NCBI GenBank assembly: GCA_036960375.1
Contig: JBALVY010000001.1
Location: 576,563 to 640,562 of the forward strand
Direction of reading: 5' to 3'
Length of the DNA: 64,000 nt
From: Pseudomonadales bacterium
GTDB lineage: Bacteria; Pseudomonadota; Gammaproteobacteria; Pseudomonadales; CAWVSB01
Shown: positions 1 to 64,000 of the stretch, piece after piece
How the letters are laid out: the number at the start of each line of letters is the position of its first letter
Numbering within the stretch: the stretch's first letter is position 1
Position numbers and translations under genes: made by a program
The notes under the pieces: model-generated
What the model was told of the DNA's origin: nothing
Seen by the model: the letters and a program-made list of their open reading frames with translations, nothing else
The model's database searches: none

Positions 1-1257
1 TAGGGAAAGCCCGACCACAGCCCACACCGCCGCTACTGCGGCGCCCACAAGCGCGACTGCCCCCAGACCCAGCCCCAGGCCTTGTGTCAGGCCAGTAAAT
101 ATCCATGCGAACATGACATCGCCACCGCGATAGACTGCGATATCGATGACACTTTTTGCCTTGAACCGACTTTCGCGGTCGAGCTTGGTGAACAGCATTT
201 CACGACAGGGCCTAGTGATGGAGTAGTTGCCGGCCCGCCGCAAGATCTGCATGCCCACAACCACCCACAGCATGGGAGTGAGTGCTAGAAACATCATTGC
301 GATGGCGATAATAGCGGGCACTGAGGCGAGGGTCTTGGCTAGGCCGAAACGCGCGGTCAGTCGGCTGGTACCGAACCATGCAGTGACAATCGACAGGACA
401 TTGACCGCAAGGTCGATTCCCGCCCAGAACCGCACTCGGTCGGCGCTGGCCACGTCGGCCATCAGGTTTTTCAGCTCGAAGTAAATGAATGTATTGATGG
501 CAACATAGAGCAGGATAAACAGGCCGATACCCAGCAGGTACCGGCTCTTCAGGAAAAGCTCGAAGCCCGCCAGGGAGCTGCCGCCTATCGCGGTGTTCTG
601 GCTGTTGTGGTTGCCCTCGGGATTGCCGACCACACCGCGATTGCGCAATTGATTCATTCGCAGCACGATCACGACAGGTACGATTAGAAGGGTCGCGGAT
701 ATAATTAGAAGGTTCTTCTCGCCTACCCAGCCGACCAGGAATATCGCCATAGTCGGTCCTGCGATCGCACCGATGCTTGAACCCGAGCCGATGAAGGCGA
801 ATAAGCGCAAGGACTGCTCTCGTGAATAGGTGTCTGCCATGTAGGTCCAGAACACCGAGACATGAAACAAGCTGAATACGCTGATCCAGACATAGAATGC
901 CTTGCCCGCCAGCCCAATCTCTGCCGTATTGTCGAGCACTTTGTAGAACACAACGAACGATATGGCAAACAGTAAATAGATGCCCGGTACAATTCTGGAT
1001 GTGCGTATGCGCGAGCACGCTGCCCCATATAGCCAGACCGCGAACAAGCTGACAAAAAACGTGGCAGTCCACAAGGTGCTCAACTCGCTATCGGTCCAGT
1101 TGCTGGACATGGCATCGCGCACAGGCTTGAGCATGCTGTAAGAGGTCATTAAGGTAACGACAAAAGAGAACGATAACAGCACGGCTTGTAGTTCCTTTGG
1201 TTTGATCCTGGCTGTGCTTTCTACCAGATTGTTCAGGCTTGCACGGATGCGCGACAT
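1..1257 (-). CDS. MFS-type transporter, TLC/Npt1-like (tentative); C-terminus runs off the left edge, 419 codons visible
   Basis: Absent from the ORF track because no stop lies in the window. My manual minus-strand translation from ATG at 1257 stays open to base 1: MSRIRASLNNLVESTARIKPKELQAVLLSFSFVVTLMTSYSMLKPVRDAMSS..., with many hydrophobic spans. The Y-x-x-L-K-P-x-R-D motif after TM1 recalls the ATP/ADP-translocase-like MFS branch. The listed ORF 212..1072 is an off-frame shadow. Confidence 0.7.
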   Translation of the reverse strand, partial: MSRIRASLNNLVESTARIKPKELQAVLLSFSFVVTLMTSYSMLKPVRDAMSSNWTDSELSTLWTATFFVSLFAVWLYGAACSRIRTSRIVPGIYLLFAISFVVFYKVLDNTAEIGLAGKAFYVWISVFSLFHVSVFWTYMADTYSREQSLRLFAFIGSGSSIGAIAGPTMAIFLVGWVGEKNLLIISATLLIVPVVIVLRMNQLRNRGVVGNPEGNHNSQNTAIGGSSLAGFELFLKSRYLLGIGLFILLYVAINTFIYFELKNLMADVASADRVRFWAGIDLAVNVLSIVTAWFGTSRLTARFGLAKTLASVPAIIAIAMMFLALTPMLWVVVGMQILRRAGNYSITRPCREMLFTKLDRESRFKAKSVIDIAVYRGGDVMFAWIFTGLTQGLGLGLGAVALVGAAVAAVWAVVGLSL

Positions 1258-1302
1258 GTTAGAGTCCTGTTCGATTGGTCAGGGTGATGCAAGTGGCGGC
1301 GT

Positions 1303-2505
1303 TCATGCGTATCCGTCGATCAGTGTATCACCCGTTGGCACTTGCAGTAGCTTCTTACCTGCTAGCGCCATGCTGTTGTTGTAGTGAACAGATCCGTGGG
1401 TTGAGACAGTGCGGCAGTCGCGGAAGTGACGTTGTACCGGGTTGCGCCCTATCTGGCCGGTCACGCCCATCATGGCCGATAGATCGTGCACCGCGTCTCG
1501 GCATAGCCTAGCGACATAGGCCATCTGCTGACGCGAACGCAGGCGCTCGGTACCCTTGAGTTGCTCGTGTGCCATGCCGCGTTCATGCAGCATTGTACAT
1601 AGCTGGTCCGTCAGTAGTTCTGCCGTGGCAATGCGCACCTCGACCTCACCGACAGCGATCTGTACCGGCACCTGGTCGACAATGGTTTCACCGCGCATGG
1701 CGCCAACCCTGTCGATGGTTGAATCGAGATATTGCTCCAGGGCGCCGCGTGCTGTGCCCAGCAATGGGCCGGCCAGCAGGGTGCCAAAGTAGGAGGGCAT
1801 CTCGGTGTGGTAAATGTACTTGTCGTGGAGCTTGGACCCCGGAGGCTTCTGGCCGGAGAAGGATTTGTGATCGATAATCCGAGAGGCGGGAATGAACTGA
1901 TCCTTAACTACAACGTCATTGCTGCCGGTTCCTTTGAGTCCCTCGGCGACCCAGGTGTAGAGAATCTCGAACTCACCCGGCAGTAGCATAATATGGTGAG
2001 TAGGCATCCCCTTGTCCTTGGCTGACACCAGCACGCAGTCGGCGTGATCCACGCCACTGGCAAAACCCCACCTGCCGTTGGCAATGTAACCGCCATCTAC
2101 CGGTTCGAGCGAGCCACCACCGGCCGACGCCGTGGATATGATGGCATCCGGATGGTTCGGCCAGAATTCTTCCTGAGTCTCTGCGGGGAAGCGTGCCAGC
2201 ATCCAGGTGTGCGACAGCACGATGGAACTGATCCAGCCGGTTGATCCGCATCCGCGGGATATTTCGCGACTAACGTCTACGTGGGTGCCCCAATCCATCT
2301 CAAAGCCGCCGTAGCGACGTGGTGCGAATATTTTGTGCAATCCAGCCGCCTTCAGGTCTGCTATGGTTTCGTCTGGGATTTTACCCATGTCCTCGGTCGC
2401 GCTTGCACGTTCGCGCAATATTGGCACAAGGTTCTTGGCTGCAGTGACGAGTTCTTCTCGGCTTGGCACGTAACTAGGGGTTTGCTTCGATGCGCTTTTT
2501 AGCAT
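1303..2505 (-). CDS. Acyl-CoA-dehydrogenase-fold flavin-dependent monooxygenase, oxygenase component (HsaA / HpaH-C2 / DszC-like)
   Basis: 400 aa. RRYGGFEMDWGTHVDVSREISRGCGSTGWISSIVLSHTWMLARFPAETQEEFW and GRWGFASGVDHADCVLV are typical of group-D two-component monooxygenases rather than true ACADs. It lies 46 nt upstream of the MFS gene on the same strand. Confidence 0.8.
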   Translation of the reverse strand: MLKSASKQTPSYVPSREELVTAAKNLVPILRERASATEDMGKIPDETIADLKAAGLHKIFAPRRYGGFEMDWGTHVDVSREISRGCGSTGWISSIVLSHTWMLARFPAETQEEFWPNHPDAIISTASAGGGSLEPVDGGYIANGRWGFASGVDHADCVLVSAKDKGMPTHHIMLLPGEFEILYTWVAEGLKGTGSNDVVVKDQFIPASRIIDHKSFSGQKPPGSKLHDKYIYHTEMPSYFGTLLAGPLLGTARGALEQYLDSTIDRVGAMRGETIVDQVPVQIAVGEVEVRIATAELLTDQLCTMLHERGMAHEQLKGTERLRSRQQMAYVARLCRDAVHDLSAMMGVTGQIGRNPVQRHFRDCRTVSTHGSVHYNNSMALAGKKLLQVPTGDTLIDGYA

Positions 2506-2602
2506 GTTATAAGTGTCCTGTGTTCACTTGAGCCTGTTTGATCCGTTGGCGGTGTTGTTACCATGGGTGCAATACTTCCATGCTGCGCCTGTCTTAACGA
2601 TA

Positions 2603-2687
2603 AGCCCACATTGTGGTCAGGCGGGCACAGGCAGCGGCGCCCGCAATGTGGGCTGGATGCTATTAAGGGATAGCCTGAGTAGCATCC
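2603..2687. promoter_or_regulatory. Nested palindromes in the divergent promoter region (candidate operator or stem-loops)
   Basis: AGCCCACATTG (2603-2613) and CAATGTGGGCT (2644-2654) form a perfect 11-nt inverted repeat enclosing GCGGGC...GCCCGC. GGATGCTA (2655-2662) and TAGCATCC (2680-2687) follow, then TGCTTTTG. Function not established. Confidence 0.25.
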
Positions 2688-2721
2688 TGCTTTTGATGAA
2701 CAGCTTGGGGTTTACTGACAT

Positions 2722-5028
2722 ATGTCTGCCTTGCCTACGGCCGCGCCCCTGTCAGGGGTGAAAGTCCTTAACTGCGGAACGGCAGGTGTAGGCCCGTGGG
2801 CTGCATCACTGTTGGGTTTCCTGGGTGCCAGCGTGTTCAAGATTGAGCGTCCAGGCGGTGATTTCATCCGCCTGATGTACCCTCGTCGCAACGGTGTTGG
2901 TGCTGCCTATCCCGCTTTTAACGCTGGGCAGCGAGTGCTTACGCTGGACCTCAAGGATCCCGTCGACTGCGAGCGCTTTGATGAGCTGGTCCGTGACAGC
3001 GACGTGCTGATAGAAAATTTCCGGCCGGGCGTGGCAGAACGTCTGCACATGGGTTACGAGCGGGTGCGCGCGATAAACCCTGGAATCGTTTACGGCTCTA
3101 GTTCGGCCTGGGGTGACTCCGGACCAATGCGGGACCAGGCGGCCGTTGACCCACACCTGCAGGCCTTTAGCGGATTCGCAGCGCTTAATGGTGAGGTCGG
3201 TGGCCCCCCCGAAATGCTGCGCTCGGTCCATATCGATCCTAATGGCTCTGTATACCTTGCGGCTCTGCTCATACTCGGCTTGCTACAACGCAATCGCATT
3301 GGCACGGGTATGCGCTTGGGTACGTCCCATTTTGCGATGGCGTTAGCAATGCAAAGTACTCGCATCGCCGAATTGCTATCCCAGGATGATGTGCTGCCGC
3401 GCATGGGTAGTGCCTGTATCGCCAGTGCACCGAACCAGTGTGTGCGCACGGCCGACGGGCAGTACCTGGCGGTGACCGCTGAGAGCGATCACCAGTGGGC
3501 CGGATTGTGTCGAGCACTGCAGCGCCCCGATTGGTTACATGACGACCGTTTCGGCAGCAATACTGATCGCTGCCTAAACCGAGAGGTCCTGGCGCGCCTG
3601 CTGGAAGCTGAGTTCCTGCGGTTCCCGCAGCGCTGGTGGATATCGCGTCTGGAGCAGGAGAACGTGCCTCATAGCCGACTGCTCGATTACGACGACTTGC
3701 GCTTCCACCCACAGATACTTGATAACGCTTACCTGTCCACCCTCGATACTGAGGAGGGGGCGGTCGTGGTTGGGGGCTTGCCTTGGCATTTCAGTCGTAC
3801 GCCTGCCCGGCTCAGTACCGCGGGTGCAGACGAGTCGGTAGCGCAGGTGGCGGCGTCCGAGGTGTCCGCTGACCCTGAGGTCGCTCCTTTGCATGAGCTC
3901 ACCGTCATCGACGCCAGTGAAGGTTATAGCGGGCCACTACTAAGCCTGTTACTGGCCGACTCTGGGGCAACTGTTATCAAGGCGGAATTGCCCGCCGGAG
4001 ATTGGGCCCGGCATCTAGAGCCCGCAGATACAGCCGGTAGCAGCGCTCTTTTTGAAGCCCTTAATCGCAACAAGCGCGGGCTGCCGATCGCACCCGATAA
4101 AGCCAACAGTCGGACCGAGTTCGACTTACTGCTCGCAGTGGCTGATGTGCTGGTCTACGATGCCAACTCGCTGCTGGCTCAGCAGTGGGAATTGAGTGAA
4201 GCGGCACTGCGCGAACGTTACCCGCGGCTGGTGCTTGTTGAGCTCAGTGCCTACGGGCCACAAGGGCCGCTTGCGGCCAGTACCGGCAGTGAACTGACGG
4301 CGCAAGCGATGACCGGCTACCTGCGCAACCTCGGTCGTCCCGACGGTCCACCGGTGAGAGTGGGTGCGGATATTGCCACTACAGGCACTGCTGCCATGGC
4401 CCTGGTGGGCACGTTGGCCGCGCTGTATGAGCGTGAACGATCGGGCGCTGGCCAGCGGATTCAGTGCAGCTTGCTCGGGACCCTGATGTCCATGCGGAGC
4501 TTGCGCTGGGCTTCATTGGACCGTCCCGATGCCTGGCGGGGTACCGATTGCGGGGCTACCACGGACAACCCCTGGCTGGGCTACCAGACCCGGGATGGCT
4601 TTATCTGGCCCTCCCTCAGAACAGTTCGCGAGAACGCCGATCTGCAGTATCTGCTGGAGCAGCTCGGTGTACCGGAAGACATGCGCCTGGCAGCTGAAAT
4701 GAAGGAGATGCCGAGCGAGACTATCGGCCTCGGCTATCTGGCGCGTCAGTGGCAGGCGCGGTGGGATAGTGTTCTCGGTAAGCTCTCACGCGATGTCGTG
4801 TTGGCACAGTTTCACTCAGCCAGAGGCATTGCTGTTGAGTTCAGTGAACTGCACGAAATTGTCAGCCATCCCCAGACACAGACCCTTGGCATTTTTGAGC
4901 AGAGCGGTGGGCGGCGCTATATGCGCGCACCCTGGTCCGCGCCCTGGTCGCTGCCGCCGCTCCAGTTAGCGCCTACCCATCCAAAATGGGTCGGCATCGA
5001 TGTTAATTCAGAACACACAAAGGCCTAA
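2722..5028 (+). CDS. Double-domain class III (CaiB/BaiF) CoA-transferase, DddD-like architecture
   Basis: 768 aa. The N-half begins LSGVKVLNCGTAGVGPWAASLLGFLGASVFKIERPGGD. A second transferase half restarts near aa 392: LHELTVIDASEGYSGPLLSLLLADSGATVIKAELPAGD. Both halves keep an Asp at the expected catalytic position (HIDPNGS; VGADIATTGT). Paralog of 23200..25470. Confidence 0.85.
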   Translation: MSALPTAAPLSGVKVLNCGTAGVGPWAASLLGFLGASVFKIERPGGDFIRLMYPRRNGVGAAYPAFNAGQRVLTLDLKDPVDCERFDELVRDSDVLIENFRPGVAERLHMGYERVRAINPGIVYGSSSAWGDSGPMRDQAAVDPHLQAFSGFAALNGEVGGPPEMLRSVHIDPNGSVYLAALLILGLLQRNRIGTGMRLGTSHFAMALAMQSTRIAELLSQDDVLPRMGSACIASAPNQCVRTADGQYLAVTAESDHQWAGLCRALQRPDWLHDDRFGSNTDRCLNREVLARLLEAEFLRFPQRWWISRLEQENVPHSRLLDYDDLRFHPQILDNAYLSTLDTEEGAVVVGGLPWHFSRTPARLSTAGADESVAQVAASEVSADPEVAPLHELTVIDASEGYSGPLLSLLLADSGATVIKAELPAGDWARHLEPADTAGSSALFEALNRNKRGLPIAPDKANSRTEFDLLLAVADVLVYDANSLLAQQWELSEAALRERYPRLVLVELSAYGPQGPLAASTGSELTAQAMTGYLRNLGRPDGPPVRVGADIATTGTAAMALVGTLAALYERERSGAGQRIQCSLLGTLMSMRSLRWASLDRPDAWRGTDCGATTDNPWLGYQTRDGFIWPSLRTVRENADLQYLLEQLGVPEDMRLAAEMKEMPSETIGLGYLARQWQARWDSVLGKLSRDVVLAQFHSARGIAVEFSELHEIVSHPQTQTLGIFEQSGGRRYMRAPWSAPWSLPPLQLAPTHPKWVGIDVNSEHTKA

Positions 5029-5030
5029 CA

Positions 5031-6188
5031 GTGGATTTCAAATTACCTGAACAGACCCAAATGATTAAAGACACGGCGCGCCGCGTTGTGAATGAACACT
5101 TCATGCCGTTGGAGCAACAGCTGGCCGACCGGGAAAGTACCTATGAGGTCCCGCCTGAGGTCCATGCGAAACTCGCGACTACCCTCAAAGACTTGGGATT
5201 GTGGGCGCTGGAAGTGCCCGAGGAGCTAGGCGGTGCTGGTCTGGGTATCCTCGACCATTGTGCTGTCATGGAAGAAGCCTGGCGTTGCACCGCAGGCCGG
5301 CGCCTGTGGGTCTCGCTATTTTTTCCTGTTTTGAACCAGCTCGGCACCATCGATCAGAAAGAAAAATACCTGTATCCAAGTATCAGTGGTGCCATCCATG
5401 GGGCGTCGGCGTTTTCGGAGCCTGGCGCCGCCGGCGATCTGGCCGGAATCAGCACTACTGCCACGCAAGTGGCGGACGGCTGGCTGCTTAACGGTACCAA
5501 GTGTTGGATTACATACGCCGACACGGCTAGCTATGTATTGGTTCTGGCGCGCATGCCTGGTACTCGGCGTCACGACGGCATGACCTGGTTCGTGGTCGAC
5601 GCCAATTCGCCGGGTTTCGAGGTAACGCGTCGCCAGCAGATGATTCATGGCCACCCCACCTTTGAGCTGATGCTGAATGACTGCCTGCTGCCCCATGATG
5701 CTATTCTGGGCGAGCCCGGACAGGGTTTTGCCTCAGGTGCTAACGCCCTGTTCCGAGGTCGTATGACGATTTCAGCTCGCGCTCTGGGTAGCGCCGAGCG
5801 CTGCATGGAAATGATGGTCAGCTACGCCAACGAGCGCCATACTTTCGGCAAGCCCCTGGCCAGCCGGCAGGCGATCCAGTGGATGATTGCCGATTCTGCG
5901 CTAGAGTTACACAACCTGAGATCCATGCTGGTTCGCACCGCCTGGGATGCAGATCAGGGCAAGTCAATGCGAACCCAGACCGCTATGCTGAAACTGCAGG
6001 CTTCCGAAGTCGCTGGCCGCATCGCAGATCGAGCGGTGCAAATTCATGGTGCTGCAGGACTATCTACTGACATGGTGCTTGAGCGCATCTACCGAGATGT
6101 TCGTCCCATGCGTATCTACGAGGGGACATCCGAAGCGATGCGTAGCATGATCGCCAAGAATATTCTGGCGGGTGACCCATGGCAGTGA
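5031..6188 (+). CDS. Acyl-CoA dehydrogenase
   Basis: 385 aa. GTG start 2 nt after the upstream stop. Canonical ACAD layout with the C-terminal RIYEGTSEAMR catalytic-Glu motif. Confidence 0.9.
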   Translation: MDFKLPEQTQMIKDTARRVVNEHFMPLEQQLADRESTYEVPPEVHAKLATTLKDLGLWALEVPEELGGAGLGILDHCAVMEEAWRCTAGRRLWVSLFFPVLNQLGTIDQKEKYLYPSISGAIHGASAFSEPGAAGDLAGISTTATQVADGWLLNGTKCWITYADTASYVLVLARMPGTRRHDGMTWFVVDANSPGFEVTRRQQMIHGHPTFELMLNDCLLPHDAILGEPGQGFASGANALFRGRMTISARALGSAERCMEMMVSYANERHTFGKPLASRQAIQWMIADSALELHNLRSMLVRTAWDADQGKSMRTQTAMLKLQASEVAGRIADRAVQIHGAAGLSTDMVLERIYRDVRPMRIYEGTSEAMRSMIAKNILAGDPWQ

Positions 6189-7639
6189 ACGCGCAATCTA
6201 TCGCGGCGCAACTTTCCGCACTGCCACTGTCTATGACCATAGATGGTATTGCTGTCGCCGCCGCCAAACAGCTCGATGTTATTAACCCGTCTACTGCCAC
6301 GGTGCTTAGCACCGCGCCGGATGCCAGTCCTGCCGAGATCGACCTGGCGGTGGATGCCGCCGCTCGTGCTTATCCTGCCTGGTCCGGACTGCCGATGGCG
6401 ACCCGCCGGACCGCTATCATGGCGCTGGCCGATGCACTTGAGGCTAATCGCGATGAGCTTACGCTGATCAATTCGCTGGAGTGCGGTGCGCCACTGAAGG
6501 TGGCCCGCTCAGTGGATGTCGCAATTCGCTACCTCAGGACAATCGCCGCTTTCGAGTTGCCGGTAGAGATACTGCGAGAGGACGCTACCCAACGTATCGA
6601 ACTGATGCGGGTGTCACTAGGAGTCGTTGCAGCTATTACGCCCTGGAATGCCCCCCTAACCCTGGCAGCCGCAAAAATTGCCTCTGCGCTGCTTGTGGGC
6701 AACACTATGGTGTTGAAACCCTCGCCTTTCGCGCCGTTGGCGACCCTGCGGCTGGGACAATTGGCCAGTGAGATTTTCCCGGCTGGCGTGCTTAATGTGG
6801 TCAGCGGCGGCGCGGCGGCGGGGGAGTCGCTGACGGGTCACCCGGACGTTGCCAAAGTGTCTTTCACCGGTTCGGTAGAGGTTGGTAAGCACATTATGTC
6901 CGCCGCCAGCGGTGGGCTGAAGCGTCTTACCCTCGAGCTTGGAGGCAATGACGCCGCAATCGTCCTGTCCGATACCGATCCCGTGGTAGCGGCGGCGGGT
7001 ATCGCTCGCATCGCTTTCTCTAATTGCGGTCAGTTCTGCATGGCGATCAAGCGCGTCTACGTCGAGCGACCGGTGGCCGAGGCCCTGTGTGATGCCCTGG
7101 TCAGGGAAGTATCGGCGAAGCGACTGGGTTCGGCCCTCGATCCAGGCACCGATATCGGCCCGGTGCAAAATGAACAGCAGTACCTGCGTCTGCAGGCCCT
7201 GCTTGAGGACACAAAAGCAGCCGGTGGCCGGTTTCTACTGGGCGGCGGAATTGGCGAGGTTTCTACAGGAGGCGGCTATTACATTTCGCCCGCTATTGTG
7301 ACCGGTCTCGATGAAACCGCTGAACTGGTGGCCAATGAGCAGTTTGGTCCCGTGCTGCCGGTGCTGGTAGTGGACTCCGCTGAGGAAGCTCTGGCGCGGG
7401 CCAATGCGAGCCGGTTCGGGCTGGGTGGCTCCGTTTGGGGCGCTGATGTGGCAAGGGCCACCGCCCTGGCGAGGCAGATGCAAGTGGGCACTGCTTGGGT
7501 AAATCAGCACGGCGCTCTGGACGCGGCGGTACCCATGAACGGGTGCAAAGAATCGGGCCTGGGTATTGAATATGGCATTGATGGTTTAAAGGGCTACACC
7601 GCACCCCGGGTGGTCAATATTCTGAAAACTACGAGATAA
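6179..7639 (+). CDS. NAD(P)+-dependent aldehyde dehydrogenase
   Basis: 486 aa. ALDH motifs LELGGND and FSNCGQFCMA (catalytic Cys). The start overlaps the ACAD stop (ATGGCAGTGA). Confidence 0.9.
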   Translation: MAVNAQSIAAQLSALPLSMTIDGIAVAAAKQLDVINPSTATVLSTAPDASPAEIDLAVDAAARAYPAWSGLPMATRRTAIMALADALEANRDELTLINSLECGAPLKVARSVDVAIRYLRTIAAFELPVEILREDATQRIELMRVSLGVVAAITPWNAPLTLAAAKIASALLVGNTMVLKPSPFAPLATLRLGQLASEIFPAGVLNVVSGGAAAGESLTGHPDVAKVSFTGSVEVGKHIMSAASGGLKRLTLELGGNDAAIVLSDTDPVVAAAGIARIAFSNCGQFCMAIKRVYVERPVAEALCDALVREVSAKRLGSALDPGTDIGPVQNEQQYLRLQALLEDTKAAGGRFLLGGGIGEVSTGGGYYISPAIVTGLDETAELVANEQFGPVLPVLVVDSAEEALARANASRFGLGGSVWGADVARATALARQMQVGTAWVNQHGALDAAVPMNGCKESGLGIEYGIDGLKGYTAPRVVNILKTTR

Positions 7640-7659
7640 AAAACGAGGCAGAATTAACA

Positions 7660-8028
7660 ATGACGGCGACAAACACAGCAGCAACACAGCGGCGGGTGGT
7701 CAAGGACAAGCCTGCTCATTTTTTCGACAGCCCTGAGACGGACATCCTTATGTCTATGGTGCTGGCCCTGGCGGGTGAGCTTTCGGTAGTGCGCGAGCGA
7801 CTCGATACCCACGAAAGGTTGAGCCAGTCCCAGGGCGGTTTCGACCCGGATGCGGTTAATCGTTATAAGCCGGATGCCGAGGTTGTGGCGCAGCGCAGCG
7901 CTGCGCGTAATAAGTATCTGAAACGCGTTCTTAGGGAAGCGCTGAACGAGGTGAGTAGAGCCAGTGACACGGACCCGCTTCTGTCCGGTGAAGCGCTGGC
8001 CGACATACTGACAGGACAAGGAAAATGA
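7660..8028 (+). CDS. Small predicted alpha-helical protein S1, family not recognised; paralog of 10417..10740
   Basis: 122 aa. It aligns without gaps to S2 over about 78 residues, roughly one third identical, sharing V-x-R-[ED]-R-L-D-T-x-E-x-L and P-D-x-E...Y. Its stop overlaps the start of the downstream methyltransferase (ATGA at 8025-8028). Confidence 0.6.
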   Translation: MTATNTAATQRRVVKDKPAHFFDSPETDILMSMVLALAGELSVVRERLDTHERLSQSQGGFDPDAVNRYKPDAEVVAQRSAARNKYLKRVLREALNEVSRASDTDPLLSGEALADILTGQGK

Positions 8029-9218
8029 GCAAACACATAACACCCGAAAATTACACTGGCGGCTTTGAGGGTCACCCTATGCTGCCGCAAACCGACCATG
8101 ACGAGCACGCGCAACAGGCTTTTGTGCTCAGTCTAAAGCAGCTGGTCAATGGCGAATTACTGGCGGGCACCCGTCAGTTATGCGAGCGCAAAGCCCGGGA
8201 AGAGCTTGGGCTGGACAGCACTCCAGCGCCAGAGGCCAGACATGCAGTACGTAAAATGATGGCCGGCACGTCGAGCTACCGTATCTGGAGTTCGCTGCTG
8301 CGCAATTCGCAGGAGCTGCTGTGGGACTACGTGGGCGAAAGCGTGGATCGACAGTTGGATGAACTGAATACCCGCGCAAACAGTATAGAAACACCGCTTG
8401 GCTCGCTGCGGCTGAATCCGGATTTCATGCTGCCCGGCTATCTTGCGGCAGTTGATCAGCACATTATGCCAGGTGGCTATGGCGACAACCCGGCGGACGA
8501 TGATGTTCGCTCCGGCGCTGTGTATGACCGCGGTGCCGCCCTATACCACATGGGGCAAGTTAATCTGCTCAACGACGTCCGCGGGCATACGCTGGCCGCT
8601 TATTTGCAAGATGTCTACGGTGAGCTGAAGCCGCTGCGCATTCTCGATATGGGCTGTACAGTTGGGCACAGTACCCTGGTGCTGTGTGACTATTTTCCCG
8701 ATGCCGAGATCCACGCCATCGACGTGGGCCCATCACAGTTGCGTTATGCCCATGCCCGCGCCGAACATTTGGGCAAGACCGTGCATTTCTCACAGCAGTC
8801 AGCGGAGTCTACCGACTTCGAGTCAGGCAGCTTTGATCTTGTGGTGTCCAGTGCGATGTTCCACGAGACCTCAACTGCCGCAGTACCGCAGATCATGCGC
8901 GAATGCATGCGCCTTTTGCGCCCGGGTGGTATTTGCGCGCACGCCGAGGTGCCCGTGCGCTACGACCGGATGCCGGTAGCCGACGTACTCATAAGGGACT
9001 GGCAGACCTACCATAACGGTGAGCCTTTCTGGGGTGGATGCGCGACTACCGATTTCGGTGCGGCACTCGAAGATGCCAGTTTTGTCGACGTGCAAACCGG
9101 TTTCCAGCCGGCGACCCGCGACGCCACTGATCCGACCCGTGGCCACTTTAGTAGCGAGGGTGATGCCTCCTTTCGCTACTGGTATCTGTTCGGAGGTAAG
9201 AAACCCAGTGATGCATGA
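8025..9218 (+). CDS. Class I SAM-dependent methyltransferase MT1 with an N-terminal extension of about 190 aa
   Basis: 397 aa. Motif I is ILDMGCTVGHST and post-I is IHAIDVGP; LLRPGG is also present. The N-terminal extension is shared with MT2 (QAF, LLWD, PGGY, DDV-x-x-GA). Confidence 0.8.
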   Translation: MSKHITPENYTGGFEGHPMLPQTDHDEHAQQAFVLSLKQLVNGELLAGTRQLCERKAREELGLDSTPAPEARHAVRKMMAGTSSYRIWSSLLRNSQELLWDYVGESVDRQLDELNTRANSIETPLGSLRLNPDFMLPGYLAAVDQHIMPGGYGDNPADDDVRSGAVYDRGAALYHMGQVNLLNDVRGHTLAAYLQDVYGELKPLRILDMGCTVGHSTLVLCDYFPDAEIHAIDVGPSQLRYAHARAEHLGKTVHFSQQSAESTDFESGSFDLVVSSAMFHETSTAAVPQIMRECMRLLRPGGICAHAEVPVRYDRMPVADVLIRDWQTYHNGEPFWGGCATTDFGAALEDASFVDVQTGFQPATRDATDPTRGHFSSEGDASFRYWYLFGGKKPSDA

Positions 9219-9281
9219 TCCGGAAAAAATCGTTGATCTATATGAATCAATCCCATTAAGCAACCAAGAGGGAAAATCACA

Positions 9282-10415
9282 ATGAGTCAGGAAAATGCTA
9301 CGGCCATGCGGCCGACTCCCACTCATGACGAACAGTCGCGCCAGGCGTTTGACGGTCTGTTGCGCGCACACCTGCGCCAACACGTCTTGCCTGCGGTCAC
9401 TACATTATACGAGGAACGGGTGTTGCCAAAGTTCCGCAAGGAGCACGAGCGTGATCCGGCCACGAAAAGTGAAGTAGCCAAGGCGATGACCGCGGAGAAT
9501 TACTATCAGACCTGGAGTTACATGCAGCGTCTGAGCCAGCAATTATTGTGGGACTCGGTGATCGATTCGGTAGAGCGTTCCTTGCCGGAACTTATCGAGA
9601 GGGCAAAGGGCTTGACCGAGCTGGGGTCACTGACGCTCGACCCGGAGTTGGAAATACCGCGCTACCACACCTCCCATGACATTCATCAGCAGCCCGGTGG
9701 CTATCATTCCGAGTTCACCGAGGACGACGTCGCTGCGGGTGCGATATTTGATACCGGAGTGCCTATCTATTCGGGTGGTATCATGGGCGCAGCCAACGAT
9801 GTGCTCGGGCAAACTGTCGTCAGTTACTTCCGTGACACGTTTGCGCAACGCAAACCGTCCAAAATTCTCGATCTGGGTTGTGCGATAGGTAACTCTACCG
9901 TGCCCTGGGCTCAGGCATTCCCGGAGGCGGAAGTGCACGGTCTTGAAGTGGGTGCACCATGTTTGCGTTATGCGCATGCCCGGGCAAACGCGATGGGTGT
10001 GGAGGTGCATTTTCATCAGCAAAATGCCGAGTCCATGAACTTTCCCGATGAAAGCTTCGACCTGATCACCTCGTGTATTCTACTGCATGAAACATCGGTG
10101 CCCGCCCTGGCCAATATCCTGCGAGAATGCCACCGCCTGTTGAAGCCGGGAGGCATCATGATGCACCAGGATGGCTCGCTGACGTCATCCTGGGAGCCGC
10201 TGCGTGCATTCATGGCAGACTGGGAGGTAAGCAATAACAATGAGCCTTTTCTCGGCACCCTACGTAACCTTGATCTTCAGCAGGCCTATGTTGCGGCCGG
10301 ATTTGCGCTGGAAAAAATCAACTTCACTACAGCCCCGGTAGGCGGCAGCCAGCCCGCCCAGCGCGGTTATTTAAGTGGTTTTGGTGCAGTTCCGATCTAT
10401 TTGGCGGAGAAATAA
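9282..10415 (+). CDS. Class I SAM-dependent methyltransferase MT2, paralog of MT1
   Basis: 377 aa. Motif I is ILDLGCAIGNST; VHGLEVGAP and LLKPGG are also present. It has the same N-terminal extension as MT1. RBS GAGGGAAAA lies upstream. Confidence 0.8.
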   Translation: MSQENATAMRPTPTHDEQSRQAFDGLLRAHLRQHVLPAVTTLYEERVLPKFRKEHERDPATKSEVAKAMTAENYYQTWSYMQRLSQQLLWDSVIDSVERSLPELIERAKGLTELGSLTLDPELEIPRYHTSHDIHQQPGGYHSEFTEDDVAAGAIFDTGVPIYSGGIMGAANDVLGQTVVSYFRDTFAQRKPSKILDLGCAIGNSTVPWAQAFPEAEVHGLEVGAPCLRYAHARANAMGVEVHFHQQNAESMNFPDESFDLITSCILLHETSVPALANILRECHRLLKPGGIMMHQDGSLTSSWEPLRAFMADWEVSNNNEPFLGTLRNLDLQQAYVAAGFALEKINFTTAPVGGSQPAQRGYLSGFGAVPIYLAEK

Positions 10416-10416
10416 C

Positions 10417-10740
10417 ATGTCTGACACAGAAACAAAAGTAAAACTCGCTCGGGTAGCCCGAGGCAAACGCCCCGCGTATCTGGATGACAGGGCGATCGAT
10501 AACCTCTATGCCATTGTGGTCACCATGATGCAGGAAAATGTGGTGTTGCGGGACCGCTTAGATACACTGGAACTGCTGCTTGAGCGGCAGGGTGTTGTGT
10601 TACAGCAGCAAATAGAAACGTTCGTGCCAGACAAAGAGGCAGCCGACTCTCGCGAGCAGCGCAACAGGTCCTATATCGAGAAGTTGTTTCGCTGCCTGCA
10701 GGATGACCGCCAGCAGTTTGACGACAAGGTACAGGCATAA
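10417..10740 (+). CDS. Small predicted alpha-helical protein S2, paralog of S1
   Basis: 107 aa from ATG 10417 (MSDTETKVKLARV...), 1 nt after the MT2 stop (TAA c ATG). The track ORF 10375..10740 is an upstream extension into MT2. Confidence 0.6.
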   Translation: MSDTETKVKLARVARGKRPAYLDDRAIDNLYAIVVTMMQENVVLRDRLDTLELLLERQGVVLQQQIETFVPDKEAADSREQRNRSYIEKLFRCLQDDRQQFDDKVQA

Positions 10741-10759
10741 TGATTGTTCCGCAGGAGAT

Positions 10760-12265
10760 ATGCGTGTGAGTAAAAATGGCCTGAGCACGGAAACTCTTGC
10801 GTTTCTGCAAGGTCCCCGTAGCCTTCTTATTAATGGAGAGGCGGTGACAGGTAGCGGCGAGACCGTATCGATTGTTGACCCTTCGAGCGGAGAAGTCATC
10901 TGTGATTTCCCGTTGGCGTCAGCTGCGGATATCGACGCTGCGGTGACTGCAGCACGCAGTGCATTGACGCGGCCGAGCTGGTCCGGTATGTCAGGTTACG
11001 AGCGTGCGACATGCCTTTACCGACTGGCAGACCTGATAGAGGCTCATGCCGAGACCCTGGCGGAAATCGAGTCGCTGGATTTTGGCATGCCGATCCGGAT
11101 GAGCCGAGCGATGATGGCGAGCGTGCCGAGCAAGCATCTGCGTTACTGCGCTGGCTGGGCCACGCGCCTCGACGGCACTACCAAAAGCAGTTTCCCCGAT
11201 ACGCAAACCGGTGGCATCCACGGTTTTACGTTTCGAGAGCCGGTGGGGGTAGTGGGAGCTATAATTCCCTGGAATTCACCCATGGTTATGGCCATCATTA
11301 AGCTGGCTCCGGCCTTGGCTTGTGGCTGTACTATCGTGCTCAAACCCTCCGAGCTCACCCCGCTGACCGCCCAGTATCTCGGTGAGCTTGCGGCGGCAGC
11401 AGGGTTTCCGCCCGGCGTGATCAATATCGTACCGGGCCTTGGCTACGAAGCCGGGCAGGCGCTGGTCGATCACCCGCTACTGGCGAAGATAGCATTCACC
11501 GGTTCCAGTAATGCGGCCAGGGCTATTGTCGGATCTGTGGCTGAAAAGCTGACGCCTGTGGCGCTGGAACTGGGTGGTAAGGCTCCGGCCATTATCTGCG
11601 CCGACGCCAATCTGGACGCGGCGGCGCGCGTGGCAGCGGGCAGCTGTACCTCACTACAGGGGCAAAGCTGCGCAGCGATTACCCGTATTTATGTCGAGCG
11701 CGCGGTATACCCGCAGTTCCTGGAACGTCTCACTGCAAACCTGCAGGCGCTAAAAATAGGACCGGCGCTGGACGAAAGTAGCAGTCTCGGTCCACTGGTT
11801 TCCGCCTCCCAGTACCAGCGCGTGCAATCGTATATCGCTGCGGGTATTAGTGCAGGCGCCACGGCGCTTTCAGTCAGTTCGACACTGCCGGAGGGCGACG
11901 GTTTTTATATCGCACCGGTGATTTTCACCGACACCAAGCCCTCTATGTCGATAGTCTCTGATGAGATATTTGGGCCGGTGGTAGTGGTTGAGCCCTTCGA
12001 CTCGCTGGATGAGGCGATAGCCCTGGCGAACGATTCGCCCTATGGCCTGTTTGCCAGTGCCTGGACTGCCAGTATCGACAAGGCTCATTTTCTAATGAGG
12101 GTGCTGGATGTAGGTTACGTGGCCATCAATGGCTCGGGGGCGTTCGATGCCTCCATGCCCTTCGGCGGAGTCAAGCAATCCGGCTGGGGGCGCGAATTCG
12201 GCGAGGAGTCAGTGACTCACTACACCCGTATTAAGACGGTTGCTGTCACCTACGACGTCTCCTGA
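10760..12265 (+). CDS. NAD(P)+-dependent aldehyde dehydrogenase
   Basis: 501 aa from ATG 10760 (MRVSKNGLSTETLAFLQGPRSLLINGEAV), preceded by GGAG. Motifs LELGGKA and QGQSCAAITR. The track start at 10703 would overlap S2. Confidence 0.9.
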   Translation: MRVSKNGLSTETLAFLQGPRSLLINGEAVTGSGETVSIVDPSSGEVICDFPLASAADIDAAVTAARSALTRPSWSGMSGYERATCLYRLADLIEAHAETLAEIESLDFGMPIRMSRAMMASVPSKHLRYCAGWATRLDGTTKSSFPDTQTGGIHGFTFREPVGVVGAIIPWNSPMVMAIIKLAPALACGCTIVLKPSELTPLTAQYLGELAAAAGFPPGVINIVPGLGYEAGQALVDHPLLAKIAFTGSSNAARAIVGSVAEKLTPVALELGGKAPAIICADANLDAAARVAAGSCTSLQGQSCAAITRIYVERAVYPQFLERLTANLQALKIGPALDESSSLGPLVSASQYQRVQSYIAAGISAGATALSVSSTLPEGDGFYIAPVIFTDTKPSMSIVSDEIFGPVVVVEPFDSLDEAIALANDSPYGLFASAWTASIDKAHFLMRVLDVGYVAINGSGAFDASMPFGGVKQSGWGREFGEESVTHYTRIKTVAVTYDVS

Positions 12266-12345
12266 CCGCGATTTCATCCTGCCAGGCGGTAATCCGAGTC
12301 GCAGGCAGGTTCCCTTTCTGGAGAGATCGCTTTCTGTGCTGGGTA

Positions 12346-13632
12346 CTAGCCCGCCTGTTTTTCTTTGATAAACGCCAGGTTGGAGGATTCAACCTTTTCT
12401 ATCCAGCCGTCATACCTTTTCAGCGTTTGCGAAAACGGCTCTACCGATCCTGCCAGATAATCCAGCAGGTTGGCGGGTTTGAGTCCCGGTATAACGCTGC
12501 GCAGTGCCTCATTAATCCGGATTTTGGTTTCGTAGCGCTTGCGTAGCTTGGGCTCCAGCGGCATGGCGTAAATGCTGAGTCGCAGTAGCGCATGCATATC
12601 GGGAACCCGTGACGCGGTGTATGCTTCCAGGGCTTTGCCGCGGTCGCCCGAAAACTGTTTCAGCAGGCGCGCGATGATAACCGCGTCTTCCAGAGACGAG
12701 TTACACCCCTGACCGACGCTTGGCGGCACGGCATGGGCTGCGTCACCAAGTAGGCAGGCGTGGTTTTCAAAGTGGTAGCGGTCTAGCTTGATCGTGCGGC
12801 ACTGGAGGATTTTCCGTTCGAGGAAAGCCTTACGCTCATCCTCGGGGACAGCTGCGACCACTTCCGGGCAGCTTTTCTCCATCATCGACCACTGGTGACC
12901 GGCGTTGGTGGTTTCCTCGTTGCTGGCAGCGAATACCAGATTGCAGGTGGCCGTTCCGTTGGGATTTGGTATCGCGCCAACCATCAGGCCGCCGGGTAAC
13001 AGCCAGGCGTGCAACTCGTTGGGCCCTATAGACAGCTGGTCGCGACCATTCTTGTCGAGATAGAAATTTCGATATACCCGAGAGTAGGGTTTATCCTCAC
13101 AGGCGAAATCGGCGTCCCGCTCCAGCACTTGGCGCAGTCTGGAACCGGCCCCGTCGGCACCGAACAGAAGGTCATAGGCCTCGATCGTGTTTTGGCCCTG
13201 CATACTGAAATGAACCTCTTTTTGCTGCAGGTCCACATCGGTGCATTGTGCGCCAAAATGAATGTGGAAACGCTCGGAATTTAATTCCTCCAGCGAATCG
13301 AGCAAGCACTGTATCAACTCGTTGCGTTCACAGAGCCTAAATGGCTCCTTGACTTTGTTGCGCCGGACTGCCGGCGGCATCCAGTTGCGCATGCGCTCCT
13401 CGATCAGGACACAACGCCGGCTTACAGTCTCATCCAGACCGCTGATCTGCGCCAGGGCGTCAAAGCCACGCTTGAAAATAGCGAAGGAAAAACTCTTCTC
13501 GTTCTCCCTGTCCTGCAGTGCGTCGGCCCGTTCAAACACGTGAATGTCGCTGTTGGGTTCCGATTCGAGTAGTAGTCTGGCAAGCAGCAGACCGGCGGGG
13601 CCGGCTCCAAGAATGACAATTTTTTCGCGCAT
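12346..13632 (-). CDS. Group-A FAD-dependent monooxygenase (kynurenine-3-monooxygenase-like)
   Basis: 428 aa. N-terminal IVILGAGPAGLLLARLL dinucleotide fold. LLGDAAHAVPPSVGQGCNSSLEDA motif. Confidence 0.85.
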   Translation of the reverse strand: MREKIVILGAGPAGLLLARLLLESEPNSDIHVFERADALQDRENEKSFSFAIFKRGFDALAQISGLDETVSRRCVLIEERMRNWMPPAVRRNKVKEPFRLCERNELIQCLLDSLEELNSERFHIHFGAQCTDVDLQQKEVHFSMQGQNTIEAYDLLFGADGAGSRLRQVLERDADFACEDKPYSRVYRNFYLDKNGRDQLSIGPNELHAWLLPGGLMVGAIPNPNGTATCNLVFAASNEETTNAGHQWSMMEKSCPEVVAAVPEDERKAFLERKILQCRTIKLDRYHFENHACLLGDAAHAVPPSVGQGCNSSLEDAVIIARLLKQFSGDRGKALEAYTASRVPDMHALLRLSIYAMPLEPKLRKRYETKIRINEALRSVIPGLKPANLLDYLAGSVEPFSQTLKRYDGWIEKVESSNLAFIKEKQAG

Positions 13633-13790
13633 AATGGTCTCTGTAGTTTGGTAGCGAATTACTGGATAGGGTTATAATAGGACGTCCCCCGGTTTGCGCC
13701 TACCTGTCCGCATAGTGGGCTTGTCGCGCGATCAATCGGCTCCACGCTAGGATTAGCACTAATCTTTCCATCCACTTTACCACTAGGATA

Positions 13791-14630
13791 TTGAGAGCCG
13801 TGAATAAAAAACCTCTACGCCCCATCACCCAGGATCTCATCGATCAGTATGAACGAGACGGCGTTGTCTGCGTCCGAGGTATGTTTGACCCGGAGTGGCC
13901 TGAACTATTGTTGAAAGCGTTTGAACGGATCGAACATGACCCGGAAGAGCATGGCCTTCTTCCCTGGGCTATTGGCGGCTACAAATATCTGTGGCATAAA
14001 GTGCCGGAATTTCGATCCTACGTGCTCGACTCTCCGGCTGCTGAGGTGGTGGGGCGAGTCATCGGTGCCAGTTATACCCGCTTCTTTTTTGATCAGGTGT
14101 TCGCCAAGGACCCCCGTTCCACCAAGCCGACGGTTTGGCACAATGATATTCCCGGCTGGCCCACCGACGGCGAGCAGATACCCTCGTTCTGGATGGCCCT
14201 GACGCCTGTGTGCAAGGCCAACAGCCTCGAGTGCATCGCCGGCACGCACAAGGACGAAACCGTGTACTGGAATATCACCAACAACTCCCGCAAGATGATC
14301 CAGCCGCCGGACCGGCACCGCTGCCCGGATATGAATTTGCGGCGTGACGACCCGGATCTACAGTTCCTGAGCTGGGACATGGAGCCGGGTGATGCCCTGG
14401 TGATTCATCCTCGGGTATTGCATTATTCCAGCGGTAATCCGACTGACCAGCGCCGTGTTGCCCTGTCCACCCGTTGGGGTGGTAGCGATATTGTCTGGAA
14501 TCCCCGGCCAGAGTGCATGAATTTGCCAGGTATCTCGTTTGACGAAATGATTCCGGGGAAGAAACCCTCCGGTCCACTGTTCCCACTTGTTTGGGAGGCC
14601 ACGCCCGGTGCTGGTAATGAGGATTTATGA
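13791..14630 (+). CDS. PhyH-family Fe(II)/2-oxoglutarate dioxygenase
   Basis: 279 aa. ITQDLIDQYERDGVVCVRG is a PhyH-type N-terminus. WHND provides the H-x-D facial triad and VLHYSSGN the distal His. The start is uncertain (TTG 13791 or GTG 13799). Confidence 0.8.
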   Translation: MRAVNKKPLRPITQDLIDQYERDGVVCVRGMFDPEWPELLLKAFERIEHDPEEHGLLPWAIGGYKYLWHKVPEFRSYVLDSPAAEVVGRVIGASYTRFFFDQVFAKDPRSTKPTVWHNDIPGWPTDGEQIPSFWMALTPVCKANSLECIAGTHKDETVYWNITNNSRKMIQPPDRHRCPDMNLRRDDPDLQFLSWDMEPGDALVIHPRVLHYSSGNPTDQRRVALSTRWGGSDIVWNPRPECMNLPGISFDEMIPGKKPSGPLFPLVWEATPGAGNEDL

Positions 14631-14669
14631 CATATTTTACGCTTTTAGTAACCCGTTCTCCGGCTATGT

Positions 14670-16079
14670 ATGACTGAGCCCGTGGTAGCGACAGCGCCCG
14701 CCGCCAGCGCACCTGCCGAGCCCCGCGAGCTGCCCCTGTTGGTTTGCTTCGGCTGGGGTATCGGCTCTCTCGGTATGAACGTGTTCGGCTTTGCCAAACT
14801 GTTATTATTGCGATTCATGACCGATATTCTGGGAATCACGCCGGCGGTTGCCGGGCTGCTGATGTCTGGTTCGAAGCTCTACGATGCGGCCACTGACCCT
14901 GTTATGGGCATTATCAGTGACCGGACCTCGACCCGCTGGGGCAGGCGCCGCCCCTACCTGTTGCTCGGCGCGATATTATGTGGTCTGAGCTTTGTCTTTC
15001 TGTTCAATGTGCCGGTATTTGAACGGCCGGGGTTCACTGCCGCGGTGATCGGCTTCGCCCTCATTCTCTACTCAACCGCCTATACGGTGTTTAATGTACC
15101 CTACATGGCCATGCCGGCGGAAATGACCGATAACTACCATGAACGCTCCTTTCTCATCACTTTCCGCGTTTATGGCATTGCCTTCGGCCAGGTCATCGGT
15201 GGGTTTGTCGGCCCCCTGATTATTGCCTATTATGGCGGCGGTTATTACGGCCATAGCATGATGGCCTGGGCCATCGGCGCAGTTGTATTGGTGGCCCTGC
15301 TGACCTGCTTCGCCACCACCGGCCGGGCCAAATTCACGCAACGCGATGAAACTGTCCAGCGCGGCTGGCGTGAACAGTGGCGCACCGCGAGATCCAATAA
15401 GCCGTTTGTCATTCTTCTCATCAGCAAGCTGGCCACCCTGACCGGTACCAGCATCATGTTTGTGTCCCTATCTTATTTTGTAACGCTGATACTCGAGGTC
15501 AGCTATACCTGGTTGGGGTATTTCGCCCTTAGCATTACTATCGGCATGATACTGTCGCAGCCTGTCTGGCTGAAGCTTAGTCGCCGCTATGGCAAGAGAA
15601 TATGTTTTATCAGTGCCTCAATCCTGTTCGCCCTGGTCAGCCTGACGTGGTTGGCGAGTTCCAACGGTGAGGCCGCCTTTATTTCCATTAGCCGCAGTGT
15701 GGTGCTAGGTCTGGCATCCGGCGGTATCCTGCTGATGGGTCAGTCCATGTTGCCTGATACCATCGAGTTGGATAACCGGCGTACCGGGCTGCGTCGGGAG
15801 GGTATCTTTTCTGGACTTTACACCACGGTAGAGAAGCTCGGCTCGGCTTTTGGCGCGGGCTTCGCTGGCTTGACCCTCAGTTTTGCCGGCTACATTGCTT
15901 CCACCGAGAGCGAAACGGTGGTCCAGCCGGCCAGTGCTATTACGGGTATCTATATCTGTCTGGCAGTATTGCCCGCGGTCACCGCGTTGCTCAGCGCGAT
16001 TGCCATGATTTGGTACGATCTGTCGGAAGAAAAGCTTAAGAGTACAACGCTCGTAGTGGAGGAGACGCCGCCGGTATAA
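14670..16079 (+). CDS. MFS transporter, glycoside-pentoside-hexuronide (GPH) family
   Basis: 469 aa with about 12 TM segments. GPH signature DPVMGIISDRTSTRWGRRRPYLLLG. Confidence 0.85.
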   Translation: MTEPVVATAPAASAPAEPRELPLLVCFGWGIGSLGMNVFGFAKLLLLRFMTDILGITPAVAGLLMSGSKLYDAATDPVMGIISDRTSTRWGRRRPYLLLGAILCGLSFVFLFNVPVFERPGFTAAVIGFALILYSTAYTVFNVPYMAMPAEMTDNYHERSFLITFRVYGIAFGQVIGGFVGPLIIAYYGGGYYGHSMMAWAIGAVVLVALLTCFATTGRAKFTQRDETVQRGWREQWRTARSNKPFVILLISKLATLTGTSIMFVSLSYFVTLILEVSYTWLGYFALSITIGMILSQPVWLKLSRRYGKRICFISASILFALVSLTWLASSNGEAAFISISRSVVLGLASGGILLMGQSMLPDTIELDNRRTGLRREGIFSGLYTTVEKLGSAFGAGFAGLTLSFAGYIASTESETVVQPASAITGIYICLAVLPAVTALLSAIAMIWYDLSEEKLKSTTLVVEETPPV

Positions 16080-16155
16080 GCTTAGCGCTAATGCGTGTCC
16101 AGGTGTGCAGCGCGCAGGTAGGATTGGTTTTTTTTACCAGCGCCCGGGCTGGCTC

Positions 16156-16962
16156 TTAGTTGATGGCCTGGTCTGTATCGGAATACTGGTTGCGGGTGGT
16201 GGTGCGCTTCGCATACTGCTCGCCGATCTCATCGGCAGTAGAGCGCAGCTCCGGGATGAACCGTTCAAGGGCTGTTTCCAGTGACTCGATATAGAGCGAG
16301 GAATAGCGGGTTGTCAGGCAGGCAAAGGCGTGTTTTTTTTCAAATATTGGAATCGATATCGCCGTCATGTTCTCGTCCGATACCTGCGTATCATAGCCTC
16401 GGCTACGTATTTCAGAGAGTTTTTTGCGCCACTGCGCAGGGTCTCTTACCACCTCGTCTCGCGGGCTCGCGCTGGTTTTCGAGATCAAGTCCACAAATGT
16501 ATTGCGATCTTTGTCCGAGCAAAAGGCGAGAAATGTCCTGCCCGATGCGCTTCCGGCCATCGATGTACACCAGCCGGTGGGTATTCTGTAGTTCGCTAGG
16601 CGACTGTGATAATCGGTGGCGGCGCGTACCATCATATTGAGGCCGCTGGGGACAGTTAGGTTGACTGGCCAGATAAGCTTCCGGCCCAGTTGCTCGATTT
16701 TTGGCCTTACGATACTGGCGATCCACAGTTCATCGATGTAGCCGTCACTGAGCCCCCGTACCTTGAGAGTGAGCCAGTAGGCGCCACTGAGCTCATCCCG
16801 TAGAACATAGTCCTCGGCACGGAGTGTCTCCAGCATTCGGTGTGCTGTGCCACGCGACAGCGAACACCGCTTTGCCACCTGGTTGGAGGTAAGGCCATTA
16901 TGCCGGTTGAGCAGCTCCAGTACGGCAAGCCCCCGTTCGAGTGACTGAACTGTTTTTGTCAT
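16156..16962 (-). CDS. IclR-family transcriptional regulator
   Basis: 268 aa. N-terminal wHTH (SLERGLAVLELL...GLTSNQVAKRCSLSRGTAHRMLETL) followed by an IclR effector domain. Confidence 0.9.
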   Translation of the reverse strand: MTKTVQSLERGLAVLELLNRHNGLTSNQVAKRCSLSRGTAHRMLETLRAEDYVLRDELSGAYWLTLKVRGLSDGYIDELWIASIVRPKIEQLGRKLIWPVNLTVPSGLNMMVRAATDYHSRLANYRIPTGWCTSMAGSASGRTFLAFCSDKDRNTFVDLISKTSASPRDEVVRDPAQWRKKLSEIRSRGYDTQVSDENMTAISIPIFEKKHAFACLTTRYSSLYIESLETALERFIPELRSTADEIGEQYAKRTTTRNQYSDTDQAIN

Positions 16963-17070
16963 GTCGCTAGCGTCCTTCCTGATTAATCTGCATTACTTCG
17001 GGTTGCCAAGCGCTAATGAAATGCGGTGAATCCTGATAGGGCCCATCATAGCACCCCTTGTCGATTGGGA

Positions 17071-17898
17071 TCAGGCCGCGGGCTTCGCCGGTGGATTGTT
17101 GATCAGGGCAATTATTGCTTGGCTCCAGCGTTCTGCTTCATCCCAAATGATCTGCGAGGTGCCACCTTCGATCTCTGTGTACTGGAATGTCGGTTTTATC
17201 CGGCTGGCCCGCTCGGCAAGGTGATGAATGATGTCACCCGTATTAGAGAGTATGGTAGTAGGGCAGATAACGCGTGTCAGCGCATCGCCGAGGTCGTAGG
17301 AAAAAGAAGCCTGATGTCCGTACCATTCACTGTCTCCGGCAATCATCGCGCACAGAGTAGACATGTGGGTGGCGGCCAGCGAAGCGGTATTGCCCGTTTT
17401 GCCGTGGCTGACCTTCCAGCGGGCCATAAAATGCGACCCGTCTTCCCGTGGAGACTGGTCTAGTCGCGGTCGGGCTTGACGTTCGCTGCGCTCTTGGGCG
17501 GTATATACCGGTGGTGAGTGCAATATCAGATGCCGTACCTGTTCGGGGTGGTTGGCCGCCACTGCGCCCGCCACAGCTGCGCCTGTGTGGTGACCCACTA
17601 GCGCTGCTGGTTCGTGGCACAATGCACTGATCGCCACGGCGATGGCAGCGGCGTATTCATCCACGCTGGGTGGCGCTAGTGGAAGGTCGGACATACCGTA
17701 GCCAGGCGTATCCAGAGCGATCACCCTGAATCCGGCGGCGGCCAGCAAGGGTAGGGCGTGCTCGTATTGTACCGATGACTGAGAGGTCTGGTGCAGTAGG
17801 ACCAGAGGCGCACCGCTACCGGCTTCGCGGTAGTGAATCTGGCCGTAGGGTCCGTCGACATAACCTTTGCGGGTCGGTGCAAGATCGATAGCGTTCAT
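17071..17898 (-). CDS. Alpha/beta-hydrolase-fold protein, epoxide-hydrolase/dehalogenase-like but with a non-canonical active site
   Basis: 275 aa from ATG 17898 (MNAIDLAPTRKGYVDGPYGQIHYREAG). LVLLHQTSQSS occupies the place of the HG-x-P motif. LVGHHTGAAV occupies the place of the GHD-x-G nucleophile elbow. The track start at 18072 overlaps the divergent TonB receptor promoter region. Confidence 0.8.
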   Translation of the reverse strand: MNAIDLAPTRKGYVDGPYGQIHYREAGSGAPLVLLHQTSQSSVQYEHALPLLAAAGFRVIALDTPGYGMSDLPLAPPSVDEYAAAIAVAISALCHEPAALVGHHTGAAVAGAVAANHPEQVRHLILHSPPVYTAQERSERQARPRLDQSPREDGSHFMARWKVSHGKTGNTASLAATHMSTLCAMIAGDSEWYGHQASFSYDLGDALTRVICPTTILSNTGDIIHHLAERASRIKPTFQYTEIEGGTSQIIWDEAERWSQAIIALINNPPAKPAA

Positions 17899-18078
17899 AG
17901 TGTTTACCCGATAATGGATGGTTGAGGAGGCAACAAAAACATAAAGATAAACACATTTTGCGAGTACACCAACATGCCCGCGATGTGGGCTGCTTTTAAT
18001 CGCAAATTTATTGGAGAATACTCGCACTTGAAACGTGATCCACCAATTCTTGGCGCGCAGCATAGGAAACATATACTA

Positions 18079-20709
18079 ATGATAAAATTCAATAAGTTAA
18101 GTAAAGCAGTCGCTATAGCCTCCTTACCCTTTCTTGCAGCAGGGCCGTCGATGGTCATGGCTCAGCAGGCGCCTGAATCGACAGAAGCAGGTCAGCTCGA
18201 AGAAATTACCGTGAGTGCACGTCGGCGAACAGAGAACCTGCAGGACGTGCCTATGTCGGTTGAGGCCTTCAATGAGAGCGCTATCGAGAGCCTGAACGTC
18301 TATAAGTTCAGCGACCTGGCCAGCCAGGTACCCAACCTGACGTTTGTCAGAGGCGAAAGTGGGCGTCTTAATACCCCGATTATTCGCGGTATGGCTCTGA
18401 TCGACTCTCGTGGTTTCGATAACAACGTCGGTGTCTTTATCGACGGAGTGTTTGTATCAGGACGGGCGGCACAGAATATCGGCTTGGTCGATCTCCAGCG
18501 CGTAGAGGTCGTCAAGGGACCTCAGAGCGCACTTTATGGGCGCAACACTTTTGCCGGCGCGGTGAATTTCGTGACTAAAGATCCTTCAGATACCTTCGAG
18601 GGCAATGTCGAGGCGACTATTGGTGAAGACAATCTGACACGGGTACAAGCTGCGATTTCCGGTCCTATAATTGAGGATCGCCTCTCCGGCAGGCTAGCCC
18701 TGAGTTATATGGACGATGAGGGTACTTACAAGAACATCGGGCCACAAGACAAGAATGGCGGTATAGGCGGCGCTAAGAGCGAGACCGTGATGGGAACCTT
18801 GCTATTTACGCCCAATGATTCTACCCGAATTTTCCTCGATGCCTATTACTCAGATGAAGACGTTGACGGCCGTGCGCTTGAAATCGTCGACAATAACTGC
18901 GGCGAAATCGTGCCGACCTTCACCAGCCTAACGTATGATATCGGTGTTCCGTACTACGCCTGTGGTGAAACGCCCAACTACAGCGGCGAGATGGTCGATC
19001 AGTCACCGGGGGCTTATTCCTCTAAAGGTGATACTTACCGGGGCGACCTGCGTATGGATTTCGAAATCGGCGACTATACCCTGCACTCCATCACGGCCTA
19101 TACCAAGAACCAGAGCAACGGCTTTGCCGACCTGGACCGCAGTCAGGTAGGTGGTGCCCACTATGGCTATGCGAAGCGGTCAGATTACGAGGCTCGCCCC
19201 TCCTATTTGCCTCCAGTATTATTTCCGGACGCACCCTATATTCCTGGGTGGGTGGAGGTAACGGACGCAGACTTCAATACATTCATTGGCTCTCAGGGTC
19301 TGGACCAAAAGTATTGGTCGCAGGAACTGCGACTCGACTCCGCCTCCGACCAGCGCTTGCGCTGGAGTGCCGGCCTGTACTACTTCCATTCCGAGAACGA
19401 TCAGTCATCGGACCTCGCTATCGATGTTAGCTCGGCCGTAGACGCCACAGGCCTTTCACCCGATGAGCTGGTATTCATGACTGTAGATCCAGCCGGTGGT
19501 CCGGGGCCCTACCCCTGGTTAGGCCCAGCAAACCCGCCGGGACGTCTTGCTCTGCCCCACCCCCTCCTGGGGCAACAGTACGAGGTTGATACCGACCTTT
19601 GGTCGGATGGCGTCAGGGGTCCGCAGCAACTGACCATTTCCACGGAAACCGTGGACCAGTATTCGATATTTGGTTCTCTTGAATACGACTTTACCGACAA
19701 GCTTACCGGAACCGTCGAGCTGCGCTACACGGAAGAGACCCGTTCACTAGAGGACATTAAGGACGATTTCTTCTTCACAGTGCCTCCGGGCGAGAGTAAC
19801 TACAACGAGGTGAGCTTCGAATTCTGGGATCCGCGCTTTACCCTGCGTTATGCGATGAACGACGACATCATGATCTACGGTTCCGTGGCCAAGGGCACCC
19901 GCTCTGGCGGCGTCAACGGCAACATTCCCGAGGCAGACCCCGATATTCTGACCTACGACCCTGAGACTAACTGGACCTATGAATTAGGCATTAAGAACTC
20001 CTGGCTGGATAATCGTTTGCAGCTTAATGCGGCGATCTTCTACGTGGACTGGGAGGACGCCCAGTTCCGCCAGCGCCTGACAGACAGCACCGGTGCATTC
20101 CTCACGGCAACCAGTAATTCTACCGGTCTGACCAGCAAGGGCTTTGAGATCAGTATCGTGGCTCAGCCTACCGAGCATTGGAATATCTCCGGTGGCTATG
20201 GTTATGCTGACGTCACCTTTGATGACGGCACACTCTACTCCGGTGGTGCTGCACTATGTCGGCTGCAACCAGCAGACAACAGTGACTATCCCGTGCTGCC
20301 TATCAACTGTGTGCTTGATCCTGCCGGTTCTGGTGACTCCTTCCCGGATATGTCAGGTCTACAGCCCAGACGTTCCAGCGACACCACAGCCAACTTTGCC
20401 ACGACGTACACCCGACCGTTGGGTGACAGCCTCGACTGGTTTGCCCAGGCGGATGCTTCCTACCGATCTAAACAGTACATGGACGAAATCAATGTGACCT
20501 ACGTACCCGCACGCAGCATTGCCAATATGAGCCTGGGTATCAATGCCGAGTCCTGGGGCGTTACCCTCTGGGTGAAGAATATGTTTGAAGAAGACGCGCC
20601 TGAGTTTGCCCAGGTATTTCAGTCGGACCTCAACTCATTCCTCCCGGTGACCACCATCGTTGGTATTGAGCGACGTCGCATTGGTATCACTGCTCGCTAC
20701 CGCTTCTAA
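18079..20709 (+). CDS. TonB-dependent outer-membrane receptor
   Basis: 876 aa from ATG 18079. Signal peptide MIKFNKLSKAVAIASLPFLAAGPSMVMAQQ, then LEEITVSARRR and a plug domain. Beta-barrel with C-terminal ...ITARYRF. Confidence 0.9.
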   Translation: MIKFNKLSKAVAIASLPFLAAGPSMVMAQQAPESTEAGQLEEITVSARRRTENLQDVPMSVEAFNESAIESLNVYKFSDLASQVPNLTFVRGESGRLNTPIIRGMALIDSRGFDNNVGVFIDGVFVSGRAAQNIGLVDLQRVEVVKGPQSALYGRNTFAGAVNFVTKDPSDTFEGNVEATIGEDNLTRVQAAISGPIIEDRLSGRLALSYMDDEGTYKNIGPQDKNGGIGGAKSETVMGTLLFTPNDSTRIFLDAYYSDEDVDGRALEIVDNNCGEIVPTFTSLTYDIGVPYYACGETPNYSGEMVDQSPGAYSSKGDTYRGDLRMDFEIGDYTLHSITAYTKNQSNGFADLDRSQVGGAHYGYAKRSDYEARPSYLPPVLFPDAPYIPGWVEVTDADFNTFIGSQGLDQKYWSQELRLDSASDQRLRWSAGLYYFHSENDQSSDLAIDVSSAVDATGLSPDELVFMTVDPAGGPGPYPWLGPANPPGRLALPHPLLGQQYEVDTDLWSDGVRGPQQLTISTETVDQYSIFGSLEYDFTDKLTGTVELRYTEETRSLEDIKDDFFFTVPPGESNYNEVSFEFWDPRFTLRYAMNDDIMIYGSVAKGTRSGGVNGNIPEADPDILTYDPETNWTYELGIKNSWLDNRLQLNAAIFYVDWEDAQFRQRLTDSTGAFLTATSNSTGLTSKGFEISIVAQPTEHWNISGGYGYADVTFDDGTLYSGGAALCRLQPADNSDYPVLPINCVLDPAGSGDSFPDMSGLQPRRSSDTTANFATTYTRPLGDSLDWFAQADASYRSKQYMDEINVTYVPARSIANMSLGINAESWGVTLWVKNMFEEDAPEFAQVFQSDLNSFLPVTTIVGIERRRIGITARYRF

Positions 20710-20726
20710 GTACAGGAGATATAAAA

Positions 20727-21545
20727 ATGACCAAGCTTTTGAATATTCGTTGCCTATACGCTTTGTGTTTGGCCAGTCTGCTGTCTCTGTCGCTGCCGGC
20801 GTTCAGCGCCAACCCGGAGCCGACTTCGGCTGCGGCGGCTCAGGGTGAAATTCTGGTGGTCGGTGCGTCCGGTCGCTCGGGGGTGTACATCATTAAGGCA
20901 CTCGAGCAGCAAGCGCGTGCTTTTCGGCCAATGACCAGCAATATCGAGCGGGCCAAGGGAAAGGTACCGGGCGATTACAATTGGGTGCAGGCCGATGTGC
21001 GTGACATGGCGACTTTGCAGGCTGCTATGGACGGAGTCACTTATGTGATTTCTGTCCTGGGTGCCACCAAGTTTGAAGGCCCAGACGGGCCTGAATTTGT
21101 GGACTGGCAAGGGACCAGAAATATAGTCGATGCGGCGAAAAAGGCCGGGGTGAAGCATATTGTGATCGTTTCTGCGGCGGGAGTATCGCAACCCAATAAC
21201 GCGATGAACAAGTACGGCAACGTAATGGTGTGGAAATTCAAGGGTGAGAACTACCTGCGAGCCGGCGGTATCCCTTACACCATCATTAGACCCGGTGGCC
21301 TCGAGAGCGAGGACAGCACGGGCAAGGGAATCGCCATGATGCAAGGTGATACGCTGCCTAATCACGGAGGCTTCAGTCGTGCCGACCTGGCCTCCATGTT
21401 GCTTGCTGCGGTGGGCAATCCCGACGCCTACCAGAAAACCTTTGAGCCAATTTACGAGGATGAGGCGGCTGCAGATGCTTGGCGCACCGAGTTTGGAGCG
21501 CTACTGACCGATGAGCAACTCAAGGCCAGCGCAGGCAATGAGTAG
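20727..21545 (+). CDS. Exported NAD(P)-binding Rossmann-fold protein (atypical SDR / NmrA-like)
   Basis: 272 aa. Sec-type signal MTKLLNIRCLYALCLASLLSLSLPAFS-AN, then ILVVGASGRSGVYIIKAL (GxxGxxG). Paralog of 27333..28190. Confidence 0.8.
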   Translation: MTKLLNIRCLYALCLASLLSLSLPAFSANPEPTSAAAAQGEILVVGASGRSGVYIIKALEQQARAFRPMTSNIERAKGKVPGDYNWVQADVRDMATLQAAMDGVTYVISVLGATKFEGPDGPEFVDWQGTRNIVDAAKKAGVKHIVIVSAAGVSQPNNAMNKYGNVMVWKFKGENYLRAGGIPYTIIRPGGLESEDSTGKGIAMMQGDTLPNHGGFSRADLASMLLAAVGNPDAYQKTFEPIYEDEAAADAWRTEFGALLTDEQLKASAGNE

Positions 21546-22230
21546 CGACAGCAATGATACGCTGAAGCGACGTCAGGCTCTGTCAATGGCGGCGGCCAGC
21601 ATTGCTGGCGCTGCACTGTTTCGCACTGGCATGGTATCTTCCCAGCCGGCGAGCGAGCCTTCGCGTCCCACCCCCGGAATGACTTCCAAGCTGAGCCCGG
21701 AAATTGAGGCGGCGAAGAAAAACGCCTTCATCATGATCCCCTACGGCATGTTTGTACTGGCGGTTACCGACGGCGAAAATATTTACGCTGGTGCTGTTAA
21801 CTGGGTGATGCAGAGCGCCTATGCTGAACCACTCTTCACCATGGGAGTGCGCCGCCCCGGCGGCTTTGGTTTCCCTTACAGTGACGAGGTCTACAAGACC
21901 CTGGTCAAAACAGGCAAGTTCAGTTTGTCGTTTCTCGGTGAAGACCAAACAAATATGGCCAGAGCGTTCATGTCAGCCGATACCGTGATCGATGGCAACA
22001 AGATCAACGGCTATGAATTCCACACTGCCATGACCGGCGCGCCTATCATCAATGAGGCACCAGCCTGGTTTGAGGCCGAGGTCAAGGATGAGGTGACGCC
22101 GGGTGACCATTCACTCTTTATTTGCTCTGTCATCAACGCAGGCAATACCACTGAGCAGCCATTGCTGATGGATCGCGACGCGACCCGTCGCCCGAAGAAC
22201 TGGCTCACCGGTGGTGCGGCCACTAAGTAG
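21538..22230 (+). CDS. Flavin-reductase-like (FMN-binding split-barrel) protein with a Tat-type signal
   Basis: 230 aa from ATG 21538, overlapping the upstream stop. N-terminus MSSDSNDTLKRRQALSMAAASIAGAALF carries a twin-Arg plus hydrophobic region. Core IPYGMFVLAVTDGENIYAGAVNWVMQSAYAEPLFTMGV resembles the flavin reductase domain. Confidence 0.7.
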   Translation: MSSDSNDTLKRRQALSMAAASIAGAALFRTGMVSSQPASEPSRPTPGMTSKLSPEIEAAKKNAFIMIPYGMFVLAVTDGENIYAGAVNWVMQSAYAEPLFTMGVRRPGGFGFPYSDEVYKTLVKTGKFSLSFLGEDQTNMARAFMSADTVIDGNKINGYEFHTAMTGAPIINEAPAWFEAEVKDEVTPGDHSLFICSVINAGNTTEQPLLMDRDATRRPKNWLTGGAATK

Positions 22231-22304
22231 CAAGTCATGTATCCCGGTAATGGAGTTTTTAGCATGAGCGCTCAGAGACGTCAGCTGAATGCCCTCGTTG
22301 TCCT

Positions 22305-23099
22305 ATGAGGAAGGCCTACGTCGATATCCCTCAGGGGCAGCTTCATTACCTGACAGAGGGCACCGGTATTCCGCTGGTACTTTGTCACCAGTCCCCCAAC
22401 TGTTCTCGCATGTTCACCGCTGCAATTCCTTTGCTTGCTGAGGCGGGCTTCAGGGTGCTGGCATTTGATACTCCCGGGCATGGGGAGTCCAGTCCGCTGC
22501 AGCACGAACCTTCGATTCCAGATTATGCGCGGGCGTTGCTGTCGGGCCTCGATGCGCTGGAGCTAGAACATTTTCATCTGCTGGGCCACCATACCGGCGC
22601 AGCGATAGCCGCAGAGATGGCCGTTAGCGCGGCGGGGCGGGTCGACTCGCTGATACTGAATGGCCCGCCATTGTTTTCACCGGATACACGCGCCCAGCGC
22701 CGCTTGAAGGATCCCCTGCGCATTGTGCCGACAGAGGGCGGGCAGCACTTGTTGACCTTGTGGGAGTTGCGCAAGCGGGTGACGCCTGGTTGGTCTGACC
22801 TGAGGGTGATGCAGCGTGCCGTTGTCGATCTGCTGCGCTGCGGCAACCGGGTTCATCAGGGACACGCGGCGGTATACGACTACGATCTTGAACAGGCGCT
22901 GATGCAGCTGAACGTTCCCACGCTGATTTTGACCAACACCGGGGAAGACCTGTACCAGCATTCCCTTGCGACTTTTGCCCTGCGCCCCGACGCCTTTAAG
23001 CTCTCAGAACTACCCGGTGGTACCCACGACATTGTCGATGAACAGCCGGTGGCCTGGTCACATGCAGTGGCCTCGTTCGTTGCGCAGGTGGTTGGCTGA
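22305..23099 (+). CDS. Alpha/beta-hydrolase-fold protein, paralog of 17071..17898
   Basis: 264 aa. It shows the same deviations as its paralog: LVLCHQSPNCS and LLGHHTGAAIA. A C-terminal GGTHD is present. Confidence 0.8.
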   Translation: MRKAYVDIPQGQLHYLTEGTGIPLVLCHQSPNCSRMFTAAIPLLAEAGFRVLAFDTPGHGESSPLQHEPSIPDYARALLSGLDALELEHFHLLGHHTGAAIAAEMAVSAAGRVDSLILNGPPLFSPDTRAQRRLKDPLRIVPTEGGQHLLTLWELRKRVTPGWSDLRVMQRAVVDLLRCGNRVHQGHAAVYDYDLEQALMQLNVPTLILTNTGEDLYQHSLATFALRPDAFKLSELPGGTHDIVDEQPVAWSHAVASFVAQVVG

Positions 23100-23199
23100 C
23101 GCTCAGTGCCATCCGCTATGCGGGCTTAGTGTTGGCAGCACATTCCGATGATAGAGTAATACGCTATTTAACCCCTACAGACTACGGGAAAACAGAGCA

Positions 23200-25470
23200 A
23201 TGAATGCCCCTCTCAAAGGTATCAAAGTCCTCAATTGCGGCACCGCCGGTGTGGGTCCCTGGGCAGCCACACTGCTGGGTTACCTTGGGGCAGAAGTCAT
23301 CAAGATTGAAAGGCCTAGCGGCGAAATGACCCGTCGAGCGTTTCCGCAACGCAACGGTGTAAGCACCGCCTTTCTCGCCCTCAATATCAACCAGACCCCA
23401 CTGTACCTGGATATGAAAGATCCAGATAACCGAGCGCAGTTCGAGCAGTTGGTCGCGGGAGCGGACGTCCTTATTGAGAACTATCGACCCGGCGTCGCCG
23501 AGCGTATCGGCATGGGTTACGAGTATGTCAGCCAAATAAATCCGCGATTAGTGATGGCCAGCAGCCCGGGCTGGGGGCACAGCGGCCCCATGCGCGATAC
23601 CGGCGCGGTTGACCCGCACCTACAGGCCTTCAGTGGTTTTGCCGGTCTTAATGGAGCCGAGGGTGACGACCCCGAGATGTTGCGTTATACCCATATCGAC
23701 CCGAACGGCTCGGTACACTTGGCCGCTCTCGTTATGCTTGGCCTGCTGCAGCGGCAGCGTACCGGCAAGGGAAGCTATGTGCGCAGCTCCCACCTTGCTA
23801 TGGCACTGTTTATGCAATCGACGCGTATTGCCGAGACTCTGACGACAGGCGAGCCGGTTCCCCGGCTCGGTAGCGCCTGCACATCCAGTGTACCCAATCA
23901 GTGTTTTCAGGCCCGTGACGGAGCCTGGTTTACTGTGGCGGTAGAGTCGCCTGAGCAGTGGCAGGGCTTTTGTGCGGCGATAGAGCGGTCGGAACTCGCA
24001 GAGGACGAACGATTTTGTACCAACGCGGCTCGGGTACAGAACCGCCGAGCACTGGTAGAGGACCTGCAGCGCTGGTTCGCGGGCCAGCCGGAGCGCTGGT
24101 GGATTACCCGGCTCGAAGCGTATGCCGTGCCCCACAGCCGGTTGCTTGAATTTGACGACCTGCGCTATCACCAGCAGATTGTGGAGAACGGCTATCTGGT
24201 CGAAGTGGAATCGGTCGCCGGCCCATTGACGCTGGGGGGGCTGCCCTGGCGATTCAGTCGCACGCCCGCCTCAATTGTCGCAGCGAAACCCGCCGGTGAT
24301 GCGTCTGGCATGGTCGCATTCACTGCCGATGGCGAAGCGCAGCCGGTCAAGGGCAATGCGGCTTCACCGGAGCTCCCACCTCTGGACGGGCTGAGGGTGA
24401 TCGACGCCTCCCAGGGCTACGCCGGTCCGCTGGTGGCCTTGCTGCTGGCGGAGGCCGGTGCCGAAGTGACGAAGCTGGAACCGTCCGCAGGAGACTGGAC
24501 TCGTACTCTACTGCCGACGACGGGCGAGGGGCGCAGTGCCGCGTTTGATGCGATGAACCGAAACAAGCTCTGCCTGTCGGTCGATAAGCTAAGTTCGGCG
24601 GACACTGCCCGGCTGGTGGAACAGGCCGATATTGTGATTAGCGATGATTCAGACCTGTTGGCCGCACTTGGGCTCGATACCGCGGTTCTAGCGGAGCAAA
24701 ATCCCGAAATGATTCACTTTGAATTAAGTGGCTTTGGCGAGCGTGGTCCAATGGCCGGCCACCCGGCGAGTGAGCTGGGAATACAGGGTATGACGGGTTA
24801 TCTGAGTGACCTTGGGCAGCCCGGCGGCGAGCCGGTGCGGGTGGGCGCGGATATTACCGGCACCTGTACTGCGGCTTTGTCATTTCTGGGCGTAACGGCA
24901 GCGCTTTACGAGCGAGCGGAGTCCGGCAAAGGGCAGTCGATTGCCGCCAGTATGCTGGGGGCCATGATGTGTATGCGCACCCTGCGCTGGGCCAACCACT
25001 GCCGCCCCGACGAATGGAAAGGTGGCGACTGCAATGGCAAAACTGATCAGCCCTGGCGTGGCTACCGGACCCGTGACGGTGTCATTTGGCCCACCATGGT
25101 GCCGGTGCGCGACGACCAACAGATTTTAGAAATATATCGGCAGTTGGGTATGTTTGATGAGGTATGCGACAAGGATATTTTCATGCAGCACGGGCGCGAC
25201 ACTGTCGGCCTGGGATTCAACGCTCAAGCGGTCAAGCCGGTCTGGGACAAGGCCCTTGGTCGACTGCCGACAGAACAGGTACTGCGGGTCTTCAATGAGC
25301 ATCGCGGTATCGCCGTGGAGTTTTCCGAGTTGCATCAACTTGTTAACCATCCCCAGGTGCAGGCACTGGATATTCTAGAGGGTGATGGTGCCGGCCGCTA
25401 TGTGCGTGCGCCATGGCATACGAGCTGGCAGCGCCCTCCACTTAAACAACCAATGGGAAATGACCAATGA
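23200..25470 (+). CDS. Double-domain class III CoA-transferase, paralog of 2722..5028
   Basis: 756 aa. LKGIKVLNCGTAGVGPWAATLLGYLGAEVIKIERPSGE, and a second half LDGLRVIDASQGYAGPLVALLLAEAGAEVTKLEPSAGD. HIDPNGS and VGADITGTCT are retained. By eye well over half of positions are identical to the first copy. Confidence 0.85.
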   Translation: MNAPLKGIKVLNCGTAGVGPWAATLLGYLGAEVIKIERPSGEMTRRAFPQRNGVSTAFLALNINQTPLYLDMKDPDNRAQFEQLVAGADVLIENYRPGVAERIGMGYEYVSQINPRLVMASSPGWGHSGPMRDTGAVDPHLQAFSGFAGLNGAEGDDPEMLRYTHIDPNGSVHLAALVMLGLLQRQRTGKGSYVRSSHLAMALFMQSTRIAETLTTGEPVPRLGSACTSSVPNQCFQARDGAWFTVAVESPEQWQGFCAAIERSELAEDERFCTNAARVQNRRALVEDLQRWFAGQPERWWITRLEAYAVPHSRLLEFDDLRYHQQIVENGYLVEVESVAGPLTLGGLPWRFSRTPASIVAAKPAGDASGMVAFTADGEAQPVKGNAASPELPPLDGLRVIDASQGYAGPLVALLLAEAGAEVTKLEPSAGDWTRTLLPTTGEGRSAAFDAMNRNKLCLSVDKLSSADTARLVEQADIVISDDSDLLAALGLDTAVLAEQNPEMIHFELSGFGERGPMAGHPASELGIQGMTGYLSDLGQPGGEPVRVGADITGTCTAALSFLGVTAALYERAESGKGQSIAASMLGAMMCMRTLRWANHCRPDEWKGGDCNGKTDQPWRGYRTRDGVIWPTMVPVRDDQQILEIYRQLGMFDEVCDKDIFMQHGRDTVGLGFNAQAVKPVWDKALGRLPTEQVLRVFNEHRGIAVEFSELHQLVNHPQVQALDILEGDGAGRYVRAPWHTSWQRPPLKQPMGNDQ

Positions 25471-26468
25471 CAAGTGCAGACAACTCTACGCAAGGCGCCC
25501 CCGGGACATTTGATGCAATCAGCTTTCGCGACGCCCTGGGGCAGTTTGCCACCGGCGTAACGATAATAACCGCGGTCGATGCAGACGGCACGCCGGTGGG
25601 TGTTACCGCCAACAGTTTCAATTCTGCTTCCCTGGACCCGCCTCTGGTTCTGTGGAGCCTTGGGCGACGCTCGGGCACCCTTAGCGCGTTCACCCAGGCG
25701 GAATATTTTGCTGTGCACATTCTTTCGGCGGATCAGATCGAACTTTCCAATCGGTTTGCTGCCCCCCGCAGCGACAAATTCGAGGGAATTGAAACAACAG
25801 AAGGTCTTGGCGGCGTGCCCTTGCTCGATGGTTGTGCCGCTCGTTTCGAATGCAAAACCGCCTACCAGTACGAGGGTGGCGACCATATTATTTTTGTCGG
25901 CGAGGTGCAGCGCTTTGAAAAGGCAGATACTCCCACGCTGCTGTATCACCAGGGCAAGTATGCCTTGTCGCATGCGCAGCAGGCGGTAGCACCGGGCACG
26001 CCGGGTGGAGAGGGCGTCGATCCGCCCGGAGGGTTTGTCGACGACTATCTCGCCTACCTCTTAATTAATGCCTCCCGAAGCTTCCTGACCCGCTTCAAGG
26101 ACTGCATTCTCTCTTCCGGCCTGGACATCATTGGCTGGAGAACACTGGCGCATCTTACTGATCAGGACGGCAGGATGGGCAAAACCATGTTAAGCAAGGG
26201 AGTGGCAGAGGATGCCGAGAGCATGCTCGAAGCGCATCGCCGGCTCGAGTCGGAAGGCCTTATCCGCCGCGACGTAGAGCCGCTGGACGAAGAACTTGCA
26301 AGGCCGATACACCTGACCGACCTCGGCAGGGAAACGGTGATCCCCATACTGGCCGCGGCTAAATCGCTTGAATCAGACGCCCTTGGTGGTCTGGAAACAG
26401 ATGACGAGATTCAGATTCTGAAAAATTCGTTGCGCCAGGTGGCGTCGCGTATGGCAGATGAGAAATAG
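25467..26468 (+). CDS. Flavin reductase (HpaC-like) fused to a C-terminal MarR-type winged-helix domain
   Basis: 333 aa. The N-terminal ~165 aa (FRDALGQFATGVTIITAVDADGTPVGVTANSFNSASLDPPLVLWSL...GDHIIFVGEV) form a flavin reductase domain. After a Pro/Gly linker comes a MarR-like segment (IIGWRTLAHLTDQDGRMGKTMLSKGVAEDAESMLEAHRRLESEGLIRRD). The start overlaps the CoA-transferase stop (ATGA). Confidence 0.8.
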   Translation: MTSADNSTQGAPGTFDAISFRDALGQFATGVTIITAVDADGTPVGVTANSFNSASLDPPLVLWSLGRRSGTLSAFTQAEYFAVHILSADQIELSNRFAAPRSDKFEGIETTEGLGGVPLLDGCAARFECKTAYQYEGGDHIIFVGEVQRFEKADTPTLLYHQGKYALSHAQQAVAPGTPGGEGVDPPGGFVDDYLAYLLINASRSFLTRFKDCILSSGLDIIGWRTLAHLTDQDGRMGKTMLSKGVAEDAESMLEAHRRLESEGLIRRDVEPLDEELARPIHLTDLGRETVIPILAAAKSLESDALGGLETDDEIQILKNSLRQVASRMADEK

Positions 26469-26473
26469 CAGGC

Positions 26474-26499
26474 AAAAAAAACGGCGGGTATACCGCCGT
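26474..26499 (-). terminator. Rho-independent terminator between convergent genes
   Basis: Stem ACGGCGG (26481-87) pairs with CCGCCGT (26493-99) around a 5-nt loop. The A7 run at 26474-80 becomes a T-tract after the hairpin on the minus strand. Confidence 0.6.
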
Positions 26500-26518
26500 T
26501 AAAGGGAATATGCTTTGT

Positions 26519-27316
26519 CTATGGTTTACTGAATTTCAACACGGCGCGGGAAGTTTTACCGCGATAGGCGGGCATCATTGCCATGCCCTTTAGGTCGTCC
26601 TCGGTATTGAGTAATACGTCACTCTCAGATTCGAACACAAAGCCCGCTGCCAAAAAATCTCGCTTGATCAGTTCCGGATCGATCCGGTGTAGCTTCGGTA
26701 CCACGGCGGGGTCGGCGTCGGCTTGTGCTATATGGTCTATTACGCCGACTGTTCCGCCTGCACGCGTCGCTGCAAATACCTGTGCCAGCATGGCTGGGCG
26801 ATCTACTTTTTCCCAGCCGCGAAACCCATCAATGTAATAAATGTCATGGTAGGCAAGGCTGAACAGCACCACATCGAACGCGTCTGTCGGCAGTATTAAT
26901 GCGTTATTGGGGGCTATCAATACCTCGACGTTGTTGAGGCGATCATCTCCATAGCGGATGGCGCGCTCTTCGGCGGTCATCCCGGCGTACACGGTATTGT
27001 TGTGTGCGACCACCCGGCCCTTTTCACCTACTGTGTAGGACAGCATCTCAGTGTAGTAACCACCGCCCGAGTACATATCCAGTACGCTCTGGCCGGGTTG
27101 AATAGAGAAGAACTGCAAGATATCTGCAGGTTTGCGCTGAGTATCGCGCACCGTGTCCTTTTCCGGACGATTCGGATTCGTGACAGCGGCGGTGATGATC
27201 TCAGCTTGTGATGTGGCGGGCGGCACGTCGGCTGTAGCGGCGCAGGAAATTAACGTGGCGCAGGCTGCCAGCTGCACTATGTGATTTTTGAGGGCGAAAC
27301 GGCGAAGGTTTAACAT
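26519..27316 (-). CDS. Exported (lipoprotein-signal) class I methyltransferase-fold protein
   Basis: 265 aa. N-terminus MLNLRRFALKNHIVQLAACATLISCAAT contains lipobox-like LAAC and LISC. VLDMYSGGGYYTE resembles methyltransferase motif I. Confidence 0.75.
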   Translation of the reverse strand: MLNLRRFALKNHIVQLAACATLISCAATADVPPATSQAEIITAAVTNPNRPEKDTVRDTQRKPADILQFFSIQPGQSVLDMYSGGGYYTEMLSYTVGEKGRVVAHNNTVYAGMTAEERAIRYGDDRLNNVEVLIAPNNALILPTDAFDVVLFSLAYHDIYYIDGFRGWEKVDRPAMLAQVFAATRAGGTVGVIDHIAQADADPAVVPKLHRIDPELIKRDFLAAGFVFESESDVLLNTEDDLKGMAMMPAYRGKTSRAVLKFSKP

Positions 27317-27332
27317 GTTGTTCTCCAGTATT

Positions 27333-28190
27333 TTAGTTCAGGAACAGGTTCCAAAGGTTTAATCGGTTGGGGTCATAAGCAGTAAAGGTTTTGCCTATCG
27401 TGTCGTCGTCCGCCAGTGATGCTACCACTAGCTGCGCTAGGTCCTTGCGTCCCATGTAACTGAAGGACTCGGCGTCTTCCGTAAGTCGGGCTGTGCCCGT
27501 TGTTGGCCCTTTTGATAGGCCGCCGGGACGAATAATAGTGTAGTCGAGGCCGCTTAGCCTAAGGTGGTCCTCTGCTTTCTCTTTCAACGGAATCACTTCC
27601 TGATGCCCGCGGCGCGCCATCGGCGGCAGGCCTTCCCAGGACTTGCCAGGTCCGATGACGGTCACCAACAACATGCGCTCTACTCCCGCATTCTTGGCTG
27701 TGTCAATGATGTTGCGATTGCCAATGAAGTCGGGACGCTTATTAGGGTCCATTTTGGTCTGACCCTCGATCAGCGAGCTGATGAAATTCTTGCGGGTGGG
27801 GAGGTCCTTGGAGGACGTTCCCAAGGTTGAGATAACCGCATCGAACTTAGCTGAATTCATGATCGCAGCTAACTCGTCCTGCTTCATAGCGTCGCCCACG
27901 GCTTTGCGGATACCCAGTTCATCCAGAGCGGCAGTATTGGAAGTCGGGCGCACCAGCGCAGTCACTTCAACGCCCTGGGACTGAAGAACCCGCACAATTT
28001 CCAGGCCGGTACCTCTAGTACCGCCGACAACCAGCACCCTGCGTGTTTCAAGCGGGGTCGGGCTAAGGCTTTGGAACGAATCAGGTGTGTGGTAGATACC
28101 GCTCATCATAGCTACGTATGCCGCGGCAATCAGGAATAGGCCGAGCGATAGGAATAGGATGGTTTTACCTAGAATTTTTAACAGCCACAT
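27333..28190 (-). CDS. Membrane-anchored NAD(P)-binding Rossmann-fold protein (NmrA-like), paralog of 20727..21545
   Basis: 285 aa. N-terminal TM helix ILGKTILFLSLGLFLIAAAYVAMM, then VLVVGGTRGTGLEIVRVL. Confidence 0.75.
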   Translation of the reverse strand: MWLLKILGKTILFLSLGLFLIAAAYVAMMSGIYHTPDSFQSLSPTPLETRRVLVVGGTRGTGLEIVRVLQSQGVEVTALVRPTSNTAALDELGIRKAVGDAMKQDELAAIMNSAKFDAVISTLGTSSKDLPTRKNFISSLIEGQTKMDPNKRPDFIGNRNIIDTAKNAGVERMLLVTVIGPGKSWEGLPPMARRGHQEVIPLKEKAEDHLRLSGLDYTIIRPGGLSKGPTTGTARLTEDAESFSYMGRKDLAQLVVASLADDDTIGKTFTAYDPNRLNLWNLFLN

Positions 28191-28462
28191 TATTCTTTTC
28201 TCCGTGTGGGAGGCGTCGTAAGGGAAAGTTCGATCGCCTTTGCAGATTCTGTAAGAACGGCCAAATATTGGTCGTTGGCCATGAAACTAACAATAAGCCC
28301 GCATGGTGGTCTCGTTGACCCGATAGCCCCGGTTGCAGGTACCATACCGCCACGGTCTAGTTGATACAAAATATTTGAAGATCGAATTCATGGAAACCTG
28401 TGATGTGCTGGTTGTTGGCGCAGGGCCCGTTGGAACTATTGAATAGAGAAGGGGAGTTAAAT

Positions 28463-29209
28463 ATGACTGATGTACGTGGCTGGAGAGCCAAGTTCGGTGT
28501 CTTGGGGCCGTCAACCAATACTATTGTGCAGCCCGATTTTGACGACTTGCGCCTGCCTGGTGTGACCAACCATTACAGTCGCATTGTGGTGCAGAATGCC
28601 AATGCTATGTCCGATGAGACCTTCATGGCCGGTACCCAGGAAATTTCCACGCATACACTGGAAGCCGTGCGTGGTGTGCTCACTTGTGCGCCGGACTATC
28701 TAGTTATGGGTATGTCGGCGGTGACCTTCTATGGCGGCGCCGAAGGCGCGGCCGAGTGGAAGAAGAACGTGGTGGACAACGCCGGGCTGGATATTTCCAT
28801 TGGCTCGGAGTCGCTAGTGGCTGCCATCGAGGCTTATGGTGGGATTAAACGGGTGGCATTTCTGTCGCCGTACTTTCCTGTTGCCAACGCCGAAGTAGCC
28901 AACTATCTCTCGGATTTTGGTATTGAGACTGTGCGCGATGTTTGCCTGCGCTGTCCTAGCTGGACCTCCATTGCCGAGGTTGCCGAGGATACACTGGTTG
29001 ACACTGTGGCATCGCTGGACGGCGACGATGTCGACGCAATCCTGCAGGTAGGCACCAACCTGTCCATGCTAAGCCTGGCGGGCAAGCTGGAAAAACAGCT
29101 AGCCAAGCCGGTGATCGCGATTAATGCAGCCACCTACTGGCACGCGCTTCGCGCGAATAATATTACCGACAAAATTTCGGGCTTTGGCCGCCTGCTTGAG
29201 GAGTTCTAG
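28463..29209 (+). CDS. Asp/Glu/hydantoin-racemase superfamily protein (maleate isomerase / arylmalonate decarboxylase-like)
   Basis: 248 aa from ATG 28463 (RBS GAAGGGGAG). GVLGPSTNTIVQPDF, LVMGMSAVTFYGG, VAFLSPYF and ILQVGTNLSM match the two-lobed layout of this family. Confidence 0.75.
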   Translation: MTDVRGWRAKFGVLGPSTNTIVQPDFDDLRLPGVTNHYSRIVVQNANAMSDETFMAGTQEISTHTLEAVRGVLTCAPDYLVMGMSAVTFYGGAEGAAEWKKNVVDNAGLDISIGSESLVAAIEAYGGIKRVAFLSPYFPVANAEVANYLSDFGIETVRDVCLRCPSWTSIAEVAEDTLVDTVASLDGDDVDAILQVGTNLSMLSLAGKLEKQLAKPVIAINAATYWHALRANNITDKISGFGRLLEEF

Positions 29210-29210
29210 T

Positions 29211-30125
29211 ATGGATTATCCCTATGTACCAATCTGTGACAGAGGGCCGCTGTCATTTCCTGATGGCAAACGGGTTGCGCTTATTATGACGTTCAATCTA
29301 GAGACCTGGGACCTGGTAAAGGAAACCGATCAACCTTATTACGCCGGTGGCCCGGCGATTCTGCCCAATACGTTGCCGGGGAACATTCCCGATTATCCAA
29401 ACTACTCATGGCGGGAGTACGGCCAGCGGGTGGGCATCTGGCGCCTGTACGAGCTTTTCGACAGCCTGGGTGTGGCCGCCAGTTGCACCACCAACGCGGT
29501 GACGTTTGAGCGCCGCAATCCGATGGTGAAGGCCTGTCTCGATCGCGGCTGGGAACTGCTTGCACATAATTATGAGCAGGGTGAATTACTAACAGACTAC
29601 GCTCATGACCCGGAGCGGGAGCGGGCAGTGATCGACAAAACGATCGATATCTATACCCGGCATGTGGGGCGCAAGCCTTTGGGGTGGTTGTCGTCATCCT
29701 TGCGGGGCACACTCAATACCGCTGCGATCCTCGCAGAGCGCGGCTTTCTGTTTTACTGCGACATTATGAATGATGACCAGCCATACATGATCGATACCGA
29801 GGCAGGCCAGATTGTTTCCATTCCCTACTCAAATGAAATCAACGATTTCACCATTCTCACCCGAAGTAATCATACTACCGACCAGTACCGAGACATTCTG
29901 ATTGAGGAGCTCGATGTGCTCTACCAGGAAGGTGCGACCAGTGGCCGTATTATGAATGTGGGTTTGCACCCGCATGTGAGCGGGCGCGCCTATCGCGTGA
30001 GAGCCGTTCGAGAGTTTATTGAGCATGCCAAGAGCCTGGACGGGGTCTGGTGGACGACGCGCGAAGAGCTGGCGCGCTGGTATCTTGAAAATAGACAAGG
30101 TCATATGGATGCCTCCAATGCATAA
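29211..30125 (+). CDS. Polysaccharide-deacetylase-fold hydrolase, PuuE (allantoinase)-like
   Basis: 304 aa from ATG 29211, 1 nt after the upstream stop. It is collinear with my recollection of PuuE: YGQRVGIWRLYELF, RKPLGWL, GFLFYCDIMNDDQPYM, SIPYSNEINDF, VGLHPHVSGRAYRVRAVREFIEHAK. Confidence 0.8.
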   Translation: MDYPYVPICDRGPLSFPDGKRVALIMTFNLETWDLVKETDQPYYAGGPAILPNTLPGNIPDYPNYSWREYGQRVGIWRLYELFDSLGVAASCTTNAVTFERRNPMVKACLDRGWELLAHNYEQGELLTDYAHDPERERAVIDKTIDIYTRHVGRKPLGWLSSSLRGTLNTAAILAERGFLFYCDIMNDDQPYMIDTEAGQIVSIPYSNEINDFTILTRSNHTTDQYRDILIEELDVLYQEGATSGRIMNVGLHPHVSGRAYRVRAVREFIEHAKSLDGVWWTTREELARWYLENRQGHMDASNA

Positions 30126-30753
30126 AAGTACCCGAAGGAATTTTTTGGTCTTCGTGGGTATCATGTTGCTGGGGCTGATACCCAGCGAGATCTACTTGTT
30201 GTCAGCGGGGTTCAGTGACGACAGTCTGAATATGGTGCTGCGGCAAACGGCCCGCTCCAGTCTCTTGTTCTTTTTGCTGGCCTTTGTTGCCACGCCATTG
30301 CGTCAACTCGTGGATCTTCCTGTGGCTCGCTGGTTAGTGCGTCACCGGCGTTCGCTGGGCCTCGCGTTTGGCGGTATGCAGAGCGCGCACCTCCTGTTAA
30401 TCGCCTGTCGGTACGCGGCGATTCCCGGCGTAGATTTAAATCCGATAGTGGGGACCATTGGTGGCACAGCCTATCTGCTGATGTACCTGATGGTTGTTAC
30501 TTCCTTCAACGCGCCGCGGCGGTTTATAAGCGCAGTGGCTTGGCAGCGCCTGCACAAGGTGGGGCTGTACTATAACGGATTTCTCTTTTTGGCCATGCTA
30601 CCACCGGGCGCAGATGAGCAGTTGCTGAACCCTGGCCGTGCTGTACTGATCGTACTGACGACCATCGCCGTGTTAGTCCGGGTGGCAGAGTTCGCGAGTC
30701 ACTGGCGTAAATCCAGAACGGCAAAGCAACGTGCGGTAGGCGAATCCTTGTGA
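30109..30753 (+). CDS. Ferric-reductase-like transmembrane protein (MsrQ/YedZ-like)
   Basis: About 214 aa with 5-6 TM segments. Conserved-looking His residues in RRSLGLAFGGMQSAHLLLI and AWQRLHKVGLYYNGF. The start is uncertain (ATG 30109 or 30118); both overlap the upstream gene end. Confidence 0.5.
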   Translation: MPPMHKSTRRNFLVFVGIMLLGLIPSEIYLLSAGFSDDSLNMVLRQTARSSLLFFLLAFVATPLRQLVDLPVARWLVRHRRSLGLAFGGMQSAHLLLIACRYAAIPGVDLNPIVGTIGGTAYLLMYLMVVTSFNAPRRFISAVAWQRLHKVGLYYNGFLFLAMLPPGADEQLLNPGRAVLIVLTTIAVLVRVAEFASHWRKSRTAKQRAVGESL

Positions 30754-30841
30754 TATTGCGAATGAAGATATATGAAAGTTTTGGGCTGGAAAAATAGGCA
30801 AGATAACGTGATTTTGACAAGTCTGATTCGAGAGGTATGAA

Positions 30842-32779
30842 ATGGAAAATAGTTTGAAAAGAGTGGATCTAGCGGATTCACTCTCAATTTCCCGTCGCCG
30901 TTTTGTTACAGGGGCTACTGCAAGTGGTGTGCTATTGGGCTTGGGGCTGGGCTCGACGTTGTCTTTAGCATCGGCCCAAAGCCGTACAGGACCAACGACT
31001 CTGCGCGGGAGGGAATTTGACCTCAATATCGGCTATCAACCCGTTAACTTCACGGGTAAAAATCGTATGGCCACTGCCGTCAATGGGTCGGTGCCCGCGC
31101 CGATATTACGTTGGCGCGAGGGAGACCGGGTCACCTTGCGAGTAAAAAACAACCTTGCAGAAGATAGCTCTATTCATTGGCACGGCCTTATTTTGCCAAC
31201 AGATATGGATGGTGTGCCAGGGCTGAGTTTTGGTGGCATTAAGCCGGGTGAAACTTTCGAATACCAGTTTGATATTAATCAAAGCGGCACCTATTGGTAC
31301 CACAGTCATTCTGGATTCCAGGAACCGACGGGTCTGTATGGTGCCATCATTATTGATCCTAAGGAGCCAGATCCTGTCAGCTATGATCGGGATTATGTGG
31401 TCATGTTGTCGGATTGGTCTGATGAAGATCCGCAAGATATCTATGCTAAGTTGAAAAAGCTTAGTCATTATTACAACTTCCGCGAGCGCACGGCAGCTGA
31501 CGTCTGGCGCGACATTAAGGCCAAGGGTATTACGCAAACATGGAACGATCGCGCCATGTGGAATCAGATGCGGATGAGTGATCGCGATATATCCGATGTA
31601 ACGGGTTACACCTACACCTATCTGATGAATGGCGTGACACCGGATGAAGGCTGGGTCGGACTGTTTAAACGAGGCGAAAAGGTGCGCTTGCGCTTTATCA
31701 ATGGCTCGGCAATGACATTGTTTGACGTGCGTATTCCAGGTTTGAAAATGACGGTTGTGGCCACTGACGGTCAGAATATAGAGCCGGTGACCGTTGATGA
31801 ATTTCGTATCGGCGTTGCAGAGACCTACGATGTGGTTGTAGAACCAAGTGATGACAGCGCGCATACCATTTTCGCTCAAAGTATTGATCGTACAGGTTAT
31901 ACGCGAGGCACGTTAACGCCAGATATTGGGTTAACTTCAGTGGTACCCAGCATGGATGCAGCGCCGATTTTAGCTCACCGGGATATGGGCATGAATCACA
32001 GTATGCACGGAACGGCAGATATGGCCGACATGGGTGGCATGGATCATAGCTCCCATCAGATGAACGAGAAGCCAGCTATGGATCATAGCGCCCATCAGAT
32101 GAGCGAGAAGCCAGCGATGGATCATAGCTCTCATCAGATGAGCGAGAAGCCAGCGATGGATCATAGCTCTCATCAGATGAGCGGCATGAAAACAATGGAG
32201 CCTAAAATCCATGGGGAAACCTTAGGAAAAGCAGGTTTCGGTAGCAGCCGTGAAATAACCCACGTTGCCAGCGAGCAGGGGCCTCACGTCGATATGCGTG
32301 CAGCGGCACCGCAGAGTGGTTTGAATGACCCAGGTATTGGTTTGCGAAATCACCAGCAGGAGCACGGACGAAGAGTACTGACGTATGCTGATATTAAAAA
32401 TCTCTACCCCACCCAAGATCCACGTGAACCCACCCGAGAAATAGAGCTGCACTTAACAGGCAATATGAGCCGGTATATGTGGTCGATGAACGGGATTAAA
32501 TTTTCTGATGCCGATCCTTTAGAGTTGAAATACGGTGAGCGTGTTCGTATTACTCTGGTCAACGACACTATGATGAGTCACCCCATGCATTTACATGGTA
32601 TGTGGAGTGAGCTGGAAACCGGCGATCCCAAACATCTTCCGCGTAAGCATACGGTTATCGTACAGCCAGGATCAAAAATCAGTTATTTGGTGACGGCTGA
32701 TGCCATTGGTCGCTGGGCCTATCACTGCCATCTGGTCTATCACATGCCGGGTATGTTCCGTGAAGTTCGGGTGAGCTAA
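30842..32779 (+). CDS. copA: Copper-resistance multicopper oxidase CopA
   Basis: 645 aa. Tat signal SRRRFVTGATASGVLLGLG. Cu-site motifs HWHG, WYHSH, HPMHLHGM and YHCHLVYHM. Central Met/His-rich repeats. Confidence 0.9.
   Translation: MENSLKRVDLADSLSISRRRFVTGATASGVLLGLGLGSTLSLASAQSRTGPTTLRGREFDLNIGYQPVNFTGKNRMATAVNGSVPAPILRWREGDRVTLRVKNNLAEDSSIHWHGLILPTDMDGVPGLSFGGIKPGETFEYQFDINQSGTYWYHSHSGFQEPTGLYGAIIIDPKEPDPVSYDRDYVVMLSDWSDEDPQDIYAKLKKLSHYYNFRERTAADVWRDIKAKGITQTWNDRAMWNQMRMSDRDISDVTGYTYTYLMNGVTPDEGWVGLFKRGEKVRLRFINGSAMTLFDVRIPGLKMTVVATDGQNIEPVTVDEFRIGVAETYDVVVEPSDDSAHTIFAQSIDRTGYTRGTLTPDIGLTSVVPSMDAAPILAHRDMGMNHSMHGTADMADMGGMDHSSHQMNEKPAMDHSAHQMSEKPAMDHSSHQMSEKPAMDHSSHQMSGMKTMEPKIHGETLGKAGFGSSREITHVASEQGPHVDMRAAAPQSGLNDPGIGLRNHQQEHGRRVLTYADIKNLYPTQDPREPTREIELHLTGNMSRYMWSMNGIKFSDADPLELKYGERVRITLVNDTMMSHPMHLHGMWSELETGDPKHLPRKHTVIVQPGSKISYLVTADAIGRWAYHCHLVYHMPGMFREVRVS
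32039..32182 (+). repeat. In-frame 39-nt tandem repeat (about 3.7 copies) inside copA
   Basis: ATGGATCATAGC[TG]C[CT]CATCAGATGA[AG]CGAGAAGCCAGC[TG] repeats at 32039, 32078, 32117 and 32156 (the last copy partial). It encodes MDHS[SA]HQM[NS]EKPA. Confidence 0.9.
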
Positions 32780-32792
32780 GGAGAATTAACCA

Positions 32793-33545
32793 ATGACGCC
32801 ATCTATAAAACAAGTAACAAAATTACCGGCGAACAAATTTAGGGAATACTTGCCTGCATTAGCGATCTTTTTACTGTTCGGATCAGCCGGTTCAGCGGTA
32901 GCCAGCAGCAAGGATGATCCTCTATTGGGCAAGGTTCTGATAGACCAGCTAGAGGTGCGTGATGCCGATGAAGGCAATCCAGTGGTACTAGAGGGGCAGG
33001 CTTGGATTGGAAAAGACCTTCAGAAAATTTGGTTCAAAGCAGAGGTAGAGCGCGCGGGTAGTGAAACCGAAGAAGCGGAATTGCAAGCGCTGGTTAGCCG
33101 GGCAATTGCTCCGTACTGGGATATGCAAATTGGATTGCGACAGAATTTTGAGCCGACACCCAGTAGAAGCTGGGCGGTCATTGGCGTTCAAGGTCTCGCT
33201 CCGTATTTCTTTGAAATCGATACAGCATTGTTTGTCGGAGAGGGCGGGCGCACTGCGTTTCGACTGGAGGCAGAGTATGAAATATTGCTTTCCCAGCGGC
33301 TGATTTTGACCCCCGAGATTGAAGTAAATGTGCATGGCCAAAACGATGCCGACCTTGGTATAGGTTCCGGATTATCTGACATTGAGGCAGGTCTCAGACT
33401 TCGGTATGAAATTCGTCGTGAGTTTGCACCCTATATCGGTGTCAACTGGAACAAGTCCTTTGGTAATACCGCAGATTTAGCACGTAAAGCAGGGGAAGAC
33501 ATCGATGATCTAGTGTGGGTGATTGGGGTGCGGGCGTGGTTTTAA
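32793..33545 (+). CDS. copB: Copper-resistance outer-membrane protein CopB
   Basis: 250 aa. It lies directly downstream of copA (RBS AAGGAGA) and has a signal peptide. CopB-type C-terminal barrel ending ...VIGVRAWF. Confidence 0.85.
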   Translation: MTPSIKQVTKLPANKFREYLPALAIFLLFGSAGSAVASSKDDPLLGKVLIDQLEVRDADEGNPVVLEGQAWIGKDLQKIWFKAEVERAGSETEEAELQALVSRAIAPYWDMQIGLRQNFEPTPSRSWAVIGVQGLAPYFFEIDTALFVGEGGRTAFRLEAEYEILLSQRLILTPEIEVNVHGQNDADLGIGSGLSDIEAGLRLRYEIRREFAPYIGVNWNKSFGNTADLARKAGEDIDDLVWVIGVRAWF

Positions 33546-33773
33546 CGGTCTTTAGGGAATAGAGGTTGAAGGAGCTGTGGCAAAATCGGTGCCTAGGATT
33601 GGTTAATTACATTAGTACCTGTCTAGGCTCCATCTCAAGCTCTTTTCTAGACGGAAATGAGATCAGAGAGCTTAAAGGTTTCGATCGAGATTAGTGAGAG
33701 GATTAGCGATGAGCCAAGCCCGGATTTTTCTGTTGGTCCCCTGATAGTCCCTGCTTGGTCCCTAAACGAAAAA

Positions 33774-33801
33774 GGCCGGAATATATTTAAATATTCCGGC
33801 C
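33774..33801. terminator. Bidirectional rho-independent terminator (copB / tRNA-Leu)
   Basis: GGCCGGAATAT...ATATTCCGGCC hairpin, flanked by A5 upstream and T5 downstream. Confidence 0.6.
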
Positions 33802-33843
33802 TTTTTCTTGTCTATAAATCTTTATATATCAATGGTATATGTG

Positions 33844-33930
33844 TGGTGCCCAGGGGGAGACTCGAACTCCCACGACCATAAGGTCACTAGCACCTGAAGC
33901 TAGCGCGTCTACCAATTCCGCCACCTGGGC
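33844..33930 (-). tRNA. tRNA-Leu (anticodon CAG), 87 nt with long variable arm and encoded CCA
   Basis: Reverse complement: GCCCAGGTGGCGGAATTGGTAGACGCGCTAGCTTCAGGTGCTAGTGACCTTATGGTCGTGGGAGTTCGAGTCTCCCCCTGGGCACCA. Acceptor stem GCCCAGG/CCTGGGC. Anticodon stem CTAGC/GCTAG with loop TTCAGGT. T-arm GGGAG-TTCGAGT-CTCCC. Confidence 0.95.
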
Positions 33931-33949
33931 TCTCGGCTATGCCGAAGAG

Positions 33950-33992
33950 GAAGCGCACTGTAATGGCAGATAGCTTATATGTCAATACTGGC
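33950..33992 (-). promoter_or_regulatory. Sigma70 stable-RNA-type promoter of tRNA-Leu (copy R1)
   Basis: On the minus strand: TTGACA (33985-33980), a 17-nt spacer, TACAGT (33962-33957), then the GC-rich discriminator GCGCTTC. The mature tRNA 5-prime end is about 20 nt downstream. Confidence 0.6.
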
Positions 33993-34247
33993 TCGCCCGG
34001 ATGAGTTATTGGCAAAATTGTCTGGTGGCAATAACTTCACTTCGTGGCATCCCGTCTAAAGTTATTCTTCTTTGGGAAAAAAGTGAGAATAAGATCGTTA
34101 CAAATCAGGAGGTTCTAAGATTGATACTGAGAGGAAATATTAATTAGTATGAACACATCGTTCATCGTGGAAATAGAGCAACGGAATAAGGGCTGCCCTC
34201 GCCCTGAGGAGTGCAGAAAATGGAAGATGAGGCGATATAGTGTTACC

Positions 34248-34270
34248 GTTGTTAAGCATTGTTTAACAAC
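34248..34270 (+). promoter_or_regulatory. Candidate antitoxin operator
   Basis: GTTGTTAA (34248-55) and TTAACAAC (34263-70) form a perfect 8-nt inverted repeat with a 7-nt spacer, 18 nt upstream of the antitoxin start. Confidence 0.4.
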
Positions 34271-34287
34271 AGTAAACAGGTGACCTT

Positions 34288-34551
34288 ATGTTAGGCGTCC
34301 GATTAGACGAACAACTTGAAAAGCGCTTAAATGCTTTAGCTGCTAAGACACATCGCTCCAAGAGCTTCTTAGCCAAAGAGGCGTTAATCCGCTATATCGA
34401 AGAAGAAGAGCGTAAGCAGCGTGAAAACGAGCAGACAATGGCGCGTTGGGAGGAGTATCAGGAGACTGGCGAAACAGTGAACAATGAAGATATGATGGAT
34501 TGGCTGGAGTCTTGGGGTACCGATGTGGAGAAACCATGCCCAGCGAAATAG
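34288..34551 (+). CDS. Ribbon-helix-helix (CopG/ParD-like) type II antitoxin
   Basis: 87 aa. MLGVRLDEQLEKRLNALAAKTHRSKSFLAKEALIRYIEEEE is a typical RHH N-terminus. The 3-prime end overlaps the toxin start. Confidence 0.8.
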   Translation: MLGVRLDEQLEKRLNALAAKTHRSKSFLAKEALIRYIEEEERKQRENEQTMARWEEYQETGETVNNEDMMDWLESWGTDVEKPCPAK

Positions 34552-34829
34552 TCTGGTTACCTGATGCATCTAGAGATGTTGCCCGTCTTAGAAACTTTAT
34601 TAAATCAAAAAAAACCCGTGCGGCACAGCGTGCCGCCAAACGTATGGTTGAAGGTGTAAATATCCTGCGAGAGAACCCTCAAGCGGGCGTGCCAGGGGAA
34701 GATTTTAGCGATTACAGAGATCTTATGCTGACATTTGGAGCAGGAGAATACATCATCAGGTACAGGCAAGAAGCGGTGAATCGAGTTGTGATCGTTCGTG
34801 TTCGCCATAGCAAAGAAGAAGGAATTTGA
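34536..34829 (+). CDS. RelE/ParE-family type II toxin
   Basis: 97 aa from ATG 34536 (MPSEIVWLPDASRDVARLRNFI...YIIRYRQEAVNRVVIVRVRHSKE). The 16-nt overlap with the antitoxin is a typical toxin-antitoxin arrangement. Confidence 0.85.
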   Translation: MPSEIVWLPDASRDVARLRNFIKSKKTRAAQRAAKRMVEGVNILRENPQAGVPGEDFSDYRDLMLTFGAGEYIIRYRQEAVNRVVIVRVRHSKEEGI

Positions 34830-34930
34830 TTTCTATAGAAATCAAACAGGACTGGGAACAGGTGGAGAGAGGCTTCTGAGTCACCCTGCTAGTTCAGCCG
34901 CCGTCAATGATACCCTGAGTTAATACACCG

Positions 34931-34973
34931 GAAGCGCAATTTAATGGCAGGTAGTCTACATGCCAATACTGCC
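34931..34973 (-). promoter_or_regulatory. Orphan second copy (R2) of the tRNA-type promoter, pointing antisense into the toxin-antitoxin cassette
   Basis: 35 of 43 nt identical to R1. On the minus strand: TTGGCA (34966-61), 17-nt spacer, TAAATT (34943-38), and the same GCGCTTC discriminator. I recognise no RNA gene downstream. Confidence 0.4.
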
Positions 34974-35119
34974 GTGAGTGCGATAGCCAATACCGAGCGG
35001 GCCAAACACGCCTTCGGTGACGATCAGCAGCGCTTTTCAAGCCTCGACCAAATTACCCCTGGCAACAGTCGATATTGGAGTAGACTCTGCTCTTGGAATA
35101 TTAACGATAGGAAGTTGCT

Positions 35120-35971
35120 ATGTCTCTAGTCGTACACGCCAGCGGGCAAGCCTGCGGCGCAACCTTGACCGGGGTGAACCTGGCGGCGCCACTCAGTGAT
35201 GTCGAGATTGCCGCCATTCGCTCAGCCTGGCTGCAGCACCATGTGGTGTCGTTTCCAGGGCAAGTCATGAGCGACGATGACCTTGAACGATTTACCCGTT
35301 ATTTCGGTGATTTTGGCGACGACCCTTTTATCGCTCCAATTGCTGGCCGTGAGCATGTTATTGCGGTGCAGCGTTCGGCCCATGAGACTGCGCCAATATT
35401 TGCCGAGGCCTGGCATACCGACTGGAGTTTCCAGTCCACACCGCCAGCGGGCACCTGCCTGTACGGCATCACCATTCCACCGCAGGGTGGCGAAACCTGG
35501 TTTACCAACCAACACAAGGCGCTTACCGAAATGCCAGCGGCATTGAGGGCAAGGCTTGCGGACAAACTCGCTATTCACTCTGCCAAGGGCGCCTATGCAC
35601 CCGACGGCCTTTACGGTGTAGCAGACAAGGGTAGCGATCGCAGTATGATCATATTGCCGTCGGTCGAGGCCAATGCCACACAATTGCACCCGCTGATCCG
35701 CAATCATCCGGAAACCGGCCAGCCTGCTATATATGGCTGCTTTGGATACATTATCGGTGTGGTGGATACGGCTGACGACGAAGCGCTGGCCTTATTGGTA
35801 GATCTCTATGAGTGGCAGACCAGAGCCGAGTTTCAGTATCACCACCAATGGCAGGCGAATATGTTGATCATGTGGGATAACCGTTCGGTATTGCACCGGG
35901 CTACCGGTGGCTATGAGGGGTTTGACCGGCTGTTGCACCGGACTACCATCGGCGGGAATTTGGCCACGTAA
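35120..35971 (+). CDS. TauD/TfdA-family Fe(II)/2-oxoglutarate dioxygenase
   Basis: 283 aa. WHTD H-x-D motif, GGETWF, and C-terminal WDNRSVLHRA...RLLHRTTIGG. Confidence 0.85.
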   Translation: MSLVVHASGQACGATLTGVNLAAPLSDVEIAAIRSAWLQHHVVSFPGQVMSDDDLERFTRYFGDFGDDPFIAPIAGREHVIAVQRSAHETAPIFAEAWHTDWSFQSTPPAGTCLYGITIPPQGGETWFTNQHKALTEMPAALRARLADKLAIHSAKGAYAPDGLYGVADKGSDRSMIILPSVEANATQLHPLIRNHPETGQPAIYGCFGYIIGVVDTADDEALALLVDLYEWQTRAEFQYHHQWQANMLIMWDNRSVLHRATGGYEGFDRLLHRTTIGGNLAT

Positions 35972-36337
35972 ACGGAATTCGTTTGGAGTAAATGGGTAAT
36001 ACCCTCTTCACTGGACACCCAGTGGGATAATACCGTGGTCATTGTCGCCAGTGAGTTTGGTCGCACCGTGGCAGAAAATGGTACCCGAGGCACCGATCAC
36101 GGTACCGGCGGCGTGATGTTTCTTGCCGGTGGTGCAGTTCAGGGCGGTAAGGTGCTGGGCGAGTGGCTAGGGCTAGCGAAAGCCGATCTTTTTGATAACC
36201 GTGATTTACGCCCCACCTCCGATACACGAGAATGGATGGCAGCCACCCTGCATCAGCACTGGCAGCTAAATGAATCGCAGCTCAATGATGTATTTCCGGG
36301 TATCACTCCAAAAGAGACTCGGCTTATAAAGACTTAG
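35972..36337 (+). pseudogene. 3-prime remnant of a DUF1501-family gene (N-terminal ~three quarters missing)
   Basis: The open frame begins right after the tauD stop. From about 36005 it reads SLDTQWDNTVVIVASEFGRTVAENGTRGTDHGTGGVMFLAGGAVQGGKVLGEW..., the characteristic C-terminal block of DUF1501 proteins. Full-length members are roughly 400+ aa. No Tat signal or start context is present. Confidence 0.7.
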
Positions 36338-36390
36338 CGTTGCTAGGGCAGCAGGCCAGTATCCTGAACCCGAGTATCTTCGGGCCCAGG

Positions 36391-37161
36391 CTAGTGGCCC
36401 AGCAATGTAGAAATAGCCTTGGCGGTATCTTGCAAGTGGCCTTTGGCTGTATCCAGATTCATGTGATGTGAGCCATCCAGGTGCTCAAGAAAAGGCACTA
36501 CCAGCGACGCAACGATAGTAGATTTGCTGTCAAAAACGGGGAACCCTATATCGGTTACGCCGTGAACTTGCTGGCTTTTTAATATCTCGTAGCCTCTGGA
36601 CTCTACATCGTTGGTAATCTTTTTAAGTGCGGCAGCGCTAAGGGCTTGTTTCAAATGCTTTGGTTGTTGAGATAGCATTTTTTTGCGTTCAGCAGGAGAG
36701 TTGTAAGTTAAAAACAAATGACCTGAACAGGTATTGGTAAGCGGGACTTCCAGACCGAGTTTAACACCGAAGCGAAATTGGGAAGTGGTGTCTTGTTGGG
36801 CAATCACCAGTGCCTTGCCGCCTTCGCGTATCGCTAGGTGACACGACTGGCCAATGGTATTTACCAGCTCTTCCATTAGTGGGCCCGCAATGGCGGTCAG
36901 TTTTTTTACGGCACTGTGCTGGTGGGCGACTTCAAAGAGCTTGAGAGACATAGCATATTTTTCGGACGCAGAGTCAAATTTGATGTAACCCCTTTCATCC
37001 AGAACAACCAGCATACGGAATATCTCGCTTTTTGACCGGCCCAGTTTGTCAGCGATCTCCCTGAGACTAAGCGCGGCGGGTTCGGCGGCCATCATCTCAA
37101 GAATATCCAGCCCCTTGGTGAGAGCGGGTGCGGCGTAAGTCTGCTTTCTACTGCTGTCCAT
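36391..37161 (-). CDS. IclR-family transcriptional regulator (divergent from the fucose operon)
   Basis: 256 aa. wHTH LTKGLDILEMMAAEPAALSLREIADKLGRSKSEIFRMLVVL followed by an effector domain. Confidence 0.9.
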   Translation of the reverse strand: MDSSRKQTYAAPALTKGLDILEMMAAEPAALSLREIADKLGRSKSEIFRMLVVLDERGYIKFDSASEKYAMSLKLFEVAHQHSAVKKLTAIAGPLMEELVNTIGQSCHLAIREGGKALVIAQQDTTSQFRFGVKLGLEVPLTNTCSGHLFLTYNSPAERKKMLSQQPKHLKQALSAAALKKITNDVESRGYEILKSQQVHGVTDIGFPVFDSKSTIVASLVVPFLEHLDGSHHMNLDTAKGHLQDTAKAISTLLGH

Positions 37162-37382
37162 TTTTTCCCCTGGATGATTCTAAGTACTTTAATAAAAACA
37201 ATGCGTTACTTATTTTTATTGGCGAAATAAGGGTCCCGGCGAGGGTGATTTCACTGTCCTTCTTGGTGCCGTATCTTACATTATTTAAAATATGGCTTCA
37301 TATTTAAAGCAGAAATGCCTTGACTCCTTCCTTGTAAGTTTTATATTTACAGCTTCATTTTATATATAATACCTAAGAAGGA

Positions 37383-38723
37383 ATGCGCACTGTTATGGCG
37401 GCCTCGAACAAGATTATTTCTCTGAAAACGGTTGATGTCAGATTTCCCACCTCAGAAAGCCTCGATGGGTCGGATGCCATTAACAAGGACCCGGATTATT
37501 CGGCTGCCTACGTCATTTTGGAGACAGAGCAAGGAAACACCGGTTACGGCCTCGTATTTACCATTGGTCGCGGTAATGATATTTGCTGTCGGGCCATTGA
37601 AAGCATGCAGCATCTGGTGCTTGGTCATGATCTTGAGGAGATCAAGGCCGATATGTTCTCCTTCTACGATCAATTGCGTTCAGACAGCCAGTTGCGCTGG
37701 TTGGGGCCAGAAAAAGGCGTCGTGCATATGGCGGCGGGTGCCATCGTTAACGCCGTGTGGGATATGTGGGCCCGCGATGCGGGCAAGCCAATCTGGCGGC
37801 TGCTTAGCGATATGTCACCAGAGCAATTTGTCGATTGCCTGGACTTCCGTTATATCACCGATGTGTTGACCAAAGAAGAAGCGCTTGCAATGGTCAAGGG
37901 TAAAGAGTCGACCAAGTCGGAGCGCATCAGCTATTTAGAAAACAATGGTTACCCGTCCTATACGACTTCTGCAGGTTGGTTAGGTTACAGCGACGAGAAA
38001 CTGGCGCGCCTGTGCCAAGAAGCTTTGGACCAGGGCTTCAAACATTTGAAGCTGAAAGTTGGTGTCAGTGTAGAAGATGATAAGCGTCGTTGTTCTATCG
38101 CCCGTGAAGTGATTGGCGATGATGTGAAATTAATGATAGATGCCAATCAAATTTGGGAAGTAGACCAGGCAATTGAGTGGGTAAATGAGCTAGCGCCATT
38201 AAAGCCGTGGTTTATCGAAGAACCCACCAGTCCGGATGATATTTTTGGGCACAAAAAGATTAAGGACAATATTGGCGATATTAAAGTTGCCACCGGCGAG
38301 CACTGTCAAAACCGCATAATATTCAAACAGTTCATCGCTAACGATGCCCTTGATGTGGTGCAAATTGACAGCTGCCGGCTTGCCAGTATTAACGAAATTC
38401 TTGTGGTGTATTTAATGGCCGCCAAATATGGCAAGCCTGTTTGTCCCCATGCAGGCGGTGTGGGGCTGTGTGAGTACGTACAGCATCTTTCGATGATTGA
38501 CTATGTGCGTATATCAGCTGACCTTGCTGACCGCGTGGTCGAGTTTGTTGACCACCTGCACGAGCATTTTGAAGACCCTTGTATCATAGAAGGCGGAGCC
38601 TACAAAGCGCCGTCCATGCCGGGTTACAGTATTAAGATGTTTGATGAAACGCTTGAGCAGTATCGCTATCCTGACGGCAGTGAATGGGTAAAGCGATTGA
38701 GTAAGCTGGGAGAGGCGAGTTAA
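37383..38723 (+). CDS. fucD: L-fuconate dehydratase (enolase superfamily)
   Basis: 446 aa. It is near-collinear with the Xanthomonas FucD sequence as I recall it: DVRFPTS..LDGSDA.N.DPDYSAAYV, GYGLVFTIGRGND, SQLRWLGPEKGV.HMA, WLGYSDEKL, IEEPTSPDD, TGEH.QNR..FKQ, PHAGGVGLCE.VQHL. The start may be ATG 37395. Confidence 0.9.
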   Translation: MRTVMAASNKIISLKTVDVRFPTSESLDGSDAINKDPDYSAAYVILETEQGNTGYGLVFTIGRGNDICCRAIESMQHLVLGHDLEEIKADMFSFYDQLRSDSQLRWLGPEKGVVHMAAGAIVNAVWDMWARDAGKPIWRLLSDMSPEQFVDCLDFRYITDVLTKEEALAMVKGKESTKSERISYLENNGYPSYTTSAGWLGYSDEKLARLCQEALDQGFKHLKLKVGVSVEDDKRRCSIAREVIGDDVKLMIDANQIWEVDQAIEWVNELAPLKPWFIEEPTSPDDIFGHKKIKDNIGDIKVATGEHCQNRIIFKQFIANDALDVVQIDSCRLASINEILVVYLMAAKYGKPVCPHAGGVGLCEYVQHLSMIDYVRISADLADRVVEFVDHLHEHFEDPCIIEGGAYKAPSMPGYSIKMFDETLEQYRYPDGSEWVKRLSKLGEAS

Positions 38724-38726
38724 ATA

Positions 38727-39836
38727 ATGGTAAAGCCAGATTATTACAATACGAACTACCCCCATGTTCCAGATCTTAAGAGGCGCGCAAAGGCGCGCAT
38801 GCCAAAATTTGCCTTCGAAAAACGTCAAATCGGCAATACCGAGCTTAGCGTGCCGGTATTGGGCTTCGGCGCTGCCTCAATGGGCAATCTGTATCACGCG
38901 GTGGCGGACGAAGAGGCGCAAAAAGCCTTGTCAGCGGCGCTAAATGCTGGAATGGGATTGTTTGATACAGCGCCTCACTATGGCCTGGGTTTAAGTGAGC
39001 GTCGCGTGGGTGACGCACTACGCTCAGTTGCAAGATCCGAATACGTGTTGTCTACCAAGGTGGGTCGATTATTAACCCCGGACCCGCAAGCCAAGCTTGA
39101 CGAGTTGCGCTATGGTTTTTTAAGCCCAATGCCCTTTGATGAACACTACGACTATACCTACGACGGTATTATGCGGTCTTACGAAGACAGCGTGCAGCGT
39201 CTTGGCTTGTCTGAGATTGATATACTTCTGGTTCATGATATCGGTGTCGATACCCACGGTGATCAAAATGAACTCTACTATAAGCAGCTTGTATCTAGCG
39301 GCTATAGAGCGCTGGATCAATTACGATCGGCTGGCCAAATAAAGGCCATAGGTCTGGGTGTCAATGAGACGGAAATTTGCGAGCGGGTGATGGAGTTTGG
39401 CCAGTTCGATTGCTTCTTATTAGCGGGTCGCTATTCATTGCTCGAACAAGATGCTCTGCATACCTTTTTGCCAAAATGCCTGGACCACGGTGCCTCGATA
39501 ATTTTGGGCGGACCCTATAATTCCGGTATTTTGGCGACGGGTGTAAAAGGCCCATGTGTTCCCACTTATAACTATGTGCCAGCACCGCAGACAATTATTG
39601 ATCGTGTCGCGCGTATCGAAGATATCTGCTCGGCCCATGGCGTGACCTTGGCGGCTGCCGCACTTCAATTCCCATTAGGACACTCGGCGGTAGCCTCCGT
39701 CATCCCCGGTTTGGGTAGTGCGGGTCGGGTCGAAAAAACCATCGAGCTGTTCAATGAAGTGATTCCACACAGTTTTTGGCAGGACTTGCAGGGCAAAGGT
39801 TTGCTTAGCGAAGCGGCTCCAATTCCCGGCGCATAA
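38727..39836 (+). CDS. Aldo/keto reductase, probable L-fucose (D-threo-aldose) 1-dehydrogenase
   Basis: AKR motifs LGFGAASMGNLY and FDTAPHYGLGLSERRVG. It lies in the fucose operon. An alternative start at ATG 38799 (MPKFAFEKRQIG...) would give a more typical length. Confidence 0.8.
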   Translation: MVKPDYYNTNYPHVPDLKRRAKARMPKFAFEKRQIGNTELSVPVLGFGAASMGNLYHAVADEEAQKALSAALNAGMGLFDTAPHYGLGLSERRVGDALRSVARSEYVLSTKVGRLLTPDPQAKLDELRYGFLSPMPFDEHYDYTYDGIMRSYEDSVQRLGLSEIDILLVHDIGVDTHGDQNELYYKQLVSSGYRALDQLRSAGQIKAIGLGVNETEICERVMEFGQFDCFLLAGRYSLLEQDALHTFLPKCLDHGASIILGGPYNSGILATGVKGPCVPTYNYVPAPQTIIDRVARIEDICSAHGVTLAAAALQFPLGHSAVASVIPGLGSAGRVEKTIELFNEVIPHSFWQDLQGKGLLSEAAPIPGA

Positions 39837-39882
39837 AATGCCGGGTGTATTTATCACCGCACAGTAATCAGGAAATAGCTTT

Positions 39883-40656
39883 ATGACTGAACAAGTACAA
39901 AAGACCGCGGTAATTACCGGTGGTGGTAGCGGCATCGGCTATGCCATTAGCCTGCATTTGGCGCGCAAAAACATCAAAGTGATGGTGTTGGATATCGACG
40001 GTAGTGCGGCGGCGGCAACGGCGGCAGATATTGAAGCCGAAGGCGGCGCAGCCGAGGCCTATATTGCCGATGTATCAAGTGGGCAGCAGATGCACGATAT
40101 CTTCAAAAAAATTAGCAGCAAGCACAACATCGACATTTTGGTTAATAATGCAGGCATTGCCCACATAGGCAGTATTGATGCCGTGCAAGAAGAGGACTTG
40201 GATCGCCTCTATAACATCAATGTTAAAGGGACCTTTAACGGCATGGCAGCGGCGGTTCCCGTTATGAAAGCACAGGGACAGGGAGTGATTATCAATATGG
40301 CCTCTATTGCAGCAACCGTGGGTTTAAGCGATCGCTTCGCCTATTCCATGACCAAGGGTGCGGTCGTTGCCATGACATTGTCTGTGGCCAAAGATTATAT
40401 TAATGACGGCATTCGTTGTAACTGCATTTCTCCCGGGCGAGTACATACGCCCTTTGTCGATAACTTTTTAGAGAAAAATTATCCTGACAATAAAGAAGAG
40501 ATGTTTGAGACCTTGTCAAAATCGCAACCCATTGGACGTATGGGTAAGCCGGAAGAAATTGCCGCGCTAGTGGGCTATTTATGCTCCGACGATGCATCGT
40601 TTATTACCGGCAGCAACCTGCCCATCGATGGCGGATTTGTGACGCTTAATACCTAG
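39883..40656 (+). CDS. Short-chain dehydrogenase/reductase, probable 2-keto-3-deoxy-L-fuconate dehydrogenase
   Basis: 257 aa. TGGGSGIG, NNAG and YSMTK(x3) classical SDR motifs. Assignment by operon context. Confidence 0.85.
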   Translation: MTEQVQKTAVITGGGSGIGYAISLHLARKNIKVMVLDIDGSAAAATAADIEAEGGAAEAYIADVSSGQQMHDIFKKISSKHNIDILVNNAGIAHIGSIDAVQEEDLDRLYNINVKGTFNGMAAAVPVMKAQGQGVIINMASIAATVGLSDRFAYSMTKGAVVAMTLSVAKDYINDGIRCNCISPGRVHTPFVDNFLEKNYPDNKEEMFETLSKSQPIGRMGKPEEIAALVGYLCSDDASFITGSNLPIDGGFVTLNT

Positions 40657-40678
40657 AACTTAAGAAAAGAGAAACCTG

Positions 40679-41527
40679 ATGAAACTATTACGCTATGGCC
40701 CAGAAGGGCAAGAAAAGCCCGCTCTACTCGACAAAAATGGACAAATTCGTTGTCTGGCGAAATTTCTGCCAGATATTAGCCCGGCGGCGCTGATGCCTGG
40801 GGCATTGGACCGTTTGAGAGATATAGAAACCGATAACCTGCCACTGGTTGGCTCCGACGTGCGCATTGGTGCATGTGTCAATAATATTGGTAAGTTCCTA
40901 TGCATTGGACTTAACTTCGCAGACCACGCCAAGGAAACCGGCGCGGCTATTCCTCCAGAGCCGGTTGTATTCTCAAAGTTTACGAGTGCCGTGTGTGGCC
41001 CCAATGATGACATCATTAAACCCAGAGGCAGCACCAAACTGGATTGGGAAGTAGAGCTTGCCATGGTTATTGGCAAGAAGGTGTCCTATGCCGACGAAGC
41101 CGAAGCGGCAGAAGCCATTGCGGGTTACTTTGTTTGTAACGACGTATCTGAGCGAGAGTTTCAGATAGAGCGTTCTGGTCAATGGGATTTGGGCAAGGGC
41201 TGCGATACCTTCGGCCCTATTGGACCTTATCTGGTCACCGCAGATGACGTAGAAGACGTGAACAATTTGGGTATGTGGTTAGAGGTGAACGGTAAGCGCT
41301 ATCAGGATGGCAGCACCAAAACCATGATTTTTAAAACCGCCGAAATTGTCAGTTTTCTCAGTCAGTATATGACGCTACACCCCGGTGATGTGATCACCAC
41401 GGGCACCCCGCCCGGCGTGGGCCTGGGTCAAATTCCGCCTGTCTATTTAAACGTAGGCGATGTGATTGAGCTGGGGATTGAAGGTCTGGGTCGTCAGAAA
41501 CAGCGTGTTGTTTCGGCGCCTACTTAA
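40679..41527 (+). CDS. Fumarylacetoacetate-hydrolase-family protein, probable 2,4-diketo-3-deoxy-L-fuconate hydrolase
   Basis: 282 aa. FAH-domain features (LDWEVELAMVIGK, GTPPGVG). Assignment by operon context. Confidence 0.85.
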   Translation: MKLLRYGPEGQEKPALLDKNGQIRCLAKFLPDISPAALMPGALDRLRDIETDNLPLVGSDVRIGACVNNIGKFLCIGLNFADHAKETGAAIPPEPVVFSKFTSAVCGPNDDIIKPRGSTKLDWEVELAMVIGKKVSYADEAEAAEAIAGYFVCNDVSEREFQIERSGQWDLGKGCDTFGPIGPYLVTADDVEDVNNLGMWLEVNGKRYQDGSTKTMIFKTAEIVSFLSQYMTLHPGDVITTGTPPGVGLGQIPPVYLNVGDVIELGIEGLGRQKQRVVSAPT

Positions 41528-41612
41528 AGAGTAGGCGAACAGGGGCGGGCATTCAGCAATCAGGTGGATTCCTAAAAAAATAAAACAGCTAAACAGCGGG
41601 AATGATAAGGTC

Positions 41613-42944
41613 ATGAATACAAGTAGCGGCAGTACATCGGTCACAGGCAAGATGGAAGAAAGTAAAATTCGGGTTATTGGCAAAGGCATGCTTGTGCCCT
41701 TTATTCTGGTCACGACGCTTTTTGCTCTTTGGGGTTTTGCCAACGATGTGACCAACCCGCTGGTACGCGTATTTAAAGAGATTTTTCAAATATCGAATGC
41801 ACAAAGTAGTTTGGTACAGTTTGCCTTCTATTTTGGCTATTTCACCATGGCGCTACCGGCAGCGCTACTGATACAAAAATATTCGTATAAAACCGGCATA
41901 TTAATCGGCCTCGCTCTTTATGCTCTGGGTGCATTTTTAACGATTCCCGCCGCCGGCATGATGAATTTTTGGCTCTTTATTCTGTCTCTCTATATTTTGA
42001 CCTTCGGTTTGGCTTTTCTGGAAACCACCGCCAACCCCTATATTCTTTCTATGGGTCCACCTGAAACCGCAACACGGCGATTGAATTTGGCCCAGGCCTT
42101 TAATCCGGTAGGGTCCTTGACCGGCATGTTTGTTGCTACCTCCTATATTATGGGTCAAATAAGGGTCTTTAAGCTGGAAGACGCGGCGCAATTTGCGGCT
42201 GAAAATCCTGTTGGCTTCGAGGCGATGCAGCTGGCTGACCTGGCCACGGTGCGCGGCCCCTATGTCACCATTGGCATTGTCGTATCGCTGATGTTTCTGG
42301 TTTTTTTGCTGACCAAAATACCCAATACCAAACGCACACACGAAATCAGCTTTTTACCTACAGTGAAGCGTCTACTGGCCAACAAGAATTACTACGAGGG
42401 CGTTATTGCCCAGGCCTTTTATGTTGGCGCTCAGATTATGTGTTGGACCTATATTATTCATTACGGCATCGACACTTTGGGCCTGGCGCCTGAGGTGGCC
42501 AGTAGCTATAACATAGTGGCCATGGTTATCTTTTTATGCAGTCGCTTTGTTTGTACATTTTTGATGGGCTATGTACGACCTAGCCAACTGCTGATGCTGT
42601 TGTCTCTTGCTGCTATGGCATTTACCCTGGGTGCCATTTTTATTGGCGGTATGGCAGGCCTGTATAGTTTGATCGGTATCTCTGCCTGTATGTCACTGAT
42701 GTTTCCTACTATTTATGGTCTTGCGCTTAACGGCCTTGGCGAAGACGCACGAATAGGGTCGGCAGGTTTGATTATGGCTATAGTGGGAGGGGCGCTTATG
42801 CCCATTCTGCAAGGCATGATGATTGATAGTGGTTCTATTATCGGTGATATTCATGCGGTCAAAACCTCGTTCTTTTTACCCTTTATCTGTTTTGTAGTGG
42901 TGGCAGTCTACGGTTTTCGCTCGGGTAAGCGTGAAAGCCCTTAA
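41613..42944 (+). CDS. fucP: L-fucose:H+ symporter-type MFS permease
   Basis: 443 aa with 12 TM segments. FucP-like N-terminus (FILVTTLFALWGFANDVTNPLV..FKEIFQISNAQSSLVQFAFY.GYF). Confidence 0.85.
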   Translation: MNTSSGSTSVTGKMEESKIRVIGKGMLVPFILVTTLFALWGFANDVTNPLVRVFKEIFQISNAQSSLVQFAFYFGYFTMALPAALLIQKYSYKTGILIGLALYALGAFLTIPAAGMMNFWLFILSLYILTFGLAFLETTANPYILSMGPPETATRRLNLAQAFNPVGSLTGMFVATSYIMGQIRVFKLEDAAQFAAENPVGFEAMQLADLATVRGPYVTIGIVVSLMFLVFLLTKIPNTKRTHEISFLPTVKRLLANKNYYEGVIAQAFYVGAQIMCWTYIIHYGIDTLGLAPEVASSYNIVAMVIFLCSRFVCTFLMGYVRPSQLLMLLSLAAMAFTLGAIFIGGMAGLYSLIGISACMSLMFPTIYGLALNGLGEDARIGSAGLIMAIVGGALMPILQGMMIDSGSIIGDIHAVKTSFFLPFICFVVVAVYGFRSGKRESP

Positions 42945-43015
42945 TAGGCTGCGCTGCGGCTTTACCCCTACTATTTTGGGCAGGGGCTAGTTAAAGGAAA
43001 GTTAAAGGAATTCAA

Positions 43016-43390
43016 ATGAACGACACAAGGCGGCAGTGCTTTGCACTTGATCTGGTAGATGACGCCGATCTTATTGCTGAGTATGAGCGCTATCATAAGC
43101 CGGATAAAATTTGGCCAGCAATTACCGCCAGCATTCGCAAGGCCGGCATTGTCGATATGGAAATCTACCGAGTTGGCGACCGCCTGTTTATGATTATGGA
43201 AGTGACGCCAGAATTTGATCCGGCGGCCAAGACAATATCAGACAGTAATGATCCGGATGTGATTGCCTGGGAAAAACTGATGTGGAGATTTCAACAGCCT
43301 CTACCCTCAGCTGAAGAAGGCGAAAAATGGTTGCAGATGAAACGGATTTTTAGCCTCACTGAAACGCCTGATGATGTTTCAGGTGGATAG
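43016..43390 (+). CDS. L-rhamnose/L-fucose mutarotase family protein (RhaM-like)
   Basis: 124 aa. FALDLVDDADLIAEYERYHKPDKIWPAITASIRKAGIVDMEIYRVGDRLFMIMEV is typical of the RhaM/DUF718 family. Confidence 0.8.
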   Translation: MNDTRRQCFALDLVDDADLIAEYERYHKPDKIWPAITASIRKAGIVDMEIYRVGDRLFMIMEVTPEFDPAAKTISDSNDPDVIAWEKLMWRFQQPLPSAEEGEKWLQMKRIFSLTETPDDVSGG

Positions 43391-43421
43391 AGAGATAAAT
43401 AGGGAGATAAAGGACGGCGCT

Positions 43422-44246
43422 ATGCGTATCGACAGCCATCAACATTTTTGGCAATTGCAGCGGGGCGATTACGGCTGGCTGGATGAATCACTGGGCGTGT
43501 TATACCGAGACTATCAGCCTACGGAACTTGCCGAGCACTTGGCTGCCGGTTCTATCAGTAAATCGATTGTGGTGCAGGCGGCAGCGACCGTTGAAGAGTC
43601 TAAGTACCTACTGGCATTGGCCGAAGAGTTCGATTTTATAGCCGGTGTTGTAGGCTGGATCGATATGGATGGCGACAATGCCCTGCCACAATTGGCCGGC
43701 TTGGCCGCGCACGACAAGCTCCTTGGCATTCGCCCCATGATTCAGGATATTGCTGATCCAGAGTGGATGTTACAGCCGGCGCTAGACCCGATTTTTCGTC
43801 AACTAATAGGTAGGCAGCTGTGCTTTGATGCCTTGGTTAAACCTGGCCAGTTGGACAATCTAACTGTATTAATGCGGCGTTATCCAGATTTGAGGGTGGT
43901 GATTGACCACGCCGCCAAGCCCAATATTGCAGAGGGCGAATTTGAGCCATGGGCTGGCAAGATGCAAACCATTGCCTCTGAAACACAGGCCTACTGCAAA
44001 CTGTCGGGGCTGCTCACCGAAGCGGCCGATGGCGCAACAATGAGCGACCTGCAGCCCTATATGCAACACCTGCTGGAGTGTTTTGGCGCAGAACGTTTGA
44101 TGTGGGGCAGCGATTGGCCAGTGCTCAACTTGGCCGCTGATTATGCCGGCTGGCTAAGTATCAGCGAGCAATTCATCAGTGCTCTGTCCGAGAGTGATCA
44201 GCAGGCCATCATGGGGCACACGGCAGCGCAGTTTTATCAGCTGTGA
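43422..44246 (+). CDS. Amidohydrolase-2 family protein, probable L-fucono-1,5-lactonase
   Basis: 274 aa from ATG 43422. MRIDSHQHFW is a metal-binding start. DHAAKP and WGSDWPV motifs. Assignment by operon context. Confidence 0.8.
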   Translation: MRIDSHQHFWQLQRGDYGWLDESLGVLYRDYQPTELAEHLAAGSISKSIVVQAAATVEESKYLLALAEEFDFIAGVVGWIDMDGDNALPQLAGLAAHDKLLGIRPMIQDIADPEWMLQPALDPIFRQLIGRQLCFDALVKPGQLDNLTVLMRRYPDLRVVIDHAAKPNIAEGEFEPWAGKMQTIASETQAYCKLSGLLTEAADGATMSDLQPYMQHLLECFGAERLMWGSDWPVLNLAADYAGWLSISEQFISALSESDQQAIMGHTAAQFYQL

Positions 44247-46363
44247 TGTGCGCTAGCAGGGAGTGAAATTTCTACCGCAACACCGTCTGGTGTTGTTTGA
44301 TTACTCATACTGATTTTACCGCCGTGATGCTCGGCGATAATTCGAGCAATGAACAAACCGAGTCCATGATGTTCACCCTGCTGTTTATCAGTAGAGCGTG
44401 ATGAGCTCATAAGCTGAAACAGTTGTTCAGGCTCCCCTTCTATTAATGGCCCTTCGTTTCTGATCGATAGCACTAATTGGTTTTTGTGTTTCTTTAGTGC
44501 GATTTTGATAGAGCTGCCTTCGGTGTGAAAGTCCAGTGCGTTATCAACAAGTTTATCCAGCATTTGTTCAATGTGAATGTCGGAGCCAGAGATAAATGCC
44601 GGTTCATTCCCAAAGTCATCTGCTAAGTAGAGGTCTGTGCTGATTTTCTGCCGGTAATGTACGTAGGTTTTTAGCAGTGCGTTTAGATCCAAATTCTGGA
44701 ACCGTTCGGTCTTGAGGGCGTTTTCAAGGCTGGCAGCTTCCGACAGTTTTTCGACCAATAAACCAATTCGATTAACGGCGCGCTGAGCACTGTCGATATA
44801 TTGCGAAGCGCTTTGGGGGTCGGCTTGAATATGTTGCAGCGAGGTGCTTAGCGTACTCAGCGGGTTATTAATTTCATGGCGCAGTGTGCGGGGAATCGAG
44901 GCTAAAAAATCTTGATGCTGGGCGAGTCGTTCTGTCACCGCATCAAAATTTCGAGCCAATTCGCCCAGTTCGTCGCTGGCCCTGGCTTCACGGTTGGGTG
45001 ATGCGTTTTGCATGCGCCCGTGGTCATCGATGAGGCTGCTGGTATGGCGGCCCAGACGACGAATTCGCCAGGCCAGTCTTGCGGCAAAGGCGAGTAGTAC
45101 CAGCACAATTGAACCGGTACTGAGCAAGGCCAGCAAGTAGATCTTTTCGATGGATTGACGCTGTAATAACAGTAGTTGATCGGTGCTCTGTTCTACCAGA
45201 ATACTGCCAATGATTTGGTCGCCATTATAGATGGGGTGGGCCGCAGCAATAATGGTCGTGCGCTCATCCAGTGAGGGTCTTTTCACCGTGCCGGCTTGAC
45301 CTGCCAGGGCGTCTGTGACTATTGGATCTTTGCGAAAATAGGTGCTCTCACTGTTGTAGTCCGAGAAGTAGCGCGGTGGGTTGCCAACCAGTACATTGGT
45401 CAGCATGACTTTAATGATCTGTGTTGCCTGTCGCCAAAAGCCTTGCTCGTCTCCTATGGCAATCAGTTCGTCACCGGCGGTGTTTTTAAGGTCGCCGCGT
45501 AATGCGCGCACCCGAAATTGTGAGTCAATGACCCAGATGCGAGTTTGCGGTGGTGACAAACCTTCCAGAATTGCCTGGGTTGGTGCAGAGCGCAATACCA
45601 GAGGATTTAGTTCGCCGCGCCATTGACCAAAGCTGGCGATCAATTCATTAGGTCGTCGATTGTCGCTATCAATAACGTCTACAATGCCGACACCCAGTTG
45701 TTCTGCTTTTAGCCAGCTCATTGGCAGTGAGAACTCCAATGTGTATGTGTCTGGCTGTCGGCGCACAAAGCCACGCACTTGATACAGTGGTTTGCCGGGC
45801 TCGGCAAATGACCAGCGTCTATCCATGCTGTAGTTGGTGGTTCTGCCGGTGCCTTCAAAGCTGAGTGCAATACGTTGGGGGTGTTTCTCGCTATTGGCCA
45901 AATAAAGGCGTAAATGGTCACTGTGATCAAGTCGTAAATAAGCTGGATGGCGGCCAATAGCGGTATCGTCTTTGACTCGAACCAGCCCTAATAGTTGATC
46001 TTCTGATTGAGCCAGAACCAGGCTAAAGCTGGTAGCTTGGCCCTGAAATTGTTGCGCCTTATCAGTGAGTTCTTGCCAGTCTTCGTCGTAGCCATCGAGC
46101 ATTATCTGCCCGTCAAGCGAGTGAATGGGCAGGCTCGGCAGCAGGTTGGGGTCATCAGGGTCGGTAAATAGTTCGTCTCGGCCATTGAGTAAGGTGGCCA
46201 CGCTTTGGGCGACCAGCAATTGCGCCTGTGCTTGTCCGTCGAACAAAAACTGCTTCATGGCTGATAAAGACTGCAATACCAACCAAGGAACCAGCAACAA
46301 AATGCTGCCAACCAGTAACAGTTTGGTTGCAAGCCCCGGTCCGCGAGGGCGTTGCATGGTCAT
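44237..46363 (-). CDS. pdsS: Sensor histidine kinase of the proteobacterial dedicated sortase system
   Basis: 708 aa. N-terminal TM segment, large periplasmic region, second TM segment, H-box LRHEINNPLS, and an HATPase C-terminus (GLGLFIARIIAEHHGG). The start overlaps the stop of the response regulator (ATGA). Confidence 0.8.
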   Translation of the reverse strand: MTMQRPRGPGLATKLLLVGSILLLVPWLVLQSLSAMKQFLFDGQAQAQLLVAQSVATLLNGRDELFTDPDDPNLLPSLPIHSLDGQIMLDGYDEDWQELTDKAQQFQGQATSFSLVLAQSEDQLLGLVRVKDDTAIGRHPAYLRLDHSDHLRLYLANSEKHPQRIALSFEGTGRTTNYSMDRRWSFAEPGKPLYQVRGFVRRQPDTYTLEFSLPMSWLKAEQLGVGIVDVIDSDNRRPNELIASFGQWRGELNPLVLRSAPTQAILEGLSPPQTRIWVIDSQFRVRALRGDLKNTAGDELIAIGDEQGFWRQATQIIKVMLTNVLVGNPPRYFSDYNSESTYFRKDPIVTDALAGQAGTVKRPSLDERTTIIAAAHPIYNGDQIIGSILVEQSTDQLLLLQRQSIEKIYLLALLSTGSIVLVLLAFAARLAWRIRRLGRHTSSLIDDHGRMQNASPNREARASDELGELARNFDAVTERLAQHQDFLASIPRTLRHEINNPLSTLSTSLQHIQADPQSASQYIDSAQRAVNRIGLLVEKLSEAASLENALKTERFQNLDLNALLKTYVHYRQKISTDLYLADDFGNEPAFISGSDIHIEQMLDKLVDNALDFHTEGSSIKIALKKHKNQLVLSIRNEGPLIEGEPEQLFQLMSSSRSTDKQQGEHHGLGLFIARIIAEHHGGKISMSNQTTPDGVAVEISLPASAHHS

Positions 46364-47058
46364 GAATTTTCGTACCAGCGATAACCAAAACCGTATTCAT
46401 TATTGATGGCACTAAAATCAGCATCAATTTTACAAAACTTGCGGCGAATATTACGCATATGGGTATTGATGGTATTGGCGGTGACGTATTGCTGTTTGGT
46501 GGCACTCATTAAACTGTCGTAGCTCACTGCGTGTCCAGGATGACGCAAAAGGTGCAGAAGTAAACGAAACTCTGTGACTGTCATGGGTATACGCTGGTTT
46601 TTCCATTCAGCCTGCATGGTACTGTCATTAATACTCAGCGAGCCTATCACCGTTGCGGCATCGGTGTTTACTGGTTGATTACGCAGTTCTGCCAGCCGCA
46701 ATAATGAGGCGACGCGCTCTGCCAAAAACCCCAGGCTAATGGGTTTGGGTTGGTAGTCCCAGGCGCCCAGACGCAGGCCCGATATTTTGTCGATTTCATC
46801 AATGCGTTCGGTGAGAAATAATACGGGTAATCCGGGGTGGCTGGCCAGCAGTTCGCGGCATAAATTGAAGCCGCCATCCACTTCGTCTTGCAGAATAATG
46901 TCCAGAATCACTAAATCCGGCAGCTCGCGATTGATGCCTGCTGCGGCCTGTTTACGGCTGGCATACTCTGCTGTGCGGTAGCCCTTTTGACGCACCGCTG
47001 TTGCGTAGTTGTGCCGTTGGTCGGCGTCATCTTCAACAATGGCAATTAGAGCGGGCAT
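46360..47058 (-). CDS. pdsR: OmpR-family response regulator of the dedicated sortase system
   Basis: 232 aa. Receiver domain (IAIVEDD...DLVILDI) plus a winged-helix output domain (TEFRLLLHLLRHPGHAVSYDSL). Confidence 0.85.
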   Translation of the reverse strand: MPALIAIVEDDADQRHNYATAVRQKGYRTAEYASRKQAAAGINRELPDLVILDIILQDEVDGGFNLCRELLASHPGLPVLFLTERIDEIDKISGLRLGAWDYQPKPISLGFLAERVASLLRLAELRNQPVNTDAATVIGSLSINDSTMQAEWKNQRIPMTVTEFRLLLHLLRHPGHAVSYDSLMSATKQQYVTANTINTHMRNIRRKFCKIDADFSAINNEYGFGYRWYENS

Positions 47059-47229
47059 ATCGATCCTGTCTTTATGGCTAAGCGAAGGCTTGCTGAGGGC
47101 CTATTGTAACGATTGTTGGTCGCTTGGGTGGCACTGGCGCTAAATTCCATTATTTCTCCATTTTTTGTCCACGGCCTCTCCATTGCTATCGGTTTAACTA
47201 ATACAACTGATAACAAGGAAGCCAAAGCC

Positions 47230-47409
47230 ATGAAAGAATTTATTCCCATCACTGACGATTATCTCGAACAGCACCCGGAAATCTTGCTACAGCTTGTACC
47301 GCTCCAACTAGATAGACCCTGTCGGCATTTGCTGGTTCCCGTAGAGCAGGAAAGCGGGCACAGCCCGACTATTAGCACACAGCTTGCGCAGGGGTATCGC
47401 CATGACTAG
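47230..47409 (+). CDS. Candidate small ORF (59 aa) upstream of and overlapping the sortase-target gene
   Basis: ATG 47230 is preceded by AAGGAAG. The product reads MKEFIPITDDYLEQHPEILLQLVPLQLDRPCRHLLVPVEQESGHSPTISTQLAQGYRHD. Its stop overlaps the target start (ATGACTAG). No family recognised. Confidence 0.3.
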   Translation: MKEFIPITDDYLEQHPEILLQLVPLQLDRPCRHLLVPVEQESGHSPTISTQLAQGYRHD

Positions 47410-49474
47410 GCAGCTTCTTCACACGCTGGGCCTGTTTTTTCTAATGATAGGTCAAGCTCAGGCGCTGCCGACCGAATGGCAGGAGGTGGAGAGCGGTACA
47501 CTGGTGTTGCAGTCAGACTCCGGTGAAGTGCTGGGTGCCGCGCCTTTGTTGAGCACCGAAGTGGAGCTTATTGTTACCGGCGTTATCGCCCGGGCCCATG
47601 TGTCACAGAGTTTTAGTAATCCGAGTCAGGATTGGGTCGAAGCGGTGTATGTCTTCCCTTTACCCGAGAACGCAGCCGTAGATCATCTTCGCTTGCGTAT
47701 TGGCGATCGCATTATAGAAGGACAGATAAAGGAAAAGCAGCAGGCCCGTAAAATATACGCAGAAGCGAAAGCCAAGGGTCAGCGCACCGGTTTGGTTGAG
47801 CAGCAGCGGCCCAACTTGTTTACCACCAGTGTTGCCAATATTCCCCCAGGCGAGTCGATTGTTGTGGAATTGGAGTATCAGCATACCGTTGAGCGGGAGG
47901 CGGGCGAATACAGACTGCGTTTTCCGATGACTTTAACTCCGCGCTACATTCCGAATGCCGGCAACGGTGCGTCCCAGATGGATATAGGTCGGGCGGATGC
48001 AGGCCGGGGGGAAATAGGCCAACCAGAGTCTAAGTCGATATTCACAGCTATTGCCGATGCGGTAGCGATTAGCCCGCCCATAGGGCGCCAGGGTGTGAAT
48101 AATCATCCTATTGATATCACCGTGCGTTTAAAAGCCGGTTTCCCCGTGGGTTTGGTAGAGAGCGTTGACCACCCGGCGACAATAGAGCGCGGCGATGAGG
48201 AGGTTGTTGTGCGCCTCGCGAAAGGCGATCACATGGCGAACGCCGACTTTCGTTTACGCTGGGCACCGGCAAGGAGTGAGCAAGCGCAAGCGGCTTTTTA
48301 TACCGAGACATGGCAAGGAGAGCTATACGGTTTACTGATGCTGGTGCCTCCCACCACGGAAGTGGATATTAAGCCGGTCCCGCGGGATGTGGTGTATGTG
48401 CTGGATACCTCGGGTTCTATGGGCGGGGAATCGATACGTCAGGCGAAGTCTGCGCTTATTATGGCCTTGGAGCGTTTGGGACCGAAAGACCGTTTTAATG
48501 TCATTGAATTTAATTCGGGTACCTGGTCACTCTGGCCAGATATTCAGGCGGCCAGTCCGGGCAATATTGCCATGGCGCGTTCCTATGTACATTCACTGGA
48601 GGCCCGGGGCGGTACCGAAATGCTTGGTGCCATGCAGCGCGCTCTTTGCCCAGATTGCACGCCCGAGGGCAGGGTTCGGCAGGTCATTTTTCTAACCGAC
48701 GGTGCGGTAGGAAACGAGCGCGGCCTGTTTGCTGCCATTCAACAGCGTTTGGGCCGAACGCGCTTGTTCACCGTGGGAATCGGTTCGGCGCCCAACAGCC
48801 ATTTTATGCGCAAGGCGGCGCAATTTGGTCGGGGCAGTTATACCTATATTGCTTCAACGTCGGAAGTGGCCAGAGCAATGTCGGAACTGTTCGCCAAAAT
48901 TGAGCGACCCGTTATGACCGATATTCAGCTGCAGTTAGATGGCAAAGTCGCCCGTGAGCAGTTTCCTAGCCCCATTGCAGATCTTTATTATGGCGAGCCG
49001 TTGATTGCCACCATGAAGTTGAACGGCCCCCCCTCTGAGGTGATGGTGGTGGGCACCATTGATGGTCAGGTGGTTAAGGCGCAAGTGCCGGTCGAGGTGA
49101 GTCCGCGTAGTGGGGTACACGTGGCTTGGGCGCGCAGCAAAGTTGAAAGCTTACAAGACCGCATGGTGGGCAGGGCAGAGCCGGATGCAGTGGCAAGCCT
49201 GCGTCAGGCATTGATCGACATCGGTTTGTTTCATCACATGGTGACACCGCATACCAGCTTGGTCGCTGTAGATGTCACACCTGTCCGTGCTGCAGATGAA
49301 ATGTTACAGAAGAAACGCCTGGCGAATAATCCGCCCAAGGGCACCCGCTTTGGTCTGGCGCAAACAGCGTCGCCGGCAAGCCTGTCTTTGACGCTGGGTT
49401 TAGTGCTGTTGTGTGTGGCATTCATTTTGTTTCGGTCTAAGGGCCATGAGCGGAGATCGTATGGAGCTGCGTAA
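47402..49474 (+). CDS. Sortase target protein with VIT and von Willebrand factor A domains
   Basis: 690 aa from ATG 47402. Signal peptide MTRQLLHTLGLFFLMIGQAQA. VIT region. vWA MIDAS motif VLDTSGSMGG. C-terminal tripartite sorting signal: LAQTAS, a hydrophobic stretch (LSLTLGLVLLCVAFILF), and a basic tail (RSKGHERR). Confidence 0.85.
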   Translation: MTRQLLHTLGLFFLMIGQAQALPTEWQEVESGTLVLQSDSGEVLGAAPLLSTEVELIVTGVIARAHVSQSFSNPSQDWVEAVYVFPLPENAAVDHLRLRIGDRIIEGQIKEKQQARKIYAEAKAKGQRTGLVEQQRPNLFTTSVANIPPGESIVVELEYQHTVEREAGEYRLRFPMTLTPRYIPNAGNGASQMDIGRADAGRGEIGQPESKSIFTAIADAVAISPPIGRQGVNNHPIDITVRLKAGFPVGLVESVDHPATIERGDEEVVVRLAKGDHMANADFRLRWAPARSEQAQAAFYTETWQGELYGLLMLVPPTTEVDIKPVPRDVVYVLDTSGSMGGESIRQAKSALIMALERLGPKDRFNVIEFNSGTWSLWPDIQAASPGNIAMARSYVHSLEARGGTEMLGAMQRALCPDCTPEGRVRQVIFLTDGAVGNERGLFAAIQQRLGRTRLFTVGIGSAPNSHFMRKAAQFGRGSYTYIASTSEVARAMSELFAKIERPVMTDIQLQLDGKVAREQFPSPIADLYYGEPLIATMKLNGPPSEVMVVGTIDGQVVKAQVPVEVSPRSGVHVAWARSKVESLQDRMVGRAEPDAVASLRQALIDIGLFHHMVTPHTSLVAVDVTPVRAADEMLQKKRLANNPPKGTRFGLAQTASPASLSLTLGLVLLCVAFILFRSKGHERRSYGAA

Positions 49475-50057
49475 TGTCTTAGCCCTTGTCACGGTGATGT
49501 TCTCGGTCGGTTTGTTTTGCCATGGTGGGTATATTCATGCCAAGGCAATATTGGCGCAATGGCTGATAGCCGATAGCTGGCAAGACACCTTGGCCGGTCA
49601 GGCGTCGGTACGACCTTGGCCCTGGGCCGATACCTGGCCGGTGGCGGCCCTGCGCGTGCCGCGCTTGGATATAGAGCAGTATGTTCTAGCCGGTGACTCA
49701 GGGCAGGCATTGGCCTTTGGCCCTGGTCACCATAGTGCCAGTTCCTTGCCGGGCTCCGTCGGAACGACTCTCATCAGTGGTCATCGAGATACCCATTTCT
49801 CCTTCGTGCGCGATTTGGTGTCTGGAGACACACTGGAATTACAGGGGCCAGATGGCGGTAGCTTGCGCTATCGCATCACACACATGCAGGTAGTGGATAG
49901 CCGGCAAGCGCTATGGTTTGAAGATACTTCGGGTCAATTATTGCTGGTGACCTGTTATCCCTTCGATGGTCTGAGCAGCAATACCCCTTGGCGCTACATG
50001 GTGAGCGCAGTACGCGAAATTCCAACACACCATCGTTTACTTCCTGACGCGCATTAG
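49461..50057 (+). CDS. Sortase (Gram-negative / marine proteobacterial type)
   Basis: 198 aa from ATG 49461; ATG 49446 is an alternative. N-terminal TM anchor. Catalytic-type motifs LISGHRDTHF, LLLVTCYPF and PWRYMV. Confidence 0.8.
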   Translation: MELRNVLALVTVMFSVGLFCHGGYIHAKAILAQWLIADSWQDTLAGQASVRPWPWADTWPVAALRVPRLDIEQYVLAGDSGQALAFGPGHHSASSLPGSVGTTLISGHRDTHFSFVRDLVSGDTLELQGPDGGSLRYRITHMQVVDSRQALWFEDTSGQLLLVTCYPFDGLSSNTPWRYMVSAVREIPTHHRLLPDAH

Positions 50058-50470
50058 TCACCAAGGCCGGTAATACGTATACCAGCATGAGACTTGTATT
50101 GTTTGTTAATAAAAATGAGTACCGAAGTCATTGCCTCAACGGCTGTCGCGTTGTAAATGGTGCCGGCATGGAAACCACGCATGCCCGCCGCCTCAACTAA
50201 CTCAATCACTGTGGCACGGGCTTCTTTGTCATTGTCACAGACTAGGACGTCACAGCTTAAATCTTGACCTTCTTTAAGGTGATGTGCCGCCACGTTCTGG
50301 AATGCTGATACAACTCTAACATCGCCGCCTAGCATTTCTTACGCTATTTGTCCGGCGGAACCTTCTTTAGGGAGTTGTACACAAGCAACTTTTGGTGGAA
50401 TTAAGGGCACGGTCACATCGACCAGTATCCTAATTTTGTTGGCAATCGTTAAAGTTTTCAAGTTGCCTAA
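50054..50470 (-). pseudogene. Remnant of an NADPH-dependent F420 reductase (NpdG-like) gene: 5-prime truncated with an in-frame TAA
   Basis: The minus-strand frame reads ...KIRILVDVTVPLIPPKVACVQLPKEGSAGQIA-TAA-EMLGGDVRVVSAFQNVAAHHL...DVLVCDNDKEARATVIELVEAAGMRGFHAGTIYNATAVEAMTSVLIFIN. The stop (TAA, plus-strand 50339-50341) interrupts otherwise continuous NpdG-like sequence. The Rossmann N-terminus (~85 aa) is absent. Confidence 0.7.
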
Positions 50471-50503
50471 TTACTTTGGCCGACTATTAACACCAACTAA
50501 TGT

Positions 50504-51487
50504 TCAGCTAGCGATCTCAAGAATAACCTTACCCCTAGCTTTACGCCCCGTCAGGCAATTAAAGGCTTCTTCGTAACGCTCCATTGGGAATACATCGGTA
50601 ACCACCGGGTTTAACTTTCCTTCAGCAAACAACTGCCATAGTTCAATGACATTCTGTTTGTTAACTTCAGGTTCCGCTGCGGCGAACGCTCCCCAAAAAA
50701 CACCAATAATGGAGCAGCCTTTTAATAAAGTGATATTAATCGGTATTTTGGGAATCGGGCCACTGGCAAAACCAATAACTAAAAATCGACCGTTCCATGC
50801 CATGCAACGTAAAGCCGCTTCAGAAAAATCACCCCCTACAGGATCATAAACTACATCGACACCGCGACCACCGGTAAGCTCTTTAACTTTATCTTTCAGC
50901 GCTTCGTTAGTGTAATTAATAAGATGGTCAGCGCCCATGGACTTAGCAAGTTCAAGTTTTTCATCAGTACTGGCCGCCGCAATAACTGTAGCACCCATGC
51001 TTTTGGCAATTTCAACAGCGGTAATACCTACACCGCCAGCGGCACCCAATACCAACACTGTTTCACCAGCCTGTAAATTTGCCCGCTGTTTCAAAGCATA
51101 ATAGGAGGTGAAGTAAGTCATGCTGACACCCGCCGCCTGAGTGAAACTCAGCCCTTCAGGCATGGGCAATACCATCTGCTGGGCGACCGCTATTTTTTCA
51201 GCGAAGAAGCCGTGGCTACCGATAGAAATAACTTTATCGCCGGGCTTAAAGCCTTTAACGCCATCTCCCACGGCTTCAACAACCCCAGAACACTCGCCAC
51301 CGGGTATAAAGGGCAGTTCGGGTTTTATCTGATACTTGCCTTCAATAATCAGCGTATCTGGAAAATTAAGGCCTGCAGCTTTAACGGCTATTTTAACATC
51401 ATTTGGAGATATTTCCGGTTCGGGGAAATCCGCATTCAGAACCAGCTTATCGGCTGCTCCTAATTTTTCACAAACAATAGCACGCAT
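50504..51487 (-). CDS. qor: NADPH:quinone oxidoreductase / zinc-type alcohol dehydrogenase family
   Basis: 327 aa. MDR-family layout: GLNFPD, PFIPGGECSGVV, GETVLVLGAAGGVG. Confidence 0.85.
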   Translation of the reverse strand: MRAIVCEKLGAADKLVLNADFPEPEISPNDVKIAVKAAGLNFPDTLIIEGKYQIKPELPFIPGGECSGVVEAVGDGVKGFKPGDKVISIGSHGFFAEKIAVAQQMVLPMPEGLSFTQAAGVSMTYFTSYYALKQRANLQAGETVLVLGAAGGVGITAVEIAKSMGATVIAAASTDEKLELAKSMGADHLINYTNEALKDKVKELTGGRGVDVVYDPVGGDFSEAALRCMAWNGRFLVIGFASGPIPKIPINITLLKGCSIIGVFWGAFAAAEPEVNKQNVIELWQLFAEGKLNPVVTDVFPMERYEEAFNCLTGRKARGKVILEIAS

Positions 51488-51660
51488 AGTGTTTTACCTT
51501 TGTTAATTTTGATTGCTGGGGAATAATTTTGTTCGCCAATAAAGAGTGGTTCTTGCGCTCAGCGTGGCTGTAACTTGGCTATTTCCTTTGACTTCGTGAG
51601 AAATTTCTCGGACTGTTTAAAACCGGATTCTAGATCTGCCTGGAAGCCAGTGTATTGCGC

Positions 51661-51776
51661 AATAGTGAGAGGCTAAAGAGGTTCCTGTATGCCAACAGAG
51701 GTTACCTCAAGTGAATTTTATATGCAACTACTTGCATATAAAATCACACTTCGATGTGTGAGCGTATTAGTATTTT
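51661..51776. repeat. Copy A of a 116-nt duplicated regulatory region (inverted relative to copy B)
   Basis: The reverse complement of 51661-51776 aligns without gaps to 52847-52962, with about 95 of 116 positions identical by my hand count. It contains the perfect palindrome TTATATGCAA-CTAC-TTGCATATAA (51718-51741). Confidence 0.8.
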
Positions 51777-51880
51777 AGGCCGATCCAAAATGGGAGGGGT
51801 CTTAAGATCGCTCAAAATCATTGAGGCACTGAAGCATCCGGGTGTTGAAGTTCCCCTTGTACCCAATCCGGCATAGCTCT

Positions 51881-52651
51881 TCATTGAAATTCTTCCTTTC
51901 TTTTGCGAAATTCATCACCTGCTGTGCTTAGCAAAATTTGCTGGCGATCTTCCATGGCCATAGCCGCGTCCATGCTGGGTGCGTCAATCGAGAAATTAAG
52001 CGCATCTTTGGTAAGCTGCAATCCCATTCTCGAGGTTGCTAACATGGCGTTAATCATTTCAGTGGGTGCGTCATCCAATTCTTCATCAGGAACAACTTTT
52101 GAAACCAGTCGATGTAAAGCTGCTTCTTGCGCGTAAATAAATCGACCAGTTAACAGTAACTCTGACGCAAGAGACGCCCCCACCAATCGAGGGAGAAAGT
52201 AACTTGAACCCATATCACAACCTGTTAAACCAATCGTTAAATAAGCCGCATTTAACTTAGCACTCTCTCCTGCAATACGTATATCCGACGCCAGGGCTAG
52301 AGAAAACCCCCCTCCGCAGGCCGCGCCTTTTATTATAGAAATGATAGGCTGCGGACACCGCCGCATCGCTTTATAGATATCACGAATATTTGTTTGACCC
52401 TTTAGGTTATCCTCAACACCGCTAGCGGTATTCACCTCCTTTAAATCAAGTCCGGCACAGAATGCACGCCCTGCTCCTCTTAAAACAATAATCCTTGTGT
52501 CTTTGTCGTCGTACTTATCCTCAAAATATCCTCGCAGTTGGCGTACCATTTCTTGACTTAAGGCATTGAGGCTTTCAGGCCGGTTCATGGTTACCCATTC
52601 GACTGCGCCGCGTTTTTCGATCAGTAATATTTCCGAATTTTCCTTCATCAT
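51881..52651 (-). CDS. Enoyl-CoA hydratase/isomerase (crotonase) family
   Basis: 256 aa. Crotonase motifs RGAGRAFCAGLDL and GAACGGGFSLALASD. Confidence 0.85.
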   Translation of the reverse strand: MMKENSEILLIEKRGAVEWVTMNRPESLNALSQEMVRQLRGYFEDKYDDKDTRIIVLRGAGRAFCAGLDLKEVNTASGVEDNLKGQTNIRDIYKAMRRCPQPIISIIKGAACGGGFSLALASDIRIAGESAKLNAAYLTIGLTGCDMGSSYFLPRLVGASLASELLLTGRFIYAQEAALHRLVSKVVPDEELDDAPTEMINAMLATSRMGLQLTKDALNFSIDAPSMDAAMAMEDRQQILLSTAGDEFRKRKEEFQ

Positions 52652-52846
52652 AGATCCACTTTTTTAAGAATTATTTACCTACAATATCCCTGAGGCTATC
52701 CCAGAGAATCGCCATTCATTGCTTATCTGATTTTGTTTCTTTTTAGGAACAAGGCGGCAAGGTAGTTTACAAAATGATGTAAGCCCATGCCAGAAAGGGC
52801 TGCCTGTAGTCACAATCAGTTTGAATCGGCTCTTTATTAGCCCCCG

Positions 52847-52962
52847 AAAATACTAACACGCTCAAACGCTGATATGTGATTTTATGTGCAAATAGTTGCA
52901 TATGGACTTCGCTTGCGGTAACTTCTTTTGACTGACAGGAACCTCTTTAGGTTCTCACTATT
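52847..52962. repeat. Copy B of the 116-nt duplicated regulatory region
   Basis: See copy A. Its palindrome variant is ATGTGCAA-ATAG-TTGCATAT (52884-52903). It ends 15 nt before the LLM oxidoreductase ATG. Confidence 0.8.
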
Positions 52963-52977
52963 TTAAGGGTGAATATT

Positions 52978-54018
52978 ATGAAGTTAGGGGCTTTGCTGGG
53001 GTATTCTGGACGAAAAATCCAGATCAGTATTGAATTGATAAAATACGCTGAGAGTTTGGGTTACGACTCGGTTTGGACGTCTGAGGCCTATGGCTCAGAT
53101 GCGATCACAGTGGCTACCTGGATACTGGCACAAACGGAGAAAATTCGTGTGGGTACGGCCATTATGCAAATGCCGGCGCGTACTCCTGCCATGGCTGCTA
53201 TGACAGCTATGTCGTTGGCACAGCTTTCTGATAATCGCTTTATCGCAGGTTTAGGGGCATCGGGCCCTCAAGTGGTTGAGGGCTGGCATGGCGTACCCTA
53301 TGGTAAGCCTGTGACACGTACGCGTGAATACATACAGATCATGCGGGAGATCATGGCGCGTAAAGGCCCAGTGGAATTTAATGGCGATGTTTACCAAATG
53401 CCCAATAACAGCGAGGGCACCACAGGTTTAGGAAAGCCACTTAAAACAATACTAGATCCCAACCCTGACATTCCTATTTATACAGCATCGATTACCCCCG
53501 CTGGGCTGCGTTGCGCGGGGGCTGAGGCCGATGGTGTCTTTCCCGTATGGATGGATCCCGATAAATACGATGTCATTGGTGAACATCTGCAAAAAGGTTT
53601 CGATGCATCAGGCACCGCTAAGAGTTTGAAAAATTTCGATGTGGCGCCGTTTGTTTCAATCGCGATGCAGGATGACTTAGAGGCGGCGTTTGATTCCCTG
53701 CGTCCTTGGTTAGCCCTTTACATTGGCGGAATGGGCGCAAAGGGTAAGAACTTCTATAACGACTATGCCACACGTTTGGGTTATGGCGATGCTGCCGAGC
53801 GAATCCAAGACTTGTATTTAAGTGGCAAAAAATCCGAAGCGGAAGCGCTAGTACCTAACGCACTAATTGATGAGGTGGCTTTGGTCGGCCCCGCAGGGCG
53901 TATACGCGAAAGGCTACAGCGCTGGAAAGACGCAGGCCGCCGTGGCGAAGTGGGCACAATGATAGTTAGTGTTTATGAGCCGGAAGTAATGAAGCTACTC
54001 GCGGATGAATTGCTGTAA
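52978..54018 (+). CDS. Luciferase-like monooxygenase (LLM) family oxidoreductase, of the class usually annotated F420-dependent
   Basis: 346 aa from ATG 52978 (RBS AAGGGTG). MKLGALLGYSG...AESLGYDSVWTSEAYGSDAITVATWILAQTEKIRVGTAIMQMPARTPAMAAMTAMSLAQLSDNRFIAGLGASGPQVVEGWHG. The cofactor cannot be read from the sequence. Confidence 0.8.
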   Translation: MKLGALLGYSGRKIQISIELIKYAESLGYDSVWTSEAYGSDAITVATWILAQTEKIRVGTAIMQMPARTPAMAAMTAMSLAQLSDNRFIAGLGASGPQVVEGWHGVPYGKPVTRTREYIQIMREIMARKGPVEFNGDVYQMPNNSEGTTGLGKPLKTILDPNPDIPIYTASITPAGLRCAGAEADGVFPVWMDPDKYDVIGEHLQKGFDASGTAKSLKNFDVAPFVSIAMQDDLEAAFDSLRPWLALYIGGMGAKGKNFYNDYATRLGYGDAAERIQDLYLSGKKSEAEALVPNALIDEVALVGPAGRIRERLQRWKDAGRRGEVGTMIVSVYEPEVMKLLADELL

Positions 54019-54039
54019 TAAATTGTTAAGAGGAGTTCA

Positions 54040-55227
54040 ATGATGAGTGATCTCGAAAAATTTCGTTTAGAAACCCGAACGTGGCTGGAAGACAATTGTC
54101 CACAGTCACAGAGGGAGCCGATTACCAGTGGGGCAGATCAGTACTGGGGAGGCCGTAATCCTGAGACAAATCATCCAGACCAAAAGGTCTGGGTAGACCG
54201 TATGGGCGCCAAGGGTTGGACCACACCAGAATGGCCAGCCGAATATGGCGGCGGCGGTTTAAACAAACAAGAAACAAAAATTTTGGCTGAGGAAATGCGA
54301 GTGATCGGCGCACGTACCCCTCTCTACAGCTTCGGTATATCCATGCTTGGGCCAGCACTAATAATGCATGGCTCAGAAGAACAAAAGCACGAGCATATAC
54401 CCAAAATTATTCGTGGTGAAATTCGTTGGTGTCAGGGTTACTCAGAGCCGGGTGCGGGTTCAGATTTGGCAAGTTTACAAACGAAGGCCGAGGACATGGG
54501 CGATCATTACCGCGTCAATGGCTCTAAGGTATGGACGTCTGATGCCGACAAATCTGATTGGATTTTTTGCTTAACACGTACGGATAACACCGGCACCAAG
54601 CACCAAGGAATTAGCATACTGTTGTTCGATATGCGTAGCGAAGGTGTAACAACAAAACCCATATTATTAATTAGCGGTTACTCTCCCTTTTGCGAAACCT
54701 TTTTCGATAATGTCAGCGTTCCTAAAGGCAACTTGATGGGGCCAGAGGGTGAAGGTTGGGCGATTGCTAAGTACATACTAACGCATGAGCGTGAAATGAT
54801 ATCCGAAGCGGGAAATTCAGCCGGTGATGGAGTGAATTTGGGTCAACAGGCGATTGAAGCGATCGGCGTTGACGAGCAGGGGCGCTTAGATGATCCGATT
54901 TTACGTCAACAAATTGCAAAATTAGAATTGGATAGCCTGGCGTTTACTAACACCTTGGTACGAGTCGGAGACGAAAGTAAATCGACTCAAGGTATGGGCG
55001 CGGCTTCATCTATTTTTAAATATTACGGCACTGAACTGAACAAGCGTCGATTTGAAATTCTGATGGCTGCATCCGGCAGCAATGGTTTAGGTTGGGACGG
55101 TGATAAATATGAGGGCGGACTATTACCGCGTGCTTGGTTACGTACCAAAGCGAATACCATTGAAGGTGGTACCTCCGAGGTTCAATTAAACATTATATCC
55201 AAGCGTGTTCTGGGTTTACCCAGTTAA
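54040..55227 (+). CDS. Acyl-CoA dehydrogenase family protein (catalytic-type subunit)
   Basis: 395 aa. FadE-like N-terminus. The C-terminal TIEGGTSEVQ keeps the catalytic Glu position. Confidence 0.85.
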   Translation: MMSDLEKFRLETRTWLEDNCPQSQREPITSGADQYWGGRNPETNHPDQKVWVDRMGAKGWTTPEWPAEYGGGGLNKQETKILAEEMRVIGARTPLYSFGISMLGPALIMHGSEEQKHEHIPKIIRGEIRWCQGYSEPGAGSDLASLQTKAEDMGDHYRVNGSKVWTSDADKSDWIFCLTRTDNTGTKHQGISILLFDMRSEGVTTKPILLISGYSPFCETFFDNVSVPKGNLMGPEGEGWAIAKYILTHEREMISEAGNSAGDGVNLGQQAIEAIGVDEQGRLDDPILRQQIAKLELDSLAFTNTLVRVGDESKSTQGMGAASSIFKYYGTELNKRRFEILMAASGSNGLGWDGDKYEGGLLPRAWLRTKANTIEGGTSEVQLNIISKRVLGLPS

Positions 55228-55250
55228 CAGAGGCGTAAGAGGAACAGACT

Positions 55251-56384
55251 ATGGCATTGGTATTAAGTGAAGAGCAGTTAATGTTAAAAGATTCTGCGAC
55301 GGGGTTTCTTTCAGATAAAGCACCTGTGGCGGCATTGCGTAAGTTACGCGATGAAAAAAACGCTACGGGTTATTGTAAAAAACTATGGCGTGAAATGGTC
55401 GAGATGGGTTGGGCGGGTATTACCATTCCTGAAGAATTTGGCGGTGCAGGATACGGTTATACGGGTCTGGGAATTATCCTTGAACAAGTGGGTCGCAACC
55501 TCACTGCCTCGCCACTGGAGTCGACGGTATTGGTTGCTGCAACGGTCATTAGCGAAGCCGGTACTCAAGCACAAAAGGAAGCGCTGTTACCGGCGATTGC
55601 CTCAGGTGAATTACTGGTGAGCTTAGCTTTGCAGGAAGGGGCACTCCATGCGCCACATAAAACCGCTACAACCGCCGTGCCACAAGGTGATGGATATGTA
55701 TTAAACGGCTGCAAAACATTGGTGCTAGACGCCCATGTTGCAAACCAGTTTATTATTGTGGCGCGAATAAGTGGTGCTGTTGGCGATGCCAATGGCTTAG
55801 GTCTATTTTTGGTAGACGCCGATCAGGTTGAAGTCTCACGCGATATTATGGTCGATAGCCGTAATTATGGAACGCTGACCATAACGAATGTTAGTGTCAG
55901 CTCAAGTGCGATATTGGGGCGGCTGGAAACGGCAGATGCCTCATTAAGCCGGTCGTTGGATATTGCCAATATTGGTCTCAGCGCACAGTTGCTCGGTTTA
56001 TCAATGGAGGCCTATGAGCGCACCCTAGAATACCTGAAGCAGCGCGAGCAGTTTGGAGAGCTTATAGGTAGCTTTCAGGCCTTACAGCACCGCGCAGCAG
56101 AAATGTATACGGAACTAGAGTTATGTAAATCGATGGTTTTACGGTCACTTCAAGCCATTGACAACAACGATACCCAGTTATCATTGTTAGCGACGGGGAC
56201 GAAGGCAAAGTTATGTGAGGTAGCCGAGATCGTGACAAACGAAGCCATTCAAATGCATGGTGGCATTGGCATGACAGATGAGTTCGAAATAGGTTTCTTT
56301 ATTAAACGTGCAAGAGCGGTACAGGTAACCTTTGGTGGTTATAGTTATCACATTGATCGCTTTGCTAAACTCAGTGGCTTTTGA
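55251..56384 (+). CDS. Acyl-CoA dehydrogenase family protein lacking the canonical catalytic Glu (partner-type subunit)
   Basis: 377 aa with the ACAD fold. The equivalent C-terminal motif reads VTFGGYSYH, with Phe where Glu is expected. Confidence 0.8.
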   Translation: MALVLSEEQLMLKDSATGFLSDKAPVAALRKLRDEKNATGYCKKLWREMVEMGWAGITIPEEFGGAGYGYTGLGIILEQVGRNLTASPLESTVLVAATVISEAGTQAQKEALLPAIASGELLVSLALQEGALHAPHKTATTAVPQGDGYVLNGCKTLVLDAHVANQFIIVARISGAVGDANGLGLFLVDADQVEVSRDIMVDSRNYGTLTITNVSVSSSAILGRLETADASLSRSLDIANIGLSAQLLGLSMEAYERTLEYLKQREQFGELIGSFQALQHRAAEMYTELELCKSMVLRSLQAIDNNDTQLSLLATGTKAKLCEVAEIVTNEAIQMHGGIGMTDEFEIGFFIKRARAVQVTFGGYSYHIDRFAKLSGF

Positions 56385-56452
56385 TTAAAAGGCTTTACCA
56401 CCAGCTTAGCGACGATACAAGCTGTCGTTATATAAAAGTTGAAGGAGTACAA

Positions 56453-57229
56453 ATGTCTAATGAATTTTGTAGTGTCGAACGCGATGGTCATTTAACCATT
56501 GTCACGCTTAATCGGCCCGAAGTGATGAACGCCGTTCATCCATTAATGAGCTATGAACTCGATGTTATCTGGAACGATTTTGAGAGTGATCCCGATCAAT
56601 GGGTTGCTATTATTACCGGTGCGGGAGACCGTGCTTTTTCGGCGGGTAATGACCTAAAATATGCGGCGAGTGGAGGTAGTATTACTCTGCCTGACAGTGG
56701 CTTTGCTGGGATTACCAATCGCTTTAACATGACTAAGCCCGTTATCGCGGCCGTGAATGGTACTACCATGGGCGGCGGGTTTGAAATTGCGTTAATGGCT
56801 GACATTATTATAGCCGCTGAAAATGCTGTATTTTCATTCCCTGAGCCCAAAGTAGGGTTGGCTGCTTTATCCGGTGGTATGCATCGTCTGCCACGAATGA
56901 TTCCTTATCAGCAGGCGATGGGTATGCTGTTAACATGTCGTCAGGTTGCCGCGGCGGAAGGTAAAGCAATGGGTTTTGTCACAGAGGTCGTTCCGCAAGG
57001 GTCGGCGCTGGAGGAGGCAAAGAAATGTGCAGCCATGATTTTAGAGTGCTCTCCCATGTCTATCAGAGCGACAAAAGAATCAGTAGTTGAAGGTTTGAAG
57101 GAAAAAGACGTAGAGACAGCGATGTCTATACATTACCCTTCTATAGTAGCTCTATTTAATAGTGAAGACATTCGTGAAGGCCCGACAGCTTTTGCGGAAA
57201 AGCGTGCGCCTCAATGGAAGGGTCGTTAA
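56453..57229 (+). CDS. Enoyl-CoA hydratase/isomerase (crotonase) family
   Basis: 258 aa from ATG 56453 (RBS GAAGGAG; MSNEFCSVERDGHLTIVTLNRPEVMNA). TGAGDRAFSAGNDL and NGTTMGGGFEIALMAD. Confidence 0.85.
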   Translation: MSNEFCSVERDGHLTIVTLNRPEVMNAVHPLMSYELDVIWNDFESDPDQWVAIITGAGDRAFSAGNDLKYAASGGSITLPDSGFAGITNRFNMTKPVIAAVNGTTMGGGFEIALMADIIIAAENAVFSFPEPKVGLAALSGGMHRLPRMIPYQQAMGMLLTCRQVAAAEGKAMGFVTEVVPQGSALEEAKKCAAMILECSPMSIRATKESVVEGLKEKDVETAMSIHYPSIVALFNSEDIREGPTAFAEKRAPQWKGR

Positions 57230-57240
57230 GCGATAAAAAC

Positions 57241-57269
57241 GCCACTAGTCATAGTGGCTTTTGTATTTT
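57241..57269. terminator. Bidirectional rho-independent terminator
   Basis: GCCACTA-gtca-TAGTGGC hairpin, followed by TTTTGTATTTT on the plus strand and preceded by AAAAA, which gives a T5 run for the minus strand. Confidence 0.55.
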
Positions 57270-58818
57270 ATATTTTCCTATTACTGCCCTGCCAATAAGG
57301 ATCTTTAAGTAGGCGTTTATATAGTTTTCCTGTTTCATGGCGGGGCATGACGTCTAGGTAGTCGATACTTTTGGGGGCTTTATAACCGGCCAACAGATTA
57401 CGGCAATGAGCAATAAGATCGTTCGTTAACGTTTCGTTTTCATCGTGACCGGGCATGAGACAAATTGCGGCCTTAACCTCTTCACCGTATTCCTTATTGG
57501 GAATTCCAAACACGGCAACATCATATACAGCAGGATGGGTAGATAACGCCGTTTCAATTTCAGCCGGATAAATATTAACACCGCCAGAAATAATCATATC
57601 GATCTTGCGGTCGCTCAAAAATAAGTAACCGTCCTCATCCAAATAACCGATGTCACCAAAGGTAAACAATCCGGGCGCTAAGTGTGCCGCCTGTGTTTTT
57701 TCAGGCTCGTTGTGATATTCGAATTCGCTACCCGTTAGATTGCGTACATAGATATCCCCGGTGTCACCCTGAGCGACTTCATTGCCATTATCGTCTATGA
57801 TTTTTATTTCCACTGTTGGCGTCGGTTTGCCCATAGTGCCGGGTTTATCGAGCCAATCTTGAGTACTGCTTATGGCAACAATCGATCCCTCAGTTGAGCC
57901 ATAGTACTCGTTAATTACTGGTCCCCACCAATCAATCATTTGTTGTTTTACTTCGGGCCCACAGGGTGCTGCACCGTGCCACACAGCGTCGAGGCTGTTG
58001 CCACTAAATGTGTGGCGAATGCTATCACTCAAATCCAGCAGTCGATGGAATTGAGTCGGTACCATATGCACATTGGTGACTTGATGTTCGTCAATCAGTT
58101 GCAGTGTTTCCGCCGGGTCGAATTTATGACGAATAACGACTGTGCTGCCGATGATCAAGGCAGGAAACGAAAACGCCCATTGTCCGGAGTGATAAATGGG
58201 GCCACACAAAAGCGTGGTGCCGCTCGCTTGTATCGTTAGCATAGCGGTCATGCCCTCAGCGATCATTGGCAATATTTCTATCGGAACAGGCTCACCGTTA
58301 GTGATGGTTTTTACACCTTTCGGTTTACCGGTGGTGCCCGATGTATAAAACATCGAAGCCCCCAAGTATTCAACACTAGGCTCGTCGCTTGAGTGCTCAC
58401 CTAGATAGTGTTCATAGTCGATAAACCCTGGTATAGGCCCTTCCATTGATTGCCGAATACTAATGCACTGTATATTTTGAAGTTGGGTGGCATGTTCAAT
58501 GAACTGCCCCTCAATAAATAACTGCTTACAACCGGCGTCATCAATAACGTAAGCGAGTTCCTTGGCGGTGAAGTGCCAATTGACAGGGACGTAAATTATT
58601 CCGGCGTGAGTTGCCGCCGTCAGCAGTTCAAAATATTCACGGCAATTACCGGCGAAGATAGCAATCGTATCTCCTTGGTGAATACCGTTAGCAGAAAACG
58701 CCGCTATTAACTGATTCACTCGGGAGTTTAACTCCTTCCATGAAGTTTTCCCTCTTTCATCAATCAGTGCTGGATCAGTTCCACGGAGATCAGCATGCGC
58801 CTTAATATACCTTGCCAT
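57268..58818 (-). CDS. AMP-dependent acyl-CoA synthetase/ligase
   Basis: 516 aa. AMP-binding motifs MFYTSGTTGKPKGV, YGSTEG and GDIGYLDEDGYLFLSDRKIDMIISGGVNIYPAEIE. Confidence 0.85.
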   Translation of the reverse strand: MARYIKAHADLRGTDPALIDERGKTSWKELNSRVNQLIAAFSANGIHQGDTIAIFAGNCREYFELLTAATHAGIIYVPVNWHFTAKELAYVIDDAGCKQLFIEGQFIEHATQLQNIQCISIRQSMEGPIPGFIDYEHYLGEHSSDEPSVEYLGASMFYTSGTTGKPKGVKTITNGEPVPIEILPMIAEGMTAMLTIQASGTTLLCGPIYHSGQWAFSFPALIIGSTVVIRHKFDPAETLQLIDEHQVTNVHMVPTQFHRLLDLSDSIRHTFSGNSLDAVWHGAAPCGPEVKQQMIDWWGPVINEYYGSTEGSIVAISSTQDWLDKPGTMGKPTPTVEIKIIDDNGNEVAQGDTGDIYVRNLTGSEFEYHNEPEKTQAAHLAPGLFTFGDIGYLDEDGYLFLSDRKIDMIISGGVNIYPAEIETALSTHPAVYDVAVFGIPNKEYGEEVKAAICLMPGHDENETLTNDLIAHCRNLLAGYKAPKSIDYLDVMPRHETGKLYKRLLKDPYWQGSNRKI

Positions 58819-58829
58819 GAGGCTCCTTA

Positions 58830-60272
58830 TTAACTGTTCGATGCGATGGGTGAATGGGTACTGCTAGGTCTGTTAGCTAATTGACTACGTACATCATCCA
58901 ATCTCGATCGAGATAATTGGTAGCGGCTATAGACAGCGATGACCACAAAACAGATACACATTAGACCTGGGCCATAGACCCAAGCTAGGCGATTAACCAT
59001 GGTGTCTGTTACTAATGCGGCATCGGTGATGCCATCGAGGCCAGCAAAATCGATGGCAATCCCGGCGAAAAATGCCCCTAGGCCAAACGTCATTTTTTGC
59101 GCAAGCATCATACCGGAATAGATAATTCCCTCTTGTCGCATGCCCGATTTTAGTTCTAGTTCGTCGGCTATGTCCGGCACCATGCCGCCAGCGATATTGC
59201 CATTGGCAATGTAAAAGGTTTGCTGTAAGGCGACAAAAACACAGACAAAGATCAGTAAACCGATACTGCCCGCTGGCGGTGTAAATTCATATAAATACGC
59301 CATTACTGGCACGGGTCCGATAAGCGCCATACAAAAAGTGACAACGATAATGCCTCGTTTTTTACCCAAACGGTGGACAACACGCTTAGCTATCCATGCA
59401 GCAGGTAACAAACTGAAAAATATACACAGCATAAAAATGCCTATTTGTTCGCTGCTAAATCCATAAATATAGTTGTTAACATGGAGCAGCATGGTATTGC
59501 CCATACCCACAGCGGTGATCAAGATGACGTTGGCGCCAAGATATACTCTGGCAGAGTGGTGTTTAAGCATAGTCACCACATCACCAAAGGCGTAATACCA
59601 TGGTCTGGCCTGTTGGGCCTCACTGGTTTGTGCAAGATATTGAATGCGGTCGCGGGTCCCCCAAAAAGCCATTATCATGCCGAATGCCGCAATGCCCGCC
59701 GCAACAAATCCAATGTCACGATAACCACTGGCAACCATTCCGGCCGCAGTTGCTGCAGGGATTAATACAAACCACGCGATCACTTGAATACTTAGACCGC
59801 CGGTATAGCCCACAAGGTTGCGGTACGTTGATATGCTGTTGCGCTCTTCGTAGTCGTTCGATAACTCCGCCCCCAAGGCCAAGTGTGGCACGGTAAATAG
59901 TGTTAGGCATGTACGAATAATAATGGCATTGCCGAGATACCAAGCAAACAATAAATTTTGAGAGAGATCCTGTGGCGGGTTAAAAATGGCGATTAAAAAT
60001 AGTGGGAAAGGAATAATAGCCAGCGCCATGAATGGGTGTCGTCGGCCCCATTTACCACCTTTCCAATTGTCAGAAACCTGGCCAATAATAGGATCGGAAA
60101 TGGCGTCAGCAATTAATGCGAGTAGGGCAGCTAAACCGGCAAGGCTAGCTGATAATCCCATAAATTGTGTGTAGTAAAAAAAGAGAAAGTAGTGAAAAGA
60201 GACATCTTTAGCAGACCAGGAAAACTGCCCTAAACTATAGGTAAATTTGGTGCGAAAACTCAGTGAAGACAT
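58830..60272 (-). CDS. MFS transporter, GPH family
   Basis: 480 aa with about 12 TM segments. DPIIGQVSDNWKGGKWGRRHPFMAL signature. Distant paralog of 14670..16079. Confidence 0.8.
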   Translation of the reverse strand: MSSLSFRTKFTYSLGQFSWSAKDVSFHYFLFFYYTQFMGLSASLAGLAALLALIADAISDPIIGQVSDNWKGGKWGRRHPFMALAIIPFPLFLIAIFNPPQDLSQNLLFAWYLGNAIIIRTCLTLFTVPHLALGAELSNDYEERNSISTYRNLVGYTGGLSIQVIAWFVLIPAATAAGMVASGYRDIGFVAAGIAAFGMIMAFWGTRDRIQYLAQTSEAQQARPWYYAFGDVVTMLKHHSARVYLGANVILITAVGMGNTMLLHVNNYIYGFSSEQIGIFMLCIFFSLLPAAWIAKRVVHRLGKKRGIIVVTFCMALIGPVPVMAYLYEFTPPAGSIGLLIFVCVFVALQQTFYIANGNIAGGMVPDIADELELKSGMRQEGIIYSGMMLAQKMTFGLGAFFAGIAIDFAGLDGITDAALVTDTMVNRLAWVYGPGLMCICFVVIAVYSRYQLSRSRLDDVRSQLANRPSSTHSPIASNS

Positions 60273-60318
60273 AATAATACCGCGACGACAATTAGTGTGG
60301 TGTGGCTAGTTGAACGGA

Positions 60319-61473
60319 TCACAGAGCTAACCCCGCATTGACGAGATATTTGTTCGACCTCAATTTCGCATTACTGTGAATATTCATATAGAACAGGGAA
60401 TAATCGAGCTGGTGATAAGTGCCCATTACATCGACATCGAAACCCGATGACTGTGATGGGTTTACATAGAGTGTCCCGTCCTTACATTGAGCCGAGGTAA
60501 GTTTGGCGATGGGTTTCCCCAGTTGCTCTATTGACTGATTGCTAGCGACATCCGCACTTCTGCCCATCGCAGCATTAAGCGTGCCAGCTGGGAGGAGTGC
60601 ACCATGATTGAGGCTGGCTGCAGCCAGCTCTTCATCAACACGCCATGATAGAGGATTGGTGCATAAACTTTTTTCAGGACGCTCATAGGGCAGTGCACCT
60701 TCGGGCATCGTATCCCAGTGCACAACACAGTGAAGCTCGTCGGCAGCACGACATGACTTTATGTGATTCATTGAATCAAACCATGATGGTGACATTGGAA
60801 TTAAGGTAGAGCCAATTAAATAAGCTGATACCATCCGTTTATGTAAGTCACTGACATCAATAACTTCCTTCAGCAGACGCGTGGCATGGTGAGTGCCTTG
60901 GCTGTGACTGGCAATAATGAAGGGCCGGCCTTCATTGCTATGTTGGAGATAATGTTCAAAGGCTCGCTTCACGTCTTGATAGGCAAAGCTAAGTACTTCG
61001 TCGCGATCAGATGCCGATCCAAAGTAGGCAAATATATTCGCTTGACGGTATCTGGGGGCGTAAATATTACAGCAGCCGTTAAAGGCGCTAGCTTGGTTGG
61101 CCAGCATAAACTGGGTGTTTTCTTCCGTTCCGGAGTTCATGTCCATGGGCGCGGTCCAGCTTCCTGAAGTCAGAAGACCCGTGGGATGAATAAAAAAAAC
61201 ATCGACGGCTTGCTCCCCTTGAAGACGCTGAACATCAATGCCATCGGGTACGAGATCAGCAGGGTCCTGTTTTGTTGGCAGGGATGCCCAGTTACTGGGA
61301 AGATTATAGTCCGGTGGGGCAACGGCATCCTTTGGATCAAATTCTCCGGCAGGTTTGTTGTATGCAGTAAAAGCCATAAAAAAAAGACTTCCACCTAAGC
61401 CCGTAACAGAAAGTGCAATAGCGATCGCAGCTACACTGGCTACGGTAAGCCCTATTATTTTGATGGCCTTCAT
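60319..61473 (-). CDS. DUF3089-type alpha/beta-hydrolase (lipase-like) protein, membrane-anchored or secreted
   Basis: 384 aa. N-terminal hydrophobic anchor MKAIKIIGLTVASVAAIAIALSVTG. VFFIHPTG. Nucleophile elbow IASHSQGTHH. Confidence 0.7.
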   Translation of the reverse strand: MKAIKIIGLTVASVAAIAIALSVTGLGGSLFFMAFTAYNKPAGEFDPKDAVAPPDYNLPSNWASLPTKQDPADLVPDGIDVQRLQGEQAVDVFFIHPTGLLTSGSWTAPMDMNSGTEENTQFMLANQASAFNGCCNIYAPRYRQANIFAYFGSASDRDEVLSFAYQDVKRAFEHYLQHSNEGRPFIIASHSQGTHHATRLLKEVIDVSDLHKRMVSAYLIGSTLIPMSPSWFDSMNHIKSCRAADELHCVVHWDTMPEGALPYERPEKSLCTNPLSWRVDEELAAASLNHGALLPAGTLNAAMGRSADVASNQSIEQLGKPIAKLTSAQCKDGTLYVNPSQSSGFDVDVMGTYHQLDYSLFYMNIHSNAKLRSNKYLVNAGLAL

Positions 61474-61563
61474 TTCTATCCCTTAACGAGTTAGATATTT
61501 TGACAGTAGTCACTCCCGCACAATGTACTGGAGTGACTACGGATACAGCTTATCAATTTGCTA

Positions 61564-64000
61564 TCAGAAAGCGTATTTCAATACCAGCTCGGTGGTGCGA
61601 GGCTGCATGTAAATATCATAGGGGTCGCGGGCCAAAGATCCTGTGGCGTTAAAGACCCTGTCATCTGAGTCCGTCAGGTTCTTAACATGCAAGGTTACGC
61701 TCCAGGAGTCGGTCTGCAGACCTGCTCGGACATCCGCGCGGGCGAAGCCGTCAGTCTTTGCTGTTTCACCACCGCTACCATAGGCATATTTCTCGCCGGT
61801 ATAGCTGGCAAATATTCCGGCGACGATGCTGGAGCCCTCGAACCAGGAAACTGATCGGTTGTAGTCCAGGGAGGCGAAGCCGGTCCAGTCGGGAACTCCC
61901 TGAATCGGATCCCCATCACTCACACTCGCTCCTGGCAGTGTATCCAGGTACTCCGATTCCATCAGGTTAACACCCGCGCCCACCGTAATGGTCTCCGTTG
62001 CTGCCCAATTCATGCTGGCTTCGAGGCCGTAGCTCCTAGCATCGCCGGGGTTTTCCTTTATAACGCTAGTCGTTAACGCACCGAACTGGGGATCGATGAT
62101 CCACTCGGTTAGTTCAAGAATGGTGTCCTGCCAATCGTTGTAGTAGATGGCAGTGTCGAAATACAAGCTGTCTGTGGCAAACCACTTCGCACCGATCTCG
62201 TAGGCGGTCAGGTTTTCCTCGTCAGTGAACGGCTGCGCCTTGAAACCGGCGGGGCGGTTGACGAATACAGCGGTTTGGGTGAGGCCAAAGTTCGGCGCCC
62301 CTGACCGCTGTCCAGTAGAAACGCTGAAGTAGTTCATCAGGTCGTCGGTCCAATTTACCTTGAGGTTAATCCTGCCGGTGACACCGTCAAAGGTCTCTTC
62401 CGAGGGATTGTCCAGCCCCTGCTCGGCCATCAAATCACTGTAGAACTCACTCCGTTCAGTCGACTTTCGCTCGTCTTCGAAGTAACGCAAACCGACGGTC
62501 AGTTCCATTTTGTCGGTGAACGCGTAGCTAACCTCACCGAACACTGCCTGCTGATCCGACTCGATGCTACTCTCGACAAGGGTTATCTGGTCGAGGGCCG
62601 TAACGGATGGTAAGGGTATTACGACGGGGTCGGGGCCGAGGCCGTAAAGGGTCACCACGCCGGCAGGATTGGTAGTGTCCAAGTCGGCTGAGGGGGCGAT
62701 GGCCGCAGAGAGATCAAAGTGCTCCTCGTGCTCCAGAGAATAGTAACCGGCGGTCCAACTGAGAGGGCCGTCATTTTTTGAGGCGAGCCGAATCTCATAG
62801 TTATTGGTTTCCAGCGAAGAGCCCTGGAAGCCATCTCGGGGACCGGCCATTTGCCCAAGCCCGTAAGATTCCTCCTCCATCCGGTTCGCTGTCGCGTAAA
62901 GCTGGATGGAATCGAATTCATAGGTGAGCGCAGTCGTATACAGCTCGTATTCACCGCTATCGACCTGCAAGGTACCCGCTGGTCCTGCCGCCGTCTCAGT
63001 AACACTGCCAGGTGTGGGCGGCATCAATGCGGCAATGTTCTGCGTGTATACATCTGTCAACTGCTGGTTAATCGTTTCGGCGTACAGGGGATAGTAGGGG
63101 CCGAGCATCTCTTGAAAGATCGGTGTTATGGCACCTACAGTTATCGCGGTCGTAGTGGAAGTGAAAGCGTGATCCGTGCCGCCCTTCACCTCGAAATTAT
63201 AGTCCGAATCGGAGTAAATGGGGGCGGATTCGACGTCATATTTATGATATCCGACATCGAGTCGCAAGCGCGCATTGGGAGTAAAGCCGAACTGCACCTT
63301 GTAGTTTTTGCCGTCCAACTCATTGAAATCGTCCGGGCCATTAATGTAGTCTAGCCAGCCAGCCCGATCGCGATTGTGAGCGGTTAATCTTACGGCGAGT
63401 TTGTCTGCCACGATGGGAATGTTAACAACCCCGGCAATTGTGTGGCCGTCTCCACCACCGGAAATGGTGTGGGCTCCCAGTTCGATCTTGCCAGAGAAAC
63501 CACCCTCGGTATCAGCTTTGTTACTCAGGATACGTATGGTGCCACCGGTTGAGCCGGCACCGTAAAGAGTGCCTTGTGGACCCTTCAATACTTCCACGCG
63601 CTCCAGGTCGAAGGGGATAATCTCCGGCGTTGATACGCCTAGCAGGCTGACATAGGAGAAATCGTCAATGTAGTAACCGACCAATGCATCACCGCGACTC
63701 GCCGAGATACCGCGAATTTGAATAGTGGTTGCACGGGGGTTGGTCTTAGTCAGCGAGGCGCCAGGCGAGCGCTCTATCACTGCGTTGATACTAGTGGCGG
63801 CTAGGTCTTCGAGGGTCGCCCCAGATATTGCATTAATGCCCATCGCCGTGTCTGATAAGGCAGTGCCGGTAGCGCCTTTAAGTGCGGTAACAAGAACCTC
63901 TTCAAGTAGTCGTTCTCGCTCTTCGGCCTGCGTGGTAAATGTACTGACAGCTGCTGCGAGAGCCAGTACTGGTGTGGCAAATTTGACTGTGTTGCGGTAC
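61564..64000 (-). CDS. TonB-dependent outer-membrane receptor (N-terminus at or beyond the right edge)
   Basis: The frame stays open upstream of the track start (63843) to the window edge. There it reads ...KFATPVLALAAAVSTFTTQAEERERLLEEVLVTALKGATGTALSDTAMGINAISG..., a signal peptide plus a TonB-box region. C-terminal ...ELVLKYAF. Confidence 0.85.
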   Translation of the reverse strand, partial: YRNTVKFATPVLALAAAVSTFTTQAEERERLLEEVLVTALKGATGTALSDTAMGINAISGATLEDLAATSINAVIERSPGASLTKTNPRATTIQIRGISASRGDALVGYYIDDFSYVSLLGVSTPEIIPFDLERVEVLKGPQGTLYGAGSTGGTIRILSNKADTEGGFSGKIELGAHTISGGGDGHTIAGVVNIPIVADKLAVRLTAHNRDRAGWLDYINGPDDFNELDGKNYKVQFGFTPNARLRLDVGYHKYDVESAPIYSDSDYNFEVKGGTDHAFTSTTTAITVGAITPIFQEMLGPYYPLYAETINQQLTDVYTQNIAALMPPTPGSVTETAAGPAGTLQVDSGEYELYTTALTYEFDSIQLYATANRMEEESYGLGQMAGPRDGFQGSSLETNNYEIRLASKNDGPLSWTAGYYSLEHEEHFDLSAAIAPSADLDTTNPAGVVTLYGLGPDPVVIPLPSVTALDQITLVESSIESDQQAVFGEVSYAFTDKMELTVGLRYFEDERKSTERSEFYSDLMAEQGLDNPSEETFDGVTGRINLKVNWTDDLMNYFSVSTGQRSGAPNFGLTQTAVFVNRPAGFKAQPFTDEENLTAYEIGAKWFATDSLYFDTAIYYNDWQDTILELTEWIIDPQFGALTTSVIKENPGDARSYGLEASMNWAATETITVGAGVNLMESEYLDTLPGASVSDGDPIQGVPDWTGFASLDYNRSVSWFEGSSIVAGIFASYTGEKYAYGSGGETAKTDGFARADVRAGLQTDSWSVTLHVKNLTDSDDRVFNATGSLARDPYDIYMQPRTTELVLKYAF

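Follow-up and report, generated by a model that had tools for sequence, protein, structure and literature searches.

A predicted exported Rossmann reductase and a twin-arginine-signal flavin-reductase-fold protein encoded beside a TonB-dependent receptor in a catabolic gene cluster of a Pseudomonadales bacterium

Our analysis of a 64,000-nucleotide stretch of a Pseudomonadales genome (the window) showed that a TonB-dependent receptor gene is directly followed by two genes, here named gene A and gene B, which encode an NmrA-like Rossmann protein and a flavin-reductase-fold protein. Export was judged by the conservation of leaders across the two homologue families (n=29 for gene A and n=25 for gene B). 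The products of both genes are very probably extracytoplasmic, since even diverged homologues keep the signals whereas the cytoplasmic relatives have none. The textbook location of nicotinamide- and free-flavin-dependent reductases is the cytoplasm. A preliminary description of this DNA, made from its letters alone, had predicted a periplasmic location for both proteins, and our analysis agrees, as both signals are conserved within their families. Redox processing of an imported compound in the periplasm by the two products is plausible; their substrate would be the cargo of the receptor, a suggestion whose basis is the operon structure only. Literature searches for periplasmic or Tat flavin reductases, and for signal-peptide NmrA proteins beside TonB receptors, returned nothing directly relevant.

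The open reading frame of the receptor spans 17974-20709. The ATG at 18079 is its likely start, and gives the product a signal peptide (MIKFNKLSKAVAIASLPFLAAGPSMVMA/QQ; the slash marks the predicted cleavage site here and below) and a TonB-box-like LEEITVSA. Receptor orthologues were found in L001 (66%), L010 (46%) and L019 (L numbers refer to loci in other lineages). Gene A begins 17 nt after the receptor, with AGGAGA 7-8 nt 5' of its ATG. Gene B has two candidate starts: 21538, which the preliminary description used, gives 230 aa and an overlap of 8 nt with gene A, and 21511, the start in the NCBI record (P0001), gives 239 aa and an overlap of 35 nt. The gene order and spacing described earlier were reproduced with the ATG at 21538. 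No terminator-like site was found between the receptor, gene A and gene B in our scan; the terminator and promoter scans did not exceed the shuffled expectation and were used only for the intergenic absence of terminators among these three genes. The cluster around them contains an IclR regulator, an HsaA/C2-like oxygenase, a C1-like reductase, CoA-transferases, aldehyde and acyl-CoA dehydrogenases, and aromatic hydroxylases. The order of the downstream cytoplasmic genes (22305..26468) is kept in L001, L002, L010, L012, and L019.

Table 1. Positions of the features discussed in the text, numbered from the first letter of the window.
Feature	Position	Strand	Evidence or remark
MFS_2 (GPH-type) inner-membrane transporter	14670..16079	+	orthologues 81% (L001), 79% (L010)
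IclR-family regulator, PcaR/PobR-like	16156..16962	-	kept in L001, L010, L019
Alpha/beta hydrolase, divergent from the receptor operon, without signal peptide	17071..17901	-	ORF and domain searches
TonB-dependent receptor (Plug and beta-barrel)	18079..20709	+	PF07715 4.3e-18, PF00593 4.3e-33
Gene A, NADP-type atypical SDR with predicted export signal	20727..21545	+	272 aa, PF13460
Sec-type signal peptide of gene A (predicted), 27 aa	20727..20807	+	predicted cleavage AFS/AN
Gene B, predicted Tat-signal flavin-reductase-fold protein	21538..22230, alternative start 21511	+	PF01613
Twin-arginine signal of gene B (predicted)	21538..21642	+	KRRQAL, 16-residue uncharged Ala-rich h-region, basic c-region residue
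Alpha/beta hydrolase, cytoplasmic, downstream	22305-23099	+	domain searches
Fused double CoA-transferase III, cytoplasmic	23200-25470	+	domain searches
C1/HpaC-like flavin reductase with MarR-like tail, cytoplasmic	25467-26468	+	domain searches
SAM-methyltransferase-like protein, Sec-type signal, predicted exported	26519..27316	-	signal kept in L010, L012, L019 orthologues
Second NAD_binding_10 protein, conserved N-terminal membrane anchor or signal	27333..28190	-	
Distant MsrQ/YedZ-like (ferric-reductase-domain) membrane protein	30118..30753	+	two invariant His

Gene A matched PF13460 (NAD_binding_10) at 1.5e-33 (116.6 bits; cut-off 27.2) and NmrA at 2.8e-14, with the glycine-rich motif GASGRSG, and its family profile matched 1XQ6 at 1.5e-72. 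The AF2 model had a pLDDT of 90.6; its top Foldseek matches were At5g02240, 3E8X, and BLVRB-NADP, and its TM-scores on At5g02240 and BLVRB were 0.81-0.85. Four residues (G46, A47, G49, and G52) are invariant in the family and three more (D90, S149, and K170) nearly so. Strand beta-2 ends (...RPMTSN) without an acidic residue, and we infer a preference for NADP as cofactor. Profile searches and the model together suggest that gene A is an At5g02240/BLVRB-like atypical SDR of the NAD_binding_10/NmrA-like type and a predicted NAD(P) binder. Its nearest solved kin, At5g02240 (PDB 1XQ6/1YBM), BLVRB, and ChuY, have in common with it the GxxGxxG motif with Arg and an NADP-type pocket, but they are cytoplasmic or plant-cytosolic, have no leader, and are at most 30% identical in structural alignments. 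The nearest characterised relatives, BLVRB ("flavin reductase (NADPH)"), QOR2, and triphenylmethane reductase, are broad-specificity reductases.

The N-terminus of gene A, MTKLLNIRCLYALCLASLLSLSLPAFS/AN, has the features of a Sec type I signal: a basic n-region (K3 and R8), a hydrophobic core (CLYALCLASLLSLSL) whose 15 residues lie within the usual 10-15, and small residues at -3 and -1, with A25-F26-S27 at -3 to -1 before A28. All 29 sampled bacterial homologues (34-82% identity) carry a hydrophobic or lipoprotein leader of 28-61 aa, in which the Kyte-Doolittle maximum over 12 residues is 2.0-3.3. A lipobox Cys is present in at least 13 of them, while the plant and Bacillus relatives have no leader. 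The next in-frame Met of gene A falls beyond the GxxGxxG motif, so that no start keeps the domain without the signal. The earlier reading of this gene as a GxxGxxG NmrA-like protein with a Sec signal is borne out.

Gene B matched PF01613 (Flavin_Reduct) at 1.2e-22 (81.1 bits; cut-off 27), and its profile matched 1WGB at 5.3e-46 and the ferric reductase FeR of A. fulgidus (1I0R) at 1.1e-19. The core of the AF2 model had pLDDT above 90, and Foldseek returned 1WGB (4.5e-16) together with StyB, SgcE6, FeR, and PheA2. D199 and H200 of the GDH motif are invariant, and I76/P77/Y78, N97/W98/Q101/P107, and T175/G176/P178/I179 are invariant in exported and cytoplasmic relatives alike. The nearest kin, 1WGB/1YOA of Thermus thermophilus, FeR, and the HpaC/StyB/PheA2 class, share with gene B the split-barrel and the IPYG, NWxxQ, TGAPI, and GDH motifs; however, they are cytoplasmic proteins of about 150-190 aa, whereas gene B adds a Tat signal of about 35 residues and a Pro-rich linker. 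The gene B clade also has an 8-residue insertion, RRPGEFGFPYDD. The loop after beta-3, which reads KR--DSHLH in 1WGB and the cytoplasmic relatives and which we take to contact the flavin phosphate, is RRPGEFGFPYDDALY in gene B, with DD in place of DS, and the C-terminus is LLMDRDATRRPxxWL instead of YGG. These changes may affect how gene B binds flavin or NAD(P)H. As neither the loop nor YGG is intact, gene B was placed in a divergent exported clade of PF01613, with a putative NAD(P)H:flavin reductase activity. Members of the exported clade are very rare: they make up a single 50%-identity cluster in a library of 1.84 billion representatives, and were found in 1 of 185,579 species genomes (a scan of species representatives; one locus).

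The N-terminus of gene B is ...DTLKRRQALSMAAASIAGAALF-R-TGMVSS/QP, with the Arg directly after ...AALF. Judged by the AxA type expected of signal peptidase sites, the cleavage site VSS/QP is tentative; V-S-S/Q aligns with AQA/A, GSA/Q or AGA/Q of the orthologues. The arginine pair R11-R12 of the motif KRRQALS is encoded at 21568-21573. The pair and an Ala-rich h-region are kept in 24 of the 25 long relatives, and among these 25 long-clade sequences the only N-terminal positions conserved at 90% or more are the initiator Met, R11, R12, and L15, while the cytoplasmic relatives of about 160 aa are without a twin-arginine signal. Previous work has indicated that the h-region of Tat signals is less hydrophobic than that of Sec signals and that a basic "Sec-avoidance" residue stands in the c-region (PMC7317946). 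Gene B has the consecutive arginines of an S/T-R-R-x-F-L-K-like motif in its n-region, an uncharged h-region stretch of 16 residues where 12 or more are expected, and the basic c-region residue, and the Kyte-Doolittle maximum of the h-region is 1.5-2.0 in its family as against 2.0-3.3 in the gene A family. This upholds the earlier assignment of gene B as a flavin-reductase-fold protein with a twin-arginine N-terminus. Both candidate starts retain the RR pair; the ATG at 21586 has no ribosome-binding site and would remove it. For neither gene does an alternative start drop the signal yet keep the domain, the point on which the preliminary description had proposed to check itself. No other Tat-bearing flavin reductase was identified in the 1.84-billion-representative library. 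Six candidates were rejected: the N-terminal extensions of P0180, P0195, P0232, P0287, and P0322 are not signals, and P0211 has RRDFLK but no h-region.

Two further steps are less secure. The preliminary description had taken Tat export to imply a pre-bound cofactor, which for gene B would be a flavin, but Tat also transports proteins without a cofactor, and the loop of gene B that aligns with DSHLH is remodelled. The other is NAD(P)H as the reductant; the Sec route of gene A argues against a pre-bound nicotinamide cofactor, since a protein with such a signal would cross the membrane unfolded and cofactor-free. Both gene A and its anchored paralogue (the second NAD_binding_10 protein in Table 1) have Sec-type signals and would thus be unable to carry NAD(P)H over the membrane.

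The preliminary description had suggested looking for the receptor-Rossmann-flavoprotein triad elsewhere, and we found its synteny kept in five lineages or more (the window, L001/L002, L010, L012, and L019). The whole catabolic cluster is syntenic across five lineages, and the tight spacing of the receptor, gene A and gene B recurs in L001, L010, and L019. In two other contexts gene B lies beside a different exported Rossmann protein, namely a Tat-signal NmrA-like protein 31% identical to gene A (L008/L009) and a Tat-signal SDR of 345 aa (L003-5), which argues for a functional partnership between Rossmann protein and flavoprotein. However, an exported Rossmann neighbour is absent in L006/L007, L011, and L014, so the partnership is not obligatory. 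A universal partner of gene B was ruled out, the contexts differing between lineages. In L015 an A-like lipoprotein gene (47% identity) and a cytochrome b561 gene share 4 nt, and an MFS_2 gene follows.

Within the window we found no homologue of DUF1838 or cytochrome b561. The membrane protein at 30118..30753 gave 22.2 bits with PF01794 (1.6e-4; cut-off 28) and 22.3 bits with the MsrQ model NF003831 (curated cut-off 130). Among its eight homologues, five matched PF01794 (best 6e-6) and all eight matched NF003831 (best 1e-5), every one below the curated cut-offs. H91 and H146, candidate haem ligands, are invariant, and the orthologue in L001 is 54% identical. A search of solved structures with this protein returned no match, and no MsrP-like gene was present among the Pfam-scanned genes of the cluster. 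The gene is 7.9 kb from gene A and gene B, in a separate transcription unit. From these scores the protein may be regarded as a distant MsrQ/YedZ relative only; it is a candidate transmembrane electron conduit, as is cytochrome b561 in the L015 lineage. Nearer to gene B, the domain of the second NAD_binding_10 protein is predicted by the positive-inside rule to lie on the periplasmic side, and the MFS_2 transporter is a candidate importer of the processed compound. The preliminary description had passed over the anchored NAD_binding_10 protein, the exported methyltransferase-like protein, the MsrQ-like candidate conduit, and the phenolic-acid catabolic setting.

Several known systems resemble parts of this locus. 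In Zymomonas mobilis, GFOR (glucose-fructose oxidoreductase) is a periplasmic Rossmann enzyme that Tat exports in folded form together with its NADP (Halbig et al. 1999, cited in PMC7317946). It is likewise a nicotinamide-cofactor Rossmann enzyme outside the cytoplasm, and the Tat-signal NmrA-like and SDR partners of gene B in L008 and L003 seem to be of its type; gene A differs in belonging to NAD_binding_10, in its Sec-type rather than Tat signal, and in being paired with a separate Tat-exported flavin-reductase-fold protein. The ceramide reductase CerR of Caulobacter crescentus, an atypical SDR of NDUFA9-like type with a conserved NADH site, has been located experimentally in the periplasm, and its electron donor is unknown (PMC11087976). 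NDUFA9 chains are among the structural matches of gene A, but CerR belongs to a different subfamily, acts in the synthesis of lipids, and is a peripheral protein of the inner membrane; a partner of flavin-reductase fold or a TonB receptor has not been reported for it. In MsrPQ, the membrane haem protein YedZ/MsrQ, of the ferric-reductase-domain type, feeds electrons across the inner membrane to a Tat-exported periplasmic methionine sulfoxide reductase (PMC12525009). The present cluster similarly has genes for a distant MsrQ-like protein and for a flavin reductase of the cytoplasm; unlike MsrPQ, it has no MsrP-like molybdoenzyme, its MsrQ-like gene is not beside gene A and gene B, and a flavoprotein is proposed as the partner in the periplasm. 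In E. coli, MsrQ can take electrons from Fre, a cytoplasmic flavin reductase. The uptake side is paralleled by DdvT/DdvK of Sphingobium sp. SYK-6, a TonB receptor and an MFS transporter which import a lignin-derived dimer and belong to an aromatic catabolic cluster (PMC6874591). Here too a TonB receptor and an MFS transporter lie inside a catabolic cluster, but DdvT/DdvK come from a different bacterial lineage and have no described periplasmic processing enzymes.

We propose, tentatively and as a reading that falls a little short of probable, that the locus is an IclR-controlled catabolic operon in which receptor import is followed by a periplasmic redox step performed by gene A and gene B. 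The receptor, gene A and gene B would form the promoter-proximal part of this operon, which may sit in a horizontally mobile catabolic island, and the substrate would be an organic acid, probably phenolic. The receptor would import into the periplasm a compound whose size keeps it from passing porins. Gene B, exported folded and most likely flavin-loaded, and gene A, as a Rossmann reductase of NADP type akin to At5g02240 and BLVRB, would reduce or oxidise the compound there. MFS_2 would then move the product into the cytoplasm, where the hydrolases, CoA-transferases, and two-component hydroxylase would receive it. The periplasm is not, to our knowledge, a compartment that holds free NAD(P)H, and gene A would cross the membrane unfolded; an electron route through a membrane haem protein is therefore proposed. 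In this most speculative step, electrons would pass via the MsrQ-like protein (cytochrome b561 elsewhere) to the flavin of gene B, and from gene B to gene A or to the substrate. That this represents a general periplasmic relay, from a membrane haem-b protein through a Tat-exported flavin-reductase-fold flavoprotein to exported Rossmann reductases, we consider unlikely. If true, such a relay would account in general for the activity of CerR and other "NAD(P)H-type" enzymes in a compartment that lacks free NAD(P)H, and would be an extra means of powering periplasmic reductions. Here it would tailor a TonB-imported nutrient ahead of its uptake, so that TonB-dependent nutrient uptake could include redox tailoring between the membranes.

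Other explanations must be weighed against the proposed redox step. Gene A and gene B might be periplasmic ligand binders free of cofactors, whose pockets capture the receptor cargo and hand it to MFS_2. Gene A, the anchored paralogue, and the methyltransferase-like protein are all of Sec type and would arrive without cofactors, A-like genes directly adjoin MFS transporters in L015 and L017, and NmrA-type proteins without catalytic activity are known. However, the GxxGxxG motif, the Arg of GASGRSG, S149, and K170 are invariant or nearly so in gene A, gene B keeps the GDH, NWxxQ, and TGAPI motifs common to cytoplasmic flavin reductases, and its use of Tat suggests folding and probably cofactor loading ahead of export. 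The Rossmann partners in other lineages also have Tat signals. We regard pure binding as improbable. A general periplasmic reductase acting on quinones or flavins or in oxidant detoxification, co-transcribed with the receptor but not acting on its cargo, would suit the broad specificity of the nearest characterised kin (BLVRB, QOR2, triphenylmethane reductase, and FeR) and the presence of gene B in several unrelated contexts. The tight, conserved, translational coupling of the triad within one catabolic cluster in five lineages speaks against it, and the rarity of the clade is unlike a housekeeping function, which leaves this role doubtful.

A part in iron uptake, in which the receptor imports an Fe(III) chelate and gene B with gene A releases the iron as a periplasmic ferric-chelate reductase, appears still less likely. 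It would fit the match of gene B to the ferric reductase of A. fulgidus, the second TonB receptor 2.7 kb from gene B in L011, and the ferric-reductase-domain-like membrane protein within the cluster, and the best NCBIfam match of the receptor is the siderophore-receptor subfamily TIGR01783; but the receptor scored 160.5 bits there against a cut-off of 223.5. In addition, no Fur box was found in the divergent promoter (17850-18110 scanned; best match 12 of 19), an ABC iron importer is absent, the regulator is of IclR type, and the neighbours are hydrolases, CoA-transferases, acyl-CoA and aldehyde dehydrogenases, and aromatic hydroxylases. Regulator, neighbours, and Fur-box absence together suggest a setting that is catabolic rather than iron-related. 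Highly improbable, finally, is that the signals are non-functional, either because the starts are wrong or because N-terminal anchors leave the domains in the cytoplasm with NAD(P)H and free flavin. Gene B does have two candidate start codons, but both include the RR pair; the AGGAGA site at the gene A start is strong, and no in-frame start of gene A has the Rossmann motif without the leader. The leaders keep their character while their sequences diverge (29 and 24 homologues), are absent from cytoplasmic relatives, and carry lipoboxes in many gene A homologues, and with basic residues before the hydrophobic core and acidic ones after it the positive-inside rule would put the domain outside.

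A haem or tetrapyrrole reading, prompted by the ChuY and BLVRB kinship of gene A and by a ferrochelatase gene upstream of gene B in L006, L008, and L013, was rejected. The ferrochelatase link occurs in one lineage only, a VOC-family gene separates ferrochelatase from gene B, and gene B groups with flavin reductases, not with the HugZ type.

The locus is compact, conserved, and accessible to genetics, with what would be a translationally coupled exported pair beside a dedicated outer-membrane importer and candidate membrane haem partners near. Read conservatively, it defines an exported clade within PF01613 that is very rare, and among the At5g02240-like proteins a broad clade whose members are exported or lipoproteins. 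Current annotation hides the two clades by naming them "flavin reductase family protein" and "SDR family oxidoreductase".

Gene coordinates were taken from the six-frame ORF list of the window. The receptor has Plug and TonB beta-barrel domains, and its likely start, ATG 18079, yields an ordinary signal peptide and the sequence LEEITVSA, which resembles a TonB box. Gene A matched NAD_binding_10 (1.5e-33), with a weaker match to NmrA, and gene B matched Flavin_Reduct (1.2e-22). AGGAGA lies inside the 17-nt gap between the receptor and A, B overlaps A by 8 nt (ATG 21538) or by 35 nt (21511, the start in the NCBI record), and no terminator-like site was found between any of the three genes. Identical proteins from a Pseudomonadales MAG are annotated in NCBI as "SDR family oxidoreductase" (A) and "flavin reductase family protein" (B). 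ORFs, spacing, Pfam assignments and NCBI records all agree with the preliminary description of these genes, which was accurate.

Table. Positions of the three genes, their neighbours and the genes adjoining B on two related contigs (window coordinates unless a contig is named)
Feature	Position	Strand	Length	Remarks
TonB-dependent receptor	ORF 17974-20709	+		likely start ATG 18079
Gene A	20727-21545	+	272 aa	same direction as receptor and B
Gene B	21511 or 21538 to 22230	+	239 or 230 aa	
SAM-methyltransferase-like protein	26519-27316	-		Sec-type signal; weak PCMT/UbiE matches
Anchored paralogue of A	27333-28190	-		NAD_binding_10; conserved N-terminal membrane anchor or uncleaved signal
MsrQ-like polytopic membrane protein	30118-30753	+	211 aa	last gene of conserved cluster; hypothetical in NCBI
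Two methyltransferase/small-protein pairs	7660-8028/8025-9218 and 9282-10415/10417-10740	+		
Tat-signal NmrA-like and DUF1838 genes adjoining B	L008 8878-10670			
Tat-signal SDR gene adjoining B	L003 10798-11835		345 aa	

Export was judged by comparative evidence across homologues (alignment and feature count) rather than by a signal-peptide predictor. In the gene A family alignment (31 members), a leader of 28–61 residues precedes the invariant GxSGxxG in every one of the 29 bacterial homologues, the most distant at 34% identity, whereas the plant (At5g02240-like) and Bacillus relatives begin at the Rossmann strand without a leader. The leaders start with basic residues, after which comes a core of strong hydrophobicity (12-residue Kyte-Doolittle maximum 2.0–3.3); a lipobox cysteine was present in at least 13 homologues and an RR motif in one. 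The leader of the window A, MTKLLNIRCLYALCLASLLSLSLPAFS followed by AN, satisfies the −3/−1 rule. No in-frame start of gene A retains the nucleotide-binding motif without the leader, so a downstream start does not remove the signal. The Sec signal proposed for A is thus upheld, and the protein is very probably Sec-exported, soluble and periplasmic, and a lipoprotein in many relatives.

Among the long B homologues (48–71% identity), 24 of 25 have RR and then an Ala-rich uncharged stretch, which is absent from the ~160-aa relatives; these, including the best solved one (1WGB), wholly lack an N-terminal extension. In the apparent exception, protein record P0016, SRRAAMVV lies 5′ of the called start. 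The N-terminal 50 residues are otherwise variable, and only R11, R12 and L15, besides the initiator Met, are at least 90% conserved. The h-regions of the B family score 1.5–2.0, below those of A, and in the window B an Arg comes immediately after this stretch. Tat signals are told apart from Sec signals by their lower hydrophobicity and a basic residue in the c-region (PMC7317946). The twin-arginine signal claimed for B therefore stands, and B is very probably exported through the Tat pathway.

The model of gene A (pLDDT 90.6) best matched Arabidopsis At5g02240 (1YBM/1XQ6), Bacillus 3E8X and human biliverdin-IXbeta/flavin reductase (NADP complexes), as well as ChuY, QOR2 and the NDUFA9 subunit of complex I. 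Its GASGRSG motif, the lack of an acidic residue after beta-2, and D90, S149 and K170, near-invariant in the family alignment, point to an NADP-type site with a retained catalytic apparatus, from which we infer a preference for NADP. Within the NAD_binding_10 proteins of At5g02240/BLVRB type, gene A belongs to an exported branch. The core of B, modelled at pLDDT >90, matched the Thermus flavoprotein 1WGB, StyB, SgcE6, BorF, PheA2, HpaC and the Archaeoglobus ferric reductase. IPYG, NWxxQ...P, TGAPI and GDH motifs are invariant across exported and cytoplasmic members. The exported clade has an 8-residue insertion (KR--DSHLH to RRPGEFGFPYDDALY) in a loop which we take to be the flavin-phosphate contact, and LLMDRDATRRPxxWL in place of the C-terminal YGG, and B may therefore have altered FMN and NAD(P)H binding. 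By descent, B belongs to an exported branch of PF01613 with a remodelled loop.

This branch is rare. A profile of the exported B clade searched against 1.84 billion cluster representatives retrieved a single full-length cluster (387 bits) and, besides it, two fragments; an ordinary 159-aa protein followed at 131 bits, and no other N-terminally extended match showed signal-like features. Among 185,579 species-representative genomes, only one locus turned up in a pattern scan, and a word-indexed search found 28 long B homologues, every one from metagenomes or MAGs. The exported A clade is far broader. Our literature search turned up no description of either an exported PF01613 protein or the A-B pairing.

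The triad does recur elsewhere, in a conserved block of the order IclR(−), alpha/beta hydrolase(−), receptor, A, B, alpha/beta hydrolase, fused double CoA-transferase III, C1-like flavin reductase, [exported methyltransferase-like(−)], anchored NAD_binding_10(−). It is present in the window and in contigs L001/L002 (a Tara Oceans contig; B 71% identical to the window B), L010 (61%), L012 (62%) and L019, the last located via an A homologue 55% identical. The receptor-A gap is 14–35 nt and the A-B spacing −8 to +19 nt across these loci. Other B homologues have other partners: in L008/L009 the genes after B encode an NmrA-like protein with a Tat signal (MLSRRRLLSRSVG...; 31% identity to A) and a DUF1838 protein, likewise with a Tat signal, and in L003-5 the gene after B encodes a classical SDR with a Tat signal (MPSRRRIIIGAG...). 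Tat-exported Rossmann proteins thus recur around B. In all, B is paired independently three times, each time with another exported Rossmann protein, which favours a functional partnership. Such a partnership would not be obligatory: no exported Rossmann neighbour of B was seen in L006/L007, L011 or L014. In the high-GC lineage that includes L008/L009, B lies downstream of ferrochelatase and a VOC-family gene. The window has two tandem pairs of a ~380–400-aa class I methyltransferase and a ~110–120-aa protein without family assignment; such a pair is also found just 5′ of B in L003-5 and 5′ of the genes for DUF1838, cytochrome b561 and the A-like protein in L015.

The first ~30.7 kb of the window is a catabolic island, most likely for a phenolic or other organic acid. 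It encodes an HsaA/C2-like flavin-dependent oxygenase and a C1-like reductase with a MarR-like tail, which jointly resemble a two-component phenol hydroxylase, together with FAD-dependent aromatic hydroxylase-like proteins, a PhyH dioxygenase, two fused CoA-transferases, one acyl-CoA dehydrogenase, two aldehyde dehydrogenases, two alpha/beta hydrolases, an arylmalonate-decarboxylase-like protein, an MFS_2 transporter and an IclR regulator of PcaR/PobR type. The oxygenase (1303-2505, −) and the reductase, with its MarR-like C-terminal domain (25467-26468, +), are 23 kb apart; the two ~760-aa proteins (2722-5028 and 23200-25470, +) each consist of two fused family III CoA-transferase domains. 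G+C is 56.7% in 1-30753 vs 49.2% in 30754-64000, and this drop at the end of the cluster, directly followed by CopA/CopB-like copper-resistance genes (30842-33545), suggests horizontal acquisition of the island. The receptor scored below the siderophore-receptor cut-off and no Fur box was found for it; uptake of an aromatic dimer by a TonB receptor and an MFS transporter has a precedent in Sphingobium (PMC6874591). A second TonB-dependent receptor (~61663-63858, −), 27% identical to the first, adjoins an MFS_2-like gene (~58833-60248, −).

In the most economical reading, the receptor cargo would be modified by A and B in the periplasm, ahead of inner-membrane transport. We give slightly under an even chance to such a periplasmic redox pair acting on an imported compound. 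The interpretation in the preliminary description is partly supported: well for localisation (conserved signals) and synteny, and not for cofactor, reductant or substrate. Functionally the locus resembles GFOR, a Tat-exported periplasmic Rossmann enzyme with a nicotinamide cofactor, MsrPQ, a periplasmic reductase driven by a membrane haem protein, and DdvT/DdvK, a TonB receptor and MFS transporter in aromatic catabolism, but it belongs to neither the GFOR nor the MsrP family. It is directly relevant to the way in which Rossmann-type reductases may work in the periplasm.

Since A, its anchored paralogue and the methyltransferase-like protein carry Sec-type leaders, kept in orthologues, they could not bring cytoplasmic cofactors along, and a model of plain NAD(P)H enzymes in the periplasm is weakest on this point. 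In Shewanella, the FAD exporter Bfe can supply the periplasm with flavin cofactors; we know of no equivalent exporter for NAD(P). The same reductant puzzle has been stated for CerR, an experimentally periplasmic reductase (PMC11087976).

A membrane electron conduit is suggested by two loci. The MsrQ-like protein and its seven homologues (a 54% identical orthologue in L001 and six further metagenomic ones) share two invariant histidines; all eight gave weak matches to MsrQ (best 1e-5), and five of them also to the ferric-reductase transmembrane domain (best 6e-6), in every case below curated cut-offs, and we tentatively regard the protein as distantly related to both MsrQ/YedZ and this domain. 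No MsrP-like partner is present in the cluster. In L015 (3653-7247; DUF1838 - cytochrome b561 - A-like lipoprotein - MFS_2), the gene for the lipoprotein, 47% identical to A, overlaps the stop of the cytochrome b561 gene by 4 nt. Electrons could pass via such a membrane haem protein to the putative flavin of B, and B would hand them on either to A or straight to the substrate, a specific path that we consider rather unlikely as it stands. With the L015 cytochrome b561, a membrane haem protein of another, unrelated kind is linked to an exported protein of A type.

The anchored paralogue is 30% identical to A and forms a two-gene unit with the methyltransferase-like gene (16-nt gap). The signal of the latter is kept in the L010, L012 and L019 orthologues; its leader contains LRRFALK in the window and lacks RR in the orthologues. 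This is another "cytoplasmic-cofactor" fold with predicted export.

Follow-up and report, generated by a model that had tools for sequence, protein, structure and literature searches.

Inverted duplication of a segment with a predicted AphA-like PadR operator around a crotonase gene of a marine Pseudomonadales bacterium

A short non-coding segment stands on both sides of a single crotonase gene in a marine Pseudomonadales genome, once in each orientation, and both copies hold a palindrome. The locus raises the question of what this palindrome is, and whether the duplicated segment serves the genes on its two flanks or is a trace of rearrangement. The stretch of DNA that was analysed as a whole, hereafter the window, comprises 64 kb.

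Gene layout and extent of the repeat

The repeat finder returns a gap-free inverted repeat of 119 nt (51661-51779 and 52844-52962), with arms 1064 nt apart and 82% complementary. Copy A and the reverse complement of copy B are identical at 97/119 positions without gaps in the MAFFT alignment, and blastn inside the window pairs them with E = 6.8e-29. The copies and the genes around them are arranged as follows.

50504..51487, minus strand: qor-like NAD(P)H quinone oxidoreductase, Zn-ADH superfamily, PIG3-family-like, downstream of copy A
51661..51779, minus strand: repeat copy A, whose own forward orientation is the minus strand, toward qor
51881..52651, minus strand: crotonase (enoyl-CoA hydratase/isomerase family) between the copies, Pfam ECH_1, E 2e-48
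52844..52962, plus strand: repeat copy B, reading toward the LLM operon
52978..57229, plus strand: operon behind copy B, consisting of LLM, ACAD, ACAD and crotonase according to Pfam/TIGRFAM profile matches
52978-54018, plus strand: LLM of the Rv3520c type, TIGR03559 with 370 bits, above the cut-off of 335
54040-55227, plus strand: large ACAD, PimC-like, ACAD match under the equivalog cut-off
55251-56384, plus strand: small ACAD, PimD-like, ACAD match under the equivalog cut-off
56381-57229, plus strand: crotonase of the operon, EchA19/DpgD-like, ECH match under the equivalog cut-off

The qor-like protein reaches 267 bits against TIGR02824, under the cut-off of 297, and aligns over residues 1-324, which supports the qor start at ATG 51487. 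The longest open reading frame of the LLM gene begins at GTG 52969, its ATG being located at 52978. The enclosed crotonase is 100% identical to a protein of a Pseudomonadales MAG (NCBI MEH6548885.1), and the LLM is likewise 100% identical to a Pseudomonadales MAG protein. With only 29% identity between the enclosed crotonase and the crotonase of the operon, a large inverted segmental duplication is ruled out.

This layout agrees with the earlier note, which had described outward-facing copies around a single crotonase gene, flanked by qor and by the LLM-ACAD-ACAD-crotonase operon. Its hand count of about 95 identities in 116 positions was right, and at its inner end the repeat is 3 nt longer than stated. 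The spacings given there, 15 nt from copy B to the LLM ATG and about 175-290 nt from copy A to qor, are measured here as 15 nt and 174-292 nt (upstream of the qor ATG). The conserved blocks that it had pointed out are also present, as TGTGATTTTAT and ACAGGAACCTCTTTAG are the same in both copies; by our own estimate, the length of the identical blocks is about that expected from 82% identity over 119 nt. The mismatches between the copies are evenly spread, with 14-18 identities per 20-nt block. A fold-back error of the assembly is excluded, since it would have left two identical arms and not arms with 82% identity.

A predicted AphA-like operator in both copies

The palindromes of the two copies are hereafter called box A and box B.

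51716..51743, no strand: box A, perfect 28-nt palindrome TTTTATATGCAA-CTAC-TTGCATATAAAA, with its 20-nt core at 51720-51739
52884..52903, no strand: box B, ATGTGCAA-ATAG-TTGCATAT (full: ATGTGCAAATAGTTGCATAT), in which A3>G is the one mismatch to the AphA box

Box A precedes the qor ATG by 232 nt and follows the stop codon of the enclosed crotonase at a distance of 141 nt; box B precedes the LLM ATG by 74 nt and, on the other strand, the ATG of the divergent crotonase by 232 nt. A hidden direct homology behind the two equal spacings of 232 nt was considered and rejected (local alignment score 9 versus a shuffle mean of 9.5). The palindrome had been described earlier as perfect in A and with one mismatch in B. 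In A it is indeed perfect and longer than stated (28 nt), while the single mismatch in B holds for the core only: box B has 1 mismatch with 8-nt arms and 3 with 10-nt arms. With up to three mismatches, the palindrome core is matched three times in the window versus 0.37 expected, the third match (43960, 3 mismatches) being within a coding region. For the 16-mer, a weak third match with 3 mismatches is present at 63890, which fits chance (0.3 expected per window).

In Vibrio, the AphA box derived from footprints is ATATGCA-N6-TGCATAT (PMC3440409) and the ChIP-seq motif is ATGCAA-N4-TTGCAT (PMC6855506); at the loci studied AphA is a repressor and acts singly or at adjacent sites (PMC6855506). 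Box A agrees with these motifs at 14/14 footprint-box positions and 12/12 ChIP-seq positions, box B at 13/14 and 11/12, respectively. The dyad ATATGCAA-N4-TTGCATAT in both copies is therefore taken as an AphA box, the predicted operator of an AphA-like PadR protein. The deviating G of box B occupies a position that is A in 41/42 symmetrised half-sites, and its half-site variant ATGTGCAA also occurs in a site of Robiginitomaculum (L029). Identity between the copies is 18/20 inside the box versus 79/99 in the remaining repeat, which is not clearly higher, and two copies thus do not suffice to demonstrate that the box is under selection. A reading of TGCAA-N4-TTGCA as a sigma-54 promoter was rejected, there being no GG at -24.

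Candidate promoter elements overlap the dyads.

52896..52924, plus strand: candidate sigma-70 promoter in copy B, -35 TTGCAT (the right half-site of the box), 17-nt spacer, -10 TAACTT, read from the sequence
51727-51699, minus strand: equivalent candidate promoter in copy A, -10 TAACCT

The candidate TTGCAT-17-TAACYT promoter has a -35 element matching at 3/6 positions only and stays under the scan criteria; on our own reading, transcription from it would begin some 47 nt ahead of the LLM ATG. The promoter scan detects promoter-like hexamers (TTTATA-16-TAAAAT) in both directions across box A with no equivalent in B, and no promoter that passes the scan criteria in both copies.

The earlier note had proposed that the repeat is one operator/promoter/leader unit copied to co-regulate both flanks, with a TetR/GntR-type factor in mind. 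A local, outward-facing, two-copy duplication stands, and the palindrome is very probably a transcription-factor operator, given the match to the AphA motif and the comparative loci described below. The likely family is PadR instead, and outside the palindrome the copies have no scan-passing promoter, RNA structure or small ORF in common.

A PadR gene is absent from the window according to tblastn and to Pfam searches of essentially all ORFs of at least 120 aa, and among the 30 homologues listed by the PadR protein search none is from the source contig. The window also lacks TetR and GntR genes, in agreement with the earlier note. Regulatory genes of the window are confined to two IclR genes and an OmpR-type two-component pair, none of them near the locus. 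We infer that the source organism encodes a cognate AphA-like PadR outside the window, which would act as a repressor at the candidate promoters; copy A may act on qor.

The box in other genomes

A scan of 185,579 species genomes with the pattern ATTTTATNTGCAANNNNTTGCATAT yields 26 DNA stretches, and a scan of metagenomes with TTTTATNTGCAANNNNTTGCATAT yields 97. Among the genome matches, the box is located at the start of a gene for PadR plus Vir_act_alpha_C in Allohahella, three Undibacterium species and a Crocinitomicaceae MAG; among the metagenome matches, 8/97 are at the start of a gene from the same AphA-like PadR family. Altogether 13/123 pattern-matching stretches lie at the start of an AphA-like PadR gene, for which the chance expectation is far below one. 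When the neighbour genes of the matches are clustered, this family forms one of the two largest groups. Most often the boxed PadR gene is accompanied by a gene for a CrtI-like FAD oxidoreductase in divergent orientation, and in Undibacterium by one for a FadH-like reductase. The remaining genes that recur beside pattern matches are unrelated (Acidobacteria PEP-CTERM loci, RelB, radical SAM and M42 peptidase genes).

As these stretches had been chosen by a DNA pattern, the test was reversed and PadR loci were fetched by protein homology alone. The box is present in the upstream intergenic DNA of 4/4 distinct loci retrieved in this way, without mismatch at L143 and L145, with 1 mismatch at L141 and as two sites with 2 mismatches each at L146. 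The PadR of L143 finds its best solved-structure match in AphA of V. cholerae (PDB 1YG2, E 2e-33) over its full length (residues 1-175). Several PadR loci possess another perfect box at a distance of 28-50 nt, a feature that the search pattern did not require.

The box is also found beside acyl-CoA genes. In Robiginitomaculum (L029) it precedes by about 30 nt an SDR-SDR-APH-ACAD-ACAD operon, whose ACADs are 60% and 42% identical to the ACAD pair of the window, and in Hellea (L036) a few tens of nt upstream of an SDR-SDR-APH-ACAD(-ACAD) operon. In Undibacterium it is situated between the PadR gene and the FadH-like gene (Oxidored_FMN and Pyr_redox_2 domains), which we read from its domains as a probable dienoyl-CoA reductase. 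With the box beside acyl-CoA/lipid redox genes in Alpha-, Beta- and Gammaproteobacteria, the theme of the regulon matches the window. Literature searches yielded no relevant work that links PadR/AphA with acyl-CoA dehydrogenase or dienoyl-CoA reductase.

The box lies 46-94 nt from the start codon at the PadR genes, and about 30-95 nt from it when L029 and L036 are counted too. Box B, 74 nt from the LLM ATG, falls inside the range of the PadR genes, and box A, 232 nt from the qor ATG, is atypical.

Close relatives of the genes at the locus are found in other surroundings. The orthologues of the enclosed crotonase (88% and 74% identical; L001-L012) occupy three unrelated genomic contexts, and those of the LLM (78-81% identical; L039-L043) belong to a conserved ACAD-ACAD-LLM-SDR operon by dnaK-dnaJ-dapB. 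The nearest relatives of the crotonase are from Oceanicoccus and HTCC2143, the nearest named relatives of the LLM from Halieaceae. From the unrelated crotonase contexts, together with an LLM/ACAD order unlike that of the relatives, it follows that the locus has been rearranged. The palindrome is absent from both sets of orthologue loci, even with 3 mismatches. Phylogenetic footprinting of the module is thereby impossible, and as the orthologous Halieaceae operons have no box, the association of box and operon is lineage-specific.

Origin and role of the duplication

The best explanation, which we consider probable with some reserve, is an inverted duplication of an operator-bearing promoter segment with an AphA-type PadR site as its core, probably repressing the LLM operon, possibly the divergent crotonase and, less certainly, qor. 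A segment of about 119 bp, with the operator and probably a promoter, would have been duplicated in inverted orientation. One copy would front the LLM-ACAD-ACAD-crotonase operon, sharing its intergenic region with the divergent crotonase, and the other would lie between the crotonase and qor. The functional core of each copy would be the 20-bp dyad, operator of an AphA-like PadR (winged-helix PadR domain plus Vir_act_alpha_C domain). A PadR dimer, encoded beyond the window, would bind each dyad and occlude the overlapping promoter, so that the acyl-CoA-oxidation genes would stay repressed until a signal, probably lipid-derived, frees the regulator. For a repressor site, the distance of box A to the qor ATG is long, which counts against this explanation, as do the absence of a PadR gene from the window, the boxless Halieaceae operons, the G of box B, the unremarkable identity within the box and the lack of a scan-passing promoter common to both copies.

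The main rival takes the repeat for a neutral by-product of rearrangement around the crotonase, in which only copy B works and copy A, decaying or incidental, has no effect on qor; we regard this as rather unlikely. The atypical distance of box A, the even divergence along the repeat and the rearranged state of the locus (differing contexts of the crotonase orthologues, differing LLM/ACAD order) are all consistent with it. However, a decaying copy is expected to be the less perfect one, and it is copy A, not B, that has the perfect 28-nt palindrome and the two-way promoter-like hexamers. Furthermore, according to a rough estimate, all 16 core positions would stay intact at about 18% divergence with modest chance.

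Little supports the three further alternatives. One of them, that the arms are terminal inverted repeats of a mobile or invertible crotonase cassette (MITE-like, composite or an inversion switch), is very improbable. A single gene is bracketed by inverted repeats, and its closest orthologues occur in three different contexts; yet these orthologous loci have no box, the annotated genes of the window include neither a transposase nor a recombinase, and the composition shows no break. The outer flanks (...GTATTGCGC and TTAAGGGTG...) are without direct repeat, i.e. without target-site duplication. The longest perfect run of the 82% identical arms is about 17 nt, which is too short for efficient RecA-mediated inversion. 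A dispersed REP/MITE element, the case that the earlier note had set against its own reading, is contradicted by further searches: blastn of the window versus itself detects no third copy of the repeat, an exact-match scan of the metagenome collection with the non-operator block ACAGGAACCTCTTTAGNNTCTCAC gave 0 hits, and the repeat region has no match in the plasmid collection.

That the repeat is a structured RNA (leader, attenuator, riboswitch or small RNA), with the palindrome as RNA hairpin, is equally hard to uphold. Read outward, each copy gives a better predicted fold than its shuffled controls (z of -3.5 in copy A, -2.2 in copy B), the A>G exchange of copy B keeps the hairpin via a G-U pair, and copy A has a short hairpin followed by a T-run that resembles a terminator for the crotonase transcript. 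The terminator-like hairpin is missing from copy B, however, and in folds of both copies on both strands the palindrome hairpin is the sole common structure, beyond which the predictions for A and B differ. Rfam searches over 50000-54500 retrieve no relevant family at E up to 1, the lone match being an irrelevant viral family inside the LLM gene and far under the gathering threshold. The palindrome is, moreover, fully explained as a PadR operator, found by PadR genes in other phyla. The repeat contains small ORFs of 29 aa (copy A) and 44 aa (copy B), whose amino acids differ at many positions (6/18 aligned residues) and which are not conserved as protein; they were rejected as genes, their frame being in common only through the DNA repeat.

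An operator of another family (TetR, GntR, IclR or other) is, finally, a most doubtful identity for the palindrome. Fatty-acid and acyl-CoA regulons are usually under TetR-, GntR- or MerR-type factors, a double-TetR gene occurs close to the orthologous operon in related Halieaceae, and the window contains the two IclR genes. The latter are 15 kb and 35 kb off and without a palindrome box nearby, the window is free of TetR and GntR genes, and no box is present at those Halieaceae loci that carry the TetR gene. In contrast, the exact match to the experimental AphA motif and the co-occurrence with AphA-like PadR genes argue for PadR.

The PadR operator reading can be compared with several known systems. 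With Vibrio AphA, a PadR-family regulator of quorum sensing and virulence, the locus shares the identical motif (copy A), a dyad symmetry suiting a dimer and a putative position in promoter-proximal DNA, and the PadR genes by the box elsewhere encode full-length AphA homologues (1YG2). The Vibrio sites overlap -35 or -10 elements and repress, and adjacent or tandem boxes are likewise present at L049, L074 and L083. The host, in contrast, is a marine Pseudomonadales MAG resembling Oceanicoccus/Spongiibacteraceae; the targets are acyl-CoA/lipid-oxidation enzymes and not quorum-sensing, virulence or competence genes; the site sits within a 119-nt inverted duplication, and the cognate regulator is one deduced from its operator.

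Classical operators of the PadR/LmrR type (PadR of B. subtilis, LmrR of L. lactis) have the form ATGT-N8-ACAT. Their half-site geometry recurs here, with ATGC-N8-GCAT embedded in the box, and such systems consist of a winged-helix dimer that usually represses a neighbouring gene of catabolism or detoxification until a ligand releases it. The half-site of the box is different and longer, however, and the regulator would belong to the subfamily with the AphA-type C-terminal domain PF10400. Among regulators of fatty-acid degradation are FadR (GntR), PsrA, FadP and LiuQ (TetR) and LiuR (MerR). The locus resembles their regulons in that a palindromic operator repeatedly stands before genes for acyl-CoA dehydrogenases, enoyl-CoA hydratases and reductases, and differs in regulator family and motif. 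MITE/REP elements are likewise short non-coding repeats holding a palindrome; the present repeat, in contrast, is known in two copies only, at one locus, inverted around a gene and without target-site duplication.

A wider reading is put forward tentatively, as a possibility that we would not call probable. The AphA-like PadR and the ATATGCAA-N4-TTGCATAT box would represent an old and wide regulon (Gamma-, Beta- and Alphaproteobacteria, Bacteroidota) with lipid/acyl-CoA redox enzymes as core targets, and the quorum-sensing and virulence role of AphA in Vibrio would be a late specialisation of a metabolite-sensing repressor. The proposed targets are the CrtI-like FAD oxidoreductase, the FadH-like reductase, PimC/PimD-like ACAD pairs and, at the present locus, the LLM operon, the crotonase and qor; gene recruitment would have taken place here by a copied 119-bp cassette.

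The motif and the regulator family are already known; new are the host lineage and the target genes. If the PadR reading is true, an acyl-CoA oxidation cluster of an uncultured marine gammaproteobacterium gains a testable regulator, and the Vibrio AphA box is kept nearly letter for letter beyond the vibrios, by metabolic and not by virulence genes, a conservation that bears on the ligand and the original role of AphA. Current understanding is not overturned: a duplicated operator is fairly ordinary and represents no new element type. The inverted duplication itself is a minor curiosity and, on the same condition, a small concrete case of regulon growth via a copied operator segment.

Box spacing and the genes flanking the repeat

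Box A, the 20-nt AphA-box match in copy A of the inverted repeat, lies exactly 232 nt from the ATG of the quinone-oxidoreductase-like gene qor (intervening stretch: window 51488-51719), and box B, its counterpart in copy B, lies exactly 232 nt from the ATG of the divergent crotonase gene enclosed by the repeat (intervening stretch: window 52652-52883). Since direct homology between the two intervening stretches is absent (their local alignment scores 9, and shuffled sequences average 9.5), the equal spacing of both boxes is probably a coincidence.

Closest orthologues of the enclosed crotonase (L-numbers denote loci from other genomes or metagenomes)
L001 6001-6768, 88% identity
L005 1493-2260, 88% identity
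L009 6001-6774, 74% identity

These orthologues occupy three unrelated gene neighbourhoods, their neighbours being an MscS channel, ADH and ACAD, and a BCCT transporter and SbcC on either side. Neither the repeat nor the box is present at the three loci, and the enclosed crotonase seems to be a single gene with frequent relocation.

LLM orthologues of Halieaceae-like relatives are 78-81% identical and belong to a conserved ACAD-ACAD-LLM-SDR operon (about 4600-8850 in each of L039, L041 and L043), which adjoins dnaK-dnaJ-dapB and is followed downstream by AceK, an acyl-CoA thioesterase and a 430-aa double-TetR regulator. The gene order of the window differs (LLM-ACAD-ACAD-ECH), and unlike these relatives the window contains no TetR gene.

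Boxes in other genomes

Many AphA-like PadR genes are preceded by a tandem pair of boxes spaced 28-50 nt apart, which recalls the cooperative adjacent sites of V. cholerae AphA.

Tandem boxes upstream of AphA-like PadR genes
L049, 3082 and 3132
L074, 4747 and 4775; L134, same positions
L083, 1284 and 1333
L146, 5946 and 5983

In Hyphomonadaceae, the box is located upstream of an SDR-SDR-APH kinase-ACAD cluster (L029 2685-7636; L036 2431-6309), which resembles the kinase plus ACAD logic of 4-hydroxy-acid catabolism (ACAD10/11, Lva-type). Acidobacteria (Acidiferrales-like) share the conserved stretch GTGGATTTTATCTGCAATTGSTTGCATAT, along with conserved flanks, in L013, L018, L028, L031, L035, L037 and also in about 9 loci from metagenomes (such as L050, L087, L090, L100, L101). 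A gene for a PEP-CTERM protein of roughly 190 aa is found about 210 nt away from it, and no PadR gene is nearby. The stretch is a separate conserved element in which the same dyad happens to occur.

Other genes of the window

Catabolic genes are densely packed in window 1303-30000, among them those for two proteins of roughly 760 aa with two CoA-transferase family III matches apiece, several ACADs, two aldehyde dehydrogenases, a PhyH dioxygenase, flavin reductases, tandem methyltransferases and an arylmalonate-decarboxylase-like gene. This gene content suggests a large island for the degradation of branched or cyclic lipids or terpenoids.

Because its Plug domain begins at residue 3, the TonB-dependent receptor ORF (window 61564-63843, minus strand) lacks a signal peptide, and the real start of the gene probably lies further upstream or has been disrupted. 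Near this ORF, in window 63844-64000, a weak 13/16 match to a 16-mer of the repeat occurs at 63890, consistent with chance.

In window 47384-50057, the gene for a VIT-VWA protein (696 aa) overlaps a sortase gene that comes after it, and an OmpR-type response regulator and a histidine kinase precede the pair on the other strand. A sortase is uncommon in a Gram-negative gammaproteobacterium.
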